DNA of 64,000 nt, from assembly GCA_016861265.1 (NCBI GenBank), contig BOLA01000001.1, positions 852,136-916,135 of the forward strand. Reading direction: 5' to 3'. The translations under genes were made by a program, and so were the position numbers. This stretch comes from Patescibacteria group bacterium. Lineage in GTDB: Bacteria > Patescibacteriota > Dojkabacteria > J137. Each line of letters opens with the position of its first letter. Positions within the stretch are counted from its first letter, which is position 1. The notes below the pieces were generated by a model that was not told the origin of the DNA, made no database searches, and worked only from the letters and a program-made list of their open reading frames with translations. Below, in pieces: positions 1 to 64,000 of the stretch.

Positions 1-26
1 AGATTAAAAACTATTAAATTATAAAT

Positions 27-1051
27 ATGAAAAGTAACTATAAAGATTTTAATTGTGAATATAATGTTGAAGGAATGCACTGTGCTGCTTGTGAATTATT
101 AATTGAGAAAAAATTTTCTAAAGTTGATGGTATACAAAAAGTAGATGCCCAACTCTCAAAAAGTAAGGTTTTTATAAAAACTAACAAGGAACTTAATGTT
201 AGTGATTTAAATGCGTTAATAGAACAAGATGGTTACAGGTTAGTTGAACAAATAAATACAAGAAATAGATTTAATTTGAAAAATTATTTTGTACCTTTTA
301 TTGCTGCAATAGTAATTTTTCTTGTTTTTCTTTTATTGCAGAAACTGGGAATAATAAATTTAACTAACACAAATTCGGAAATCACCTTGCCTTTTGTATT
401 TTTTATAGGAGTAATCGCTTCGTTATCTACATGCATGGCAGTAGTTGGGGTTTGGTTCTATCAATTTCATCTAGTTATACAAAACAACAGAAAACAGTTC
501 CATTAATTTCTTTTCACTTATCAAGGTTGTTCAGTTTTTTTGTTTTAGGCGGGATTATTGGAATGATAGGCAGTGCAGCAACACTAACGCCTTTGACATC
601 GTTTATATTGAATATAGTACTGTTTCTTGTAATGTTAATAATGGCATTTAATTTACTAGAAATTTTTTCGTTTACTAATAAATTTCAACTTAAAATGCCT
701 AAGACTTTTGCAAAGCGAATTATTAATATTGAAGATAAAGATAGTATTGTTATTCCTTTATTATTAGGTGCAGCAACATTTTTTCTTCCCTGCGGCTTTA
801 CACAATCAATGCAGCTTTATTCTCTGACTACAGGTAATGCTCTTTCGGGAGCAATAACAATGCTGGTATTTGCTTTGGGAACATTCCCAGTACTAGCAGC
901 AATAAGTTTTGCTTCAGCTAGATTCTCTAAAACATCCAATTCAGGTTTATTCTTTAAGACTGCGGGTTTTGTTGTAATCCTATTTGCTATATTTAATCTT
1001 GTGACATCTTTAGTTTCAATAGGTGTTCTGCCGCCAATCTTTAATATATAG
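27..1051 (+). pseudogene. Heavy-metal-associated (HMA) domain fused to a DsbD_2/TauE-like membrane domain, split by a frameshift at about 447-450
   Basis: ORF 27..506 has GMHCAAC (HMA) and ends its homologous part at STCMAVVG. ORF 431..1051 continues GLVLSISS...FFLPCGFTQSMQ. One extra G in the G4 run joins them. Confidence 0.75.
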
Positions 1052-1110
1052 CTAATTTATAGCCAAATCCTGGTTTTATATAATATAATTCCAGGATTAG
1101 TTAAATTGTA

Positions 1111-2289
1111 ATGCTAGATAGACAAAGAAGATCCTCTTCCGAAGTAGGTAAATTTTTTAATGAATTCAACGAGCCTTTGATTATAGAGGTGTCAGACAAA
1201 GCACTACTTCTACTCCGATTTTGGCTTACATATGCCCAAACTCAACCCCTAAAGATCGAAGATACAGATACATTATTAAAGATAATTAGACTTTGTGTAC
1301 AAGACTATACAAGTCAGCAAATAGTTCAAAAGCTGTCTGCCTACGGTATAGATGTACCAGATTCGTTCATAGATAGAATATACATAAGAATAAAAAGATT
1401 AATAATGATTATTTTAAAGGATGAGTATTCGGATTTAGATTTGGTTACCCCGGAATTTGGACTTAGAGAAGAAGAAGCAAGGGTATACGGAATTTATAAA
1501 GCTTTCTCGGAATTATCATGGCGTATAGCTGTATTAATAGGTCATAATAGGCAATTTGCAGAATTAGCCGCCTACAATCCTTTTTATACTGACTTCCTAC
1601 AATTATTTTCTTCAGGAACGAATGTAACAACTGCTCTTGAAAACGATGGATTGGAAATGAACAATTCAAAAAAACAGTCAATTTCCGAAAGCATAATATC
1701 CGCTATTGTACGTAAGAATTTTACTAAAAGTTTATATAAAGAAGTTCAAGCGTGGACTGTTTTATCGATGTTTCCTCATATTATTGAATCCGAAGACTTT
1801 GTTGCCGCAATAAAAAAATCTTTATTGCTTTATGTTGAAGGCGATTCCACAACACTTCCCAGGGTTACGGAGGTAAGGCGTTTCATGGAATTTATTGTTG
1901 TTTATTTATTCCCTTCACAAATCTCTTCAGCTGATTTCTACAGTATGACCGTAAAGCAAAGAACCTCCGCCCTAAAAACTTTTCTGGAGGATCCTATAAA
2001 ACTAAAGGAGATTGTAAACTATCTTGAAAACCTAATATGGTACTATTCAAAAACGGGGGATTTTGACTCATTTGTAAATGCAGTAAAAAGACCCGAGCTT
2101 ATGTATTCTAAAAAATATATAATGAGCACATTTTCTGCATCAATATCACTAGTTTTTTCGTGCATTCTTATTGCAACTTATACAGATTTTAATACTCTAT
2201 CAGAACAGGAGTTTATAAATTGGATCTCAAGAAATAGAAACTCAGAATGTTCATCCATTTTAAAAATAGTTGCAGGTGTGGAATCTTAG
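1111..2289 (+). CDS. Hypothetical protein
   Basis: 392-aa ORF with TATAAT upstream; no recognised motif. Confidence 0.7.
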   Translation: MLDRQRRSSSEVGKFFNEFNEPLIIEVSDKALLLLRFWLTYAQTQPLKIEDTDTLLKIIRLCVQDYTSQQIVQKLSAYGIDVPDSFIDRIYIRIKRLIMIILKDEYSDLDLVTPEFGLREEEARVYGIYKAFSELSWRIAVLIGHNRQFAELAAYNPFYTDFLQLFSSGTNVTTALENDGLEMNNSKKQSISESIISAIVRKNFTKSLYKEVQAWTVLSMFPHIIESEDFVAAIKKSLLLYVEGDSTTLPRVTEVRRFMEFIVVYLFPSQISSADFYSMTVKQRTSALKTFLEDPIKLKEIVNYLENLIWYYSKTGDFDSFVNAVKRPELMYSKKYIMSTFSASISLVFSCILIATYTDFNTLSEQEFINWISRNRNSECSSILKIVAGVES

Positions 2290-2317
2290 TCTATAATTAA
2301 ATGAATTAATAATTCCT

Positions 2318-3148
2318 ATGAAAGAATTCTGGTTAAAACTAAATTTAAGAACAAAAGTAATATTTATATTCTTTATTTTTGTAATCTTCCTTTCCTTTGT
2401 GGGGTTTGCAAATTATAAGCCTACCGAACCTACTAATACTACAGACAATTCCGAGTTTATAGATAAGATCACAAATTTAAATCCAATATTGTCTTATCCT
2501 GTTTCGTATACTAACGAATGGACGGGAAGAATTACATTAGTTCCTGTAAGGGCCCGTGAGCTTGAATATACAGCATCGAGCACTACTCAATGTACAGGAA
2601 TTATAGGAAATATGGATGTTTATTACACCCCAACTCTTGATTCCATAATGATTATAACTAATAAAAACCTCCAGAAAACCGAAACTGATTTACTCAAATT
2701 TAATACAGCTAAAGATATTATTATAGGCATAAAGGATTTTGAATCAAGTAATGCAGAACTAAACACATTTCAAACCTATTGCTCGTATTTTACTCTTTAT
2801 AAAATAGATGAATTAAATAACACTTATGTTGGAACCGATTCCTCGCGGTCAATCTTGGGTCTTGGCTTAAGAAAGGAAGACTATGTTGATAATATTTCAA
2901 ACGTAGGATTGTACATTTACGTATACGGCGTTAAAGATGATAACCTGATTCAACTCAGCAGAAGTTTACAGGGTAGCTTTATATTCTCCCAATCTAACTG
3001 GGAACTTTGTCGAACAAAAGCATTGCAAAAAGATCAAAATGAATGTTTAAGTAATTTATATGAATCGGATTTATCTATGAGAAGTAAAATTGAAAGTGAG
3101 GCGTTAAATTTAATCTCCGAATTTAAACTTATAGATGAAGCAGAATAA
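2318..3148 (+). CDS. Hypothetical membrane-anchored extracellular protein
   Basis: 276 aa; N-terminal hydrophobic helix, polar remainder with 4 Cys. Confidence 0.75.
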   Translation: MKEFWLKLNLRTKVIFIFFIFVIFLSFVGFANYKPTEPTNTTDNSEFIDKITNLNPILSYPVSYTNEWTGRITLVPVRARELEYTASSTTQCTGIIGNMDVYYTPTLDSIMIITNKNLQKTETDLLKFNTAKDIIIGIKDFESSNAELNTFQTYCSYFTLYKIDELNNTYVGTDSSRSILGLGLRKEDYVDNISNVGLYIYVYGVKDDNLIQLSRSLQGSFIFSQSNWELCRTKALQKDQNECLSNLYESDLSMRSKIESEALNLISEFKLIDEAE

Positions 3149-3293
3149 TAAATTAACAATTGCTATTTTAATCCCGATATTTCTTCTAATCCTATTTTTG
3201 TGCGGATGTTGTATTCTAACGATTGTTTTATACAATCATTGATTTCTACTTAGTTAAAGTATAGACTTTTTATATATTTCATTAATTTTTTAT

Positions 3294-4034
3294 ATGAAAA
3301 AATTTCTAGTGGTGGCTACTTCCCTGGTAATGATTATTACCAATATTCTCGCGAATGCGGTTCCCTTTAATAATCAGACAACAAAACAAATCTCTGATTC
3401 CTTTAAAGTATTTTTTGTTCCTGCAGGCTATGTTTTTGCAATCTGGGGTGTAATTTATTTGGGAATAATATTATTCAATATACTATTACTAACTAAGAAG
3501 GATGATAGTAAAAAGTTAAACAAAGTATTATGGGCTGTTGTAATATCGAATTTGGCTAATACAGCTTGGATTTTCTTATGGCACTACAATTATGTTGTTT
3601 TAAGTGTGGTCGTTATGCTTGTTCTGCTTGCAAGTCTAATATATATATATTTAAATCTTAATGTAAGAAAAGATTTGAATAAAAATGAATATTTATTTGC
3701 AAAAATTCCCTTTGGAATTTATCTTGGTTGGATTACTGTCGCCACAGTTGCGAACATAACAGTAGCACTTTATTCGTTAAATTGGGATGGCTTTGGAATT
3801 GATGGTCCTACATGGGCTACCTTACTTGTAGTAGTCTCGGCATTGCTAGGCATAATAATGTTGTTAAGGCACAGAGATGTAGCTTACTCGCTTGTTATTA
3901 TATGGGCTCTTATGGGAATTGCGGTTAATTTTTCTGGACTCAGCTTATTAAATACGGTAAGCCTAGGAAGTTGTTTGGTACTTTCCTTTGTTGTTGTATA
4001 TACTGTTTATAAGAAGTTTTTAAAGAAGGCCTAA
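3294..4034 (+). CDS. Tryptophan-rich sensory (TspO/MBR-like) membrane protein
   Basis: Multi-TM; motifs FVPAGYVFAIWGVIY, WIFLWH, GIYLGWITVAT. Confidence 0.75.
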   Translation: MKKFLVVATSLVMIITNILANAVPFNNQTTKQISDSFKVFFVPAGYVFAIWGVIYLGIILFNILLLTKKDDSKKLNKVLWAVVISNLANTAWIFLWHYNYVVLSVVVMLVLLASLIYIYLNLNVRKDLNKNEYLFAKIPFGIYLGWITVATVANITVALYSLNWDGFGIDGPTWATLLVVVSALLGIIMLLRHRDVAYSLVIIWALMGIAVNFSGLSLLNTVSLGSCLVLSFVVVYTVYKKFLKKA

Positions 4035-4747
4035 TGTCTAGAAAATTTATTGCATTTCTAATTACAGTTTTTATTATTGTGGTACTTTCGTTGGTTGGTG
4101 TAGGTATTACATATATTCTTAGAGTTACTAACATTGACAGTAGTGTCAGAAATTTTCTAGAACGAAGAGATGTAGTTTCCTACACCACGGTTACTACTGT
4201 GGTGTCTTCTCCAGTATCTGATTTGGATAAAATTCCAGATAAAATAACAGTTCTAGATGCCACAACATCAAAACTAACATCGGAAGTATTAAAATTAACA
4301 TTTAATTACCAGTCCCTTGTAGGAAACTTTTCAGTACTTACAAATAAAAAGGGTAACAGAATATCAATTAAATCGGCAGAACAGGCTGAGGCTGATTCTC
4401 AGTATGTAGAATTATATTCTAAAAAAACAGATGAAAGCTTTGAGCAGGCCATAAATAGAATATTTTTAGATGGCGTGCCGGAAACTTTCTGCTACTTTAA
4501 ACCAGAAGCATTAAGTTATAAATTCGACAATAAAAACTATATCTTTGCTAGTATTATTGCTGGTACAGGCGTCAATCCGGAACAATGCCCTACTCCTTAC
4601 ACACGTAATCCCAATTCTGGCACCAGATTCTTTTTCTACGACCCTGCATTCCCTGATAGATTAGGATTTATTTATGTAGGAAATACATTTATTCCGGGGT
4701 CCACGGCATCTTCAAATTGGTTTGAGTCACTTCAATTTATTCAATAG
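4034..4747 (+). CDS. Hypothetical membrane-anchored protein
   Basis: 237 aa, N-terminal TM helix, TAATG coupling to the upstream gene. Confidence 0.75.
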   Translation: MSRKFIAFLITVFIIVVLSLVGVGITYILRVTNIDSSVRNFLERRDVVSYTTVTTVVSSPVSDLDKIPDKITVLDATTSKLTSEVLKLTFNYQSLVGNFSVLTNKKGNRISIKSAEQAEADSQYVELYSKKTDESFEQAINRIFLDGVPETFCYFKPEALSYKFDNKNYIFASIIAGTGVNPEQCPTPYTRNPNSGTRFFFYDPAFPDRLGFIYVGNTFIPGSTASSNWFESLQFIQ

Positions 4748-4806
4748 CTTTTCAAACGATAGGTTGTATATTATAATTATACACCGCTCGTTTATGGAGG
4801 TGTTGA

Positions 4807-5103
4807 ATGGAATCTGATGTAGTTTTACGAATGTCCGTTCAGATATGGCAATTAATCCAATTATTAGGATTTGGCTGTCTAATTCTGAGCTGGCTGCTAT
4901 TTGCTTATGGGCTTGCCCAAAAGTTGAACGGAAGTAAACGAAAATGGATTAGGACACTATTAGTGTCACTTATGTTCCTTGTGATCTTTGGTATTTCAGT
5001 TTTTATCACAATAACTACGGAGTTGTTTGATGAAAGAACCCAAAGAATGTTCGATGAGAACATAACAATCCCCTTAATTACTGAAGAAAATCAGGGGCAT
5101 TGA
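4807..5103 (+). CDS. Small 2-TM hypothetical protein (SD-led orphan)
   Basis: GGAGGTG before the ATG, TATAAT at 4772-4777, hairpin at 5121-5145. Confidence 0.7.
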   Translation: MESDVVLRMSVQIWQLIQLLGFGCLILSWLLFAYGLAQKLNGSKRKWIRTLLVSLMFLVIFGISVFITITTELFDERTQRMFDENITIPLITEENQGH

Positions 5104-5120
5104 CAGTAAAAGAGCGTATA

Positions 5121-5145
5121 AAGGGCAACAAATAATGTTGCCCTT
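5121..5145 (+). terminator. Stem-loop terminator
   Basis: aagggcaaca-aataa-tgttgccctt inverted repeat after the stop codon. Confidence 0.6.
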
Positions 5146-5259
5146 CGCATTTCTTATGTACTGCCATATTCCGTTGACAATCACAAACGGCCTATGGCCC
5201 TTCTAGGGATAGATTTTAGAGACCTATATTGTAATGTTATTGTAAATTTACCATCTGTA

Positions 5260-5289
5260 TTGACAATTACATATAAATAAGGGTATAAT
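5260..5289 (+). promoter_or_regulatory. Sigma70 promoter TTGACA-N18-TATAAT
   Basis: Consensus -35 at 5260-5265 and -10 at 5284-5289, upstream of 5322. Confidence 0.8.
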
Positions 5290-5321
5290 ATATTTGTTCA
5301 TAAAAAATTTGCGGAGGATGT

Positions 5322-5663
5322 ATGGCACAGCAAGTACGCCACTATCGCTCGTCCACCCATCAGTTGGACTTTTCTCGCCTTGACCCGCGTAAGCGGACTT
5401 GGTTGGATAAGGCTCTTGATTGGGCTGGTATCGTATGGACAGTGGTAAGGCTTGCCGCTACTGCTGTCCTCTCAATTGTCTTCTTCGGGTATGTAGGCAC
5501 TGTAGGAATGAACTTCTTCGGTGTCAGCACCTATGCTCAGATGCCTCACAGCATCTATACCACGTGGTTGCTCATGTCCGGGGTTGGCACTTTCCTGATC
5601 GGTGTAGTATTTTTCTGGGGTGAGATTTTCCCTCAGAAGTCGAAAACTCGCCGCTCACGGTAG
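5322..5663 (+). CDS. Small GC-rich 2-TM hypothetical protein (SD-led orphan)
   Basis: GGAGG at 5313-5317, visibly GC-richer than flanks, downstream hairpin gagcgtca...tgacgctc followed by a T tract. Confidence 0.75.
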   Translation: MAQQVRHYRSSTHQLDFSRLDPRKRTWLDKALDWAGIVWTVVRLAATAVLSIVFFGYVGTVGMNFFGVSTYAQMPHSIYTTWLLMSGVGTFLIGVVFFWGEIFPQKSKTRRSR

Positions 5664-5810
5664 TTCGTGAACACGCTCAGGAGCGTCACTTGTCTCAGAC
5701 AAGCTGACGCTCTAACCTTTTTTAGAGGCTAGACTTTCAATTTACACTAAATTTATAATCCCAGTCAAGGTATACTTTAGATATTGTTACTGTTATATTG
5801 TTTTACTATA

Positions 5811-5838
5811 AAAAAAGGAGCTTTCGCTCCCTTTTTTT
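5811..5838. terminator. Intrinsic terminator downstream of Hsp20 (bidirectional shape)
   Basis: A-run, ggagc-tttc-gctcc, T-run. Confidence 0.7.
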
Positions 5839-5854
5839 ATTCTTTTGAAATGTT

Positions 5855-6292
5855 TTATTTTTTAGAAGTCTTTATAGCAATCGTCTTTGGCTTAACTTCT
5901 TCCATTTTAGGTAATGTTACTGTAATTACACCATTCTCAAAGCTTGCTTCTGCCTTTTCTGCATCTACTCTGGTAGGCAAAGATATAGATCTAATAAAGC
6001 TCTCACTTCTGATTTCCTTTAGGTGATACTTCTTGCCGCCCTCTTTTTGTTCATTTTCCTCCTGAATTTTGCCTTCTATTGTTAAAACGTTATCCTCTGT
6101 TGTTATAGTTACATCTTCCTCTTTGTAACCGGGGGCCTTAGCCTTAATTACAACTTCCGATTCCGTTTCGTACATATCTACATCTAACTGGGTAGCCATC
6201 ATTGTGCTTAGTCCTGTAGTATTAAAAAATTCATCTAAAAAAGTATCGAAAATTTGTGATGGTCTTACAACTGTTATTCTTCTATCGTTCAT
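5855..6292 (-). CDS. Hsp20/alpha-crystallin small heat-shock protein
   Basis: VDMYET...APG...VLTIEG...F.RSISLP...A.FENGVITVTLPK and a C-terminal IAI motif. Confidence 0.95.
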   Translation of the reverse strand: MNDRRITVVRPSQIFDTFLDEFFNTTGLSTMMATQLDVDMYETESEVVIKAKAPGYKEEDVTITTEDNVLTIEGKIQEENEQKEGGKKYHLKEIRSESFIRSISLPTRVDAEKAEASFENGVITVTLPKMEEVKPKTIAIKTSKK

Positions 6293-6313
6293 AATTTGAA
6301 TTTAACAAATAAT

Positions 6314-6340
6314 TTAGCAGTCAACTTGTCCTGCTGCTAA
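6314..6340. promoter_or_regulatory. CIRCE-like operator (HrcA) upstream of Hsp20
   Basis: TTAGCAGTC-N9-TGCTGCTAA versus consensus TTAGCACTC-N9-GAGTGCTAA. Confidence 0.75.
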
Positions 6341-6375
6341 ATTATATATTACAAAAAAAAATATTGTCAAGAATT

Positions 6376-6696
6376 CTAACCTAGGGTCTGTAGAATAAGG
6401 TTTATACACTTATCTATTCTATCGATATCTTCACTATTAGTTAATCTAGAGTTAAATTCCTTAGAGCGTATGAATTTAATCTCAAATTTAACACTTTTTA
6501 GTATGGATTTAGGGATTAAGTTGTCTAGAATCGCAAGTTCAAGCAAGAATGCTAATTGAGTAAACCAACCTTTTCTAACCTTCCAACCTTTACTCCCCGC
6601 TTTTGCAGAAGTACTATGAACAAGCTCAGTAGGAATTTCGTTTGTAAACGAATCTCTATAAAAAATTAATCTTTGTTTGAATTTATCTGTAGTCAT
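6376..6696 (-). CDS. Hypothetical protein
   Basis: 106-aa ATG ORF divergent from tgt. Confidence 0.6.
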   Translation of the reverse strand: MTTDKFKQRLIFYRDSFTNEIPTELVHSTSAKAGSKGWKVRKGWFTQLAFLLELAILDNLIPKSILKSVKFEIKFIRSKEFNSRLTNSEDIDRIDKCINLILQTLG

Positions 6697-6760
6697 ACAA
6701 ATAGTATTATTTACTGGTATTTTAGCATTGTTTACATATATTATAGGTTATAATTACAGA

Positions 6761-7879
6761 ATGTCTAAAAGCCAAATTATAGAAATAAAACATGGGAATT
6801 TAACACTGCCTGCATTCATGCCGGATGCTACATATGGCTCTGTTAAAGCAGTCAGTTTTGATGATGTAGCAAAGACGGGAACGGAGGCAATTGTTACCAC
6901 TACTCTACATATAGAACAAAAAATCGGCAGTTTGTATATAAAGGAGTTTGGGGGTTTGCACAAATTCTTTGGCTGGAATAGGCCAATTCTTACAGATAGT
7001 GGGGGATGGCAAGTATTTAGTCTTATACAAAGTAAAAGAGATAAGGGTAAAAACAAAATAACAGATTTGGGTTGCTCTTTTGTTGATCCCAATACGGGAG
7101 AGCATGCTTTACTTACTCCTGAATCATCTCAGGTTATTCAGAATAATCTAGGGGCAGACATAGTAACAGTTTTAGATAATCCTATACTTGGAGATGCAAG
7201 CTATGCAGAAAGAAAGGACTGTGTAAGAATAAATACTCTATGGGCTAAAAGAAGTAAGAAAGAATTTGAAAGATTAAACAAAGATGTTGACTGCAAGTCT
7301 TTGATAGGAGCGGTAATTCAAGGCGGTAATGATACCGAATTAAGAAAGATAAGCGCGGAACAACTACTGGAGATTGATTTTGATATATATAATTTTGGTG
7401 GAATGCCTTTACACACTCAAGTGACTTGGCTCACTGAATCGAAAAAGGGTTTCTATCATGAAATGCTTGAGTATGTGTCTAGCTTAATTCCGAATAGCAA
7501 ATATAAATATGCAATGGGTGTAGGACAACCCGACGACATTGCTTTTTGTGTGGATGTTGGCTGGGATTTATTCGATACCGTTTTGCCCACAAGAAATGCA
7601 AGACATGGTTTGCTCTACGTCAGTGAAGGGCAAGGTGAAACTACAAAATCATATAAGAATCTAAGTTACGACACATTGCACTTAAAAACCGAAAGATATA
7701 AATTTGATGACAAGCCACTAGATGAAAACTGCTCCTGTGAAGCTTGCAGGACCGTAAGCAGGGCATATTTAAGACACTTGGTAAGATTGGGTGAAGCAAG
7801 TGGATTGCGATTGGCAACAATTCATAATCTGCAGTTCTATGCTGATTGGATGAATAAAATTAGAACCAATAAAAAATAA
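6761..7879 (+). CDS. tgt: tRNA-guanine transglycosylase
   Basis: ILTDSGGWQVFSL, MGVG.PDD, DTVLPTRNARHG, C-x-C-x2-C...HN zinc site. Start placed at ATG 6761 rather than TTG 6677. Confidence 0.95.
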   Translation: MSKSQIIEIKHGNLTLPAFMPDATYGSVKAVSFDDVAKTGTEAIVTTTLHIEQKIGSLYIKEFGGLHKFFGWNRPILTDSGGWQVFSLIQSKRDKGKNKITDLGCSFVDPNTGEHALLTPESSQVIQNNLGADIVTVLDNPILGDASYAERKDCVRINTLWAKRSKKEFERLNKDVDCKSLIGAVIQGGNDTELRKISAEQLLEIDFDIYNFGGMPLHTQVTWLTESKKGFYHEMLEYVSSLIPNSKYKYAMGVGQPDDIAFCVDVGWDLFDTVLPTRNARHGLLYVSEGQGETTKSYKNLSYDTLHLKTERYKFDDKPLDENCSCEACRTVSRAYLRHLVRLGEASGLRLATIHNLQFYADWMNKIRTNKK

Positions 7880-7991
7880 ATTCGTAGATTACAGCCACGC
7901 AATTGCAATAATATACACATGTTTGATTTCCAACTCTTAACTTATTAATATATACTGTAATAGTTTAGTTTATGTATTAAAAGTTAAGAAC

Positions 7992-9545
7992 ATGCCCATT
8001 TCTCCAAAAAGACCAAGACCAGTTGTATTAGTATCAATGGATGGTGTTGGAGTCGCTCCTCCAGGACCTGGAAATGCAATTACCTTAGCTAATACCCAAA
8101 ATTTAGATAAATATTGGCCAATGTATCCTCATACCTATTTAGAGGCTGCAGGTTTAAATGTTGGCCTACCTTCCGGTACAGATGGAAACAGCGAGGTAGG
8201 ACACATGACTATGGGAGCAGGAAAAGTAATTTTTCAGAACTTACCTAGAATTGATAATGCAATCAGAACTGGATCATTCTTTCAGAACCCTGCAATTAAA
8301 CAGGCATTTGACTTTGCTAAAAAACATAACGGGAACGTACATTTGCTAGGATTAGTAGGCAGTGGTTTTGTACACGCATCTATGGATCACCTAGAGGCAA
8401 TTATTAAATTTGCTGCATTAGAAAAAATAGATTCCAATAGATTATTTGTTCATGCAATTACAGATGGAAGAGATTCACCTCCAAAGTCGGCTATTGAAAT
8501 TCTTGAAAAAATTGAGACGTGGTTAATACAAAGAAGAGTTGGAAAGCTAGCTTCCATTATTGGTAGAGCCTATGCTATGGATAGAAACAGGAATTGGACA
8601 AGAACTAAAATGGCTTACGATTTGTATACAATTGGGGGAACTAAGACTAAAGATTGGCATAAGGCTATAGAAGAATCTTACAAAAAAAATATTCTAGATG
8701 AATATTTTGAACCGATGAGCATAGTTAAAGGTAATGAGGATCCTGTTGTTATAAAGGAAAATGATGCAGTAATATTCTTTAACTTTAGACCAGACAGAGC
8801 ATACCAAATTGATTTAGCATTCGAAGCGGAGGAATTTAAGGAATGGGACAGAAATAAAATTAATAATCTATATTGGGTAGGTATGACTGATTACGAAAAC
8901 GGCTATCCTAAGATTAAAGCATTCCCTCCTGAAAAGGTAACAGTTCCATTGGGTAAAGTTCTATCCAGCAATGGATTAAAACAGTTGAGAATTGCGGAAT
9001 CCGAGAAATTTCCTCATGTGACTTATTTTTTTAATGGTCAGAATAAGGAAATTTCAGCTGGTGAAACCTGGATTGAAGTACCTTCACCAAAAGATGTTGC
9101 AACTTACGACCTAAAACCCGAAATGAGTCAGAAATGGGTTACAGATGTTTTAGTAGATAAAATTAAATCTGAACAATACGATTTTATAATGGTTAACTAC
9201 GCTGGACCTGACATGGTTGGTCACACTGGAGTAATAGATGCTGCGGTCAAGGCAATGGATGTATGCGATCAATGTTTAGGTAGACTTGTTGATGCAGTGT
9301 TACAACAAGACGGCGCAGTCGTAATTGCTGCCGATCACGGAAATGCTGAGGAAATGATTGATACTCAAACAGGGGCACCTGATACAAAACATTCAACTAA
9401 CCAGATTCCATTCTTGGTTATTGCTAACAATTTACCAGGAAGAGAATTGCCTGTTGGTGGTTTGGCAGATATTGCACCAACAATATTAAGCCTAATGGGT
9501 TTAGAAATACCTCCAGAAATGACAGGAAGAAATTTATTGGGTTAA
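7992..9545 (+). CDS. gpmI: 2,3-BPG-independent phosphoglycerate mutase
   Basis: GNSEVGH, TDGRD, NFRPDR, ESEKFPHVTYFF, DMVGHTG, ADHGNAE. Confidence 0.97.
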   Translation: MPISPKRPRPVVLVSMDGVGVAPPGPGNAITLANTQNLDKYWPMYPHTYLEAAGLNVGLPSGTDGNSEVGHMTMGAGKVIFQNLPRIDNAIRTGSFFQNPAIKQAFDFAKKHNGNVHLLGLVGSGFVHASMDHLEAIIKFAALEKIDSNRLFVHAITDGRDSPPKSAIEILEKIETWLIQRRVGKLASIIGRAYAMDRNRNWTRTKMAYDLYTIGGTKTKDWHKAIEESYKKNILDEYFEPMSIVKGNEDPVVIKENDAVIFFNFRPDRAYQIDLAFEAEEFKEWDRNKINNLYWVGMTDYENGYPKIKAFPPEKVTVPLGKVLSSNGLKQLRIAESEKFPHVTYFFNGQNKEISAGETWIEVPSPKDVATYDLKPEMSQKWVTDVLVDKIKSEQYDFIMVNYAGPDMVGHTGVIDAAVKAMDVCDQCLGRLVDAVLQQDGAVVIAADHGNAEEMIDTQTGAPDTKHSTNQIPFLVIANNLPGRELPVGGLADIAPTILSLMGLEIPPEMTGRNLLG

Positions 9546-9557
9546 ATTTGCATCTAG

Positions 9558-9586
9558 AAGTAGGGCGAGCTTTGCTCGCCCTACTT
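9558..9586. terminator. Hairpin between convergent gpmI and pyrG (REP-like, GTAG-led)
   Basis: aagtagggcgagc-ttt-gctcgccctactt perfect inverted repeat. Confidence 0.7.
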
Positions 9587-9606
9587 TACTATTACTTTTT
9601 CATTCC

Positions 9607-11280
9607 CTATTTATTCTTTCTCTTAAACTTTTCACTTGCCAGCACAAATTCAAGAAAGAAAGGATGAGGGTTTAACGGACTGGACTTGTACTCTGGATGA
9701 GCCTGTGTTGCAATAAAAAACGGATGCATCTTCTTAGGCAGTTCAATTACTTCTACAAAGAAATCATCAGGACTTGTTCCACTAAATATCATCCCCTTTG
9801 CTTCCAGGTCTTGTCTGAATTCATTATTGAATTCAAATCTATGTCTATGTCTTTCGCTAACTAGTAGGTTTCCATTCCTTTGTTTCTTCCCAATTCCATA
9901 CTTTGAGTAAATACTATGGGCCAGTGTGTCTTTTTTTATTACACAATCGAATGCACCTAACCGCATTGAAGTACCTTCTCCTTTAATTACCTGATATTTT
10001 GGATCGAATGGAATTGAATGTATTATTTTATGTTTTGACTTTGCACTTACCTCTTCTGAGTTTGCATCTGAAAATCCCACAACATTTCTTGCAAATTCTA
10101 CACATGCCAATTGCATTCCAAAACATAACCCTAAGTATGGAACTTTATTCTGTCTTGCATATTCAACAGCCAAAATCTTTCCCTCTACTCCTCGGCTTCC
10201 CCACCCTATTGGAACTATTATTCCATCAACTCCCGATAAATATTTTTCTGCACCTTCTCTTTCTATGTCTTCTGTATTCACAAATTTAAAATCTACCCCT
10301 ATTTCTGTTCCCCAGCTAGCATGTTTTAGAGCATGGGTTAATGAATTGTATGCATCTGGTAATTGATAATCTCCTGTCGCAATATATTTACCTGCAATTG
10401 CAATCATTACCCTATTCTTCCTTTGAGAAGTAACTGTGGAAACTAAAGATTTCCATTTATCAAATTTTAATATTTTTGTTGAGAGCCCTAAGACCTTTAA
10501 TACTTTTTTATCGAATTTCTGTTCTTCAAATTTTATTGGTAACTCATAAATACTTTTTAAGTCTGCATTCATAATTAATCTTTCCTTTGGAATGTTACAT
10601 TGAATTGCAACTTTGTCCTTTCGTAGGGAATCTATTGGAAGATTACTTCTTAATACCAAAAAGTCAGGTTGTATGCCCGACATATTTAAAAATCTTAGTG
10701 ATAACTGTGTGGGTTTTGTTTTTGGTTCACCAAGATGCTCGGGTACAGGAACATATGTAATGTGTACATGAATTACATCTTCAGGCAAATCAAGTTTCAT
10801 CATTCTAGCTGCTTCGTAATTGAATATATTCTGATATTCACCCGCGGTTCCGCCCAGTTCAACTAAACATATATCAAACCCCTCACCTGCAGCTTTAATT
10901 CGGCTAATTATTTCGTTAGGAACAGTTGGTATTGCGTCCACAGTCTTTCCCCCATAACCCATAGACCGTTCTCTATCTATTATTGTTTGATAAACAATTC
11001 CCATTGTCATAAAATTTTTCCTTCCAATTGGAATGTCTAAAAATCTTTCATAGGTTCCTAAATCCATATCGGCTTCTAAACCATCATTACATAGAAAAGT
11101 ATCCCCGTGTTCGATAGGGTTTATTGTTCCCGAATCGACATTTAAATAACTTTCGCATTTTATTGCGGTGACCTTATAACCTCTAGACTTGAGTAAAACA
11201 CCTAGAGAAGCTGATGTGACTCCTTTTCCAAGACCGGAAATTACGCCACCAGAAATAAAAATATATTTTGTGGAAGACAT
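9607..11280 (-). CDS. pyrG: CTP synthase
   Basis: SGGVISGLGKG, KTKPTQ, LGLCFGMQ, ERHRHRFE, QAHPE. Confidence 0.97.
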   Translation of the reverse strand: MSSTKYIFISGGVISGLGKGVTSASLGVLLKSRGYKVTAIKCESYLNVDSGTINPIEHGDTFLCNDGLEADMDLGTYERFLDIPIGRKNFMTMGIVYQTIIDRERSMGYGGKTVDAIPTVPNEIISRIKAAGEGFDICLVELGGTAGEYQNIFNYEAARMMKLDLPEDVIHVHITYVPVPEHLGEPKTKPTQLSLRFLNMSGIQPDFLVLRSNLPIDSLRKDKVAIQCNIPKERLIMNADLKSIYELPIKFEEQKFDKKVLKVLGLSTKILKFDKWKSLVSTVTSQRKNRVMIAIAGKYIATGDYQLPDAYNSLTHALKHASWGTEIGVDFKFVNTEDIEREGAEKYLSGVDGIIVPIGWGSRGVEGKILAVEYARQNKVPYLGLCFGMQLACVEFARNVVGFSDANSEEVSAKSKHKIIHSIPFDPKYQVIKGEGTSMRLGAFDCVIKKDTLAHSIYSKYGIGKKQRNGNLLVSERHRHRFEFNNEFRQDLEAKGMIFSGTSPDDFFVEVIELPKKMHPFFIATQAHPEYKSSPLNPHPFFLEFVLASEKFKRKNK

Positions 11281-11363
11281 AGTGTGTGATTGATAACTAT
11301 GTAACTCAGTTTATGGGAAATTCTCAATTTCGTAAATAGGCAATTTTGTATTAGTAATAAGTA

Positions 11364-12104
11364 CTATTTTTTACTTATTATCCAGAATCTATTCTTTTGA
11401 TTTATATCGGGCTGTACATCAATACTCCAGTGTCCGTCAAATTCTGATGTATCGGTGTGTGTATCGTCTACTTCTAATATTATTACGCCTTTGCTTTTAA
11501 GAAATTTAGGTGCTTGATCTAAAAGTTTACGAATATATTTTAATCCATCCTTTCCTCCGTCTAGTGCACCAATTGGTTCATAATCCTTAACGGAGGAATT
11601 CAGCTGCTTGATTCTAGTACTTGGTATATATGGTAAATTTGCAAAAATTACATCGAATTCTATTTCTGGGTAATCATTCATTAAATCGGACTTTATTAGT
11701 TTTATACACTTGTCCTGCGGCATTAGTGATTCCAAATTATCTCTGGCCATATTTAGAGCTTTAGGTGAAATGTCTGAAAGAATTCCGTAGTAGGTTAAGT
11801 TTCTCTTTGCTAGTTCTATTCCAAAGGAAATACCAATAGCTCCACTTCCAGTTCCAACATCGCAGTAAATAACGCTCCTTTTATGAGCAACATGCTTTAG
11901 TGCAATATCTATTATTTCTTCAGTTTCAATTCTTGGTATAAGTACCGAAGGGTCAACCTCAAAATCTCTTCCTCTAAATTCACTAAAACAGGTTATATAC
12001 TCTATTGGAATATCGGGATTTATTATATCTGCAAGGGTAAATGGATCTAGACCGTGTTTTGTTAGTTGATTTATTTCGTAAGCTGTAAACTGTCTTTTAG
12101 ACAT
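11364..12104 (-). CDS. prmC: Release factor glutamine methyltransferase (HemK/PrmC)
   Basis: VLIPRIETE, DVGTGSG, NLPY, ALDGG.DGL. Start placed at ATG 12104; the ORF is open to 12122. Confidence 0.9.
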   Translation of the reverse strand: MSKRQFTAYEINQLTKHGLDPFTLADIINPDIPIEYITCFSEFRGRDFEVDPSVLIPRIETEEIIDIALKHVAHKRSVIYCDVGTGSGAIGISFGIELAKRNLTYYGILSDISPKALNMARDNLESLMPQDKCIKLIKSDLMNDYPEIEFDVIFANLPYIPSTRIKQLNSSVKDYEPIGALDGGKDGLKYIRKLLDQAPKFLKSKGVIILEVDDTHTDTSEFDGHWSIDVQPDINQKNRFWIISKK

Positions 12105-12181
12105 ATGTATTGTAAAAATCAACTAATTATAAAAAATCCCACTATTAAATAGTAGGATTTTTCGAATATTTAAGCCAGTTA

Positions 12182-12589
12182 TCAATTTTTCTTAAAGAAT
12201 TTTTTCTTCTTTCCTTCGTTTTCACCATCACGCATTTCTTTTAATACGCTTACTACCTTTAGTTTTCTTCCATTTCGTTTTACTTCTTCTTGTGCTTTTT
12301 CTAATAAATCAATTCTAATTAATTCCTTCAATAAATCTAATCTTTCTTTCGAAGTTGAAATTTTTTCTTCTAAAGCTTTAATGCTTTCATCATCTTTAAT
12401 TTTTTCTCTAATCTCCTTAACTCTTTTTGTTAATTTATCAAGTTCCTCGACCTCAGGATTCTGCAATTTAAGATCTTTAAGATCGTTTCTTAAAGTTCTC
12501 ATAATGTCTTTCATTTTAAAATATTCTTCTACTTTATCTAAACCTTCTACAGTTAATAGTTCGTCGTTTGAAATATTTACATCTGCCAT
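12182..12589 (-). CDS. Hypothetical coiled-coil protein
   Basis: 135 aa, K/E-rich heptads, hairpin downstream at about 12134-12162. Confidence 0.75.
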   Translation of the reverse strand: MADVNISNDELLTVEGLDKVEEYFKMKDIMRTLRNDLKDLKLQNPEVEELDKLTKRVKEIREKIKDDESIKALEEKISTSKERLDLLKELIRIDLLEKAQEEVKRNGRKLKVVSVLKEMRDGENEGKKKKFFKKN

Positions 12590-12666
12590 AAAAATTCTAT
12601 AAAAGCTAACGTTTTAAATCTTACACTAAGTCTTTTGTTTTATCTATAAAAACAGCTGATTGCCTT

Positions 12667-13962
12667 ATGTTATTATTTTATATGTTTAATGAAGATGATC
12701 TTCTAAAAGGTGAAAAACCATTCAAAATCGGTGATTACTTATTACCAGGAGTTTTAGATTTAGCAGGGCAGCTAGAATTCTTGCGTACAGTTATGCCTAA
12801 CCCCGACTTAATTTACTATGGAGAATTTCCCCCCGAGTTTGAGTCTCCACTACTACCCTCCTCAATTTTAAATGAATACAGCAATGCTGCAGCAAAGTTT
12901 AGAGTCTTAATGACACTAATGGAAACTGCCGAATCAGAAAACCTATACGATTCAATAAACCAAGCCGTAGATACATATAGATCTATGTACCCTGCAGATT
13001 ATCAGGGCCTTGAAGTTACTTTCCTGGACGGGAGACTTATTGTGAGTATTTATAACCAAGATAACTTGAGTCTTCAGGTAATTATTGAAAAATCCGACAA
13101 ATCATGGCATGTCACTAAGTCTATGATTCATTTTAAACTCTACGAATATAACTTTGAGATTAGGGACAATTTACAAGGTAACGAGGTTGTAATTATTTAT
13201 CCTCAAAACGATAATCTCGGCATTATTCCTCATGTTCGAGATTATTCAGCAATTGCCTCCATAAGAATTCCTAACGACGAAGTAGAATGGTATATAAATA
13301 TTTTTAATGTAATAGAACTCAGAGACGATAAAGATACTGTCTTATATGATTATTTTACTATAGCCCCAGGCAGGAAAAGAGTCATTGATATTCATGAAGG
13401 CAATAATGTATACGAACAAATAATAATTTATCCTAGTGACCACGGCATAAGCATTCAAAAAATAGAAAGGACGAAACAAGTTCTGCCTGATGGGCAAATA
13501 GAAACATTGAGTCGATATTTAAAAGTTGTGGAAGCGGAAATTGATATAAATGCATTAAAAGTACGAGCATTAATTTCTAGAAATCAAAATCTTGAATCTC
13601 GTGTAAGTTTAGTAAAAAAACAAGGTTCTGAACTTCCAAAATCTACAAGAGTAGAATATTTTAAAAGAAAAGGAATTAAATCCTTAGATGTCAGATTTAG
13701 AGATGACATGTCCATTAGCTCAATTCTTGTCGATGAAAAGTTATATTTAGATGGTGAATTTGATTTATTTTTATCTACCGAAGGATATTATATTTTTGTA
13801 CTTGGCGATAACTCAAGGCGAATACCGGTAAGTTTTAGTACTGATTACACAATAGCTGTTCCAGAAGAAAAAATTGGGCCAGTATTTGATGTTGTGGATA
13901 ATAACATGATATTACCATTCTCTAGTGCATCGGGATTGGTAAGAGTAGTCAGTTTGAATTAA
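12667..13962 (+). CDS. Hypothetical protein
   Basis: 431-aa ORF, no recognised motif. Confidence 0.7.
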   Translation: MLLFYMFNEDDLLKGEKPFKIGDYLLPGVLDLAGQLEFLRTVMPNPDLIYYGEFPPEFESPLLPSSILNEYSNAAAKFRVLMTLMETAESENLYDSINQAVDTYRSMYPADYQGLEVTFLDGRLIVSIYNQDNLSLQVIIEKSDKSWHVTKSMIHFKLYEYNFEIRDNLQGNEVVIIYPQNDNLGIIPHVRDYSAIASIRIPNDEVEWYINIFNVIELRDDKDTVLYDYFTIAPGRKRVIDIHEGNNVYEQIIIYPSDHGISIQKIERTKQVLPDGQIETLSRYLKVVEAEIDINALKVRALISRNQNLESRVSLVKKQGSELPKSTRVEYFKRKGIKSLDVRFRDDMSISSILVDEKLYLDGEFDLFLSTEGYYIFVLGDNSRRIPVSFSTDYTIAVPEEKIGPVFDVVDNNMILPFSSASGLVRVVSLN

Positions 13963-14005
13963 GTGAAATGACCGGTCTTAAGGCAACTCTGTTGCCAGCA
14001 AAGCC
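13961..14005 (-). repeat. Degenerate, interrupted copy of the tRNA-Lys 3' end
   Basis: aagtgaaatgaccgg matches 14045-14059 at 14/15, and cgaacccggaa matches the T-arm at 11/11; a small hairpin separates the two blocks. Confidence 0.55.
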
Positions 14006-14047
14006 GAACCCGGAATAATTAGCGTATTGCCCAGTACTTCACAAAAG

Positions 14048-14119
14048 TGAAGTGACCGGGACTCGAACCCGGAACCAACTGCTTAAAAGGCAGCTGCTCT
14101 ACCATTGAGCTATCACTCC
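14048..14119 (-). tRNA. tRNA-Lys(TTT), CCA not encoded
   Basis: Reverse complement GGAGTGATAGCTCAATGGTAGAGCAGCTGCCTTTTAAGCAGTTGGTTCCGGGTTCGAGTCCCGGTCACTTCA folds as a cloverleaf; TAGACA-N17-TATAAT upstream. Confidence 0.95.
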
Positions 14120-14474
14120 ATACACTAAGGCTCGTGAATTATATCTAATCCCCAGGCTCTTGTCTACCGAGTTTGAATTCAGATACCAGAAGTAGGTAAT
14201 AACTTTAGCGATTATTACTCAAAATTTCCGTTATTAATACGCCTGCCGATAAGATTTTACAACTTTATGACTTCTTCTGCAAAATTAAAGAAATCGCCCA
14301 AAGCCTTTTAGAGCCTAATCAATCGCAATTGATGCTTTAATGTCTAAAAGTATATATAAGTTTCTGGCCAAATTATCACAAAGCTTAGTCGCTAATTACA
14401 TGAAAATGTAATGATACTAAATTCCCCCTGATCATAGTAATTTAACCTTCGGATAGAAAAGGCAAAATATCCTC

Positions 14475-14840
14475 CTAGCTATCAAAACTACCGGATGATG
14501 CATATATCTCATATTCGCTAGTAGTATCAACTGGGAAATCTAGTATTTTAGTCTTAGATATAATCCTCCCTATGCCTCGTCTGTTTATAACGACTTGTGC
14601 GACATTATCTTTCACTCCTAAAAATTCTCCATTAATTACTTCTGGTAATACGTGAGGAGGTTTATGAATTATTGCAACCTTATACCCTGTCTCTATTTCC
14701 TTAAAACTGGAGTACCTTATAAATCCATCTGATTCAATCTTCTCACGAAGTTGCCTAGTATGGGATTGAATGTGAACCTTGTCATAACCATAACCACTGC
14801 CCAAATCACCACTTTCTAGTCCGTACCAATTGAAGTCCAT
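14475..14840 (-). CDS. Hypothetical protein
   Basis: 121-aa ORF. Confidence 0.55.
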   Translation of the reverse strand: MDFNWYGLESGDLGSGYGYDKVHIQSHTRQLREKIESDGFIRYSSFKEIETGYKVAIIHKPPHVLPEVINGEFLGVKDNVAQVVINRRGIGRIISKTKILDFPVDTTSEYEIYASSGSFDS

Positions 14841-14853
14841 ATGATTACATTTA

Positions 14854-16014
14854 TTAAAGTAATTTGATTTTTTGTATTAAGTAATTAAAATTCTTTCTGT
14901 AGTCAAAGCCAGATGATACTGAATAACTTTTTGTATTTTTAAATATTTGTATTAGTTCTTTTCTTCTTTCTTCTGTTTTTAAATTGGTCATTTTTGTTAA
15001 ACTCTTGAAAAGCATAACCGTAGGTGCAAGGCTTACTTCTAAAAATCTATCAACAATTTCAGTGAGGCTATTTTTCTTAATTGATATGCCAGACTTATTT
15101 TTATCTAGAGAAACCTTTAAAACATGGGTTATTTGATCGGTTGAAAGATTACCTTTACTTTTGGATAGAGCATCAAAATATATCGACATTTGTTCTTTCT
15201 TCCCAAGTTCGAATAGTTCTTTTTTCTTCATATGTGCCATATCTAAAAAAGCATTATTGATAATGCCAGCGTTAACAAAGAAATCTTTAAATTCTAAGTA
15301 TGTACCGACTCTGATATTGAAATAGTTTCTTATATTATAATTAAGTATCGCCCCATATCTCGTAACATATGTTGTTTCCTCTGTAATGATTTGCCAGCCA
15401 CTTGCTAAAAACAACAAAGCAAAAGTTGTTTTCCCACCTAAAGATGAATTACTGAGAAGAATATTGTTTTTCCCATCACTTACTAACCCACCATGCACTG
15501 CGTATAAGTCACCGTATAATAAGTACGGTGTAAGCAATAAAATATTAATCATAGTCAATGCTTTTTTCTCATTTTTAACTGCCATTAAGCATTCGCTAGA
15601 TTCCGTATTATAAATATAATAAAAATGATCGTAGCATTTGATAATGTAAAATTTATTATCAACTGTGCATTTTGAGCCAGAGGTATTGTGTGTTGCTAAG
15701 TTAAATTTCTTTACTCTCGGATTAGTAGACCATTCCGCGTGTAGAAATATCAACTCAATCTTTTGGAAAATATCTTCGTTTTCTAAGATAAAAGCTTTGA
15801 TGTTATTACGATTATTTTTCTGTGAAGTGCTTAATAGTGTATTGAAAGAATGACTAAATTCTATTAAGTGATCAGAACATAAGTCATAATTACAAGTTAT
15901 AGTTGTTATTAGATTATCACTAATCAAACTATGTACAGTATGGCTTGATTCATTTGTTATAGCTTTTAAACTATCAATAAAAATTTCGTTTACTTTTGCG
16001 GTTAAATCATTCAT
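14854..16014 (-). CDS. HPr kinase-like P-loop protein
   Basis: LYAVHGGLVS...ILLSNSSLGGKTT...GWQIITEE fits the HPrK-like H-x-GxGKT-DD pattern, with EE in place of DD. Confidence 0.7.
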   Translation of the reverse strand: MNDLTAKVNEIFIDSLKAITNESSHTVHSLISDNLITTITCNYDLCSDHLIEFSHSFNTLLSTSQKNNRNNIKAFILENEDIFQKIELIFLHAEWSTNPRVKKFNLATHNTSGSKCTVDNKFYIIKCYDHFYYIYNTESSECLMAVKNEKKALTMINILLLTPYLLYGDLYAVHGGLVSDGKNNILLSNSSLGGKTTFALLFLASGWQIITEETTYVTRYGAILNYNIRNYFNIRVGTYLEFKDFFVNAGIINNAFLDMAHMKKKELFELGKKEQMSIYFDALSKSKGNLSTDQITHVLKVSLDKNKSGISIKKNSLTEIVDRFLEVSLAPTVMLFKSLTKMTNLKTEERRKELIQIFKNTKSYSVSSGFDYRKNFNYLIQKIKLL

Positions 16015-16028
16015 AGAAAATCCAGTGT

Positions 16029-17051
16029 TTACTTATAATTTTTTATAATATCGTATGAAAATAGTCTATCTATCAAACTTCCAGTATCTTCCATCTTTTT
16101 TTCAGGCTTATACTGGTCAAAAATTACTGTCATAATATTATCGCTTATATAACTATATTTCTGATAAAGTAAATTAACATTGTTTAATGACAGTATCTCT
16201 GGAAAAATCTCAGCGGTATAATTTAGTGTAAAAAACACATGTTTATCAAAACCGTACTTTAGAGAGTCTTCGAATATTTGGTCGATGTTAATTTGTTCGA
16301 AATATTTTTGGATAAAAGTATATATATCAACAAATTTATATAAATCCAATACCTTTCTTTTTTTTACAAGGTCTAATAAGGCTGAATCTTTGTAAAGGTG
16401 GCTACACAGATGGATAAATAGGTGTTCTTCTTTTAACGAATAGATTGAAAAGTTGTCATCACTAGAAATGAGAACTCGTTCCTCCAAAAAATAATCTACC
16501 ACTCCATTAGAGGTGTTTGGCGTCCAGTCTAAAGAAAAATTAACATCGATATCAATAGTTTTAATAGTTATTTCATTAAGTATTTTAACAAAAGGAGCCA
16601 TTTCACCTCTAGTATTTATAGATTGCGTAAGTGTGTGTTGGTCAAATTCGTTAACAATATCTTTACTATAATCATACTTGCCTTGCAAAAAACCTAAATC
16701 ATACAAAATCCCTTTTACTTTTTGAATTGATTTTTTTGATACTAATATATCTATATCATTAAAAGCTCTAGTACCTGAGGGGTAAATAGTACTTGATAAG
16801 ACTGATCCTTTTAAGAATGTATGTTTTACATTTGCTTCCGATAACTTTGAAGAAATGCTTTTAATATATTCTTTTTGTAAATCTGTTCTTATGCTTTGTG
16901 CCTGATGGATCATATAAATTGTGAAAAAAACAGGAAAATCTAGTTTTCTTACATCGATGGAGTTTACAACTTGATATGCAAGGCCAGCAACTCGGTGGTA
17001 GCATAAGTATCCTAAAACTTCGATCCAATTTAAAGTTTTATCACTCAGCAC
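16029..17051 (-). CDS. Nucleotidyltransferase family protein (NTP_transf_5-like); true start may be ATA at 17123
   Basis: FLKGSVL...YP...R.FNDIDILV and HLCSH motifs. Confidence 0.8.
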   Translation of the reverse strand: MLSDKTLNWIEVLGYLCYHRVAGLAYQVVNSIDVRKLDFPVFFTIYMIHQAQSIRTDLQKEYIKSISSKLSEANVKHTFLKGSVLSSTIYPSGTRAFNDIDILVSKKSIQKVKGILYDLGFLQGKYDYSKDIVNEFDQHTLTQSINTRGEMAPFVKILNEITIKTIDIDVNFSLDWTPNTSNGVVDYFLEERVLISSDDNFSIYSLKEEHLFIHLCSHLYKDSALLDLVKKRKVLDLYKFVDIYTFIQKYFEQINIDQIFEDSLKYGFDKHVFFTLNYTAEIFPEILSLNNVNLLYQKYSYISDNIMTVIFDQYKPEKKMEDTGSLIDRLFSYDIIKNYK

Positions 17052-17208
17052 TTCAATAAGTCTTTCATTTTTTTTATTGCCTAATTTTACTATCTCTAGT
17101 ACAGCATTATGTTCTTTTTTTATAGTGGTTTCTTTATTAAATATATAACAGGAATGATAATATGAAGACGAGGTAAAGTCAAATCTGTCCAGTAAATCAG
17201 TTGATTAG

Positions 17209-18144
17209 ATGCAATTAGTATGGTATAAATCTTTTTTAGAATTAAAAAGTTTTATGAATATGCTTGATAACAAATATCATTCTTCAAAAATCTGTTTAGG
17301 AACATGGCGAATGGGAGGAGACGTTAAGCCAAATCCTAATAATGATGATGAAAAAGACATTGATGCCATTAAATATGCAATCAGTAAAGGTATTTCACAT
17401 ATAGATACCTCAGAAAGCTATGCAGATGGCAAATCTGAGTTGCTCGTTGGAGAAGCAATAAAAAAGATATCTAGGGACAAATATTTTTTAGCTACTAAAG
17501 TTCGTGAATATAATCTTTCTTATGACAGTGTTATTAGCTCCTGTGAAAAATCTCTACAAAGACTTAATGTTCCAAGCATTGACTTATATTACATCCATAA
17601 ACAAAATCCACTCATTCCCATTGAAGAAACAACTAGAGCCTTAAATAAGCTCATTGATACTGGACTTATTAAACATATAGGGCTGAGTAATGTCGGAATT
17701 GCTACGATAAAAAAATATTCTCAACTACTAAACAGTCCAATTTATGCAGTTCAAAATCAATATAATCTCGTTTGTCGTGAGTCTCAAAGAAAAGGTGTTA
17801 CAGATTATTGTAAACTAAGTGGAATTCAATTCATTGCGTGGAGACCTATTCTACTTTCATATCCGGGAGTTGTAGATCCCTATTATCATACTGGCACGTA
17901 CAGATTATTGGATGAAATGGCTAAAAAATATAACAAAACAAATACACAAATTGTGGCCAAGTGGCTTGTACAACAAGATGGAGTTTCTATTGTTTTTAAA
18001 AGTTCTAACAAAGAACATATTGATGAAATTTTAGATATTGAAAATTTTAAGCTTTCCGATAGTGATTGGGAAATATTAGATAAAGATTTTCCAGTGCAAA
18101 AAGATTTAGGGTGTACTGCTGACGTTTATTTTGAGTTATCGTAA
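17209..18144 (+). CDS. Aldo/keto reductase (probable start 17254)
   Basis: LGTWRMGG, IDTSESY, ATKV, IDLYYIH, IGLSN, QNQYNL. Confidence 0.93.
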   Translation: MQLVWYKSFLELKSFMNMLDNKYHSSKICLGTWRMGGDVKPNPNNDDEKDIDAIKYAISKGISHIDTSESYADGKSELLVGEAIKKISRDKYFLATKVREYNLSYDSVISSCEKSLQRLNVPSIDLYYIHKQNPLIPIEETTRALNKLIDTGLIKHIGLSNVGIATIKKYSQLLNSPIYAVQNQYNLVCRESQRKGVTDYCKLSGIQFIAWRPILLSYPGVVDPYYHTGTYRLLDEMAKKYNKTNTQIVAKWLVQQDGVSIVFKSSNKEHIDEILDIENFKLSDSDWEILDKDFPVQKDLGCTADVYFELS

Positions 18145-18224
18145 CAAATCGTTATCCTTATATCGCAATTTAGTTTGCTTAATGAGATAATACAATTTAT
18201 TTTACCAAGTCTAGAAAATGATCC

Positions 18225-19373
18225 ATGGTTAATATTATACAAAGAGATACAAAAATCAAAGAACCATATGAATCCCTTTACAAATTGAATATTGGCCTAT
18301 CTATTGACGAGTTTGAAGCAGAAGAGGCAATGTTGGAGATTTTGAAGGAAGAAAATTTACAAAAAAGAGTAAGTCTTTTAACAATGTTACTAAATGGGGT
18401 TATGATTAAGGGACCTTCTGTTTCTGAAGTAAAAGGATTAATAAACGCCTCATTATCGTTGGATGGTATATTAAAAACACCAAGACCAAAAATTATTTTG
18501 CCAAATAAAGAACTCTTAGTTGGTGTAGCGTCAAGTGGTAAAAAGGGGTTTAAAACAATAAATATTACTACACCTGCTAGTTTTGTTGCGGCTGCTTGTG
18601 GTGCATTTACTGCAAAGGCATGTTCACATTCAACGTCTTCCAAAACAGGTTCCTCTGATCTTTTAGAAATAATTGGTATCAATATAAATATCCCTTTCAA
18701 AGAAAAAGTCACAATATTACAAGAAAAGAGAATTGCTTTTTTTTCAATTGAAGACACAACTCCAAATTTTGCTAAAGTTTATGAAGGCGTATTTTATGCT
18801 CCGCACGCCATGAGTTTTGCCCTAGCTGGACTTAGCTTTCCGGTCAAAATTGATGCTCTTGTATATGGTTTGTCACATCCCAATGTTAAATTGTCGTTAG
18901 AGGTGTATAAAGAATATGGTTTTAAAAATGTTTTAGTCTACTCATCTAGTGAAGACGGTGTACATTATTTAGATGAATTACCAATCTCTGGTTACGCTAA
19001 TATCATAGGTATGAAAAATGGCAAGGTTGTCCGGAAAATATCAGCTAATATAAAAGATACATTTCCTTTCAATCCAAGTAATAGTTTAAAAGAATTAGCC
19101 GAAAAGGAAACGAAAATTGATAATGTCAAGGCTTCTCTAAGAGTACTAAATGGTATAGGCTTAGAAAGCCATACTGATGCTATATGCATTAACGCAGCAC
19201 CTATTATTCTTTTAGCGGGAAAGGTTAAGTCGTTAAAAGAAGGATATTTATTGGCAAAGAAAAATATTCAGGAAGGAAAAGTATTTAAATTGTTTTTAGA
19301 AGTGGTTGAATTGTATGGGGGAGATTTAAATCAAATAACGAATCTATTATCAGAATCTGATCCTTTAATTTGA
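18225..19373 (+). CDS. Anthranilate phosphoribosyltransferase (TrpD)-like glycosyltransferase family 3 protein with divergent motifs
   Basis: SSGKKGFKTINITT...AKACSHSTSSKTGSSDLLE aligns to TrpD GTGGD..TFNIST...AKHGNRSVSSKSGSADVLE; LDEL retained. Confidence 0.8.
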   Translation: MVNIIQRDTKIKEPYESLYKLNIGLSIDEFEAEEAMLEILKEENLQKRVSLLTMLLNGVMIKGPSVSEVKGLINASLSLDGILKTPRPKIILPNKELLVGVASSGKKGFKTINITTPASFVAAACGAFTAKACSHSTSSKTGSSDLLEIIGININIPFKEKVTILQEKRIAFFSIEDTTPNFAKVYEGVFYAPHAMSFALAGLSFPVKIDALVYGLSHPNVKLSLEVYKEYGFKNVLVYSSSEDGVHYLDELPISGYANIIGMKNGKVVRKISANIKDTFPFNPSNSLKELAEKETKIDNVKASLRVLNGIGLESHTDAICINAAPIILLAGKVKSLKEGYLLAKKNIQEGKVFKLFLEVVELYGGDLNQITNLLSESDPLI

Positions 19374-19465
19374 AAGCAAGGTATCAGATATTTAAAAAGA
19401 ATTATGCTCTATATGCCTGTCTGTGCTATAATCCATTAATATTTATGTTTGTTAGATTATAAAAT

Positions 19466-20578
19466 ATGAATTCAAATTTTGAGGATCCGAATAAAGAAAA
19501 AGAGGAAAGACAGACTATTATAGAAAGGCCTATTGCTGAACAGCCGCTCGCATCTTTTGAGCAACAGGAGAGTATCCAATGGAAAGTTGAAATCTTTACA
19601 GGTATTAGACCAACTGGGGATTTGACGGTGGCTAATTTTGTAGGGGCAGTAGCACCTATTCTTGAATTGCAAAATAATGGCAAACATCCTATGGTTTTTG
19701 TAGCTGATCTTCATGCAATGACAGATAAAGAACCTAAGATAGCAATGCAATTCACCAATGATGTTGTTGCAGATTATATAGCTTTAGGACTCAATCCAGA
19801 GCAAACGGATATATTTGTACAGTCTACAATTGCTCAACAGGTTGGACAACTCACATTATATTTAATGAGACATATTTCAATTGCTGAGCTTATTAGAGTA
19901 CCTACATTGAAAGATAAACTGAAAGATGGTCAAAGAGAAGAAAATGCAAGTGCTTTACTAGCAACTTACCCTGTCATGATGGCTGCAGATATTTTAATAC
20001 AGAGAGCAAAAGAAGTTCCTGTTGGAGAAGATCAAGTTCCACATATTGAAGTGACAAGATTACTTGCTAAACGCTTTAACGCACAATATGGTCAAACCTT
20101 GTATGTACCCAAAGTTCAACAAGTAGAAACATTAAGAATACGATCTTTGAAAGGTGAAGGTAAGATGAGTAAAACAAATCCCAATGGTGCTATTTTTTTA
20201 ACTGATAGCCTTGATGAGGTTGCAAAAAAAATTAAAAAGGCTGAAACAGCATTTGCAGGAGAAATGAGTCCTACTCTAGCAAGTCATGTTACTCTAGCAA
20301 AAAATCTAACCTATAAACCAGAAGATAAAGTTCTAATAGATGAGATAATAGAAGCACATATGCAGGGGCAAACTGTAATGGGTGATTTTAAAAAGATATT
20401 TACAGAAATTACATTAAGGTTTATAGAAAATTTCCAACAAAGAAGGGCACAAGTAATGTCCGATCCTACATATATTCCATCTATTCTAGAATACGGAGCT
20501 AAAAAGGCAAGAGAAAATGCGGACGAAACATTAGGTTCCGTTTACGAAGCTATGACTAGTGGCGCAAAGGAGGGATAA
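19466..20578 (+). CDS. trpS: Tryptophanyl-tRNA synthetase, paralogue A
   Basis: TGIRPTGDLTVAN (TIGN-type), ADLHA, YPVMMAADIL, VPVGEDQ, KMSKT. Confidence 0.9.
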   Translation: MNSNFEDPNKEKEERQTIIERPIAEQPLASFEQQESIQWKVEIFTGIRPTGDLTVANFVGAVAPILELQNNGKHPMVFVADLHAMTDKEPKIAMQFTNDVVADYIALGLNPEQTDIFVQSTIAQQVGQLTLYLMRHISIAELIRVPTLKDKLKDGQREENASALLATYPVMMAADILIQRAKEVPVGEDQVPHIEVTRLLAKRFNAQYGQTLYVPKVQQVETLRIRSLKGEGKMSKTNPNGAIFLTDSLDEVAKKIKKAETAFAGEMSPTLASHVTLAKNLTYKPEDKVLIDEIIEAHMQGQTVMGDFKKIFTEITLRFIENFQQRRAQVMSDPTYIPSILEYGAKKARENADETLGSVYEAMTSGAKEG

Positions 20579-20628
20579 GATTCTTAGGAGTGCAAAAAAT
20601 ATGGTATATATAAATTTGTATATTTCTT

Positions 20629-21726
20629 TTATGATTTGATCTGGTGTGCAAATTTTTGTGCTTGTTTACTAATCAGGTCTGCATCTTCAAAATAATTAAT
20701 CCCGATTGCACTTTTAACTCTCTGTGTCGTTTGGGAAGCCACATTACGTGCTTCTCGGCTGCCTTCAAGCAATATTTTATAAACTTGTGGAATGTTTTTT
20801 TGATATTCCTCTCTCCTAGTACGAAGTGGCATTAATTCTTCTTGAATAACATCATTTAAGAAACTTTTTATTTTCGTATCGCCTAGACCTCCTCTTCTGT
20901 AATGATCTTTCAGCTCATCTAAATTATTATAACCAGCTAGGTATCTTTGTAAATGATTAGGTTTACAAAAAGCATCTAAATAAGTAAAAACTGGATTATT
21001 TTCAACAGTGCCGGGATCTTCTACTTTTAAATGATTGGGATCTGTAAACATCCCCATAATTTTTTTCTTAATTTCCTCTGGCGAGTCTGCAAGGTAAATA
21101 CCATTATTTAAAGACTTGCTCATTTTCGCTTTCCCATCTAAGCCTGGTAATCTGCTACAAATATCATTCTCTGGTAATGATGCATTTGGTTCTACCAAAG
21201 TTTCTCCATAGATAGAATTAAAACTTCTAACAATTTCTCGTGTTTGTTCTATCATCGGTAGTTGATCGTCACCTACTGGAACAATATTAGCGTCAAATGC
21301 TGTAATGTCAGCAGCTTGGCTCACTGGATATGTCAAGAATCCAGCAGGAATACTTTTATTAAAACCTCTTAACTTTATTTCTTCCTTTACAGTAGGATTC
21401 CTTTGTAATCTTGCTACTGTAACTAAATTCAGAAAATAATATGTTAACTCACATAGCTCAGGAATCTGGGACTGAATAAAGATAGTAGATTTATTGGGGT
21501 CAATACCACATGCTAAATAATCTAATGCTACCTCTATTACATTTTGTCTTACTTTTTCAACATTGTCTGCGTTATCAGAAAGTGCCTGAGCATCCGCGAT
21601 CATAATAAAGATACCATCAAACTTTCCAGAGTTTTGCAATTCAACTCTTTTCTTTAATGATCCAACATAGTGACCTAAATGCAGTTTTCCTGTGGGCCTG
21701 TCCCCAGTTAGAATAATATTTTTCAT
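20629..21726 (-). CDS. trpS: Tryptophanyl-tRNA synthetase, paralogue B (TGDRPTG/HLGH type)
   Basis: TGDRPTGKLHLGH, ADAQA, YPVSQAADI, VPVGDDQ, KMSKS. Confidence 0.95.
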   Translation of the reverse strand: MKNIILTGDRPTGKLHLGHYVGSLKKRVELQNSGKFDGIFIMIADAQALSDNADNVEKVRQNVIEVALDYLACGIDPNKSTIFIQSQIPELCELTYYFLNLVTVARLQRNPTVKEEIKLRGFNKSIPAGFLTYPVSQAADITAFDANIVPVGDDQLPMIEQTREIVRSFNSIYGETLVEPNASLPENDICSRLPGLDGKAKMSKSLNNGIYLADSPEEIKKKIMGMFTDPNHLKVEDPGTVENNPVFTYLDAFCKPNHLQRYLAGYNNLDELKDHYRRGGLGDTKIKSFLNDVIQEELMPLRTRREEYQKNIPQVYKILLEGSREARNVASQTTQRVKSAIGINYFEDADLISKQAQKFAHQIKS

Positions 21727-21738
21727 AAAGAAACAGTC

Positions 21739-22935
21739 TTAATTCTTATATAAAAATAGTTCGTTGTATGTATCAATATCTTTTTCATATTTCGATTCTT
21801 CCCAAAGGGTTTTAATTTCAATAAAAAACTTCAAATATTCATACTTTATTTTAGTCCAATCTTCGTAATTTTGTTCTAGATTTTCAAAAGCACTTTTGGC
21901 TTCTATTAACTTGTCGGGACTCCAATTAGAAGCAAGTATCATCATTTGTAAAATAACCTCCTCATTTCTCTTCCCACAGTCAATAATTTTCCTATGTAAT
22001 TCCTCTTCGCTATCTCCAACATTAATAGAAGAGTCTGGAATGCTTTTTGACATTTTAACATAAGGGAAAAGACCACCAATAAGCTTTCCATACAATGCAC
22101 CGATTTCAGCATCTTGATGAACCAAGCTATCCACGCCTCCACTCTTCACTTTCATCCTATTAAGTGCAATTCTTGCTAAATACGGATGGTGATGTTCTTC
22201 CAATCCTACCGGCACTATTACACCTCGTTTTTTGTCACGAACTATCGGTAGGATAATATCTGTCATTGTATATGTCCTACTCACCATTTTTGAGAAATCG
22301 TTCCCAAGCAATTGTAATCTTTTATACATATCGTTAGTTACTTCACGATTTTCGAGCAAATCTTCAGTACTTAAAACACTAGAAACAAGTGAAAACACTC
22401 GGGAATGATCATGAAAGTTATGTGTTCTAATTTCACCGTTTTTTTCATTAAATCCCAATTTCTTAATAAAAGATATAAACTGATAGGAATTTCTTATTAG
22501 CTCATTTAATGGCTTTTGTCTTGAATTTAATGCACTTAATTCAGAAATGATTATATGAGTATAAATACCTGTTTGTTTTTGAAGTTCAAGTACTCTAAAA
22601 ATAGAAGAAAGTGTACCGGCCGTTGGGGAATTAGTAGGACCAAATCCTGTTACAATAGCTAACTCGGTCGTAGGAATTTTATTAAAGATTTCTAAATTAT
22701 CGTAACACAAATATTTAGAATTTAATTCATTGTGCTTCCCATAGCCATGTAATTGAATATTATTAGGAAACTTAACATACTTAAAATCTTCGATTATTTT
22801 GCCAAGTTTGTTATTGGAATATTCCAAATCCTTTAATGCATGCTTAAGATCATTTGCAACTTCTTCAATCGATTTATTTTGTTTCTCTGCTATTTCTTTT
22901 AATTCATCATTTGACAAATTTAAATTGGTTTTCAT
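21739..22935 (-). CDS. Highly divergent class Ic (TrpRS-like) synthetase homologue, paralogue C
   Basis: TGFGPTNSPTAGT, TMTDIILP, VPVGLEEHHH, KMSKSIPDSSI; N-terminal extension. Confidence 0.75.
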   Translation of the reverse strand: MKTNLNLSNDELKEIAEKQNKSIEEVANDLKHALKDLEYSNNKLGKIIEDFKYVKFPNNIQLHGYGKHNELNSKYLCYDNLEIFNKIPTTELAIVTGFGPTNSPTAGTLSSIFRVLELQKQTGIYTHIIISELSALNSRQKPLNELIRNSYQFISFIKKLGFNEKNGEIRTHNFHDHSRVFSLVSSVLSTEDLLENREVTNDMYKRLQLLGNDFSKMVSRTYTMTDIILPIVRDKKRGVIVPVGLEEHHHPYLARIALNRMKVKSGGVDSLVHQDAEIGALYGKLIGGLFPYVKMSKSIPDSSINVGDSEEELHRKIIDCGKRNEEVILQMMILASNWSPDKLIEAKSAFENLEQNYEDWTKIKYEYLKFFIEIKTLWEESKYEKDIDTYNELFLYKN

Positions 22936-23300
22936 GATTCACAATAGAATGTTTATAAATAAGTATTAAACGCTACACTGTAGCGAAAATTTAACATTTA
23001 TAAGATGTAGTGTCAATTTGTTTGTATTTCATATGAATTCAAAAAATCAGACATTAATGCCATATTTTTTTATTAAAGAATTTATAATTTATTAAATTTC
23101 TTTAAAAAACTACAATAATAGATGTTATTGCAATTTCTTACAAAAATATACATACCCCACTAATTCCATTTCTATCCATTGGTTTGTCCAAATATCAAAA
23201 ATAAATACAGGTACTTTCTTCCCAGATTATATATTTTTCTTGACAAACATAAAAAAGATGGAATAAGATTAGTTAGTTCCTAAATATTAATACTATAAGT

Positions 23301-24104
23301 ATGAACATAAAAGAAGTGGTGATTGAGCCAATATATAAATTATTTAGAGCAGGTCAAAACGCATATTATGAGGCTGGGTTAAATCGTTATCAAGGAGATA
23401 AGTATGACTTAACAACCTTACAAATATCAAATTACTTTTCATTTAGGACTTCTCCGTTTAATGTAGATTTAAGGAAGTTAGCATACTATACAGAACATCA
23501 AATGATACCAGCTCCTAAAAGAGTTGGTATCAATTCTTTTTTAGGTGGAAGTATAGGTAAATATAAATACAAAACATCATTAATGCTTTGGTATATTGGT
23601 GAACTTAAAAAAAGAGGCATTAAAAGTCAGGATGAATTAAGACTACACATTTATAACTACTTTCACACTGAAAATTTACCTCCAAAGCCTGTTTCAGATA
23701 CGCCTTTTGCTGAAAGGTATATTTATACTTGGAGAATAAGCAAAATAACACCTGTACTTTTACCTGAATTTGAAGACTTTAATATTTATATGGAAAATGA
23801 AGAGCCAATTCCTGCAAAAAAGGCCACCTACTATTTTGAAGGTAAGCCATTTGATCAAATTCTCTTCTTTGAACGAAACCTAACAGAAAAAGAAAATGAA
23901 TTTCTTAAGATCTTACGAAAAAACAAAGAGTTTTTAAGTGCAAGTGGTATCAAAACCTATATTCTCAATTCTAAAGAAGAAGTTGAACAAAAAGACATTA
24001 TGGATTTATTCGTGTTTAAAGACTATCCAATAGTTTCAGATGATGATGATAAAAAATCTTATCGAGATTTACTTAATAAAAAATATACTTTTCAAAATAT
24101 ATGA
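23301..24104 (+). CDS. MerR-like HTH-containing protein
   Basis: LRKLAYYTEHQMIPAPKR...KY...ELKKRG resembles a MerR HTH; TTGACA...TAAGAT upstream. Confidence 0.55.
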   Translation: MNIKEVVIEPIYKLFRAGQNAYYEAGLNRYQGDKYDLTTLQISNYFSFRTSPFNVDLRKLAYYTEHQMIPAPKRVGINSFLGGSIGKYKYKTSLMLWYIGELKKRGIKSQDELRLHIYNYFHTENLPPKPVSDTPFAERYIYTWRISKITPVLLPEFEDFNIYMENEEPIPAKKATYYFEGKPFDQILFFERNLTEKENEFLKILRKNKEFLSASGIKTYILNSKEEVEQKDIMDLFVFKDYPIVSDDDDKKSYRDLLNKKYTFQNI

Positions 24105-24346
24105 TCAAACAAAACGATGAACTGTATGAAATAATATCTTTAAAGGTAAGAAAGCATAATTTGTTGAAAATGATCAAGCCTAAAGCAATTGAAAATCTAA
24201 TCAAGATGATACTTTGGCAGAAAGATGGGGTAATAACACTGATAATTAATAATGCGGAAATTACTAAGTTAAAACACGATTTTGAGATACGTTTAAATGA
24301 GGAAGGAGATTTAAAGACTGACGATAAGACAAAATTTATTAAGTAA
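24101..24346 (+). CDS. Hypothetical protein
   Basis: 81 aa, ATGA overlap with the upstream gene. Confidence 0.6.
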   Translation: MIKQNDELYEIISLKVRKHNLLKMIKPKAIENLIKMILWQKDGVITLIINNAEITKLKHDFEIRLNEEGDLKTDDKTKFIK

Positions 24347-24477
24347 TTCTAATTAACCTTAGCTAACTTGATTGTTTAGAGAGGTCTAAGTTTCAGAAAA
24401 AAGAACATGTTTCTTAATCTGAGATTTGGATCTCTTTTTTTTGTATATATTTTACTTTTTAACAATTTACCAAAAAT

Positions 24478-24876
24478 ATGTCGCTAAACACACCAAAGAT
24501 CATTAAGAACTTTTTGAATGCTAATGAGAAAACAGAGAATAACTTTATCACTGCACTACTGTTAGATAAATCACTATTATTAAAAGAAAAAGAATTGTTG
24601 CTTTTTATCTTTCATTTAGCAAATCGTTCTGGTGATTTAAAAGTAAGTACCAAACAATTGGCTACATTTACTCTTACAGATTTAGAAAAACTCAGGATTG
24701 CCTACAGTGCTAATGCGAGTATAGCTTTTCAAAAACTTCACAGATTAGAAATTATTAATTGGAATAAAACTGAACATACCTTTGAAATCAATAACGACTG
24801 GATAGATGAAATATTAACTAGAGATCAAAACACTAGACTAGAGTTCTTTTACAAGTTATTACTCAAACAAAACTAA
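24478..24876 (+). CDS. Hypothetical winged-helix-like protein
   Basis: 132 aa, coupled to the next gene by TAATG. Confidence 0.6.
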   Translation: MSLNTPKIIKNFLNANEKTENNFITALLLDKSLLLKEKELLLFIFHLANRSGDLKVSTKQLATFTLTDLEKLRIAYSANASIAFQKLHRLEIINWNKTEHTFEINNDWIDEILTRDQNTRLEFFYKLLLKQN

Positions 24877-25811
24877 TGTCTGAAAAGGTTGTTTTAAAAA
24901 TCTCAAAAGAGTTAGATAGAGGTAAAGCCTTTGTGCAAATTTTATCTAACCTAATTCGTAGTCCTGAAATTTCAGATTCAGAATTTAGAACATTCTTAGC
25001 TTTACTTGATTTTAAATGGAATGGGCAATCTAAAATCTTTCCGTCATTAACAACTCTTGAAAAAATACGTCATAAAAGCAGAAAAAGAATTGTTGCTCAT
25101 TTAAAAGGTTTAAAACAGATAGGTTTAATCTCTTATCAGAAATCCTCTGAAAGAAATAGTAATGAATATTTTTTTAACAAGATTGAATTTGAAGCAATAG
25201 ATAAAACGCCACTAGTAGACAAAAGTAAACTAGTGTACAAAACTACACCATCGCTAGGGTCGAAAAGTACACTACAGATAGTGGCGAAAACTACACCCGA
25301 AAGATACGAATATAAGAATACTAAATTTAATAAGACGTTAGCTGAAAACGACTTAAAAAAAATTGCTGATAAAAAGTCACAACGAAGTGACTTTGGAAGT
25401 TTCAAAGTTGATCCCAAAACAGAAGATTTTACTAAATACAATCCAGAAGCACTTGAATATGCAAAGTTACTGGACAATCTTGAAGATATTAAGTTTTATC
25501 AAAACTTGCTTGATGAAAAACAATTTACTCACGAAGAATTGCAATCTGCTTTCTGGAAAACATGTAACGAAATAAATACAGATAAAAAAGATGGCAAAAT
25601 TTTCTGGAAAAAGCCAGGAGCTTTATTTAATAAAAACTTGAAAGCAATTTTAGAACGAAAGAAACAAATTAAGAACGGCTTAGATAAATTAACAGACAGT
25701 AAAACAATTCCTAAAGAAAAAACAGAAAACGAAAAGTTGTCAGAATTTAATAAAAAACGAAATCATGCACTTAATTTATCTCAGAAATTACTAAATAGAG
25801 AAGGAATATAA
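24876..25811 (+). CDS. HTH (HTH_36-like) replication initiator-like protein
   Basis: IFPSLTTL...SRKRIVAHLKGLKQIGLI...SNEY N-terminal wHTH typical of phage/plasmid initiators; internal DNA repeats. Confidence 0.7.
   Translation: MSEKVVLKISKELDRGKAFVQILSNLIRSPEISDSEFRTFLALLDFKWNGQSKIFPSLTTLEKIRHKSRKRIVAHLKGLKQIGLISYQKSSERNSNEYFFNKIEFEAIDKTPLVDKSKLVYKTTPSLGSKSTLQIVAKTTPERYEYKNTKFNKTLAENDLKKIADKKSQRSDFGSFKVDPKTEDFTKYNPEALEYAKLLDNLEDIKFYQNLLDEKQFTHEELQSAFWKTCNEINTDKKDGKIFWKKPGALFNKNLKAILERKKQIKNGLDKLTDSKTIPKEKTENEKLSEFNKKRNHALNLSQKLLNREGI
25213..25296 (+). repeat. Four imperfect 18-bp direct repeats (iteron-like) inside the rep-like gene
   Basis: tagtagacaaaagtaaac (25213), tagtgtacaaaactacac (25231), tagggtcgaaaagtacac (25255), tagtggcgaaaactacac (25279). 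Confidence 0.7.
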
Positions 25812-25884
25812 CTGATGAACGAAGTGATGAAACTATGGTGAAACTGCTAATCCGAAAAAATGACTATTTTACGATCTTTAAAAA

Positions 25885-26031
25885 CCTACCAAAGCGAGAG
25901 CCACTAAACCTTACTAACTCCGAACGGGAGTGATTGGGTGCCCTCCTATCGGAGCCCACCCAATCACTCCCTCGACAAAGTTACACGTTGTGTTGTTTGT
26001 CGTCTGAGTTAGTAAGGTTTAGTAGGGTAGG
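25885..26031. other. Large branched stem-loop (candidate oriT, single-strand origin or small RNA)
   Basis: Perfect 18-bp outer stem 25903-25920/26006-26023, 15-bp arm 25926-25940/25957-25971, 7-bp arm 25973-25979/25996-26002. Confidence 0.7.
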
Positions 26032-26170
26032 TAGTAGGTAGTTAGTAATAGTAAGTTAGGTAGGATAGATAGAGAAGAATAAAGAAGAGAGATTGAGAAG
26101 ATAGAGATTTTAGGTAGGTTAGTTTTTAAGTATTTGTTGAGATTTATTATTTTTTAATTTTTTTATATAA

Positions 26171-27148
26171 ATGATTGGTTCAAATATTTTAAAAAGTTCT
26201 GATGTGGAAATTTTGTATACAGTGAGTATTTTTAAGTTTATTCCGCTTAAAGTTTTGGCTGATATTTTGATTGCTAAGAATATTTATAGTTTTTATCAAG
26301 GAGTTGCCAGAAGTATTACAAGACTCGAAAAACAGGGGTTGTTAAGAACTAAATACTATGCAAATCATTCAAAAATCATATTTTTATCAAAGACAGGTGC
26401 AGGAGTTTTATCAGTGAATAAAGGTATTCCACTAGAAAACATTAACTGTCCTGACCGAATTACTAATGTAAATTTCTTTGCCATTGAACATACAATTGAA
26501 GTGTCTAAATTGTTTTACATATTTTCTACTGAGTGCGAAAGATATGGATTTAAGCTAGTAGAATTCCAAGGAGATGCTTATCAAAGATACATATATTCTT
26601 TTAAGGAATGGATTAACAATGACCAAAAGAAAATAACTAAATATGTAATTCCAGATGCTTTTGTAAGAATTGATGTTGGAGATGAAAAGATTTATGAATT
26701 TTATGTTGAATATGATAAAGGTTCTGAATATTCAAAAGATATTGCAGAAAAATATCAAAAGTATTTTGAATACTATTCCCTTTCAGAAAAGTACAAGCTT
26801 AATAACGATGATAAGTTTCCATCTGTTTTATTCATAACGACAACTAAGAAAAGAATATTGAACCTTATTCCTGATATGCCTAAAAAGGATGGGAATAGAT
26901 ATGAGCTATACGGAAACAGAGGCTTAAGGAATGTAGTATTTCAAGGAATTGAAAACGCAAAGGGAGATACGAATCACGATAGTTACAGAATTCACAAGTT
27001 TTTGAAAGATGAAAACAAGTTTCTGTTCATTGAGTACGAAAGCCTATTAAAGAATAAGTTTGAAGCTACTTGGTTAAACTTTATTCAACAGCCAATTTCC
27101 TTACATTACTTTTTAACAAATCCATTTATTGAACCTAAATCTTATTGA
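26171..27148 (+). CDS. Replication-relaxation (Replic_Relax) family protein
   Basis: N-terminal wHTH, EHTIEVSK, IPDAFV...FYVEYDKGSE...KYQKY...FPSVLFIT. Confidence 0.8.
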   Translation: MIGSNILKSSDVEILYTVSIFKFIPLKVLADILIAKNIYSFYQGVARSITRLEKQGLLRTKYYANHSKIIFLSKTGAGVLSVNKGIPLENINCPDRITNVNFFAIEHTIEVSKLFYIFSTECERYGFKLVEFQGDAYQRYIYSFKEWINNDQKKITKYVIPDAFVRIDVGDEKIYEFYVEYDKGSEYSKDIAEKYQKYFEYYSLSEKYKLNNDDKFPSVLFITTTKKRILNLIPDMPKKDGNRYELYGNRGLRNVVFQGIENAKGDTNHDSYRIHKFLKDENKFLFIEYESLLKNKFEATWLNFIQQPISLHYFLTNPFIEPKSY

Positions 27149-27407
27149 TGAAAATCTAAAGTTTATAAATCAATTTGATATTGATTCTAAAGAAATTTCT
27201 GCTGAAAGAGCCAGAGAAATCTTGGGTTCAAAGGCTGACGGCTTGAATGATGATGAATTACAGGTTGTTATAAATATGGTGATGACTATGGCTGAAATAG
27301 CTGTCGGAGATTTTTTTAATAAAAAAGTACCAGAAGATGAAAAGAAGTTATATAATTTAACTGCAAATCAATCAAAAAGGGTAAAACGAAAGAAAACTAG
27401 ACTTTAG
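27129..27407 (+). CDS. Hypothetical protein
   Basis: 92 aa, TTG start, ISAERAREILG...LNDDEL; lies directly upstream of the recombinase. Confidence 0.55.
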   Translation: MNLNLIDENLKFINQFDIDSKEISAERAREILGSKADGLNDDELQVVINMVMTMAEIAVGDFFNKKVPEDEKKLYNLTANQSKRVKRKKTRL

Positions 27408-27509
27408 TCTGTTATCTTTACAGATAAGGGGCTACTTGGAACAGTCTTTACCCAAAGATTGATTTGCACCAGGTAGTCCCTTTTCTGTTTAGTTTTTACT
27501 ATTTAAAAT

Positions 27510-29084
27510 ATGAACAAACCAAAAGCAGTCATTTACACTAGAGTTTCATCAGATAGACAGATTGATAATACAAGTCTTGCCGATCAATTAAAAAAAGGTA
27601 AAGAGTATTGTGAGCGAAGAGGCTTAGAATTCGTTACAGAATTTAGAGAAGAAGGAGAATCAGCAGAACTAGCAGATAGAACAATTTTGAAAGAAGCATT
27701 GAATTATTGTGGCTTAAAGAAAAATGATATTACATATTTTCTAGTATTTAAGTTCGATAGATTCTCTCGTTCTGTTGAAAACCACCACCTAATTAAAGCT
27801 ATATTAAGCCGTAGTGGAGTTAAATTGATCTCAATGACAGAAGAGACACCTGACACTCCGGCAGGAAGATTAACAGAAAATATGCTTGCAACAATAGCCC
27901 AGTTTGATAACGAAGTCCGAACTGAAAGATGTATTAATGGGATTAAAGCAAAATTAAGACAAGGTATTTGGGTTTATGATTCTCCACTTGGATATATGAA
28001 AGATACAAACTTTAAAGGTAGTGGTGCTAAACCAGATATTCCAGATCCAGCAAAGTTTGAAATTGTAAAAGAAGGATGGAAAATGATGCTAACTGGAAGA
28101 TATAGGTCAAAAGATGTTTTAGAGTTTTTTCATAAAAAGGGATTAAGAAATAGGTATGGGAATAAATTAATTGCACAATCTGTTTCAAAGATTTTTTACA
28201 ATAAGTTCTATGCAGGATTATTGTTTGTTGATAGTTTTGGAATTGAAGAAAAAGGACAGCACCAACCAATGATTACGCTAGATGAATTCTATGCAGTTCA
28301 AGCAATTTTGGCTAAATACAATAATGGAAATCAAGTTAAGCATTTAGGTTACAATCCAGAATTTCCACTGAATAAAACAATTAAGTGTACTTGTTGTGGG
28401 AAATTTATGACTGGTGCTTGGTCTAAACAAAAAGGAGTATTTGGATATTACGCGTGCAGAAGACCCGAATGTAAGGAAAGAGATAAAATCAAGAAAGCTG
28501 ATGCAGAGACTTCATTTATTGAGCTATTGGAGAGAATTACTCCATCTCAAGAATTAGTAGATTTATACAAGGAAGCAGTTACCAAAGTATATTTGAAAAA
28601 ACTTCGAGAGAAAGAAGATATACAAAGGCATATTAAAAGTGAACTAAATGAGCTTGAGGTTAGATTATCTAAACTTGAAGAGCTTGTTGAAACAGATGTC
28701 TATTCTGTTGAAAAGTTTAAAGAAAAGTCTAAACCACTTGTACATGAGATTGCAGTTAAGAAAGTATCACTTTCTGAAACAAACATTGATTTATATGATG
28801 CGGAGGAATGTGTTAATTACTCCGTAAATTTTTTACAACTTTTACCTAAATATTGGATATCTCTGTCTGTAAAGGCAAAACATAGATTGCATGAGGTACT
28901 TTTCCCCGAAGGTCTAATTCTCGAAAATGGAAGAGTTACAACCAAGGCATTAGCCCAGTTCTATAATGATATTGAAGCAATTTCAGATGGTAATGTCCCA
29001 TCTGGTACACCCGGAGGGAGTCGAACCCCCAACCTTCGGTTCCGAAGACCGCTGCTCTATCCATTGAGCTACGGGTGCGCATAA
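27510..29084 (+). CDS. Large serine recombinase (resolvase + recombinase + Zn ribbon + coiled coil)
   Basis: YTRVSS, KFDRFSR, PLGY, Y.G...H.PMI, CTCC...YYAC...C; the last ~26 codons overlap tRNA-Arg antisense. Confidence 0.93.
   Translation: MNKPKAVIYTRVSSDRQIDNTSLADQLKKGKEYCERRGLEFVTEFREEGESAELADRTILKEALNYCGLKKNDITYFLVFKFDRFSRSVENHHLIKAILSRSGVKLISMTEETPDTPAGRLTENMLATIAQFDNEVRTERCINGIKAKLRQGIWVYDSPLGYMKDTNFKGSGAKPDIPDPAKFEIVKEGWKMMLTGRYRSKDVLEFFHKKGLRNRYGNKLIAQSVSKIFYNKFYAGLLFVDSFGIEEKGQHQPMITLDEFYAVQAILAKYNNGNQVKHLGYNPEFPLNKTIKCTCCGKFMTGAWSKQKGVFGYYACRRPECKERDKIKKADAETSFIELLERITPSQELVDLYKEAVTKVYLKKLREKEDIQRHIKSELNELEVRLSKLEELVETDVYSVEKFKEKSKPLVHEIAVKKVSLSETNIDLYDAEECVNYSVNFLQLLPKYWISLSVKAKHRLHEVLFPEGLILENGRVTTKALAQFYNDIEAISDGNVPSGTPGGSRTPNLRFRRPLLYPLSYGCA
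29003..29078 (-). tRNA. tRNA-Arg(TCG), CCA encoded
   Basis: Reverse complement GCACCCGTAGCTCAATGGATAGAGCAGCGGTCTTCGGAACCGAAGGTTGGGGGTTCGACTCCCTCCGGGTGTACCA. Confidence 0.95.
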
Positions 29085-29119
29085 AAATTTTAGCACTTAA
29101 GCGTGATCTTGGATAATAC

Positions 29120-29932
29120 TTAAATTCGAGTTGCACTTATAATTAATCGTCCTCTACCTGTATCAACCTTGCCTGTAGTCACTATCTTTAGACTTTTGCT
29201 GTCTGCACTTATATTATTATAAATATTATCGTAATTGCCGTTTAGGTATTCCTGCTTCGTAATTTTATAGGTGGATTTTTCGCCATTAAATTCTAATTTT
29301 ATTTCGTCGTTAATTTCTAGAAGATTTAAGAAATAGCAGCTTCTTGGATCTGTGTTATCAAAGAATCTTCTTGTACATAAAAATACTAGTTCTCCCTGAT
29401 TGTAGCTGTAAGATGATTTGTGCATCCAAAACCCAAACTTTAATGCCATTGAACTTTTAGGAGATATATATGCCGGTGAGTTAATCCCAAGTTCTTCTAT
29501 GTTTATTACAAAGTTCTTATTAGATTCCTCGGTAATCCTTACAGGGCCTAGCTCAGAATCGGAATAAATTTCTTCAAAAAAGTTAGTTGATCCAGCAACA
29601 AAAGAATCGTCCTTTTCCGGAATAAAAAAACTATAATTTAAATTCATATCGGCAACGGCTTGCTGTTCAACAGTAAGCTCAACTGATGACTTCTCTACTC
29701 CCTCCAATGGTTCAACAACTGCAACAGGAGTATCTCTTCTGACAGGTATTTCAAAGTTATAGTCTAATCTGTTAATTCTTACAATATTAGAGATTTCGGC
29801 AACCGCGATATCTACTCCAGGTTGAATTATCTTCCAAATAATATTACCTATGGCTACTAATGCAATTATTGATACTGCAAAGATTACCAAAATCATAACT
29901 AGTATATTTTTATCGTCTTTATTTGTGTACAT
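29120..29932 (-). CDS. Membrane-anchored sortase-fold protein lacking catalytic His/Cys
   Basis: INIEELGINSP...GELVFLCTR...LNLLEINDEI...Y.I...LKIVTT...RLIISA follows the sortase pattern. Confidence 0.65.
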   Translation of the reverse strand: MYTNKDDKNILVMILVIFAVSIIALVAIGNIIWKIIQPGVDIAVAEISNIVRINRLDYNFEIPVRRDTPVAVVEPLEGVEKSSVELTVEQQAVADMNLNYSFFIPEKDDSFVAGSTNFFEEIYSDSELGPVRITEESNKNFVINIEELGINSPAYISPKSSMALKFGFWMHKSSYSYNQGELVFLCTRRFFDNTDPRSCYFLNLLEINDEIKLEFNGEKSTYKITKQEYLNGNYDNIYNNISADSKSLKIVTTGKVDTGRGRLIISATRI

Positions 29933-30031
29933 TTAGCTAGTCAAATTAATGTCTTTTATATAAAATGTAAATCGAAGTAATTATAGCATAATAGCCCTGC
30001 TGTTTTAAATATTGGGTATATATCAATAATT

Positions 30032-30550
30032 ATGTTTCTTATTAAAAAATATAGAATAGCCTTATTAGTAACCTTAGTAGTTGGTGCAATTATAGGTGGA
30101 ATAGTTATATTCTCCAACCAACCAACTATAGCTCTGTACAAATTCAATTCCGGATTAACATTGAATTTTGATTTGAATAAGTGGAGATTAATACCTAATT
30201 CTACTAACGGAGATATAATTGAAAGCCAAAACAAAGACGTTTCAATTTTTCTTACTGCTGCAGAACTAGAAGACAAATCTAAAGCATTAGATAATATTGT
30301 AACGGATAGAGTATCTGCATTAAATAAACAGAACATATCGGTTACAACTACCCAAATAGAAATTAATGATTTACCTTTTTATAAAATCGAATATACAGAT
30401 ACCGGGGATGAGAATATAAAACCAGAAGAAGCAGGTGTGGGCTTTGTAACCTTGTATAATGGAACATATACTACCATTCAAATTTATTACAAAACAAATT
30501 CAGATATTACGGAGGCGCTAGATATTGTTTCGAGTGTTAAAGCTAATTAG
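30032..30550 (+). CDS. Membrane-anchored hypothetical protein (PsbP-like fold possible)
   Basis: N-terminal TM; ends LDIVSSVK. Confidence 0.65.
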   Translation: MFLIKKYRIALLVTLVVGAIIGGIVIFSNQPTIALYKFNSGLTLNFDLNKWRLIPNSTNGDIIESQNKDVSIFLTAAELEDKSKALDNIVTDRVSALNKQNISVTTTQIEINDLPFYKIEYTDTGDENIKPEEAGVGFVTLYNGTYTTIQIYYKTNSDITEALDIVSSVKAN

Positions 30551-32618
30551 TACTAATAAGCTTTAAGGTATTTTCTGAAGGTATACTTGTAAAAATAATC
30601 TGCTGTGGTTTCAATCCATGTACAAACTTTACTAAATCATCTGAATAGTTATTTAGTCTAATAATCAGCTCAAGGTTTTTTTCCTTTGCTAACGCTTTGA
30701 GCAACTGCAATGTCTTTACACCAATTTCGTGATCAACATCTCGAATCTCACTTCTGAAAGTAAGAGCCTTAAGCAATTTTGAATAGTTAACAACAATTCC
30801 GTCTATTCTATTTTTTTCAATTCTATCGAGTTCAAATATAAAGGAAGGAATTGCAACTTCTGCATAAATTCTAAAATTGCCTGTCCTCTTTAATCCATTT
30901 ATAGTAAATACTTTTTCTATGTCCTCTAAGTTGCTTAGATTTCGGACAGCTGGAATACATACATTAATATTTCTGCTGTTATGTGTAATTCTAGATTTTT
31001 TTATTGCGGCAACCTCTAGTCCTAAGCTTTCCGGGTAGTCAATAAATCTTTCATCAAGGTTGTACTTGTATTTATTTTCTTTTACTCCTAATAGTGTCAA
31101 TTCCGCCGATGAAATTGACGACAGCTGATAAATCATTGGCTTATGAATTGCACATCTAGCAGCGGTGGATAAGTCTAGAGAATATTTTTCCAACAAGTTA
31201 ATTAATACTTTTTGGTTTGTAGAATATTCTTCAGGGAGAATATTATTATTTAAAATCATTTCGGTTCCGTCAAAGAAGCTTCCGCTAAAATACTGTAATG
31301 CACTTAAGTGTTTTGAATTCATTTTTGAAATATCCAAAAACACACCGGAATCAAAAAAGAAATCGTCTATATATTTTATTCTTGCATCTTCAGGTTCCTT
31401 ATCCTTTTTTAGCTCTGGGAAGTTCATTTCTCGTTCTTTTATAGGTTCTTCTACTTCAGGTATTACCTCTATTATTGGTTCATCTTCCTTCCCGTCGACT
31501 ATATCAAAGACTTCCTCTGCAAGCTTTTCTATGTCCGGCTCTTTATTTTTTGTTTGCTTCTCTTCTTTTTTCTCCGGTTTTTTCTCAGCAACTTTTACTT
31601 CCCTTTTTCGTTCTACAGTAGGTAGTTCCAATGGGTCTAATGCTAGTATATATATTTCCCCGGCTTCTATTCCCCATTTTACGCTTACATCTTGTTTAAA
31701 AAGTAACTCAATTTTTCTTGTAACTTTGGAAATATATACAATTGTCTCGTCATCTAATTTAGGATTCTTTTTCCAATTAGAAGATAATTCCACTTTTATG
31801 AATTTTTGTTTATCGGTTTTTTTTAATTCGTGAATATACATATGGTCTTGAGGAACAATATGGCTATTCACAATCGCAAATGTTTTATTATCTACCACAT
31901 AACTATCGCTGAACTCTTCAAAATTTTCATTCTCAATTCCATAAACAGCTCGTACTTGAATTTCGTTTTTGCTGAATACTGTGGCACTGTTAGCAATTCC
32001 AGAAACTTCTGCACGAATTAACTTTTGAATAATTAATCCTACACTAATTTCTCCCTTGTAATAACCATTTGCTCTGAATTCAATTGCCTCCTCACTAAAT
32101 AATTGAGCCCAAGAAGCTTTTATTTGATGTATTAAATCATCCTGTCCCTGTAATAGTATCTCTCCGGTATTTAGCCTGGTTGGAGGAACAAACTTTTCTT
32201 CAATAATATTCGAAGTGATGATTGTTACTATCGGGTTTTCGTTATTCTGACTTAGTTTTTTATATGCAAATTCAAGATCCTTTTGCAGCTTTTCCGGAAG
32301 TTTTGCTTCCATTATCAATTTTTTTATAGAAGCCGATGCTTCCTTCGCTGATTGTTTAATGAATGGTCTAACTTTTTTTAATTCTTTTGCAATAGGTGAA
32401 ACTAAATTGTTACTAACCAAAAATTCATCAAAGGCAACAGTGGAAATAATAAATGACGAAGGTATAGGAATATTTTCCTTTACTAGAAAAGCCAAATCAA
32501 TCGCTTCTCTTCCCGAAAGTTCAAAATCTCTTTCTCTTAAATTTTTTGGAATAAGAATAAATTCCGGAATTTTGTTGGCCATAGTTATCAATTCATTATG
32601 AAAGTTTAAAAAACCCAT
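30543..32618 (-). CDS. Degenerate PEP synthase/PPDK-like protein (nucleotide-binding domain + PEP-binding barrel)
   Basis: IPIPSSFIIST.AF, IKASWAQLFS..AI.FR, IQKLI.AEVSG, AVYG, VKWGIE, DERFI, AEVAIPS; no phospho-His domain. Confidence 0.75.
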   Translation of the reverse strand: MGFLNFHNELITMANKIPEFILIPKNLRERDFELSGREAIDLAFLVKENIPIPSSFIISTVAFDEFLVSNNLVSPIAKELKKVRPFIKQSAKEASASIKKLIMEAKLPEKLQKDLEFAYKKLSQNNENPIVTIITSNIIEEKFVPPTRLNTGEILLQGQDDLIHQIKASWAQLFSEEAIEFRANGYYKGEISVGLIIQKLIRAEVSGIANSATVFSKNEIQVRAVYGIENENFEEFSDSYVVDNKTFAIVNSHIVPQDHMYIHELKKTDKQKFIKVELSSNWKKNPKLDDETIVYISKVTRKIELLFKQDVSVKWGIEAGEIYILALDPLELPTVERKREVKVAEKKPEKKEEKQTKNKEPDIEKLAEEVFDIVDGKEDEPIIEVIPEVEEPIKEREMNFPELKKDKEPEDARIKYIDDFFFDSGVFLDISKMNSKHLSALQYFSGSFFDGTEMILNNNILPEEYSTNQKVLINLLEKYSLDLSTAARCAIHKPMIYQLSSISSAELTLLGVKENKYKYNLDERFIDYPESLGLEVAAIKKSRITHNSRNINVCIPAVRNLSNLEDIEKVFTINGLKRTGNFRIYAEVAIPSFIFELDRIEKNRIDGIVVNYSKLLKALTFRSEIRDVDHEIGVKTLQLLKALAKEKNLELIIRLNNYSDDLVKFVHGLKPQQIIFTSIPSENTLKLISTN

Positions 32619-32761
32619 GTCAATGATTTTCTATTTTGTTTAAACTAAGTTTAGAGATTGTGATATATTTTGCTGCCGGTTTGTGTTGACGATATGCGAT
32701 ATTGTGATATATAATAATTATATCTATTGGCAATGCGAATGCATTCAGAGGAGTTTTTAAA

Positions 32762-33070
32762 ATGGCTGTTACACAGCAACAATCAGATACGGTGAGGGTC
32801 AGTGGAATCTCTTGGCTTGAGCGGACATGGTACATGTTGCTTGCACTCATCCGCTCCACTGCCGTTCTGATTTTCGCCATCGGGATTCTTTTAATCGGAG
32901 TTGCGCTTATCTCGGAAAGCAATGTCCGGGTAATCGCCCAAACTGATGAGGAAGGCTGCATCACCTCGGTGTATGCGACCAACCACCCGATGAACGACCA
33001 ATGGGTCGTCCGTATCTGGGGTGATAAACCCGCAGACGATGGCAAGCCCGATCCGCACTTCTGCCACTAG
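32762..33070 (+). CDS. Small GC-rich membrane-anchored protein (SD-led orphan)
   Basis: TTGACG-N18-TATAAT (32686-32715), GAGGAG, TM helix, hairpin at about 33077-33101. Confidence 0.75.
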   Translation: MAVTQQQSDTVRVSGISWLERTWYMLLALIRSTAVLIFAIGILLIGVALISESNVRVIAQTDEEGCITSVYATNHPMNDQWVVRIWGDKPADDGKPDPHFCH

Positions 33071-33176
33071 CACAAAGGGGGTACTGCTAACAGCACCCCC
33101 CAAACTTTTCCAATTTCAATTCTGTATATACTGTTTATATATGTTATAATATATTCAGCACTAAGGAGGTGCACGA

Positions 33177-33482
33177 ATGTTAAAAAAGCTCTTAGTAGTT
33201 ACCCTATTGGCTGTGTTGCTCGGAGTGTTTCCAGTAGCAGCGCAGGAAGACGATTCGCAGGTCAGCGAGTTTACCGTCTACTTGCCTCCATTCTCCGTAG
33301 AATTCTTCTACGCGGACTGGCTGGCTGACGACACTACTTGCCAGTTCTGGGGAACGTCGTTCGGTCTCATGCGTGAGATTGGCGAGCAAATGCCGAAAGC
33401 CTACCGCTTAAATGTGGTGTACGGCGGATGTGGCGTGTTGCGAACGTCAATCTTCACCTACGATGCCAATAGCGAGAAATAA
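33177..33482 (+). CDS. Small GC-rich secreted protein (SD-led orphan)
   Basis: TAAGGAGGTG, signal peptide MLKKLL...VAA-Q, TGnTATAAT, hairpin 33505-33531. Confidence 0.8.
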   Translation: MLKKLLVVTLLAVLLGVFPVAAQEDDSQVSEFTVYLPPFSVEFFYADWLADDTTCQFWGTSFGLMREIGEQMPKAYRLNVVYGGCGVLRTSIFTYDANSEK

Positions 33483-33504
33483 CTACCCTCCGTAACGTGT
33501 CCGC

Positions 33505-33531
33505 AGGCTTCGGGAGTAACTCCCGAAGCCT
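33505..33531. terminator. Hairpin between convergent genes
   Basis: aggcttcgggag-taa-ctcccgaagcct. Confidence 0.7.
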
Positions 33532-33540
33532 TAAGTTTGC

Positions 33541-36006
33541 CTAGGCAATTGAGAATTTTTTCCCCTTATAAACAATTCTTACTTTCTGTCCTGACTTTAT
33601 TTTATCGTCAAGAATTAAACTAGAAAGTAAATTATCGATTTCACTTTGGACAGCCCTTTTTATTGGTCTAGCACCATATTGAGGATTGTAGCTGATATCC
33701 GCAATTTCATTCACAACACTTTCGTCGAATTCAACTTCAATATTTTGCGACCTCATTAGGGTTTTTGTATTATCTAGAATTAGCCTTACAATTTCGTTAA
33801 CTTCTTGCCTTGTAAGAGCTTTAAATACAATAATTTCATCAAGTCGATTTAAGAACTCCGGTCTAAAAAATTTTCTTAAGAGTTGAAATATGCCGGCTCT
33901 AACTTCGTCCCATGATGGAGTATCTTCGGAATTATCCTTTAATTTTATTAAGCCTTCGTGGCTTTCCTTGGGTCTGGTAACCTTACTTTGCTCATTTAAC
34001 CCAATTGAAGTTAGTATTAAATCACTTCCTATATTGCTTGTTGCAATAATTATCGTATTTTTAAAGTCTACTACTCTACCTTTCCCGTCTGTTAATTTCC
34101 CGTCGTCCAAGACTTGTAGCAGAATATTAAATACATCTGGATGTGCCTTTTCGAGCTCGTCTAGAAGTATTACAGAATAAGGTTTACGTCGTACTTTTTC
34201 GGTGAGTTGTCCGCCTTCTTCGTAGCCTACATAACCTGGAGGGGCTCCAATTAAACGTGTTACGGAGAATTTTTCCATATATTCACTCATATCAATTCTT
34301 ATGAGTGCATCTTCGTCCCCAAATACAATCTCAGATAAAGCTTTGGCTAGCTCAGTTTTTCCAACTCCAGTTGGTCCTAGAAATAGAAAACTGGCGATAG
34401 GTCTTCTGGGATCTTTTAATCCAGTTCTAGATCTCCTAATTGCCTGGGCAACTAAATGCACGGCCTCATGCTGGCCAATAACTCTTTCGTGCAATTTCTG
34501 CTCAAGATTCTTTAAACTTTCCTTTTCCGCCTTATTTAATTCAGTAATAGGAATACCAGTCATTCTACTTATAATCTCGTGAATGTCTGAAACAGTAACT
34601 TCTGGAGTTCCTGTGCCTCTTTGTTTTAACCAGTCTTCTTCAATAGGCTTGAGTTCTTCTTTAAGTTGTTCAATTTTCACTTTTATTTCGGCAGCTTCTT
34701 TGTGTTGAGAGGCTCTAGTTAAAGACTCTCTTTCCGTTTCAAGTTTCTTGATTTCATCTTTGAGTGTTCTAAGTTCTTTTGGTTCGCTAGTAAATTTTAT
34801 TCTTACTCTGCTTGCAGCTTCGTCCACAATGTCTATTGCCTTGTCGGGTAAAAAACGGTTTTTTATATATCTATCCGATAGATTTGCTGCAGCTACTAAA
34901 GCTTCTTCTTGTATTTTTAATTTGTGATGAGCTTCGTATCTTTCTTTTATTCCCTTCAAAATTAATACAGTTTGATCCACACTTGGCTCATTTACTAATA
35001 CGGGCTGAAATCTTCTTTCTAATGCCGCATCTTTTTCTATATATTTTTGATATTCATTTAGTGTAGTTGCACCAATTACTTGTAATTCGCCCCTTGCAAG
35101 AGCGGGTTTAATCATATTACTAAAGTCTAGTTCTCCGCTCTGAGCTCCGCTTCCAACAATTGTATGCAATTCGTCAATAAACAGAATTACGTTTCGTTCT
35201 ACTTTCTCTAGGTCATCAATTAATTTTTTAACTCTTTCTTCGAATTCGCCTCTAAATTTTGAACCTGCAACTAGCTTACTTAAATCTAGTGCACGTACGG
35301 TTTTGTTGCGTAAAACTTCGGGAACCTGATCTAAGACTATTTTTTGTGCTAGTCCTTCTGCTATTGCAGTTTTTCCTACTCCGGGTTCACCAATTAGCAC
35401 TGGGTTATTCTTTTTTCTTCGGGATAAAATTTCAATTACCCTAGTTATTTCATCTTCTCTGCCGATGACGGGATCAATTTTATCTTGTCTAGCAAGCTCA
35501 TTAAGATCTTTTGAAAATTCGTTAAGAGTAGGTGTATCTAGACCATTTCCCACTTTGTTACCTTCTTTATCACCTTCGCCAACAACTTTTATAACCGCTT
35601 GCCTTGCTTGAACATGATTAATGGCATATTTTCTAAGAATTTGCGCAGCCAAACCTTCCTGTTCAAGAATTAATCCTAGGAAAATATGTTCTGTTCCAAT
35701 GTAATTATGTCTTAGTTCAATGGATTCATTGTTTGCTAGTTGTAGTACCTGATAGGCTCTAGGAGTAAAGTTTGGAGTTTCCATAGAGAAGCTTCCTTGA
35801 GGGATTTGCTTATCAAGGTATTCTCTTAATTCATTTACGTTAACGCCTAGTTCCTTAAATACCCTCTTCATCACAACTTCGTCTTCGGTAATGCCATAAA
35901 GTATATGTTCAGTATCTATAGCTCTTTGCCCTTTCTGTTGGGCAACTTCAAATGCTTTTTGAAGTGCTTCTTGTGTTCTTTTTGAAAATTGATCTGGTAA
36001 ATTCAT
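33541..36006 (-). CDS. clpC: ATP-dependent Clp protease ATP-binding subunit (ClpC/ClpB family)
   Basis: Two Clp-N repeats, [37 protein letters not shown]. Confidence 0.9.
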
Positions 36007-36059
36007 ATATTTTTCATTTTAAAATTTAAAAATGAATTATTTATACATATAAGCATATT

Positions 36060-36086
36060 TTAGCAGACAACCCGGCAGTCTGCTAA
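36060..36086. promoter_or_regulatory. CIRCE-like operator upstream of clpC
   Basis: Perfect inverted repeat TTAGCAGAC-N9-GTCTGCTAA. Confidence 0.8.
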
Positions 36087-36155
36087 TTTTTTAATTACAA
36101 GTGTAATCAATAGCTTTATCTGTTAGAATTTTAAAAGTTATACGTTTCTAATTTA

Positions 36156-36881
36156 ATGAGTTCTGCAGTGTATCCTGACGACAACCTAGAGCCAGATTTT
36201 CTTGATCAATTGGACGAAGAATCTGCACAGCCAAATGCAGTTAATCAGGATGCAAATCCTACATCATTTGCTGCAGGCAGAAAACTTTTAAGAGATTCTG
36301 TTTACAAGGGTGCTAATTTAGAAATCAGAAGAAAGGCCATTATTGCTAACATTGCTAAGTCCAAATATAGTCAATATAGCGAACAGAGATCTCTAAGAAT
36401 GGCTGCATCTGAGTATGATCAGATGGTTCAATTAGCATATGCAAAAATAAGAGGAGAAATGCCGGATTTAGATGCTGCTCAAGCAAGACTGCTGGCTGAA
36501 CAGGAGGTCTTAAAGGCCCAAGGTACATTGAAAACAAATGCACAAGCCCTAGCCTCTAAAGGAGGAAAGTTAGCAAAAAAAGGATTTAAAAAAGGAGTTA
36601 AATATGTAGGTAATATTTTATTACCGGGACTTGGTTCCGTATTGCACTTCTTTATTTTCAATAAAATTGGGAGAATAATCATTGTCTTAATTTGTTTATG
36701 CTGTTTCTTTTTAATTATAGAGGTATGGCAGACTTTTGCATCGGAAGATAAATGGAACTCTATTAGAGAATCAGCTAACTTAGTAAGCTGTGCTGGAGGT
36801 ACCGATAACGATAAGCTAGCTAAATGTTTATTTGATCAGAAAATTGAAGAGTATTCGCTTCAAGAACCAACACCTGAATAA
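36156..36881 (+). CDS. Hypothetical membrane protein, first gene of a 3-gene operon
   Basis: 241 aa with a C-terminal hydrophobic segment; 3 bp from the next gene. Confidence 0.75.
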   Translation: MSSAVYPDDNLEPDFLDQLDEESAQPNAVNQDANPTSFAAGRKLLRDSVYKGANLEIRRKAIIANIAKSKYSQYSEQRSLRMAASEYDQMVQLAYAKIRGEMPDLDAAQARLLAEQEVLKAQGTLKTNAQALASKGGKLAKKGFKKGVKYVGNILLPGLGSVLHFFIFNKIGRIIIVLICLCCFFLIIEVWQTFASEDKWNSIRESANLVSCAGGTDNDKLAKCLFDQKIEEYSLQEPTPE

Positions 36882-36884
36882 AAC

Positions 36885-39800
36885 ATGGGAGACAAATTTT
36901 TGAATTTAAAAAATGAACTAAAGAATAAATTAATTGAAAGATTACCAATAATATTTATTGTAATAATTTCAATACTATTCACCTACTCCTTCATTAAGGA
37001 GAGTATTACGGTAAATATACAAACAGGAGCAGCTATTCCCAACTCTATAGTCAATTCTATTGTAGTGGCATTAGATAGTACAGTTAATCCAAATGGAATA
37101 ATTGCCGCAGCAGTAGATATTTCTGAAAAGGTACAAAACGGAGAGGGAATAATTGTAAAAGATGTATTCGATAGGTGTGTAATTCAAAGTGATAACAGAG
37201 TCAGCGATGGATTTTACCAGCCATTCGATACAAAAGCCGGTGTAAACAATGGTGATCCTATTGGAGATGGTAATGGTGGCGACGAAATTAGAAAATATTT
37301 AAGATACGACAACAGATCTTCGTTGGATTTAGAAGCAAGTCAAAACGTTGTAATTTTAATGAAAGGAACAGGACCAACTGTTCTGGCATCGGCAATTAGG
37401 AATATAAACGAAAAAGGAATGATACCTATAATCAGATTAGGTGTAATTGACATGGGAGATTATCCGTTTCAACTAACTGAAGATGCAAGTGAAATGGTTA
37501 ACTACTTTACACAAGTAGGTGATGAATTAATGCGTGAAAATAAAGGTTGGAAGGCCGTATTATCTTTAGGGCCTAATGAACCTACTACAGGAGGTGCTGG
37601 AGAAGGTAATATTCAGGTTATGGGTATTCCTGATTACCAGACAATGGTACAAAGAGAAAATCAGGCTGCTGATCAGTTACAAAAATACAGAGTTGTTAAT
37701 GGTGGTCCATTCTGGCTTGCACCTGCCATCTTTAATGGAACGGCATCTTATCAGGCAAATGGAAGAGAATATTCTCAAGATGTATATAGGCACTTGTATA
37801 TTGATGGAGAAGATACGAGTACAGAAAAAGACTACTGGAAAAGAAAAAGCATTGACCCAGACCTATTCGACGTGATGCTTGCAAACATATACATGAATGT
37901 GGCAAAACCTGCATATAACTTTTATAAGGAATTTGGGTTAAAAGAATATGTAGATAAAAGACCTGGATTAGTAACAATCGTTACAGAATTTGGAATAGAT
38001 CCATTCTCACCATCTTTAGTTACTGCTGATTTGAAACCTGACTTTAAGGCGTTCTACGAGGATCCTAAGGTAGAAGGAATAAATTGGTTTAGAGCACTTA
38101 AAGATAAGCCAGCCCCAGCCCCTGCTCCTTCACCAGAGCAAAGTGCTACCCTTGAGGACTTTATTAAATTCTTGGAACAATCCGGGAAGACGGCTAAAAA
38201 AATATCTCTAAAGAACTTTTCTTGGGTTAATTGCGCTTTGGGTACAACAATAGAACGAACTTCTACATCTTCAAGTGGTTCCAGCAGCGGAACTTTAAAT
38301 CCAACAACAAAGGGTGGTTTAAATGAAGGAGAGAACGCACCAGGCGGTGGTGCAACAATGGATACAGCTAAATCTTATGGGTTGGCAGGCTATAGTTTAG
38401 CAATTATAAACAATCCAGGCGACAGTGCTGCAGCAATTCAATTCATTAGCGAGTCAATTTCTAAAGGCTTCACACCGATTATACGTTTATGCGTAAACGT
38501 ATCTGGTTCATGTGGGTTTAATCTTTCCGGAGGCAGAGCCGATGATTTAGTGAGCTTTTATAATGCTGTATCACAAGGTGCATCTGGTAGCTTTATTGGA
38601 ATTGTGGGACCTAATGAACCTAGCACCGAATGGGGTGTATTTAATGCCTCGAGTATGGACGAAGTAAAAAGAGCTGCCGTTACAGCAGCAAAAACAATAA
38701 ACAAGAATGGAAAGATGCTGATTGGTACCCCAGCATTTAATCTCCAAACTCAGGATTTAACACAATTCAAAAGTGCATTTGGCGAAGCTAAGTTCGATGT
38801 TTTAATCGGCAATGCCTACAATATTGGAACAGCAAAAGCGGATGAAATTGCGGGCGAAGCCATCTCAACTTCTAAAGCAAACGGACTAAAATTTATTTTG
38901 ACGGAAACCGGTGCTATAAAAGGTGCTGCAGAAGATTTTGAAACTACAATCGGAAGATTATGTTCCCAAGTAGATGGATTCATGTTATTTAGATCTCAGG
39001 AAAGTTCTCCGGGGGGGAATTATGAGAATGTACCCCAGCCATTCGGGCCTGAAAAACTAAAGGCAATTGCTGCTGCATGCAATGGTAGCAACCCAACTTC
39101 CAGTAACGATAGTAATTCTACCGATAGCCGAGATGATTCATCAAATTCTGCTATTCAATGTACATCCGGGGTGGCAGATGACCAGATCATATTCCTAGGT
39201 GACAGTCTAACTAACGAACTTGTAGCAAAACAGTTTCCTGGCTCAAAAAATTTAGGATTTCCAGGAGCCAGCACTGAATGGTTAGTACCTGGATCCGAAC
39301 CAGCCAACGATAAGTCCGATCAATTAAATACGACTTTAAACGATCCAAAGTATAAAGCAATTGTAATTGAATTTGGAACGAACGACTGCGGAGGAGTAGA
39401 TGTAGGTAGGTTTAAACAAAATTTAACAACAATTATTAATAATATTAAGAATGTTAATGCTGAAGTAGACATTATCTTGAGTACAATACCGAGAGCGCAT
39501 AAAGCATGTTCAGCAAGTACAATAGACAGTTTTAATGCAGCTATTAACGAAGTTCGTTCATCTACAGGAGTTTTAGGCAGGGAACTTGGAGGTTCATTAT
39601 TCGATGAATCTGACTTAAGATCAGGTGACGACAGACACTTAACCGACGAAGCTTATGCTGAAATTGCACAAATAACCAAGGAGGCATTAGGCGGAGTTTG
39701 CGTAGGATCTAATACAGGAACAACTACAGAAACTACATTAGGTGCAGGATCTCTTGCACTTAGTTGTGGTGTTGAAGAAGACAAACCTGCTGAATTCTAC

Positions 39801-42800
39801 CAAGGCAAGAATGCCGCAGCATTAAGAGTTAGGTGTGCAGGAGGATCATGTACAACAAAAATGGTGGGAACAATCGAGATCGAAGCACCAACAAAATTAT
39901 TCTCTACAAATACTCCAAATGGGACCATGAGATTAAGATACGTACCGGTTTCTCAAGTTGCAGCAAGTCAATCAAAAACTGATGGCTACGACGGACTAAA
40001 TATGTTTGCCGGAGAAATAAAAATTGGTTCCGACAGTTATCCTCTACCGGGTTTGGGTAGTGCAATTAATTCAGCTACAGAGATATTAGAGGAAACAATG
40101 ACGTCGGGTGATCCTAAGAGATTCTCCACTCCAAGCGGACAATCATTATTAAAATGGACAAGAAATAAACTTGAAATACAGAGTCAACAGGGAAAAACAA
40201 TCGGTGTTGTTGGCGAGAAGAATGTAGGAGGGTTCACCACGAATGCATTCTCTATACAGGAAAAAGAAGGAAATAGCCTAGAGTCTATAAATGAAAGAGC
40301 TGTTACTTACGATGGCTTAACATTTAATAACGATGCTGGTTTAGCTGATTGGAGGAAAAACTTAATGCCTTATGACCCTTCAATTGCATTCCCAACCTAT
40401 ATTGCACCTAAAGCTTGTCAGCAAAGTGAAATGAAATTTATTAATAATTTAGATAATTACGTTACTGGTCCTGAATTAGTGGTAGAGGAAGAAAAAACTG
40501 TTACTACAAATACAACTCAGCAAATCTGTTGGATGTATGCCGGAAGAAGTATTCCAGGAAGAACTCCATATATGTCTGGTGACGGTGTTAAGACTTGCGG
40601 TTATATTTTTGATACAAGAATATTCTCAGATGCAAATATAGATGCAATTTCACCAAGAAAGGGTAAGCCGTTACATAGAATCTACGAGACTGTATATAAC
40701 GAACTATTGGGTACTTATGTAACAACAAGTCGAATTGAAGAAGGCAATTGGACTTGTCAGGAATTATTTACCGGGCAGGCAAATGGTACAGACGGTGTGG
40801 ACGAAGATGCAGAATTCAAGAATGTTGAAGCACCTAAGGTATTACCAAATTGTGACTTCGACGATTATTATTTTGAATTATATAAAGGTAAACTATCAGA
40901 TGCACCAGGCAATCCTGCTAGAAGCGGTAGATGCGATATTCCTGCGGATCTAGTTTCCTGCTTAAGATACGATGCTCAGGATTCAGACGAGGTCTATATT
41001 CATACCGAAAAATACCCAATAGCAAGTAAAGTTAAAATTCCAAAAATCTACTCTGCTCTTTACGGCCTTTACGATAGATTACAAACAATGATGAGTAACC
41101 GAAACATGAAGATGGTATTCAGGGAAAATATTGGAATGAAATTCAAGGTAAACTCAAAAATTCGAGACGCAAACGAATCCATTAGTGCAGTTCAATATGA
41201 CTTCTCAACACAGTACGATAATTATTATCAACCTGAATTAATTGATAATACTTTACCTTTGGCATCAAACAATCCTACAAAGACTCAATTTCAATATTTT
41301 GATGATCTAGGTTACCTGGATATTTTGCAGGAATATACTGTAGCCTATGCTAATGAACAAGCAATAATAGGAGATCATGTAATGGATAATCCTTTTGTAG
41401 AAAAAGGAATCTTTAACCCACTACAGGATAGAACAAAAATTGTTGCAGGAGGAGAATCTAATTTAAGTCTAGCAAATCCAATACTAACCTGCGATCAAGT
41501 CGAGATCTGTAAAAACTATACGTATACTGAACTTGAAACAACTTTCGGACCAACAATGGCGCTTAGGCTTTGTCCATTAACCGAAAAACTACCGGTTGAT
41601 GCTAAGAAGAACTGTATAACAAATATTTCAGATGATAGATTTATTGATAGGTTGAATACAACGCTATGTGCTAGAGGTTTTAATGTAGACGAAAACTGTC
41701 ATTTTCAATGTTCAGTTTCAGGTCAAGGTGGTAATAACAGTGGTGGTAATGGTACAACACCCGTAATTATTAATGGTACATATTCAACGCTATTTCCTGT
41801 AAGTAAATCTAGACAAATTCCAAACTGTACTGAACCTGCAAGTGTTCAAGTTGTAAATACTGATAGACCTGTACAAAACGATGAAGGTATGACCAGCATT
41901 AGTCTAATACCTGTTGCCAAGCAGGCGCTAGAACAGATGATGGCCGCTATGAAACAAAACGATCCTTCTACCTACGCAAAATGCGGATTTGCATATGGCT
42001 ACAGAAGTGCCGAAATGCAGGGTACGTACACTTGTGGATCCGGTACGGCATGTAAGTGTCACAGTGAACATCAACTAGGTACTACTGTAGACTTTAGAAA
42101 TGCCGAAGATATGTCTGCCGCAAATAAGTTTAACGGTTCAGCATGTAGTAATTGGCTAAGGTCTAATGCTGCTAATTACGGATTTATTCAGTCTTATACT
42201 GGTGCAGATCCAGATTACGTTGCAGAATCGTGGCACTACAGATACATTGGAATAGAAGAAGCTCAGAAATTCAAGGCACAAAGTCAATATACATACTTAA
42301 GAGCCTATCTTGAAAGTATACAATCGGGAGGTAACTCTTCAGGGAATGGTAATACATCAAATATTCCAGGAGACTTTAAAGTAAGATATCCTACGGAGTT
42401 CGATACCTTAACCGGAAATTACGGAACTAAGGGAGGTTATGCAACCCATACTGGTGTAGATATAAGAGTTTCGGGGGTTGGAGGAACTATATTCGCTGCA
42501 GAATCCGGTACGGTTCTTTATGCTGGACCAGATAACGAAAATAATGCTAACTATACATGCGTAACCGATTCTAATAGCAATAAATATAGTCCATTATGTC
42601 AACAATTAGGTCTAAGTAATATTGGTGCATACGGATTCATGGTAAAAATACTACATCCAAATGGTAAGGTAACCCTATATGCCCATAATTCCGATTTAAA
42701 GGTAAAGACTGGAGATTGTGTTAATAAAGGGGATTTAATTGCACTAGCAGGCAGTGTTGGTAATTCTACTGGCCCACATAGTCACTTTGAAATTAGAAAG

Positions 42801-44306
42801 AACTCTTCATGTTCTTGGGACGGTAACAGTTTGGGAGTATGTACTGAACCACCAGAAGATTATCTTGTTCCAGGTGGCGGAAACACTTCGGTATTTACTA
42901 GCGATCAAATTAAAAGTGTATGTAATGGTGTGCTGCCACCTACAGATCCTGGAACGGGTGATGGGGATGAAATCGTATGTAGACCAACAGGTGAAGATGA
43001 AATTCCTACAGATGATAATCCAAAGCAGACACCTGGAGGTGCATTGTGCTTAATTAAGAAAGCAGCAGATTCACTAACTGCTAACGGTATACCTACAAAT
43101 CCATATATGATGTATGCAATATTACATCAAGAAACACAGTCACTATTAGATCCTTTAGCAGGTAAGAATGACTTTATTTGTCCTACAACCTGGGACGATT
43201 GGGCTCTAAATATTGGTAATTTGTCTTCCTTGCCAAAGTGTACAGGTGATCCAAATCAGAAAGCATTTGCGTCATTTAACAGATCGAATCCACCAAATAT
43301 TGATGTAAGAGGATTAACACAGTTCTACTCTGCTACGTTTAATGGGATTATTAATAATTACGATAGCGTAATGACAAATTGCATTAACGATTTAGGTGTA
43401 GATAACACAATTGCAAACAGTATTTGGTTAGATCCATTAAGTAGTCAGCCAGGTAAATTCAGTAGGCATAGAGTTGGAGATGCTATCTGTGCTCAAGCTG
43501 TTAAGTTAATGAACGATGCAAGAACTGCAAATGGAGGCACTTACCTTACAGTGGAAGAATGGTTGAGTAATCCGGAGATAATAAGGCAAACCGCATGTAC
43601 TTATTATGGTGCATGTCAGGACAATTACGAGGTCAATGTATTGAGATACTTTAATGAAGCAGTTCAAGCAAAGGTATTCGACAATTTAGATTGTAGCGGA
43701 AATTCAACCGGTCCAGATCCAAGCGGCGTACTAAGTTGTAATGTTAATACAAGTGCAGCATCTACCACACCCGACTTTAGTAAGAGTGCATTGTCCTGGG
43801 AAGCTTACATTAGAGCTTTAAATCTTGATAATAATTCAAGCTATGTATGGTTTGCAAACCCTAATGGCGAAAGTGACAACCTAAAGCAAAGGTTAATAAA
43901 TAAGCTAGGCAGTGAGTCTGCTTACCAACAGGACTATAATCAAAGATTACAGGTTACTAATGCGTTTATAGACAAGGCCAAGTCATTGGGAATAAATCCT
44001 CAGTTTGCATTAACACTGTGGTTTGAAGAAACTGAATTCTCTGCTGTGGGTAAGGCTGCATTAGGCTGTTTGTATTTTAGAAATGGTACACAAACAACAG
44101 ACATTCCTAGAGATGGTAATCCCGCAAGCCAAATAGCCCACTTAAATCAGCAATTAGAATGTTTAAACACCTATGTTGATGAATTCACGGAGTTTAGACA
44201 ATTTATGTGTACATATTCCGGAGAAGTTGGTAGGCCTAACTGTACGGAATTCAAGAACAATCCGAACTTCCCGAAAAATATTTGCAGATATTACGATTGG
44301 TTTTAA
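36885..44306 (+). CDS. Giant membrane-anchored multi-hydrolase (2x GH-A-like, SGNH, M15B, M23, 2x lysozyme/SLT-like)
   Basis: N-terminal TM; NEP/TEFG and NEP/TETG; GDSL/GTND/DDRH; SEH...VD...ESWH; HTGVD/HSH; ILHQET...GLTQF; LWFEET. Confidence 0.85.
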   Translation: MGDKFLNLKNELKNKLIERLPIIFIVIISILFTYSFIKESITVNIQTGAAIPNSIVNSIVVALDSTVNPNGIIAAAVDISEKVQNGEGIIVKDVFDRCVIQSDNRVSDGFYQPFDTKAGVNNGDPIGDGNGGDEIRKYLRYDNRSSLDLEASQNVVILMKGTGPTVLASAIRNINEKGMIPIIRLGVIDMGDYPFQLTEDASEMVNYFTQVGDELMRENKGWKAVLSLGPNEPTTGGAGEGNIQVMGIPDYQTMVQRENQAADQLQKYRVVNGGPFWLAPAIFNGTASYQANGREYSQDVYRHLYIDGEDTSTEKDYWKRKSIDPDLFDVMLANIYMNVAKPAYNFYKEFGLKEYVDKRPGLVTIVTEFGIDPFSPSLVTADLKPDFKAFYEDPKVEGINWFRALKDKPAPAPAPSPEQSATLEDFIKFLEQSGKTAKKISLKNFSWVNCALGTTIERTSTSSSGSSSGTLNPTTKGGLNEGENAPGGGATMDTAKSYGLAGYSLAIINNPGDSAAAIQFISESISKGFTPIIRLCVNVSGSCGFNLSGGRADDLVSFYNAVSQGASGSFIGIVGPNEPSTEWGVFNASSMDEVKRAAVTAAKTINKNGKMLIGTPAFNLQTQDLTQFKSAFGEAKFDVLIGNAYNIGTAKADEIAGEAISTSKANGLKFILTETGAIKGAAEDFETTIGRLCSQVDGFMLFRSQESSPGGNYENVPQPFGPEKLKAIAAACNGSNPTSSNDSNSTDSRDDSSNSAIQCTSGVADDQIIFLGDSLTNELVAKQFPGSKNLGFPGASTEWLVPGSEPANDKSDQLNTTLNDPKYKAIVIEFGTNDCGGVDVGRFKQNLTTIINNIKNVNAEVDIILSTIPRAHKACSASTIDSFNAAINEVRSSTGVLGRELGGSLFDESDLRSGDDRHLTDEAYAEIAQITKEALGGVCVGSNTGTTTETTLGAGSLALSCGVEEDKPAEFYQGKNAAALRVRCAGGSCTTKMVGTIEIEAPTKLFSTNTPNGTMRLRYVPVSQVAASQSKTDGYDGLNMFAGEIKIGSDSYPLPGLGSAINSATEILEETMTSGDPKRFSTPSGQSLLKWTRNKLEIQSQQGKTIGVVGEKNVGGFTTNAFSIQEKEGNSLESINERAVTYDGLTFNNDAGLADWRKNLMPYDPSIAFPTYIAPKACQQSEMKFINNLDNYVTGPELVVEEEKTVTTNTTQQICWMYAGRSIPGRTPYMSGDGVKTCGYIFDTRIFSDANIDAISPRKGKPLHRIYETVYNELLGTYVTTSRIEEGNWTCQELFTGQANGTDGVDEDAEFKNVEAPKVLPNCDFDDYYFELYKGKLSDAPGNPARSGRCDIPADLVSCLRYDAQDSDEVYIHTEKYPIASKVKIPKIYSALYGLYDRLQTMMSNRNMKMVFRENIGMKFKVNSKIRDANESISAVQYDFSTQYDNYYQPELIDNTLPLASNNPTKTQFQYFDDLGYLDILQEYTVAYANEQAIIGDHVMDNPFVEKGIFNPLQDRTKIVAGGESNLSLANPILTCDQVEICKNYTYTELETTFGPTMALRLCPLTEKLPVDAKKNCITNISDDRFIDRLNTTLCARGFNVDENCHFQCSVSGQGGNNSGGNGTTPVIINGTYSTLFPVSKSRQIPNCTEPASVQVVNTDRPVQNDEGMTSISLIPVAKQALEQMMAAMKQNDPSTYAKCGFAYGYRSAEMQGTYTCGSGTACKCHSEHQLGTTVDFRNAEDMSAANKFNGSACSNWLRSNAANYGFIQSYTGADPDYVAESWHYRYIGIEEAQKFKAQSQYTYLRAYLESIQSGGNSSGNGNTSNIPGDFKVRYPTEFDTLTGNYGTKGGYATHTGVDIRVSGVGGTIFAAESGTVLYAGPDNENNANYTCVTDSNSNKYSPLCQQLGLSNIGAYGFMVKILHPNGKVTLYAHNSDLKVKTGDCVNKGDLIALAGSVGNSTGPHSHFEIRKNSSCSWDGNSLGVCTEPPEDYLVPGGGNTSVFTSDQIKSVCNGVLPPTDPGTGDGDEIVCRPTGEDEIPTDDNPKQTPGGALCLIKKAADSLTANGIPTNPYMMYAILHQETQSLLDPLAGKNDFICPTTWDDWALNIGNLSSLPKCTGDPNQKAFASFNRSNPPNIDVRGLTQFYSATFNGIINNYDSVMTNCINDLGVDNTIANSIWLDPLSSQPGKFSRHRVGDAICAQAVKLMNDARTANGGTYLTVEEWLSNPEIIRQTACTYYGACQDNYEVNVLRYFNEAVQAKVFDNLDCSGNSTGPDPSGVLSCNVNTSAASTTPDFSKSALSWEAYIRALNLDNNSSYVWFANPNGESDNLKQRLINKLGSESAYQQDYNQRLQVTNAFIDKAKSLGINPQFALTLWFEETEFSAVGKAALGCLYFRNGTQTTDIPRDGNPASQIAHLNQQLECLNTYVDEFTEFRQFMCTYSGEVGRPNCTEFKNNPNFPKNICRYYDWF

Positions 44307-44315
44307 AATATAATT

Positions 44316-44774
44316 ATGGAAGATAAACAACAGACAAAAAAGAAAAAACGATTTAATTTAGACTTCACGAATGCTTTTATTGCATTAATGGGTGTGGCAT
44401 TAGTTTCTGTTGTGATTTATGCAATAATCTTAAACATTACAGGGGTTAATAATACAGATACATCAACCAATCAGCTTAATGGCCAGATTCAAGAACCAAA
44501 GAAAGAAGTTACGATAGCTGGTGATGGCTATATTGTTTATAAAATAGGCTCACAATACTATTTAGAGGTTACGGATGGAAGAAAAGTTAAAGATGTAAAC
44601 GCACTTTTAAGAAGTCTTGAATTACCTACAGACACCGAAATTATTAATCCTGCAGCGGCGTACCCTAGACCTGTACCTACAGAAGAAATGCCTACGGATA
44701 CGGAACATGAAGATGATAATTTCGATCCAATAAATCCAAATCCGTCAACTCCTGAAAGTGACCCTAACGAATAG
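44316..44774 (+). CDS. Hypothetical single-TM protein
   Basis: 152 aa, Pro/acidic tail, 9 bp after the giant gene. Confidence 0.75.
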   Translation: MEDKQQTKKKKRFNLDFTNAFIALMGVALVSVVIYAIILNITGVNNTDTSTNQLNGQIQEPKKEVTIAGDGYIVYKIGSQYYLEVTDGRKVKDVNALLRSLELPTDTEIINPAAAYPRPVPTEEMPTDTEHEDDNFDPINPNPSTPESDPNE

Positions 44775-44866
44775 GCTTATCACATAATGTTCATAGCCTG
44801 TGCAGTTGAATAAATTTGATTATTGAATTATACTTTTTCCTGTTACATTAAGCGTTTCCCAAAATT

Positions 44867-47800
44867 ATGGCAAATAAAATCTCATCAATATTTGACTTGA
44901 ACTCAAGACAAATTAAGTCTACCGACAAAGCATTCCAAAAGATAAGATCATTAAAAGATGACGTTGAAAAAATGTCTTATGAAGACATGCAGAAAAGAAT
45001 AAAGGAAATGAAGGCCGAGTTAACTAAAATGACGGATGAAATTCCTTTCGAAAAAAAATTATCCTTAAGAAAGATAGATAGAACAAAGCCTCTACCAAAG
45101 GAAGAAATCGCAATTCAGAATAAATTAAATGAATTTCTACCAGAAGTTTTCGCATTCATGGATGAGGTCTTTTTTAGAAAAGTCGGTTTTAGATATCATG
45201 ATGTTCAGTTAAGAGCAGGAATAATTTTGGCACAAGGTCAAAGACTAGTAGAACTCTATACTGGAGAAGGTAAAACAATGACCTTCCAATTACCTTTAGT
45301 GCTCTACTCTCTAGCTGGACGAGGAGCCCATTTGGTAACTGTGAATGACTATTTATCACGAAGAGATGGTGAGTATGCAGGTCATATTGCATCTGCCCTA
45401 GGCTTAACGGTAGGTATTGTAAGTTCAACTGCTTCTTATAAATTTGTTTTCGATGAACAGCTAAAATTTGTAAAAGGTGAAGGAGCGGCTGAATTAAGAG
45501 AAAAAATGCCAAAGATTCAGATTAGTGCAATGGATGGTATAAACTTAGTGGAATGTGTAAAACGGGAATCCTATAACTGTGATATTACATATGGAACAAA
45601 CAATGAATACGGCTTTGATTATCTAAGGGATAATATGTCTTGGGATTTAAATAATATTTCCCAACGAGAATTATACTTCTGTATTATTGACGAGGCTGAC
45701 TCAATCTTAATTGATGAAGCCAGAACTCCACTTATTATCTCCGGCATTCCTACTGATGCAAATGTAAGTAAATATAAATTATTTGCAGAGGCAGTAAATG
45801 ACTTGGTTGAAAATGAACACTACGAAGTAGATCATAAAACTAGAAGAGTAATGCTTACTGAAGAAGGTATTCAAATGGTAGAAAATAAACTTGGCGTTGA
45901 TAACCTATGGAAGGATTACTCAATGGCATACCATATTGAAAATGCACTGAAAGCACAGACAATGTTTAATCGGGATGAACATTACCTTGTTAAGGGAGGT
46001 GAAGTTTTAATAGTAGATGAATTCACCGGAAGAATTTTAAAAGGAAGACGATATTCAGAAGGTTTACATCAAGCCATTGAAGCAAAAGAAGGTGTAGAAG
46101 TAAGACAAGAAAGTAAGACTTATGCAACAATCACATTCCAAAACTTTTTCAGACTCTATAAAGTATTATGTGGTGGTTCCGGAACAGTTATGACAGAAGC
46201 AGAAGAATTCTACAAAATCTATGGTCTTGAGACTGTTCAAGTACCTACAAATAGACCCGTAGTTAGAGTTGATAGTCCTGACTTAATTTACAAGAACCAG
46301 AATGCGAAATATAAGGCAGTGGTTGCAGAAATAAAAGAAAGGCACTCTAAAGGCCAACCTGTATTAGTTGGTACTACATCTGTAGATAAATCAGAAATAA
46401 TTTCAAATTTACTAGACATAGAAAGAATTCCACACGAAGTCTTGAATGCTAAATACCACGAACAGGAAGCTAAGATTATTGAAAAGGCAGGTAGAAAAGG
46501 AGCTGTAACAGTTGCAACTAATATGGCAGGAAGAGGTGCTGACATTGTTATCGGAGGAGGATCAAGAGGCGATGAGGCCTATGAAGAGATTAAAGCATTA
46601 GGCGGTTTGCATGTAATCGGTACAGAAAGGCACGAATCTAGAAGAATTGATAATCAGCTAAGAGGTAGAACGGGACGACAGGGTGAGCCCGGTTCATCAA
46701 GATTTTACGTTGCCCTAGATGATCAATTAATGAGAATTCTTGGTGGAGACATGATGGGAAGTCTTATGGCAAGAGTCGGCATGGATGACGATACACCAAT
46801 TGAATTAAAGCTTATTTCAAAACAAATTGAATCCGCTCAAAAAAGAATTGAAGGAATGAATTTTGACTCAAGAAAACAAATTGTTGACTACGACGATGTT
46901 ATGAATCAACATAGAGAAATTTTCTATAGCAGGAGAAGAAACTTCCTACAGAGTGCTGAGGAAGCATCAGGGAAATTTATCGAACAGGGTAATCTAGTAG
47001 TAGTTAGTTCTTTAGATAAACAACACCAGGAGCAATACAACTCCAAAATAGAATCTGCACAAGAAAATTTAATAAAAATTATTAAAGCTTTAGTAGATTT
47101 AGAGGTTTCTAATTTTACTAAAACTCAATTATCCAATAACAAGAAATGGAATAAGGAAGTAGTTTCAAATATTGTAAAGAATTTTACTGAAATTATTCCT
47201 GTTTCGATATTGGCTAAAGTTCTAAATATTCAGACCAGCAAAGTAACGGAATTCTTGTCAGAAGAGTTATTAAAAGATAAATCTGATAAGTCCGAGAAAT
47301 ATCTTGTAGAACTAGCAGATAAGGTAATAGATGAAAAACAAAAAGAATTTGGAAAAGAATTCTATTATGTAGCTAAGGCAATCACACTACAGACAATGGA
47401 TAATATTTGGGTCGATCATCTTGAGTTGATGAAAGATATTAGAGATGGGATTGGATTACAAGCATACGCACAAAAGGATCCGTTGGTTGAATATAAAAAT
47501 GAGGCGTATATTGTATTTGAATCCTTCATTCAAAATATTAATAAAGATGTGGTAAAGCAGATACTATCAATTCAGAGACTAACACCTGAAATGGTAAATG
47601 CTCAACCTACGTTAGCAAATGCAGTAACCAATGAAGATCAAATTACAGATGTTCTAACCGAAGACAGAGAGTTTATTGCAGACCAAGGTAACGACAATAA
47701 GGTTCTGGCATCGTCATTAGTTGGAAGACTCGAAAGTGAAAGAAAGCAGAATGCTGTAAGTGGCGGATTAGGCCAGGAAAATAATACAAGAAAAATTAAC

Positions 47801-47935
47801 GCGAAGGCATTTAAACAATTTAATAGAAACGATAGAGTTACTGTTAGATATTCAGATGGTGAAGTTCAAAAGGATGTTAAGTTCAAGAAGGTTGAAAACG
47901 ATTTATTAACCGGTAAGGCAGTTATTGTAGATTAA
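44867..47935 (+). CDS. secA: Protein translocase subunit SecA
   Basis: TGEGKT, VTVNDYL, DEADSILIDEARTPLIIS, ATNMAGRG, RRIDNQLRGR. Confidence 0.98.
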   Translation: MANKISSIFDLNSRQIKSTDKAFQKIRSLKDDVEKMSYEDMQKRIKEMKAELTKMTDEIPFEKKLSLRKIDRTKPLPKEEIAIQNKLNEFLPEVFAFMDEVFFRKVGFRYHDVQLRAGIILAQGQRLVELYTGEGKTMTFQLPLVLYSLAGRGAHLVTVNDYLSRRDGEYAGHIASALGLTVGIVSSTASYKFVFDEQLKFVKGEGAAELREKMPKIQISAMDGINLVECVKRESYNCDITYGTNNEYGFDYLRDNMSWDLNNISQRELYFCIIDEADSILIDEARTPLIISGIPTDANVSKYKLFAEAVNDLVENEHYEVDHKTRRVMLTEEGIQMVENKLGVDNLWKDYSMAYHIENALKAQTMFNRDEHYLVKGGEVLIVDEFTGRILKGRRYSEGLHQAIEAKEGVEVRQESKTYATITFQNFFRLYKVLCGGSGTVMTEAEEFYKIYGLETVQVPTNRPVVRVDSPDLIYKNQNAKYKAVVAEIKERHSKGQPVLVGTTSVDKSEIISNLLDIERIPHEVLNAKYHEQEAKIIEKAGRKGAVTVATNMAGRGADIVIGGGSRGDEAYEEIKALGGLHVIGTERHESRRIDNQLRGRTGRQGEPGSSRFYVALDDQLMRILGGDMMGSLMARVGMDDDTPIELKLISKQIESAQKRIEGMNFDSRKQIVDYDDVMNQHREIFYSRRRNFLQSAEEASGKFIEQGNLVVVSSLDKQHQEQYNSKIESAQENLIKIIKALVDLEVSNFTKTQLSNNKKWNKEVVSNIVKNFTEIIPVSILAKVLNIQTSKVTEFLSEELLKDKSDKSEKYLVELADKVIDEKQKEFGKEFYYVAKAITLQTMDNIWVDHLELMKDIRDGIGLQAYAQKDPLVEYKNEAYIVFESFIQNINKDVVKQILSIQRLTPEMVNAQPTLANAVTNEDQITDVLTEDREFIADQGNDNKVLASSLVGRLESERKQNAVSGGLGQENNTRKINAKAFKQFNRNDRVTVRYSDGEVQKDVKFKKVENDLLTGKAVIVD

Positions 47936-47945
47936 TATGTAGGTC

Positions 47946-47971
47946 GGCCTGAGCTTCGCTCAGGCCTTTTT
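47946..47971. terminator. Intrinsic terminator after secA
   Basis: ggcctgagc-ttc-gctcaggcc followed by a T-run. Confidence 0.75.
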
Positions 47972-49160
47972 ATAGACTTAAACTTCCTTCGTCGCCCAAT
48001 CTCCAATAGGAAATTCCGTTTATTCCGTAATCTGCCGCTAACTTCTTTCTAACTTCAATAGAATCTTTATTAGAATATACTATCCATCTTTTTTGTCCAT
48101 TAAAATCATAAGACCCAAGCATTTCGCCCCAATTCTCAATAAATTTTTGATCTACAGAATAGTTAGAAAATAGTTTATCTACTCCATTATGATAATATGC
48201 AACAGCTGCCTCGGAACCAAAATCATTATCAGGAAGTCCTTCTGTAGTGTAATAAAGTAGATCATATTGAATTGGTCTATCAGACCAATCTTGTGCATAA
48301 GTATTAATTCCTAATACTATTTTCTCTCTTGGAACTCCCTCTTTTATTGCGTACCTAATAATATCTTCTAGCCAGTCTAAAGGCCCAATTGGACCAATAG
48401 TATTGCTATTAGTTGGAGTGTAGGAATATCCTTGTATTATAAATACATCAACTATCTCTCCTAGCTTTTTGTAATCTAGGGTTGCCCTAGTCTGAGCGTA
48501 CGATATATTATTGCCCCACTTAGCTAACGCACTAAAATATAGTTTTTTATTGATTGTATTAAGTCTCTCTTTTAGCTGGGCAAGCATATCAAGAAAGGGT
48601 TTTTGATCGTTTACATAAAAGCTTTCAAAGTCTAAATCAATTCCCTGATAATTATTTTGTTGAATATATTCAATTGTCTCGTTAATAAATCTGTTTACGT
48701 ATTCTTGGGAATTTAGTACCCGATTTAGTTTATCTCTTTCGAATGCTGTAATTGTGGGAACAAGATCAATATTATTATTTGAAGTATACTCTATAAATGT
48801 ACTCCAATTTGTATACCCGTTAGTAGCTAGGCTTCCATTATCATTTAAATCAAACCAAAAAGGGCTTACGCTGGTTATCAATGAGTTATTCTGTAGTGTT
48901 GTTAAACCATCCTGCATATCCCAATCAGGTATCCATCCGTAAAACTTTAGTTCGCCTATGTCTTTTTGTTGCTTTGGAATAGATTGTATAGCATCAATTT
49001 CAAGGTCGAAATCGGTCTTGTTAGATGTGTAAATCTTTATTTCATTTGTCTCTTCTATCGTTTTAATGTTTGGATTATTATATTTTTGATATGCAAAAAA
49101 GGAAGCAACTCCAATTACTAAAAATAATACAATTACAATTATTAATCGCATATTAATCAC
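47970..49160 (-). CDS. Membrane-anchored glycoside hydrolase family 18
   Basis: GIDLDFE (DxDxE), VSPFWF, GISYWRLG.E. Confidence 0.9.
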   Translation of the reverse strand: MINMRLIIVIVLFLVIGVASFFAYQKYNNPNIKTIEETNEIKIYTSNKTDFDLEIDAIQSIPKQQKDIGELKFYGWIPDWDMQDGLTTLQNNSLITSVSPFWFDLNDNGSLATNGYTNWSTFIEYTSNNNIDLVPTITAFERDKLNRVLNSQEYVNRFINETIEYIQQNNYQGIDLDFESFYVNDQKPFLDMLAQLKERLNTINKKLYFSALAKWGNNISYAQTRATLDYKKLGEIVDVFIIQGYSYTPTNSNTIGPIGPLDWLEDIIRYAIKEGVPREKIVLGINTYAQDWSDRPIQYDLLYYTTEGLPDNDFGSEAAVAYYHNGVDKLFSNYSVDQKFIENWGEMLGSYDFNGQKRWIVYSNKDSIEVRKKLAADYGINGISYWRLGDEGSLSL

Positions 49161-50301
49161 CTAAAGTTAAAGGTTTCTCAACATCTTCACTTGTTAGTTC
49201 AATAACTTCACCAGTAATTTTATAAATATCTTTATCGATTTTCTTATATTCTGTTCTAGCATCATTATAGGCAACTACTGATGTACCTAGATTCTTGCCC
49301 AACTTGGCCATATTGGATTCAAAACTTGCTAAGTGTTTTTGTAATTTTTCCACATTACTTTTTATTTCTAAAGCCTGCTCCTCTATTTTTAGAGCATTAA
49401 GTCCTTGTAAAACTGTTTGTAGGTAAGCGAGGAATGACGTAGGAGATGTTATTATTACATTTTTCTGTTTAAATGCGTATTCAATTAAATCGGTAGTACT
49501 GGTTTTTACTGCGCCGATTTGGTTTATTAGTAAATCATAATAAATTCCTTCTGAAGGTATAAACATAAAAGCAAAACCCATGGTTTTTTCGTCGGGTCGA
49601 ATATACTTAGATGTTTCATCAATTCTATTTTTTAAATCGATTTTAAATAATTTCTCTAGTCTTTCTCTTTCAGTGTCGTCTTTACATTCAATTATCTTAT
49701 TATAATTTTCCAGTGAGAATTTAGAATCAATTGGAATTATCTTATCCTTAACAAAAACGACCGAGTCTACTATTTCCCCATTCGTAAATTTGTATTGCAT
49801 TTGGAACGATCCCGGAGGAAGAACATTTTTAAGTAATGTTTCAAGGAAATATTCTCCCAAGATACCTCTTTGCTTAGGGTTCTTTAAAATATTCTCTAGA
49901 CCCTGCAGTTGTTCCGCAACTCCAACTACTTGTTTATTAGTTTCGTCTAACTTAGTAAGCTTCTCGGTGACCTCTTTAATTATCTTGCTGGCAGTATCGC
50001 TAGTATCTTTCATGCTTCTTTGGGTTAGCTGAAACTGTTGTAACAAACCAGTATTAGAACTTTTAAACTGTTCATTTATTGTTAAGTTTTGCTCCCTTAA
50101 CCTGTCGTTCAATTCTTTTAAAGTTCTATCAAGTTTTTCATCTTGCTTAGAAGTTAGAGCATTGATTTGGTTTTGTAAGAATAGGATAGATTTATCCAGA
50201 CCTGAGTCTTGGCTTGGCTTATTTACTTTGGAAATTAAGTACACGACTGCACCTATTAAGACAATCAATAGAACAATGGCTACAATTATTAAGGCGTCCA
50301 T
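49153..50301 (-). CDS. rmuC: DNA recombination protein RmuC
   Basis: N-terminal TM, coiled coil, RGILGE, IDSKF, FMFIPSE, TSPTS. Confidence 0.93.
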   Translation of the reverse strand: MDALIIVAIVLLIVLIGAVVYLISKVNKPSQDSGLDKSILFLQNQINALTSKQDEKLDRTLKELNDRLREQNLTINEQFKSSNTGLLQQFQLTQRSMKDTSDTASKIIKEVTEKLTKLDETNKQVVGVAEQLQGLENILKNPKQRGILGEYFLETLLKNVLPPGSFQMQYKFTNGEIVDSVVFVKDKIIPIDSKFSLENYNKIIECKDDTERERLEKLFKIDLKNRIDETSKYIRPDEKTMGFAFMFIPSEGIYYDLLINQIGAVKTSTTDLIEYAFKQKNVIITSPTSFLAYLQTVLQGLNALKIEEQALEIKSNVEKLQKHLASFESNMAKLGKNLGTSVVAYNDARTEYKKIDKDIYKITGEVIELTSEDVEKPLTLGD

Positions 50302-50412
50302 AAATATTAAGTTAATATAAACTTAATTATTCTATCATAAGTATACCTGTGGGATTTATTGTTGCACTTTGTTGTCGGAACTTTCCCGACAACAAAGTTT
50401 AGCGCGGTGAGC

Positions 50413-50634
50413 CTAAGCAGCTTGGGATGCAACTAGCTTAATATGATCGTCCATCTGTTGCTTTACATCAGATGAAGCGCACTCATAAGAGCTTGTGTAG
50501 CAATTCTGAGCTTCAAAAAGCTCCATTCCGGCTTCTTCACTGGAACTCCCAGTTCCATGACGCGCCAGTCTTTTTGAACGCTCCTGTGCTTCCACCAGTC
50601 GCTCCCAACATTGCTTCAGTTCTTCAAAGTTCAT
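50413..50634 (-). CDS. Small hypothetical protein (SD-led orphan)
   Basis: GAGGA upstream, GC-richer than flanks, hairpin at about 50369-50397. Confidence 0.6.
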   Translation of the reverse strand: MNFEELKQCWERLVEAQERSKRLARHGTGSSSEEAGMELFEAQNCYTSSYECASSDVKQQMDDHIKLVASQAA

Positions 50635-50737
50635 TGAAAAGTCCTCATGTCTTTACCGTGCCAGGAAGTATATCATTTGTTATTAATTTTAGACAACATT
50701 TGAAGTGTTGTGGGCGAGCATTACGCTCGCCCACGGA

Positions 50738-51010
50738 TCACTCCGAAGGCACGTTATTTTTCATGTCTTCGAAGGCAGCTACAATATGCGGCTCGCATTC
50801 TGCGAGCCGCCTTTCCAGTTTCCCATTCTCAGAATCTTTGATTGCCAGAGCCTTTTTGTATTCAAACTCTGGTACCAAATTGATTTTGGTAACTGGATTC
50901 TCATAGCTGTTAATGATTTCCTCAGCAGCAAGTACAAGGCTGTATATGCCGCATAAGCCGACTAACAGCCACATCTCAGCAGCTGTTAACGAGTGCTTTG
51001 CAGATTCCAT
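50738..51010 (-). CDS. Small single-TM hypothetical protein (SD-led orphan)
   Basis: AGGAG upstream, hairpin gtgggcgagc...gctcgcccac 50710-50734 downstream. Confidence 0.65.
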   Translation of the reverse strand: MESAKHSLTAAEMWLLVGLCGIYSLVLAAEEIINSYENPVTKINLVPEFEYKKALAIKDSENGKLERRLAECEPHIVAAFEDMKNNVPSE

Positions 51011-51124
51011 TGTTTACTCCTACTATAAAAGCACAACTGGGATTATATGTTGATTAGATAATCTTTGCAAAACTTTAGTAGTTTTATCGGCTGTGATAAA
51101 CTTTATGCATTTAATACTCAATTT

Positions 51125-52132
51125 ATGGAACAACTATCAGTAATTTTAGGATTCACTATACTTTCAATGATTGTAACTGCTCTGTACGCTCCCCTATTAA
51201 TTAAGCTTTTATACAAAATGCAAATTGTAGTAAGGCATTCACTTATGGGAAATAAAATGAATGAGGAGTTTATCAAAATACAAGGTCATAAAACTGGAAC
51301 TCCTACTCTTGGCGGACTAATGATTTCAATTTCTGTTTTAGTATTAGGGCTAGTATTTTTGCCAGAGAATAATCTAAAGTTACTATTTCTTATTTTTTGG
51401 GGGTTATTTACACTCTATGGTTTAATTGAAGGTCTTATAGTTTACGCTAGAAAGCTAAGTGATAAGTTCAAACTCTTAGAATCAAGCTTTGAATGGAGAA
51501 TGGGAAAATTATTTGTACTTTACTTAATATGTTTAATGGCTGTAGCCGCAACATGTAAGTTTTTAGCGATTGATCAAATAGAATTATTTGGAATAACTAT
51601 TATTATTAACACACTGTCTGTTTTTATAGGCTCATTTTTCTTTGTGTTGGCAATGTATGCTATGGAAATCACAGATGGTGCAGATGGTCTTGTAACTGGG
51701 CAATTCTTAATTGCAATTATTTCCTATGTAGTTATAAGTATGCTTACTGGTAAAACAGAATTAGTTCCAATCCTTGGGTTAATTCTTGGTTCCAGTATTG
51801 TGTATTTATACTTTAATATAAATCCTGCTAGAGTATTTATGGGGGGGACAGGGACTTTTCCTATTGCCTTTGCAATACTTATATCTTCTGTAATTACTAA
51901 TACAGTAGATATTCTTCTAATAATCGGAATTATATTCTGGATTGAATTAGGATCAAGTGCACTACAAATATTATGGATAAAATTATTCAAAAAACGATTG
52001 TTTAAAATAGCCCCATTTCACCATTACTTTGAGTCCGTTGGATGGCCTGAAACTAAGATGGTACAAAGATTCTGGTTGTTTTCAGCTATATTTGCATTGG
52101 TGGGATTATGGATATTTAGTCTTATTAAATAG
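51125..52132 (+). CDS. mraY: MraY homologue with catalytic Asp residues substituted
   Basis: KTGTPTLGG, TDGADGL, FN.NPARVFMG, APFHHYFE...GWPETK.V.RFW; DD->EG and MGD->MGG. Confidence 0.8.
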   Translation: MEQLSVILGFTILSMIVTALYAPLLIKLLYKMQIVVRHSLMGNKMNEEFIKIQGHKTGTPTLGGLMISISVLVLGLVFLPENNLKLLFLIFWGLFTLYGLIEGLIVYARKLSDKFKLLESSFEWRMGKLFVLYLICLMAVAATCKFLAIDQIELFGITIIINTLSVFIGSFFFVLAMYAMEITDGADGLVTGQFLIAIISYVVISMLTGKTELVPILGLILGSSIVYLYFNINPARVFMGGTGTFPIAFAILISSVITNTVDILLIIGIIFWIELGSSALQILWIKLFKKRLFKIAPFHHYFESVGWPETKMVQRFWLFSAIFALVGLWIFSLIK

Positions 52133-52134
52133 TA

Positions 52135-52644
52135 TTATAACCAGCTTTGATCAATATTATTTAAGAAGTTGTCGTCCTTGAAAATGTTAAAGCTTTTATT
52201 GTATAGTCTAAATAGTTCAATTGTTGCCTTATAAAAGTCGTTTACTAATTCATGGCTAACCCGGTCAAATGCTTTATCTAGTCTTTCTTCGGCATCTCTA
52301 TGTACAAAAATATTTCTATACTTAATGAGTGAATTCAACCTTTGGTATAGATTATCTTTCTCATGCAATATTTCCTTTGAGTGATATTTTGAGATCTTAG
52401 GTAGGATTATTAACCTATTTTTAATTGAAATTCTTTCTAGGTATTCATAGTTAATAACGTAGGTGTATCCAAAGTCGTTAACAAAACTTTCTAAAGCGAG
52501 CTCAATAAGTATTAAACAATTTATTAGATAAACTTTTCTATGTTCACTAATGTATTTAGAAGATTGTTTCGAGGAGTCTGATTTATTGAACTGCTCTTTG
52601 GCAAGTTCAAGATATTTCTTATATAGTTTTCTATCGGTATTCAA
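52135..52644 (-). CDS. Putative HEPN-domain protein
   Basis: Helical; ELALESFVN near the N-terminus and RNIFVH (R-x4-H); TTG start. Confidence 0.6.
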   Translation of the reverse strand: MNTDRKLYKKYLELAKEQFNKSDSSKQSSKYISEHRKVYLINCLILIELALESFVNDFGYTYVINYEYLERISIKNRLIILPKISKYHSKEILHEKDNLYQRLNSLIKYRNIFVHRDAEERLDKAFDRVSHELVNDFYKATIELFRLYNKSFNIFKDDNFLNNIDQSWL

Positions 52645-52705
52645 TCTAATTAATAATCATGTATTTTTACATTATATCATTCGTTTCTGGGGTGTATAAA
52701 ATTGC

Positions 52706-53385
52706 AAAAGGCGGTCCCTCATAAAGAGAAACCGCCTTCCGCTGCTAACCTTTCGGATCGCAGCTTTCACAGCCTTTCGGCTGTGTGTAGAACCTAGAGT
52801 AAACTCTGGTATCCTAAGCGGGAACCCAACACTTCTGCTGGGAACTGGAATACCTTACCCTAGGTCAGTGAGTGATACCGATACCGAATTTTGTAGCGAG
52901 CAAGCTGCTACAAACCTTCGTCCGCTAATATCGGTATCGTGCCGAATGTGGGGGACACACTCGGCAGTCAATTTTGGTGCCGCATTTCACCGCTTCCTTG
53001 CGAGTGAATGCTGCAAATTGAAAACGTGATTTTCACTTTGCAATATTCAGTTGAGATTTTCGCTCGGTATACAAAGATACCGAGCGGTCCGTTAAGCGTA
53101 TTTCTACGCATTATTCTAGACTTTTCCATCCCCATGTTTTGGTTCAAAGTCCTGACAGGGGCCTTGCCTTGGCTTTCTTTCGAAAGACGGCCTAAATAAA
53201 CTGAATTTACTTAAGTTGTCCTTTGAAATTATGTTGTTAAATGTCTGGGAAGCATTCTATGAATGCTTCCCGCTAGTTCGTGAAAGTCCGGTTCCTCAAT
53301 GAGGACCAGTCAGCACTAACGGGTGGATTTAAATTTTCATTAAATACTTATATCCAACCCACTAGTACATTTAATTTAACGAGCT
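52706..53385 (-). ncRNA. Putative large structured non-coding RNA (~680 nt), family unassigned
   Basis: GC-rich; more than 15 helices with nested long-range stems; GAAA loops on the minus strand; TTTACT-N17-TATAAT at 53420-53392; terminal hairpin 52708-52738 followed by U4. Confidence 0.75.
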
Positions 53386-53444
53386 ATAATCATTATATAC
53401 CAAAGCACGCTTAAAGTAAATACTCCTGGGACGCGTTGATTTAG

Positions 53445-53600
53445 TTATAACTCTGCCGCAACCTTATTCGGTAGATATTCCAACAGTAAATTATGTCTAT
53501 CGACTTTATATCGATATCTAACCTTCCCAGTAGGTCTTTGTCTTCTACTGTAGAAACTTACTATACCAAAGGCCACGATTACTGAGACGATTTCGCCCAT
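53445..53600 (-). CDS. 51-aa small protein not in the ORF track (MGEIVSVIVAFGIVSFYSRRQRPTGKVRYRYKVDRHNLLLEYLPNKVAAEL)
   Basis: Translated by hand; TAAGGAG upstream, TTGACT...TATAAT at about 53706-53679, hydrophobic N-terminus. Confidence 0.55.
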   Translation of the reverse strand: MGEIVSVIVAFGIVSFYSRRQRPTGKVRYRYKVDRHNLLLEYLPNKVAAEL

Positions 53601-53800
53601 ATAATCTGCTCCTTAAAAATAGTATATATGGTTACTATACAGAGCTGTTGGTTCTTTGTACGTATGCCATACATAGAGATTATATAATATCTTACCCATA
53701 AGTCAATAAACAATGGCGACAAAATTTGCACATAATTTATTATTTAAATAGTTGTGAATTGCTTTACCTGCTATAATAATTCCGTATTAAACAAATTCAA

Positions 53801-55732
53801 ATGAATAAGAAAATTAGAAATTTTTGTATTATTGCTCATATCGACCATGGAAAATCAACCTTAGCTGACAGATTGATTGAAACTACAGGAGCAGTATCTT
53901 CTCGAGAAATGAAGGACAGAATGTTAGATACACTTGAATTGGAACAAGAAAGAGGTATTACCATAAAGCTTCAGACTGCCCGATTAAAGTATGAATATAA
54001 AGGCGAAAACGCCGAAAAGGGTGATTATATTCTTAACCTTATTGATACACCGGGTCATGTAGATTTTAGTTACGAGGTATCTCGTTCAGTTGCTGCCAGT
54101 GAAGGTTGCTTGTTATTGGTTGACGCGACCCAAGGTGTTCAGGCTCAAACACTAACTACTGTTTATAAGGCAATGGAATATGATTTAAAAATAATTCCTG
54201 TAATTAATAAGGTAGATATGGACATTGCCGAAGTTGAAAGAACCAAGCAAGAGATGATTGAAACCTTTGGATTTTCCGAGGACGAAATTATTATGGCATC
54301 TGGTAAGTCAGGAATCGGTGTTCACGAAATATTAGATGCAATTGTAGAAAGAATTCCTCCTTATAAAAAAGAGGAAACAAAAATATTAGCTGACGAAGAT
54401 GAGTTGTTAATTCTAGAAGGCAAAGAGACTAAAATTACAAAGGCGTTAATCTTTGACGCGTTCTTCCATGAATATAAGGGTGTAACTGCTTTAGTTAAGG
54501 TAATAAGTGGAGAAATCAAAAAAGGAGATAAGGTTTACTTTATAAGTACTCAAACCGATGTAACACCAATAGAAATTGGTTATCTACTGCCCAAAATGAC
54601 AGAGTCCGACTCTATAAAAGAAGGCGAAGTAGGTTATGTAGCAACGGGTTTAAAGGATATTCACAGAATTCATTCAGGCGATACAATCACTCTATTCCAC
54701 TCAAATCATAGTCATGAATCTGTTGAACCGCTTAAGGGTTACCGACAGCCAAAACCAATGGTGTACGCAAGCTTATATCCTGTAGAAGCTAGTGATTACG
54801 AAAGTTTTAAAGAAGCTTTAGAAAAATTATCACTAAACGATGCTGCTTTAACTTACCAAAAAGAATATTCTCAGGCATTAGGAACAGGTTTTGTTTGCGG
54901 ATTTTTAGGACTTTTACATTTAGAAATTACTCAAGACAGATTAGAGCGAGAACACAATATTGATTTAATTAGTACTACTCCGACTGTAGAATTTAAAGTG
55001 CTGTTAAAAACGAGGGATTACTCCAAGATTCCAAATATAAATGTGTCTAATATTGAAACCGAAACAAATATTGCAACTATACGTACAGCTGCAGAATTCC
55101 CTGAAGGAAGTATGTACGAAGAAGTTTACGAGCCTTGGGTAAAACTAGATATTATTACTCCTGAAGAATACATTGGTCCAATAATGGAACTTTGTCAAAA
55201 CAGAAGAGGTGTATATAAGCACATGAACTTCTTGAACAAGTCAGGGAATAAGAATCATGCAATTATAGAATATGAAATGCCTACTGTAGAGATTATTGTT
55301 AACTTTTTTGACAGATTAAAGTCAATTAGTCACGGATACGCCTCTATGGACTATTCGTTAATTGAATACAGGAGAGGTGATATTGTTAAGGTCTCTATTT
55401 TGGTTAATGAAGAACCTGCCGAATCTTTAAGCTTTTTAACTCACAGAAGCAATGCCGTAAGAAGGGGTCGTGAAATGGCTGATAAATTAAAGGAGTTAAT
55501 CCCAAGACAGAACTTTAAGGTTCCAATTCAGGCTGCAATTGGTGCGCAGATTATTGCAAGGGTAACAATAGACGCCTATAGAAAAGACGTCCTCGCAAAG
55601 TTATATGGAGGTGATGTTACTAGAAAATTAAAACTTCTTGAAAAGCAAAAGAAGGGAAAAAAGAAAATGAAGGCAATTGGTAATGTTGAAATTCCTAAAG
55701 AAGCTTTCTTAGCTGCATTAAAGATTGATTAA
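53801..55732 (+). CDS. lepA: Elongation factor 4
   Basis: AHIDHGKSTLADR, DTPGHVDF, GFLGLLH, LYGGDVTRK.KLLEKQK. Confidence 0.98.
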   Translation: MNKKIRNFCIIAHIDHGKSTLADRLIETTGAVSSREMKDRMLDTLELEQERGITIKLQTARLKYEYKGENAEKGDYILNLIDTPGHVDFSYEVSRSVAASEGCLLLVDATQGVQAQTLTTVYKAMEYDLKIIPVINKVDMDIAEVERTKQEMIETFGFSEDEIIMASGKSGIGVHEILDAIVERIPPYKKEETKILADEDELLILEGKETKITKALIFDAFFHEYKGVTALVKVISGEIKKGDKVYFISTQTDVTPIEIGYLLPKMTESDSIKEGEVGYVATGLKDIHRIHSGDTITLFHSNHSHESVEPLKGYRQPKPMVYASLYPVEASDYESFKEALEKLSLNDAALTYQKEYSQALGTGFVCGFLGLLHLEITQDRLEREHNIDLISTTPTVEFKVLLKTRDYSKIPNINVSNIETETNIATIRTAAEFPEGSMYEEVYEPWVKLDIITPEEYIGPIMELCQNRRGVYKHMNFLNKSGNKNHAIIEYEMPTVEIIVNFFDRLKSISHGYASMDYSLIEYRRGDIVKVSILVNEEPAESLSFLTHRSNAVRRGREMADKLKELIPRQNFKVPIQAAIGAQIIARVTIDAYRKDVLAKLYGGDVTRKLKLLEKQKKGKKKMKAIGNVEIPKEAFLAALKID

Positions 55733-55804
55733 CTTCAGAGGGTTGGGGATAAATCCCCTTCCCTCTTAAAACACCACGTGGATGTTATTAAAGCCGATCT
55801 CGCG

Positions 55805-56137
55805 CTAGCGCGAGATCAGCAGGTCGATTCCGTAGCATCCGTAATCCGGATTTTGCGGTTCGGCGTGCGCGAGACTGTGGAATTGCTGCGGCATATTATC
55901 GAGCGGCAAGCAAACCTCATCACCACTTTGAAGGTTAAAGGTTTCGCTTCCTAGAATCACGTCATAGTCCGTGTTGTTGTTGGTACGGAAAATGGCGGTT
56001 TCGCCGGGTTCCACTTCAACAACATAACTGTGACCGATTCCATTCTGGTATTGAATCTTCACGGCCACTTGGGCAGTGGGTGTTCCGAAAACCAGAGCCA
56101 TGAGAATCGACAGTAGCCAGCGAATCAATTCGTACAT
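55805..56137 (-). CDS. Small GC-rich secreted protein (SD-led orphan)
   Basis: AAGGAG before ATG 56137, signal peptide ...PTA-Q, TATAAT upstream. Confidence 0.7.
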   Translation of the reverse strand: MYELIRWLLSILMALVFGTPTAQVAVKIQYQNGIGHSYVVEVEPGETAIFRTNNNTDYDVILGSETFNLQSGDEVCLPLDNMPQQFHSLAHAEPQNPDYGCYGIDLLISR

Positions 56138-56293
56138 ACGACACACTCCTTGCTTTTTAAGTTGCTTTTAATTATAGCACTTATTGCTATATATACAATA
56201 TATACTGGGGTTGGATTGAAGGGAAAGTTTATTATAAAAAGCAATTGGCAGGTTGGGAGTTTTATTTCCCTTCCTGCCAATGTAGTGCGCTAC

Positions 56294-56683
56294 TTACTGT
56301 GCGTCTGCAACAGTGAAGCAGCGTTTGTCGCCGTCAACCTCTCCGCGAGTGTTGAACGGCGCCGGAATCACGAAGCTGCTGACGCAAACCCGATCATCCG
56401 CTGCAATCTGCACCTGCTGGGTATTTACCGTCAGCAAGGCGCCCCCATTGTTACTTTTTACGAAGGTAAACACCGTGTGCGGGGGGCGCACCGGGTACCG
56501 GTCATTCATGCCACTTGCGTGGCTGACCGCGATCTCTGCGTTTGGAACGACAGTGGGTTGCCCCGCCTGTCGAGCCTCGGTGATGATCTGACGAGCCGTA
56601 TTGCGGTACTTTACCGCTAACGCTGCCAGTATCACCAAAATAATCACCAACGCAAGCCGCTTCACTCTCTTGGATTTCTTCAT
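56294..56683 (-). CDS. Small GC-rich membrane-anchored/secreted protein (SD-led orphan)
   Basis: GGAGGTG, basic N-terminus plus hydrophobic helix, hairpin at about 56245-56280. Confidence 0.75.
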   Translation of the reverse strand: MKKSKRVKRLALVIILVILAALAVKYRNTARQIITEARQAGQPTVVPNAEIAVSHASGMNDRYPVRPPHTVFTFVKSNNGGALLTVNTQQVQIAADDRVCVSSFVIPAPFNTRGEVDGDKRCFTVADAQ

Positions 56684-56806
56684 CTGACACCTCCGTCAAT
56701 AATCAAGAGACATATATATTATATCATATTTAGATATATTAGGTATATATTCAGTACTTTAGTGCTTATTTTGCCACTTATTCAATAATCGTATATAATC
56801 CAATCT

Positions 56807-57916
56807 ATGGGAATTTTAGAAAAAATTGACTTAATCCAAAGCAGAATAGATGCAATTGTATCCAAGAAAGATCTTAATAAGCTTATCGCCGAAAGAGATC
56901 AAATGGAGGCTAGCACTATGGCTAATGGCTTTTGGAATAATAACGAAGAAGCTCAAAAGACTATGCAATCATTAGGCGGGTTAAAGTCAGAAATTGCTGA
57001 TGTAGAAAATTTGGTTAAAACTATAAAAGACATTAAAGATTTGGCTTCTGACGATTCAATCTCTTCCATTAAAGATCAATCCGAAGAAGAAGATAATGAA
57101 CTGATTCAAATGATTAACTCAGGTCTAGAAGATTTAGAAAAGAAAGTAGAAGAAGTTGAACTAACAACATTCTTAAGTGGTAAATTTGATACAAGTAATG
57201 CGATTCTTAAAATTATTGCGGGACAAGGAGGAACCGAGGCATGTGACTGGGCGAGTATGGTTTTAAGAATGTATACAAGGTATGCTAACGATAAAGGTTG
57301 GACAGTAACAATTTTAGATAAAGTGGATGGTACGGAAGCAGGTATTGCTAGTGCTGAATTGTTAATTGAAGGTAGATATGCTTATGGCTATTTAAAACAC
57401 GAACATGGAACTCATAGATTAGTTAGAAACTCCCCTTTTAACGCACAGGGCTTAAGGCAGACTTCCTTTGTTGGGGTAGAAGTACTTCCGGAAGTAAATG
57501 AAGATATTGACATAGAGGTGAGGGACGAGGATATTGAATTCAATGCAATAAGATCCAGCGGAGCCGGAGGGCAAAATGTAAATAAAGTTGCCTCTAAAGT
57601 AAGGATTGTTCATAAGCCAAGCGGTATTGTTATTGAGGCATCGGCCCAAAGAACTCAGCACGCTAACCGAGAAGCTGCAATGCGTTTGCTTAAGGCAAGG
57701 CTATACGAAATTGAAGAAAATAAGCAAAAAGCAGAACTGGCTTCTAATAAAGGGGAATATAAAATTGCCGGTTGGGGCAATCAAATTCGAAATTATGTTC
57801 TTCAGCCCTATAAATTAGTTAAGGATGTTAGAACTGAAATTGAAACTCCAAATGCAGACGGTGTTTTGGATGGTGATTTGCAAATGTTTATTGATGCAGA
57901 AATTCGTATGCTTTAA
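56807..57916 (+). CDS. prfB: Peptide chain release factor 2 (continuous ORF, no frameshift)
   Basis: GGTEA.DW, SPF, GAGGQNVNK, WGNQIRNY. Confidence 0.97.
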   Translation: MGILEKIDLIQSRIDAIVSKKDLNKLIAERDQMEASTMANGFWNNNEEAQKTMQSLGGLKSEIADVENLVKTIKDIKDLASDDSISSIKDQSEEEDNELIQMINSGLEDLEKKVEEVELTTFLSGKFDTSNAILKIIAGQGGTEACDWASMVLRMYTRYANDKGWTVTILDKVDGTEAGIASAELLIEGRYAYGYLKHEHGTHRLVRNSPFNAQGLRQTSFVGVEVLPEVNEDIDIEVRDEDIEFNAIRSSGAGGQNVNKVASKVRIVHKPSGIVIEASAQRTQHANREAAMRLLKARLYEIEENKQKAELASNKGEYKIAGWGNQIRNYVLQPYKLVKDVRTEIETPNADGVLDGDLQMFIDAEIRML

Positions 57917-58368
57917 TTGGTAATATCTACCAGTATAGATTTATTTCCTACCTGTGTATTGAATAATACATTTTTAACTAGATCTACCAAGTCGTTTACG
58001 TCTGTATCGGATTTTGCGGCATAAGAATGTGCTCCAAGTCCCATTAACTGCTTTATTACAAGGTCTCCACCCATATTGCTAATTACTACAAATTTGGGTT
58101 TTCTATCAGGAATATTTTTAAAGTGTTGTAATGTTTCAAATCCGTCCATTCTAGGCATAAAAACGTCTAGTAAAACTAAATCGTAGTTATTATTCTCTAT
58201 TTTTTCTATACATTCTTTTCCATCGCCTGCGTAATCAATAACAAAATCAAAATATCTCAAAAGAATTTCGCCAAAAATTTCTCTAGCTTCGGGCTCATCA
58301 TCTACAATTAGGATTCTATTAAAAACAGGAGTGTCATTTGAGTCTGACGAAGATGCTATATCTGCCAT
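57913..58368 (-). CDS. Stand-alone response regulator receiver domain
   Basis: ILIVDDE, DLVLLDVFMP.MDG, conserved K. Confidence 0.9.
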   Translation of the reverse strand: MADIASSSDSNDTPVFNRILIVDDEPEAREIFGEILLRYFDFVIDYAGDGKECIEKIENNNYDLVLLDVFMPRMDGFETLQHFKNIPDRKPKFVVISNMGGDLVIKQLMGLGAHSYAAKSDTDVNDLVDLVKNVLFNTQVGNKSILVDITN

Positions 58369-58559
58369 TGTTGAAGCATAATATTTTATAAGGGAATTAT
58401 ATTTTGAAATTTAAATTCTGTCAAACCCTTTTGGAAAGTTCTATATCTAGTAACAAATTCCCGGATATATACTACATATTTTTTATATTAAATACAATGA
58501 GCATTGCTGTAATTATGCGTAGTATTATAATGATATAATCAATTGATTAACTAAATATT

Positions 58560-60023
58560 ATGGACATTAGAACAAGATTTGCTCCAAGCCCAACAGGCTC
58601 TTTGCATATTGGTGGTATTAGAACTGCTTTATATTGTTACGCCTGGGCAAAAAAGAATAGCGGAAAATTTATTGTAAGAATTGAAGATACTGACCAGACT
58701 CGTTTTGTAGAGGGTGCAACAGAGGAAGTTTTTGAAATGCTGAATGCTTATGGCCTTAACCCTGATGAAAGTATGAACAATGGGGGCGATTACGGGCCAT
58801 ACATACAAAGCCAACGAAAAGATATTTATTTAAAATATGCAGAAGAATTAATAAAGAAGGGTTATGCATATTATTGTTTCTTGGAACCAGAGGAATTAAA
58901 AATTCTACAGGAAGCAACAAGAGGTACAGGTTTTAGGTCTAAATATAGAGATCAGGATATAGAAACTTCTAAAAAAATGGTAGACGAAGGTAAGCCCTAT
59001 GTAATAAGGCTTAAAGTTCCTGAGAATGAAACTATAATCTATAAAGATGGTGTTCAAGGAAGTATAAAATTCGATACAAATCTTGTTAATGACGAAATTC
59101 TAATTAAATCCAATGGATTTGGGTCTTATCATTTGGCTGTTGTAGTTGACGACCACCTAATGAAGGTCAGTCATGTATTTAGAGCTGTGGAGTGGTTACC
59201 GAGTACACCAAAGCAAATTCTTTTATATAGATATTTAGGTTGGGAAATGCCTCCTTTCTATCATGTGAGCGCAATCCTCGATCCATCGGGAGGAAAGTTG
59301 TCGAAAAGAAAAGGCTCAGTATCTGCTAAGGGTTTTCTACAAGACGGTTATCTACCAGAAGCAATGCTTAATTTCTTAATGTTATTAGGTTGGTCTTCTC
59401 CGGAGAAAAGGGAATTCGGTGAGAAAGAAAGAGAAATCTACTCTCTCGAAGAATTTGTAGAATTATTCGATGTTAAAGATTTCAATAAAAGCAATCCTGT
59501 ATTTAATAGGGAAAAGTTAACATGGTTCAATAAAGAGTATTTTAAAATTAAAACTAACGCAGAATTGAAGGAGAGTTTTATAAATTGGTTTAAGGAATAC
59601 TCCGAAGATATTGATTTAAGCAATTATATTCTTCAGGATTACGATCTTGAAGAAAAGATAGGCCTAGTAAAAGAAAGAGCAACAACTTTAATGGAAATAT
59701 TAGAGCAAATTAAATTCTTCTATAAATCACCTAAAGATATAGATTGGAATATAAAACAAACTCAGAATACTATTGAAATTATTTCTGATTTAAAGAAAGA
59801 TTTTGTTGAAATGTTTACTGGTTTCGCTGATAATTCAAAAGAATGGAAGCATGAGGATTGGGAGCCAAGAATGAGATCAATTGGAGATAAGTATTCAAAA
59901 AAACATGGAGATATATTTATGGTACTTAGAATGGCAATTGTAGGAAGTCCATTCTCTCCTCCATTGTTCGAATCTATGCAGTTATTAGGTAAGAATGAAG
60001 TGTTAAAAAGATTAACTGCCTAA
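58560..60023 (+). CDS. gltX: Glutamyl-tRNA synthetase
   Basis: RFAPSPTG.LHIGG, RIEDTD, KLSKR. Confidence 0.97.
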   Translation: MDIRTRFAPSPTGSLHIGGIRTALYCYAWAKKNSGKFIVRIEDTDQTRFVEGATEEVFEMLNAYGLNPDESMNNGGDYGPYIQSQRKDIYLKYAEELIKKGYAYYCFLEPEELKILQEATRGTGFRSKYRDQDIETSKKMVDEGKPYVIRLKVPENETIIYKDGVQGSIKFDTNLVNDEILIKSNGFGSYHLAVVVDDHLMKVSHVFRAVEWLPSTPKQILLYRYLGWEMPPFYHVSAILDPSGGKLSKRKGSVSAKGFLQDGYLPEAMLNFLMLLGWSSPEKREFGEKEREIYSLEEFVELFDVKDFNKSNPVFNREKLTWFNKEYFKIKTNAELKESFINWFKEYSEDIDLSNYILQDYDLEEKIGLVKERATTLMEILEQIKFFYKSPKDIDWNIKQTQNTIEIISDLKKDFVEMFTGFADNSKEWKHEDWEPRMRSIGDKYSKKHGDIFMVLRMAIVGSPFSPPLFESMQLLGKNEVLKRLTA

Positions 60024-60053
60024 ACCTAAAAAATGGTGTAGAATAATGCAGTT

Positions 60054-61115
60054 ATGTCCCAAATTCGAAAGAAAAATTCTAAACAATATATTGGCGGCTT
60101 TGGTCTATTTTCAGAAATAAAAAGACGAATAGTCAGTAGATTATTCTGGGGAAGAAGTTCGCTTTATAAGAATGTTGTCCACGTTCTAGTCATTTTTATT
60201 ACCATATCTGTTACGTTAAGTGGAATAATATATCGAGTTTCAGATGTTAGCGCGAGCGGCTCCGCATTAAGTGGTGAATATACAATCGGAACAAATGATT
60301 TACTAACCCAAGGGGGTTCTATTGCCACTGTACTTAGAACTGATAATACAAACCTTAGCGCACTTCAGAACAGAAGGTACACCGTTCAATCGGGTGATAC
60401 TTTAGAGTCTATTGCAAACTCCTATAGTGTTTCTATGGATACAATCAGATGGGCAAATCCTAATTTAATTAGTCCTTTTACTAACGATATTCAAGCAGGC
60501 TGGGAATTGGCAATTCCTGAAATTAATGGAGTTTTATATACTGTTAGAGATAACCAATCCCTAGACGATATTATTTCATTGACTAGTGTAAATAACAACG
60601 AGTCCAACAGGTTTAACATTATTGAGTTGAATCAACTTGAGCCTCCCTATTCTTTGCGAGCCGGAACAAAGCTATTTATTCCCGATGGTAATTTATATAC
60701 GCAAAGCGTAAATGTTGAGGGAATTCCTAGAGGCGTATTTGTAAATCCATTATCCAGTGAGGACTGCAGTGGGTATATTTATCAGAGAGGTTTTACTTCC
60801 TATCACGATGGAGTGGACTTATCGAAATGGGACGGATGTACAATCGAAGCCATGGCCAACGGAACAGTTTACTATGCAGGTTGGGAGACTCTTTCCGGTC
60901 TTTGTGTAAAAATTGATCATGGTGGAGGAATTCATACATACTATTATCATTTGCAAGATATATACGTTAAAGCTGGAGATAGAATTCAGCAGGGCGACAA
61001 AATCGGTTACATGGGATCTACTGGAAACAGTACAGGAACTCATTTGCACTTTGTGTTAAAAAAAGACTTTATTCCTGTAGACCCGGAACCATATGTTCCA
61101 TATAATAAGTATTAA
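60054..61115 (+). CDS. LysM + M23 peptidase, membrane-anchored
   Basis: YTVQSGDTL..IA (LysM, two copies), HDGVD, GNSTGTHLHF. Confidence 0.92.
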   Translation: MSQIRKKNSKQYIGGFGLFSEIKRRIVSRLFWGRSSLYKNVVHVLVIFITISVTLSGIIYRVSDVSASGSALSGEYTIGTNDLLTQGGSIATVLRTDNTNLSALQNRRYTVQSGDTLESIANSYSVSMDTIRWANPNLISPFTNDIQAGWELAIPEINGVLYTVRDNQSLDDIISLTSVNNNESNRFNIIELNQLEPPYSLRAGTKLFIPDGNLYTQSVNVEGIPRGVFVNPLSSEDCSGYIYQRGFTSYHDGVDLSKWDGCTIEAMANGTVYYAGWETLSGLCVKIDHGGGIHTYYYHLQDIYVKAGDRIQQGDKIGYMGSTGNSTGTHLHFVLKKDFIPVDPEPYVPYNKY

Positions 61116-62431
61116 TGCTTAAAATTAATTGGACTACAAAATATTTACTTCTGTTAGGAATGCTTTCTATAACCACATTTCTGTGGATTTTTACCAAGCT
61201 GAGCATTGAACAAGTAAATCTACTAGATAAACCTTTCCGGAACTTAGCACAACTATTAGGCTTATTAGCGATAAATTTTTTTACAGTTAATTTTATTCTT
61301 GCAACAAGATTTTATTTTATTGAAAAGTTATTCGGTGGACTCGATAAAATGTACAAGTTTCATAAATTTGTTGCTAGGATTGCATTTACTCTCGCTTGGG
61401 CACATCCAATATTGCTTATATTAGAAAACTTCATGGGTACGGCAACAATTCAAAGATATTTTTTGTTCGGGAGTAATACTCGTTGGAATGCCGGAATGGC
61501 GGCTCTCTATTTAATGACGCTACTTGTGTTATTTAGTGTTACAAAGTTTTTACCTTATCACATATGGAAGAACTCCCATAGATTTATGGTTTTTGTGATG
61601 GGCTTTCTATTTATTCATGTACTAACTGCTCCAGGAAGTGTAGATGCTAATGTTTTTCTTAAGCTCTGGATTATTGGATTAATTACTGTTGCAATCTTAT
61701 GCTGGTTATATATAGAACTACTATACAAAAGAATTGGTCCGGTTTTTTATTATAAAGTTACAAGTAATAATAAAATAGGAGCAATAAATGAATTAATTCT
61801 CGAACCACAAAATCGACCCATGACTTATAAGGCAGGACAATTTACCTTTTTATCCTTCCTGAATAATAAAAATATATCAAGAGAATTGCATCCATTCACA
61901 ATTTCTTCCAATCCGCATGAATATCATATTAGAATATCTGCAAAAGATTCTGGTGACTATACCTCGGAGCTATTTAACGCAAAGCCAGGAGATCTGGTTA
62001 AACTTATTGGTCCTTATGGTTATTTTACAAGGGATCGATTGCTTAATTCCAGAAAACAAATCTGGATTGCAGGAGGAATTGGTATTACTCCATTCTTAAG
62101 TATGCTTGCTGCCGAGAGTGCTGAACCATCGGGCAATAAGATAAACCTATTTTATACAGTTAAATCAGAACAGGAAGCCGTGTATAAGGATGAACTAATA
62201 AAAAATTCTGACCAAATAACAGATTTAGAATTGACTCTTAACTTCGACTCAATTGAAGGATACTTAACAGCAAAAAGAATTGAAGAAAACTTAGACTATA
62301 ATATTAAAGAAGCAAGTATTCTGCTATGCGGTCCCACACAAATGATGCATTCACTTAGGAAACAATTCATGGATATGGGATTAGATAGTGAACAAATAAT
62401 ATTCGAGGACTTTGCTTTGAAACCTGTGTAG
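61115..62431 (+). CDS. Ferric reductase-like transmembrane + FAD/NAD-binding oxidoreductase
   Basis: TM His residues, HPFTISS, GPYG, AGGIGITP, LCGP...FEDF. Confidence 0.9.
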   Translation: MLKINWTTKYLLLLGMLSITTFLWIFTKLSIEQVNLLDKPFRNLAQLLGLLAINFFTVNFILATRFYFIEKLFGGLDKMYKFHKFVARIAFTLAWAHPILLILENFMGTATIQRYFLFGSNTRWNAGMAALYLMTLLVLFSVTKFLPYHIWKNSHRFMVFVMGFLFIHVLTAPGSVDANVFLKLWIIGLITVAILCWLYIELLYKRIGPVFYYKVTSNNKIGAINELILEPQNRPMTYKAGQFTFLSFLNNKNISRELHPFTISSNPHEYHIRISAKDSGDYTSELFNAKPGDLVKLIGPYGYFTRDRLLNSRKQIWIAGGIGITPFLSMLAAESAEPSGNKINLFYTVKSEQEAVYKDELIKNSDQITDLELTLNFDSIEGYLTAKRIEENLDYNIKEASILLCGPTQMMHSLRKQFMDMGLDSEQIIFEDFALKPV

Positions 62432-62486
62432 CATATAATAAATTATTAGTGTTTTGATTAGTTTGTAGGCCTAAAGGCAAATAAAA

Positions 62487-64000
62487 ATGGATTTATCAAC
62501 ATTCCTTCTAATAATTGGAGCTTTTATAGTATTTACTTTTGTAGCTAATATTGTTCTGCAAAGATATTACAACCTCTTAACGAAAGTTAACGAAACTATA
62601 AAGGATAAAGTCATATTAAAAATTGCGGTTCCCGTTAAAAACGACAAGAAAGCATTGGCAGCGGAACAGCTTTTTCAATCCCTGCATGGAATATTAAAAG
62701 GTGACAAGGCATCAAAGGATCTTTACTCTTTCGAAATTTTTGCGGCAAACCACGGAATATATTTTGTTGTGGTCTGCTCAAACCGATATAGAACTTTCCT
62801 TGAGAATCAAATTTACGCCCAATACCCTGAAGCTCAACTAAACGTAGTTCCAGATTATTCTGTACTTCACCCACTAGACAAAGTTTCTATAACTGAATTA
62901 GGGCTAACCAAGGATTTCTTTTTGCCAATTAGAACTTTTACAAGTTTCGAAGTTGACCCTCTGGCGTCAATAACTAGTGCCGTATCAAATTTAACTCCAG
63001 GCTTTGAAGTGTGGATTCAACTCTTAACAAGGCCAATAGATAATGAATGGCAGGTAAAGGGTAAAGAATATGTTGAGAAGCTTAAAAATCAAAAAGATTC
63101 TGAAGGTAATAAGAAGGATCCAGATTCTGCTCTCGCAGAAACATTTAAAGATATTTCAACTAAGTCGGATAAGGTTGGTTTTCAGTTTAAAGTTAGGATT
63201 CTAGCAAAGGGACCAGACGAAAGTATTGTAAAAAGCCTAGTTGAAGATACAGAGGCTGCATTTAAGCAATTCCAAACAACAAAATTGAATAGTATTGGAA
63301 AATCAAAACAAAAGAAAAAGAATGCTCTCGAAAAGTGGCTCGATAATATAAACAAAAAATTAACCTTCTTCTTTTCTGGAAAAAGACTGGGGGATAATCT
63401 TAACTCTATTCAAAAGTATCAGTTAAGGTATTTAGACGAAAGGGAAAAAAATATCGCAAACATTGAAGAACTAGCATCTTTATATCATTTACCAAATGAA
63501 TCCGTAAAAACACCAAATATTGCATGGGCAAAATCTAAAAAGTTAGAATTCCCATTAAATCTGCCGGTTCTTAGACAGAATCCTGCAGAAAACAAAGGTA
63601 TTCGTGCTTTAGCGCTAACGGATTATAGAAATATACATATACCTTTTGGCATAAAGGCAGAAGACAGAAGAAGGCACATGTACCTATTAGGAAAAACCGG
63701 TACAGGTAAATCAACTTTCTTAAAGAATATGATTGTTGGAGATATATTAGACGGTAATGGTTTAGCAGTATTAGATCCTCACGGCGATTTAGTAGAAGAG
63801 ATTCTAGACTTAATACCTGAGTATAGAATTAAAGATGTAATTTATCTTGACCCATCTGATATGGAATATCCAATAGGTTTAAACATGTTGGATATTAAAG
63901 AAGGAGAAACATTAGATTTATTAGCAGATGGTATTGTAAATGTATTTAAAAAATTCTTTGGCGAAATGAGTTGGGGACCTAGGCTTCAGCACTTGCTATA
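62487..64000 (+). CDS. VirD4/TraD-like coupling ATPase with N-terminal TM (truncated by window end)
   Basis: Translated by hand from ATG 62487 (MDLSTFLLIIG...); in frame with DRRRHMYLLGKTGTGKST...LAVLDPHGDL at 63663 onward. Confidence 0.85.
   Translation, partial: MDLSTFLLIIGAFIVFTFVANIVLQRYYNLLTKVNETIKDKVILKIAVPVKNDKKALAAEQLFQSLHGILKGDKASKDLYSFEIFAANHGIYFVVVCSNRYRTFLENQIYAQYPEAQLNVVPDYSVLHPLDKVSITELGLTKDFFLPIRTFTSFEVDPLASITSAVSNLTPGFEVWIQLLTRPIDNEWQVKGKEYVEKLKNQKDSEGNKKDPDSALAETFKDISTKSDKVGFQFKVRILAKGPDESIVKSLVEDTEAAFKQFQTTKLNSIGKSKQKKKNALEKWLDNINKKLTFFFSGKRLGDNLNSIQKYQLRYLDEREKNIANIEELASLYHLPNESVKTPNIAWAKSKKLEFPLNLPVLRQNPAENKGIRALALTDYRNIHIPFGIKAEDRRRHMYLLGKTGTGKSTFLKNMIVGDILDGNGLAVLDPHGDLVEEILDLIPEYRIKDVIYLDPSDMEYPIGLNMLDIKEGETLDLLADGIVNVFKKFFGEMSWGPRLQHLL

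Follow-up and report, generated by a model that had tools for sequence, protein, structure and literature searches.

A seven-gene cassette on a mobile element of a Patescibacteria group bacterium probably makes a tyrocitabine-like compound, based on tryptophan, that inhibits TrpRS, with two TrpRS genes of the cassette (TrpRS-A and TrpRS-B) protecting the producer. The cassette lies in a window of 64,000 nt, the whole stretch of DNA that was analyzed (GCA_016861265.1, BOLA01000001.1, positions 852,136-916,135, forward strand). A sequence-only reading of this DNA had proposed a possibly undescribed pathway. However, the tyrocitabine (tyb) cluster of Lactobacillus iners (Patel et al. 2022, as summarized in a review, PMC13235161) follows the same three-step logic, PRPP-dependent ribosylation of an amino acid, then reduction, then adenylation, and the review notes earlier reports of related clusters in archaea and Candidatus bacteria. 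By this comparison the cassette appears to be a variant of a known pathway and not a new kind. Gene linkage, clade-matched synthetases and a swapped reductase all match tyrocitabine logic, making a tryptophan variant the best reading.

The ORF list confirmed seven genes in three units between 14854 and 22935, as first described: the nucleotidyltransferase leading leftward into the kinase, the aldo-keto reductase (AKR), TrpD-like and TrpRS-A genes running rightward, and C (first named TrpRS-C) leading leftward into TrpRS-B. Their products include the Pfam families NTP_transf_5, aldo-keto reductase, Glycos_transf_3 and, three times, tRNA-synt_1b.

14047..14119, minus strand: tRNA-Lys(TTT), flanks the insertion on its left side
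14120..29002, no strand: inserted element of 14.9 kb with cassette and mobility genes; site empty or near-empty in congeners G002 and G003
14475..14840, minus strand: 121-aa ORF without family, absent from the other cassette loci compared
14854..16014, minus strand: PEPCK/HPr-kinase-fold P-loop protein, clade-specific accessory (motifs, structure model)
16029..17123, minus strand: NTP_transf_5 nucleotidyltransferase, clade-specific accessory (Pfam, homologue starts)
17209..18144, plus strand: aldo-keto reductase, proposed TybE role (Pfam)
18225..19373, plus strand: TrpD-fold phosphoribosyltransferase-like enzyme, proposed TybC role (Pfam, rewired acceptor site)
19466..20578, plus strand: TrpRS-A, intact TrpRS of bacterial type, from a lineage carried in cassettes (profile score, motifs, tree)
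20629..21726, minus strand: TrpRS-B, intact TrpRS-II-type TrpRS (profile score, motifs, tree)
21739..22935, minus strand: C, class Ic synthetase-derived enzyme, predicted adenylating, proposed TybB role (motifs, fold)
24478..27407, plus strand: mobility block with small ORFs (ORFs, Pfam)
24876-25811, plus strand: HTH_36 replication-type protein, within the mobility block (Pfam)
26171-27148, plus strand: Replic_Relax protein, within the mobility block (Pfam)
27510..29084, plus strand: large serine recombinase, 3' end overlapping tRNA-Arg
29003..29078, minus strand: tRNA-Arg(TCG), probable integration site

Two congeners (G002 and G003) lack the 14.9-kb insertion at tRNA-Arg and have only 52 nt and 733 nt, respectively, between tRNA-Lys and tRNA-Arg. 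The proposal of a mobile cassette is supported, and the integrative module seen beside it was confirmed (HTH_36, Replic_Relax and serine recombinase at 24478-29084). The element probably integrated at tRNA-Arg(TCG); searches with both tRNA ends revealed no att duplication, and the exact left junction was not located. Scans for promoters (56 vs 45.7 +/- 5.0 by chance) and terminators (3 vs 3.1 by chance) gave chance levels. The nucleotidyltransferase probably starts at ATA 17123, where homologues have ATG; the first common start is a GTG at 17051, and the frame stays open over the 24 codons from there up to the ATA. The true start of the AKR may lie about 15 codons downstream of 17209.

The cassette gene set recurs in many genomes in shuffled order and is therefore not due to chance. 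The sequence-only reading had taken a failure of homologues to co-occur elsewhere as grounds against a pathway; neighborhood searches with C and the TrpD-like protein found that they do co-occur in other genomes. C was present in 30 of the 33 genome loci collected with the TrpD-like alignment, the three others ending 0.15-2.4 kb upstream of the TrpD-like gene, and the TrpD-like gene was present in all 25 C loci flanked by 7 kb to the left and right, a set that includes the window and was not dereplicated. Among 12 homologues scanned there were three natural TrpD-like/C fusions. This linkage bears out the placing of C and the TrpD-like protein at the core. The only constant parts across loci were C, the TrpD-like enzyme, a reductase and a cognate synthetase. 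All seven cassette genes are under purifying selection, with dN/dS of 0.05-0.16 (19 of 21 pairs finite); pseudogene-like values, likewise named in advance as telling against a pathway, were not seen, and pseudogenes were rejected. A chance heap of decaying paralogues on an island, to which the local mosaic of A and B and the ATA start of the nucleotidyltransferase would be suited, is extremely unlikely, as linkage, fusions, invariant motifs and dN/dS refute it for the family. A viral origin was rejected: neither C nor the TrpD-like protein had a relative in viral contigs, and C had none in phage records.

The locus had been described as holding three different TrpRS homologues. TrpRS-A and TrpRS-B are 32% identical and C is about 24% identical to TrpRS-A, so the three genes are not recent duplicates, as claimed, but C is not a TrpRS. 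It scored 30.5 bits on TIGR00233 (cut-off 176.75), has TAGT in place of HIGH and has lost the amino-binding Tyr, which ruled it out as a working TrpRS; KMSKS is kept and is invariant across C homologues. Ser219 of C sits at the position of Tyr125 of bacterial TrpRS, a residue described as contacting the amino group of the substrate (PMC2879500). All 74 rows of C homologues have Ser, Asp, Ala or His at this position and Glu at the Gln147 position, with the Asp132 position kept. Such a pocket may offer the space and charge that an N-substituted amino acid would need. The structure model of C (pLDDT 91.8) matched TrpRS and TyrRS best, the top fold match being archaeal/eukaryotic-type TrpRS (PDB 3a04, 3jxe, 3tze; TM-score 0.67, 19% identity). 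A PDB sequence search with C alone gave no match; the TrpRS likeness came from profile and fold searches.

TybB has no tRNA-binding domain. Downstream of KMSKS, C still has about 100 residues of helical domain, and its alignment with archaeal TrpRS spans 373 columns. This would suit a pathway in which the Trp-derived adenylate made by C is only an intermediate, passed on to tRNA, a sugar, a peptide or a carrier protein. The final compound would then carry no AMP, and Trp-tRNA or Trp-AMP would come from the extra TrpRS as substrate. Loci L067, L068 and L015, which have carrier proteins, AMP-binding enzymes or radical SAM enzymes, and kinase and nucleotidyltransferase pairs described as modifying peptides elsewhere (PMC8498205), are consistent with such a transfer. 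We nevertheless consider it quite unlikely, as no acceptor gene conserved across loci was found and the tyb precedent, as reviewed, releases the adenylate as product (PMC13235161).

The phylogeny that had been suggested as a check separated C by partner synthetase. In a tree of 74 rows (quick IQ-TREE run), a 15-row clade carried TyrRS and a Zn-dependent dehydrogenase in 15/15 and a 59-row clade carried TrpRS in 48/48 typed rows, one of which also has TyrRS; in the remaining 11 rows, on short contigs, no synthetase was seen. The C pocket differs between the Trp and Tyr clades at positions 95, 105, 134, 222 and 223. By these two proxies, partner and pocket, tyrosine appears not to be the cassette substrate. 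The TrpD-like tree had no clean split into Trp and Tyr clades, and Trp specificity is therefore read from C and the partner synthetase only. Cassette TrpRS copies formed four separate supported lineages, indicating that the partner was replaced yet stayed Trp-specific. As the cassette synthetase tracks the clade of C, TyrRS or TrpRS, it points to the likely target of a tyrocitabine-type product.

TrpRS-A and TrpRS-B each scored 247.9 bits on TIGR00233, passing its cut-off. Their motifs are TVAN (HIGH-type), YPVMMAAD, GEDQ and KMSKT in TrpRS-A and HLGH, YPVSQAAD, GDDQ and KMSKS in TrpRS-B, and the Tyr, Asp and Gln of the Trp pocket are present in both. By score and motifs both are intact TrpRS of canonical type. 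A search for another trpS in the genome, also suggested earlier, found a fourth, housekeeping copy at G000:C1:453047, 50% identical to TrpRS-B. The nearest relatives of TrpRS-B in the tree are copies in Bacilli-type cassettes, and A-type and B-type TrpRS occur together only in the window and in its near twin L039; three synthetases in one locus are a local mosaic. Intact extra TrpRS would fit the immunity role first suggested for A and B, and we propose that they serve in self-protection of the producer, by resistance or dosage. Counting against this best explanation, 4 of 12 genomes of the Trp clade had no intact TrpRS copy that could be found besides that of the cassette.

The TrpD-like protein scored 127 bits on TIGR01245 (cut-off 199). 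Residues of the PRPP side are kept (Lys131, SS..GS, Asn113, Asp250), and the acceptor side has SSGKK instead of GTGGD and KACS instead of KHGN, with the arginine-bearing helix of TrpD also replaced. A remnant of trp synthesis was rejected given this score, the rewired motifs and the lack of trpA and trpC, neither of which was found in the source genome. Of the indole/anthranilate-nucleotide product proposed earlier, a Trp-AMP-like compound is retained, but the group that accepts the ribose is likely to be the alpha-amino group of Trp, and not indole or anthranilate. The reductase changes fold with the clade of C (AKR, NAD-epimerase, SDR or MDR); AKR was present in the window and in 18/27 rows of its C clade and other folds in other clades, suggesting that one needed reduction is done by unrelated folds. 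The AKR had been left outside the core, where this reduction now belongs.

PRPP synthetase was not found in the source genome (96% complete) or in any of 19 genomes of its family, and was present in only 12/33 cassette-bearing genomes. With no PRPP synthetase, trpA or trpC found, both substrates must be imported. AMP phosphorylase, a possible other ribose source, was also not found in the source genome, and the activated-ribose source in genomes without PRPP synthetase is a puzzle. The many hosts lacking this enzyme, awkward for the forward direction, and their mostly small genomes (at most 1.6 Mb in 29/33) would fit salvage or detoxification of glycated Trp or a Trp analogue by an auxotroph, with the TrpD-like enzyme and reductase in reverse and A and B analogue-tolerant. 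This is very unlikely, as the most constant part is a predicted ATP-consuming adenylating enzyme, the cassette has no importer, and its rare and patchy spread (0/400 further genomes of the phylum) resembles that of conflict cassettes and not nutrient pathways.

The kinase protein had no Pfam or NCBIfam match, and its profile had no match among PDB sequences. The modeled fold is in keeping with its earlier description as HPrK-like: the model has a PEP-carboxykinase/HPr-kinase P-loop fold (PEPCK match, TM-score about 0.43), and an 'HPr kinase' cluster was third in the ESM Atlas list. The motifs HGG, SLGGKTT and EET are invariant (Walker A xSSLGGKT, acidic pair EE). Kinase and nucleotidyltransferase were confined to one subclade, the AKR clade of C.

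In the tyrocitabine-type pathway that we favor, the TrpD-like enzyme would transfer ribose-5-phosphate from PRPP to the alpha-amino group of L-Trp, giving an Amadori ketose, and the AKR would reduce the Amadori ketone to N-ribityl-Trp. The phosphate would be removed by a phosphatase encoded elsewhere in the genome, or kept. C would then adenylate the carboxylate with ATP and, rather than charge tRNA, release the resulting compound, which would resemble Trp-AMP and block TrpRS, and thus translation, with TrpRS-A and TrpRS-B as the shield. In the weakest step, the kinase and nucleotidyltransferase may tailor or mask the product in their subclade, replacing the acylating NRPS of tyb. If so, a new antibiotic class would have a second member, built on tryptophan, and the two cassette TrpRS would be candidates for resistance. 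Specialized metabolism would also occur in lineages credited with almost no biosynthesis.

The cassette of the window lacks a phosphatase, an NRPS and any nearby gene with at least 5 predicted membrane helices, and most cassette loci lack an exporter. The same chemistry could be kept inside the cell as a translation-slowing switch (dormancy, stress or phage response), with A, B, kinase and nucleotidyltransferase setting the threshold. A 480-aa RelA/SpoT adjoins the cassette in 9/27 AKR-clade rows, as an extra copy beside another elsewhere in 5/5 genomes checked, and the cassette rides on a tRNA-targeting element, both in keeping with a switch. We judge it unlikely all the same: the only RelA/SpoT of the source genome is at C1:267318, away from the cassette, PADLOC models (2023 library) matched 0/12 proteins, the viral and phage searches above found no relatives, a phage infecting the cell would also be served by a resistant TrpRS, and MFS exporters occur in L067 (Trp clade; NRPS, TrpRS, TrpD-like, SDR, C, HAD, MFS) and L119 (Bacillus thuringiensis plasmid; C, TrpD-like, dehydrogenase, HAD, MFS, tyrS). 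Another, also doubtful idea is a weapon of a cell-attached symbiont that can make neither Trp nor PRPP, which would take both from its host and turn them into a TrpRS poison returned by contact without an exporter, throttling host translation and freeing amino acids and nucleotides, with two unrelated TrpRS as shield. If so, the kinase and nucleotidyltransferase would be an on/off mask or a new activated-ribose route replacing PRPP synthetase.

Like tyb as the review describes it, the cassette has a small-genome host and brings together a reductase, a putative PRPP-using enzyme and a class Ic synthetase-like enzyme predicted to adenylate; the review gives the tyrocitabine target as not established, and its description of the cluster mentions no canonical TyrRS (PMC13235161). 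This likeness was set by the description of the tyb enzymes; no L. iners record and no TybB was found among the 120 matches listed, 10 clusters, plasmids and 400 genomes of one class. Both a linked reductase (TybE role) and a class Ic Rossmann-fold synthetase-like enzyme (TybB role) are present. TybC is reportedly TrpD-like and the product is said to bear an orthoester-phosphate. Unlike tyb, the partner synthetases point to Trp and not Tyr, the reductase is an AKR, the host has no detectable PRPP synthetase, and the cassette adds a kinase, a nucleotidyltransferase and two intact cognate synthetases while lacking an acylating NRPS (TybD) and an exporter (TybA), both found in Trp-clade L067. In the library of papers searched, none dealt with a neighborhood of TrpRS and TrpD paralogues or with a tRNA synthetase cluster tied to PRPP and tryptophan in Patescibacteria; the supplements to the primary tyrocitabine paper list related clusters, perhaps with Trp-type ones among them. 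HPr-kinase-like and nucleotidyltransferase pairs are described as tailoring the lasso peptides paeninodin and pseudomycoidin (PMC8498205), and kinase-like and NTP_transf_5 genes likewise adjoin in the cassette. Its recurring neighbors, however, include neither a lasso cyclase nor a family of lasso proteases or precursors, and the pair is tied to the AKR clade of C; lasso tailoring was rejected. C and archaeal/eukaryotic-type TrpRS are alike in fold, KMSKS and the Asp132 position but differ at HIGH and the amino-binding residues, and the TrpD-like protein shares fold family and PRPP/metal-side residues with TrpD (PDB 4yi7, 4gtn) but differs in acceptor motifs. In the aaRS-inhibitor clusters for indolmycin, chuangxinmycin, agrocin 84 and albomycin, the target is revealed by an additional cognate synthetase that gives self-resistance. 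The cassette differs from these in carrying two unrelated TrpRS subtypes, for which a resistance role is proposed.

All seven ORFs that the sequence-only reading had described as one cluster were found at the places it gave, as follows.

Cassette genes in the window
14854-16014, minus strand: kinase-like ORF
16029-17051, minus strand: nucleotidyltransferase
17209-18144, plus strand: AKR
18225-19373, plus strand: TrpD-like gene
19466-20578, plus strand: TrpRS-A
20629-21726, minus strand: TrpRS-B
21739-22935, minus strand: C

The nucleotidyltransferase probably starts at an ATA 24 codons upstream of the 17051 start, where its homologues use ATG. Against the nearest homologues dN/dS was 0.05-0.16 in all seven genes (19 finite values from 21 pairs, many dS near saturation), and the cleanest values, against the cassette locus L039, were 0.10 for A, 0.07 for B and 0.07 for C; the pseudogene-like values that the sequence-only reading had set against a working pathway were not seen. 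It had also asked whether another trpS lies elsewhere in the genome (1.18 Mb, 96% complete), and one was found, a housekeeping gene separate from the cassette at C1:453047. The genes flanking the cassette are closest to those of records labelled Ca. Dojkabacteria or Ca. Saccharibacteria, which makes a Patescibacteria lineage likely. A 431-aa ORF (12667-13962), with a counterpart at the same position in the same-family genome G001, and a 267-aa ORF (23301-24104) matched no Pfam family over cut-off.

One homologue search each with C and the TrpD-like protein gave 412 and 171 sequences, respectively. C was present in 30 of the 33 genome loci found by TrpD-like alignment, and in the other three the sequence stops close upstream of the TrpD-like gene. 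The C alignment retrieved 221 metagenome loci; of the best 80, 43 carried the TrpD-like gene, and in each of the 37 without it one flank was shorter than 7 kb. Across all C loci whose two flanks both reached 7 kb, the pair was complete in 25/25, the opposite of the homologues never co-occurring that had been held up as telling against the cassette. Fusions of the two proteins were detected in 3/12 homologues scanned, chosen mostly for length, and the gene order of the cassette was shuffled freely among loci.

The tree of C was built from 74 rows, dereplicated at 90% from 104 sequences of at least 320 aa, and the intact synthetases of the cassette loci were typed (61 representatives of 97). The tree split two ways with full support. 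The smaller (Tyr) clade had TyrRS and a Zn-dependent dehydrogenase in 15/15 rows, and the 59-row Trp clade, which holds the window C, had TrpRS in 47, TrpRS and TyrRS in one and no visible synthetase in 11, all on short contigs. The reductase fold varied with clade (MDR, NAD-epimerase, SDR or AKR), and the TrpD-like tree was a mosaic that did not cleanly follow the Trp/Tyr split. The cassette TrpRS copies fell into four separate lineages, which is a stronger point than the clade split because one deep split is a single event. Judging from these trees, the partner synthetase has been exchanged repeatedly, yet is TrpRS each time.

Two cognate synthetases of different subtype were present at nine loci, for Trp in the window, L039, L060 and L063 and for Tyr in L020, L021, L022, L024 and L027. 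A and B each scored 247.9 bits with motifs intact, passing the trpS cut-off of 176.75 bits, against 30.5 bits for C. The nearest relative of A was in L007 and those of B were in L006 and Bacilli-type cassettes. The cluster of three TrpRS homologues described from sequence alone is therefore one catalyst, C, and two partners from two sources, the intact TrpRS A and B. Tyr-type cassettes in the archaeal-labelled records L020, L022, L024 and L027 pair bacterial-type with archaeal-type TyrRS, and those in the bacterial-labelled L025, L026 and L028 carry archaeal-type TyrRS; these cross-domain enzymes may act as a sponge and not in translation.

The active sites of both core proteins have been altered. 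The model of C (pLDDT 91.8) matched archaeal and eukaryotic TrpRS best, with a TM-score of 0.67. By profile alignment with solved TrpRS, C has Ser219 in place of Tyr125, Thr223 in place of Met129 and Glu247 in place of Gln147, a residue of the Trp pocket, and keeps Asp132 as Asp226. Asp226 and Glu247 were invariant (74/74 rows) and position 219 was Tyr in 0/74. Bacterial TrpRS is described as binding the amino group by Tyr125 and the indole nitrogen by Asp132 (PMC2879500). The pocket of C would fit an N-substituted aromatic amino acid. C retains KMSKS; where HIGH would stand, Trp-clade rows have TAGT or TGGT and Tyr-clade rows HxGT. The TrpD-like protein retains Lys131, the SS..GS loop, Asn113 and Asp250; SSGKK replaces GTGGD, KACS replaces KHGN and the arginine-bearing segment is gone, the missing residues presumably being the anthranilate binders.

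Variant cassettes carried further genes. HIT-family hydrolases, which can cleave aminoacyl-adenylate antibiotics, lay near six cassettes (L029, L031:15989-16390, L033, L035, L038 and L048) and are a possible second protection. SDR-clade Trp cassettes (L060, L063, L067, L070 and L072) had three to five radical SAM genes, suggesting a more heavily tailored product, and L067 had an NRPS and an MFS gene beyond this set. A UbiA-like membrane protein and a methyltransferase recurred in the epimerase clade (L076, L083, L085, L087, L089, L091, L098 and L105), where prenylated or methylated variants are possible. A second TrpD-like gene, BtpA, a Trp-repressor-family gene and a PLP decarboxylase adjoin a Trp-type cassette at L008:3610-7070. 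L125 (G397:C17:1-5389) had a third, more distant arrangement, with a TrpD-like protein bearing GSGKDD, a class I synthetase-like ORF that is divergent and cut short and, by eye, CoA-ligase-like, aldehyde-dehydrogenase-like and glycosyltransferase-like ORFs.

The kinase and nucleotidyltransferase occurred together in 21/27 rows of the AKR clade, the subclade holding the window, and the six misses were contigs ending near C. Outside it the kinase was found only in L115, with a partial C, and the nucleotidyltransferase without kinase in L018, L068 and L118. The kinase has a PEPCK/HPr-kinase fold with an altered Walker A. Lasso peptides are phosphorylated and glycosylated by pairs of this kind (PMC8498205); no lasso genes recurred among the cassette loci. 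Our best guess is that the pair masks or tailors the product.

The cassette lies on an insertion. The tRNA-Lys to tRNA-Arg distance was 14.9 kb in the window, whereas in two genomes of its genus it was 52 nt (G002) and 733 nt (G003). Besides the cassette, the 14.9-kb insertion contains a relaxase-like gene and a gene for a serine recombinase, the end of which extends into tRNA-Arg. Immediately 5' of the relaxase-like gene (25903-26064), two inverted repeats of 21 nt (25903-25923 and 26003-26023) flank a 21-bp hairpin (25926-25971), together a possible transfer or replication origin. A second recombinase-bearing element without cassette (G000:C1:570282-584378) was 81-95% like the carrier of the Tyr-type cassette in L025. 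The family was rare and patchy, with a C homologue in 4/61 near relatives (window genome counted), and in 0/400 further genomes of the phylum; when 400 genomes from another class were scored, only the centre genome had one. A fifth, weak match among the 61 was an ordinary archaeal-type TrpRS. Three of the four relatives with C carried a Tyr-type version, unlike the window's. In cultured Bacillus thuringiensis, plasmid pBMB172 (L119:8923-15319) bears a complete Tyr-type cassette between IS elements (C, TrpD-like, dehydrogenase, HAD, MFS and tyrS), with C and the TrpD-like gene both annotated 'hypothetical'. L111, L112 and L113, where C is broken in three but the neighbouring TrpRS-A type gene is intact, are decayed cassettes that retained the synthetase.

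Several results tell against the reading that we prefer below, an inhibitor of TrpRS made by the cassette. PRPP synthetase, AMP phosphorylase, trpA and trpC were not found in the window genome, and PRPP synthetase was over cut-off in 0/19 genomes of its family (G000 and G001-G018), four of them with a TrpD-like cassette. It was found in only 12/33 cassette-bearing genomes, one miss being a circular chromosome record (L016). The window's cassette had no exporter and no phosphatase, with three HAD-family matches elsewhere in the genome. Twelve Trp-clade genomes had the cassette TrpRS in view; seven had another intact trpS, one a split copy and in four none was found. These gaps would be compatible with substrates taken from a host, with another ribose donor or with a product that acts inside the producer cell. 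For the last, a 480-aa RelA/SpoT gene adjoined the cassette in 9/27 AKR-clade rows and was an extra copy in 5/5 genomes checked. RelA/SpoT responds to a signal arising from uncharged tRNA, and its position beside the cassette would suit such a signal. In Bacilli-type loci a 475-490-aa RelA/SpoT (HD, synthetase and TGS) adjoins on either side (L006:6824-8266, L010:11522-12976, L011:1429-2868, L016:1292-2767, L023:833-2263 and others), and RelA/SpoT also adjoins L081, L095 and L097. How the pathway would operate in genomes without PRPP and tryptophan synthesis would be a new question.

The reading we prefer, an inhibitor of TrpRS, draws on the tyrocitabine (tyb) cluster. As described in PMC13235161, TybC glycosylates Tyr using PRPP via an Amadori rearrangement, TybE performs a reduction, the TyrRS-like TybB puts AMP on the carboxylate, NRPS acylation gives an inactive form and TybA exports; that text states the target as unknown and places related clusters in archaea and Candidatus bacteria. 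At the level of pathway descriptions, the first three steps match the constant cassette core one to one. The TrpD-like enzyme would convert amino acid and PRPP to a glycosylated, Amadori-rearranged product, the AKR would reduce it and C would add AMP to the carboxylate, every chemical step being one that we infer. Within the Trp clade, L067 has both of the tyb-like extras, NRPS and MFS. Because the core corresponds to the first three tyb steps and L119 and L067 have tyb-like gene sets, we propose N-ribityl-Trp-AMP. We consider it reasonably probable that the product is this compound or one closely derived from it, that TrpRS is its target and that A and B are protective. Masses calculated for the proposed structures are 336 Da for the Amadori product of Trp (C16H20N2O6), 338 Da for N-ribityl-Trp and 667 Da for its AMP adduct. 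Our literature search turned up no account of a Trp version; the survey of related clusters in the primary tyrocitabine study may list one. What would be new and useful is a target predicted from the matched synthetases. The tyb cluster has a Tyr substrate, an NRPS and the TybA exporter, whereas the substrate of the window cassette is Trp by proxy and the NRPS and exporter are missing, so the cassette is not a strict tyb member, although it would work alike.

Follow-up and report, generated by a model that had tools for sequence, protein, structure and literature searches.

Between lepA and an mraY-like gene in the genome of a member of the Dojkabacteria lies a gene for a large structured RNA, apparently of an undescribed family of large modular non-coding RNAs, of which three members are proven and two or three more are positional, all in a single lineage. 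The gene is predicted on the minus strand at positions 53385-52700 (∼685 nt, with both ends placed from the promoter and the terminator) of the window, by which we mean the whole 64,000-nucleotide stretch of DNA analysed; the genome it comes from (G000) is 1.18 Mb in length, has 34% GC and is 96% complete. Folding, covariation, a conserved promoter, start and terminator, and the lack of a match for the element in Rfam all bear out the proposal of the initial annotation that this is a large structured ncRNA outside all catalogued families, and we consider it very probably a real, selected ncRNA. What that annotation overlooked is the modular build of the RNA and the genes linked to it: on the minus strand the order is a 51-aa ORF, the RNA, its terminator and a 169-aa ORF, all between lepA and the mraY-like gene. 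The parts are as follows.

53801..55732, plus strand: lepA (named from a reading of the sequence), the divergent flank of the slot
53445..53600, minus strand: 51-aa ORF whose product has a hydrophobic N-terminus and a basic tail, with its own promoter-like site at 53706-53679
53392..53420, minus strand: sigma-70-type promoter of the RNA, TTTACT-17-TATAAT, with counterparts in L092, G003 and G002
53237..53385, minus strand: 5′ domain, with helices 53366-53346/53334-53315, 53307-53301/53297-53290 and 53271-53261/53257-53247
53179..53227, minus strand: hairpin H1, 20 bp, AU-rich, with apex AAU-loop-GUU; in L092 and G003 this repeated junction stands on both sides of the optional module A
53050..53174, minus strand: module B, comprising a stem-loop, a two-part hairpin, a 10-bp hairpin and A-rich linkers
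53005..53049, minus strand: hairpin H2 (core 53043-53011), with the apex motif of H1
52741..53004, minus strand: 3′ variable region of long helices and GNRA-capped hairpins, not conserved in sequence
52700..52742, minus strand: intrinsic terminator-like hairpin (52742-52704) with a short U run
52135..52644, minus strand: gene for a 169-aa predicted HEPN-type RNase (R110-N-I-F-V-H115), with its own extended -10-like site at 52676-52671
51065..52132, plus strand: mraY-like gene (Glycos_transf_4), the convergent flank of the slot

The minus strand of 53385-52700 folds at -267 kcal/mol (z -20), where 20 dinucleotide shuffles give -181 ± 4, and the plus strand at -239 kcal/mol (z -10). The element ranks sixth best among non-overlapping 600-nt stretches in a plus-strand scan of 14,711 genome windows, and when both strands of 12 structured stretches of the genome were refolded (4 shuffles each), its excess stability of -84 kcal/mol was the largest. 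The elements range from 520 to 1,090 nt with 61-70% of their bases paired, and GNRA loops in the five genus sequences number 10 on the sense strand and 0 on the antisense strand (0 and 1, respectively, in G008, from another genus). These sense-only loops, together with G-U pairs, point to RNA rather than DNA cruciforms.

All 13 arm pairs listed by the initial annotation are present where it put them, and 11 of the 13 helices have mean pairing probabilities of 0.87-1.0. The closing helix ttaaatgt/acatttaa fares less well, with a pairing probability of 0.2, but L092 can form six of its pairs, in invariant sequence. The proposed second domain closed by attcagtt/aactgaat (pairing probability 0.0) is wrong, because its 5′ arm is the top of H1, a hairpin kept with compensatory changes in both homologues. 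The 5′ end of the RNA probably pairs near 53285-53275, and pairing of 53152-53147 with 53123-53118 in module B is a possible pseudoknot, a candidate that is invariant. The word GGACUU occurs twice (53289-53283 and 53152-53147, minus strand), is kept in L092, and either copy could pair with 53124-53118; competition of these copies with a covarying stem is a possible switch or pseudoknot.

The longest ORFs inside the element (63 and 59 codons) have no Pfam match, in agreement with the earlier view that it holds no credible ORF, and a hidden peptide at a conserved AUGG was rejected because the frames diverge after five codons. The promoter and terminator that had been attributed to the RNA are both found, and the layout of promoter, start and terminator is common to the homologues. 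The promoter scan yields 18 promoter-like sites where 12.3 are expected by chance, and the site at 53420-53392 carries weight only because the homologues keep it: the promoters of L092, G003 and G002 read TTGAC(T/A)...TATAAT, and ATAG(C/T)T comes after them at an unchanged distance. At gathering score, Rfam returns nothing over the whole window except two tRNAs, and the best of 9 weak matches has an E value of 0.15. No second copy was found in the G000 genome, and a dispersed palindromic (REP) repeat was rejected on that ground; a dispersed family of structured RNAs within the genome was also rejected, the other folding peaks being, by reading, mostly small promoter-ORF-terminator cassettes.

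Small GC-richer ORF pairs, some with a promoter-like site, a strong ribosome binding site and a terminator, lie in the window itself at 50413-51010 and 55805-56683 (minus strand), and similar cassettes across the genome (G000:C1:135900-137675, 917213-918130 and 961468-962488) account for most of the other folding peaks. At G000:C1:944990-946470 (L134) a GC-rich, secreted-looking ORF of 370 aa stands out in this 34% GC genome; it has a structured leader of ∼250 nt that forms a long hairpin and contains what we take to be a boxA-like word. The window also includes a 2,473-aa ORF (36885-44306, plus strand) with several segments that read as cell-wall hydrolase-like. Three short rRNA motifs had no match in G000 despite tRNA-Ile and tRNA-Ala genes at C1:677586-677820, which may reflect divergence, masking or a wrong motif.

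Homologues were reached through lepA-to-mraY-like synteny and not through BLAST, which overlooked the true homologue in G003. A metagenome contig (L092) carries a homologue of ∼1,090 nt (local-alignment z 17.3, 0/100 shuffles), and G003 (L068) one of ∼1,085 nt (z 7.7, 0/100 shuffles). There is an element of ∼520 nt in G002 (L067; fold z -9.5), with L093 reading as the same sequence, and a 229-nt 3′ fragment at the same place in G001 (L071), where a contig break falls inside the slot. Alignment scores for these two are not significant (z 0.8-2.5 for G002 and at most 1.4 for G001), and we treat them as putative positional counterparts on the basis of position and of colinear motifs read from the alignment; the promoter and start of G002 match those of the element, and the elements of both G002 and G001 end in a hairpin with TTCGCATTT after it, as in G003. 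In G008 (L070), from another genus, a structured run of ∼385 nt (L070:3495-3880, z -8.5) sits in the slot without a sequence match, and it is doubtful as a family-level counterpart; it forms a four-way junction and is followed by a 74-aa membrane-type ORF.

The secondary structure of the RNA is under selection. In three helices aligned over G000, L092 and G003, both partners differ in 8 of 41 pairs and 97.6% of cells are paired, compared with 3.7 ± 1.4 pairs and 93% in shuffles (1/500) and 0-2 pairs in slid controls; these figures derive from three related sequences only, and the 41-pair structure was itself derived from this alignment, as its RNAalifold consensus less 9 of 50 pairs judged misaligned. 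The same helices contain 19 G-U cells and 3 non-pairing cells. To check this independently, we placed the pairs predicted from the G000 sequence by itself onto sequence-only alignments. In the comparison with L092, compensatory changes number 5 over the 32 pairs of the 5′ domain (null 1.2), two or three of these depending on doubtful alignment, and 4 over the 15 pairs of module B (null 0.5, 2/5,000); the terminator has 0 of 14 pairs broken where 5.2 are expected, and in H1, 1 of 18-20 pairs is broken (null 5-9). Module B against G003, on the sequence-only alignment, has 8 of 14 pairs broken, as by chance; the 3′ region has 25 of 54 broken, also a chance level, and the 3′ 250 nt have no covariation. 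Pseudoknot and kissing-loop candidates are invariant between G000 and L092 and either missing or invariant in G003, a comparison of three sequences only. Identity to L092 is 85% in H1, 84% in H2, 74% in the 5′ domain and 72% in module B, where a gapped null gives ∼55%, and in the 3′ region it is 60% compared with 55% for shuffles; four-fold sites agree at 43 of 95 positions in the mraY-like gene and 4 of 23 in the HEPN gene. Of the checks proposed for the initial annotation, Rfam gave no match for the element, and the search for homologues and covariation gave two sequence-proven homologues with compensatory changes.

The homologues share the layout of promoter, start and terminator and differ by an optional block of 360-380 nt, module A, bounded by repeated H1. 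In L092 a 26-nt exact direct repeat, corresponding to the top of H1, occurs in copies 360 nt apart, and in G003 two diverged H1 copies lie ∼375 nt apart. The intervening block can be aligned from L092 to G003 and has motifs in common with G002; it is absent from G000, which has one H1 and in which the 5′ domain is joined straight to the second H1 and module B. Because module A is present in both close and more distant relatives (mraY-like identities of 83, 78 and 73%), the simplest history, drawn from these occurrences rather than from a tree, would be its loss in G000 through recombination between H1 copies. The apex common to H1 and H2 is RAAU-loop-GUUY with a U-G closing pair; defined after the fact from G000, L092 and G003 themselves, it has 2, 3 and 4 copies, respectively, in these (0.4-0.6 in shuffles), 1 in G002, and 0 in both G008 and G001. 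Module A of L092 also contains a 19-nt tandem duplication (6304-6267, minus strand). The attC sites of integrons carry the motif GTTRRRY, and an attC reading of the ATTTAAC/H1 junction was rejected since no matching GTTRRRY is present.

The range of the family is one genus, probably of the Dojkabacteria. A BLAST-type DNA search matched 3 of 61 relatives and 4 of 401 phylum genomes, counts that include G000, and the remaining matches, of 27-37 nt without structured context, were discarded. Phage and plasmid collections gave only 7 and 1 short chance matches, respectively, and viral pattern scans gave 38, 3 and 120+ stretches (80 of the last tested), with a best profile E value of 0.043 among 121 viral loci. 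Model R1 matched 11 of 32 order genomes at E ≤ 0.05, strongly only in G000 and G003 and otherwise in ORFs or unstructured DNA; model R2 matched 2 of 151 class genomes and left G002, G001 and G008 undetected. The lepA slot could be read in 25 of 26 family genomes, with structured runs in G002, G003 and G008 and the fragment in G001, and 21 other family slots have no structured run (3 are cut short by contig ends). Outside the family, where the slot was read in class genomes that passed the lepA cut-off (151 of 221 fell below it), 45 of 48 were scorable and without the element and 3 were too short; the best z was -2.0, as against -2.2 to -4.7, and low-z slots there lie mostly inside ORFs. Within the family the slot is variable, with lepA and an rmuC-like gene remaining close while the inserts differ, and it is an insertion hot spot. 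In L085 (G017), ∼150-550 nt upstream of lepA, different non-coding palindromic, REP-like hairpins are found in this slot.

We found no published description of the element, although large motif lists in supplements could hold one. ROOL and GOLLD are described as phage-linked, pseudoknotted, cage-forming RNAs (PMC12286853, PMC12990946), and profiles for both and for OLE are in Rfam (PMC12286853); none of these three models matches the window, L067, L068, L070, L071 or L092. The element resembles the three classes in size class, dense pairing, GNRA loops, variable regions and unknown biochemical function (PMC12286853), and is unlike them in having no Rfam match, a range of one genus and modules bounded by a repeated hairpin. 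ROOL and GOLLD sit in phages or prophages, often near tRNA islands, whereas the element lies between lepA and the mraY-like gene, more than 12 kb from the nearest tRNA gene in the genome's list; GOLLD has a conserved 3′ and a variable 5′ region, and the element the reverse, its 3′ part being the most variable. The earlier placement in the size class of OLE, ROOL and GOLLD holds for size only: the phage or tRNA-island setting is missing, no covarying pseudoknot was found, the 3′ part varies and the range is a single genus.

The genome has its own genes for RNase P RNA (G000:C1:232548-233011, 141 bits) and tmRNA (G000:C1:641705-642156, 64 bits; none in the window), and both identities were rejected for the element, which has no match to the RNase P model. 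Group I or II introns and known small ribozymes were also rejected, as no model matches and the element is intergenic with its own promoter and terminator; the initial annotation had likewise seen no signature of tmRNA, RNase P or introns. SRP RNA has no RF00169 match in G000, and SRP_SPB (Ffh) is found in 0 of 5 genomes. For 6S RNA there is no RF00013 match in G000, with a control that detects only 5 of 14 genomes, and its rod of ∼190 nt differs from the element in size and fold. The Ro60 (TROVE) gene is found in 0 of 5 genomes, and RVT_1, sought as a test for retrons and DGRs, was not found in G000, G003 and G008 and is present elsewhere in G001 and G002.

In all three proven homologues (G000, G003 and L092) the same gene lies on the same strand directly behind the terminator; in G000 its frame begins ∼55 nt after it. 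Its 169-aa product is read, from structure model and sequence, as a likely active HEPN RNase. R110 and H115 of the RNIFVH motif are invariant in 15 of 15 aligned relatives, chosen from 8 close and 21 profile matches; the model is helical and confident (pLDDT 84.5), and the top 10 PDB rows from Foldseek are all HepT toxin-antitoxin structures at E 0.12-0.37, none of which reaches E 0.001. HEPN_RiboL-PSP is matched, below cut-off, by 7 of 14 relatives, and Abi_2 has no match in the protein. The fold and the RxxxxH motif are those of HepT/MntA (HEPN-MNT) pairs, but no MNT gene adjoins the HEPN gene, which has an RNA gene upstream instead; Pol-beta/MNT-type matches are far away, in frames of 282-642 aa. 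A -10-like site of its own, as a consensus match only, lies behind the terminator in 3 of 3 loci. Among 221 class genomes a close HEPN relative occurs only in G000 and G003; none was found in viral contigs, or other than in G000 in sets of 401 and 191 phylum genomes. The only remote relative with context, in G586 (E 7e-7), lacks a structured RNA upstream. The 51-aa ORF precedes the RNA in G000, L092 and G003 (86% and 69% identity in the latter two), has no usable match in the Protein Atlas, and was not found in G001, G002 or G004. Neither it nor the HEPN gene was found in G002 or, with its contig break inside the slot, in G001; both have a structured element in the slot with no gene after it on that strand.

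Transcription of the minus-strand RNA is weakly supported. Twenty sequencing runs hold part of 52135-53800, of which 5 are recorded as RNA, and four RNA runs from four studies were compared as contigs. X16 contains a 202-nt exact piece (53097-53298, depth 2.8) as well as pieces on the HEPN gene, on lepA and on small ORFs. The RNA is hit by two pieces from X20 (52819-52969 and 52958-53102, depth 4), and X18 and X19 have pieces at the RNA start and on the 51-aa ORF. These pieces are among those listed, from runs picked with this stretch; they give neither strand nor ends nor level and could include DNA, and parts they leave uncovered are uninformative, such that they are compatible with transcription and no more. 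The organism is present at trace level in the four libraries, and the RNA is not abundant there.

The explanation we tentatively favour, by analogy and with its full mechanism held at rather less than even confidence, is that of a separately transcribed, modular, protein-binding ncRNA that would hold the HEPN RNase in the manner of an AbiF or type III antitoxin. The RNA would fold as a chain of domains, its AU-rich H1 and H2 hairpins with their common apex, in 2-4 copies per RNA, may be repeated docking sites, and blocks could be gained or lost by recombination between H1 copies. The protein most likely bound would be the orphan HEPN RNase encoded behind the terminator, and this nuclease would be freed once the RNA is depleted, for example by phage infection. 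We favour this because the HEPN linkage holds in 3 of 3 loci, apex counts are higher in the loci with HEPN, and the gene order is AbiF-like. In the AbiF system as described, a promoter is followed by an ncRNA (RCd22) with two copies of a motif, a terminator and a toxin gene without its own promoter, and RCd22 binds and neutralises the toxin and acts in cis too (10.1101/2025.04.15.648962). The likeness lies in a terminated, structured ncRNA with what may be a repeated motif, followed by a same-strand gene for a predicted HEPN-related toxin (10.1101/2025.04.15.648962). As for differences, RCd22 is ∼100-130 nt, so that the element at 685-1,090 nt is 5-8 times longer; AbiF is prophage-borne and the HEPN locus here chromosomal; and the AbiF or type III toxin is transcribed by read-through only, in contrast to the -10-like site behind the terminator here. 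The abiF motif (RF03085) and Abi_2 are absent, and the HepT-fold protein is weakly like HEPN_RiboL-PSP. The locus thus falls outside AbiF, and what we propose, tentatively, is only a similar way of working.

Several observations weigh against this antitoxin reading. The three HEPN loci are related and could go back to one event, the structured element stays without HEPN in G002 and G001, and the G586 relative stands without the RNA; the HEPN gene has a -10-like site where abiF has none, and the RNA far exceeds RCd22 in length with no match to RF03085 or, in the protein, Abi_2. The 51-aa ORF occurs alongside just as consistently and may be the true partner of either one. The locus lies in an insertion hot spot, the definition of the apex motif draws on these same three loci, module B pairs break against G003, the 3′ 250 nt are without covariation, and the RNA-library evidence is thin and strandless.

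Nearly as likely is a stand-alone ornate RNA like ROOL, GOLLD, OLE or raiA, an RNA-only multimer or scaffold to which the HEPN gene and the 51-aa ORF are bystanders. Its size, dense pairing and GNRA loops fit such an RNA, as do its persistence without HEPN in G002 and G001, the promoter-like site that every gene here has to itself, and the variable regions reported for ROOL and GOLLD also (PMC12286853, PMC12990946). A covarying pseudoknot or kissing loop was not found, however, the candidates being invariant or missing in G003; phage records and the 121 viral loci hold no match, no tRNA gene is near, and, as a weak point, the RNA is not abundant in the four libraries with their trace of the organism. 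We give less credence to a new class independent of AbiF, in which cassettes of 350-400 nt are swapped at a repeated hairpin and the RNA joins a minimal HEPN RNase, perhaps together with the 51-aa membrane peptide, in an RNP.

It is improbable that the RNA is a precursor cut at H1 and H2 by RNase III into several small RNAs, with the modules as cargo. H1 lies exactly at module borders, whole modules come and go, and all 5 genomes tested have RNase III, but H2 has the same apex and is not a module border, and no antisense-like match was found elsewhere in the G000 genome (best E 0.038). Slightly more improbable again is a cis-acting leader or attenuator that controls how much transcription reads through to the HEPN gene and does not bind the protein directly. 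The short distance from a terminator with a short U run to a same-strand frame would suit it, as would two GGACUU copies able to compete for one partner strand and the cis action of RCd22 (10.1101/2025.04.15.648962); against it are the -10-like site of the HEPN gene, the lack of anything after the element on that strand in G002 and G001, the absence of an identified antiterminator, and the fact that the 3′ region beside the terminator is the least conserved part. Least likely is a palindromic DNA relic of insertions, REP- or MITE-like, to which the well-folding plus strand, the hypervariable slot and the narrow range (2 of 151 class genomes) would be suited but to which the single genomic copy, the excess of G-U over non-pairing cells in three conserved helices, the sense-only GNRA loops, a promoter, start and terminator kept in four genomes or contigs, and conservation above that of synonymous sites are all opposed.

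To our knowledge few classes of bacterial ncRNA exceed 500 nt, and none of that size from Patescibacteria is described in the literature searched. The element varies twofold in size by gain or loss of whole domains while its structure is kept, and it comes with a partner candidate that is testable. Should the RNA restrain the HEPN RNase, it would be a second and much larger case of an RNA-HEPN pairing, a pairing that has been linked to the origin of Cas13; if it does not, it would be a new large RNA for structural work, from bacteria with reduced genomes in which neither SRP RNA nor 6S RNA was detected.
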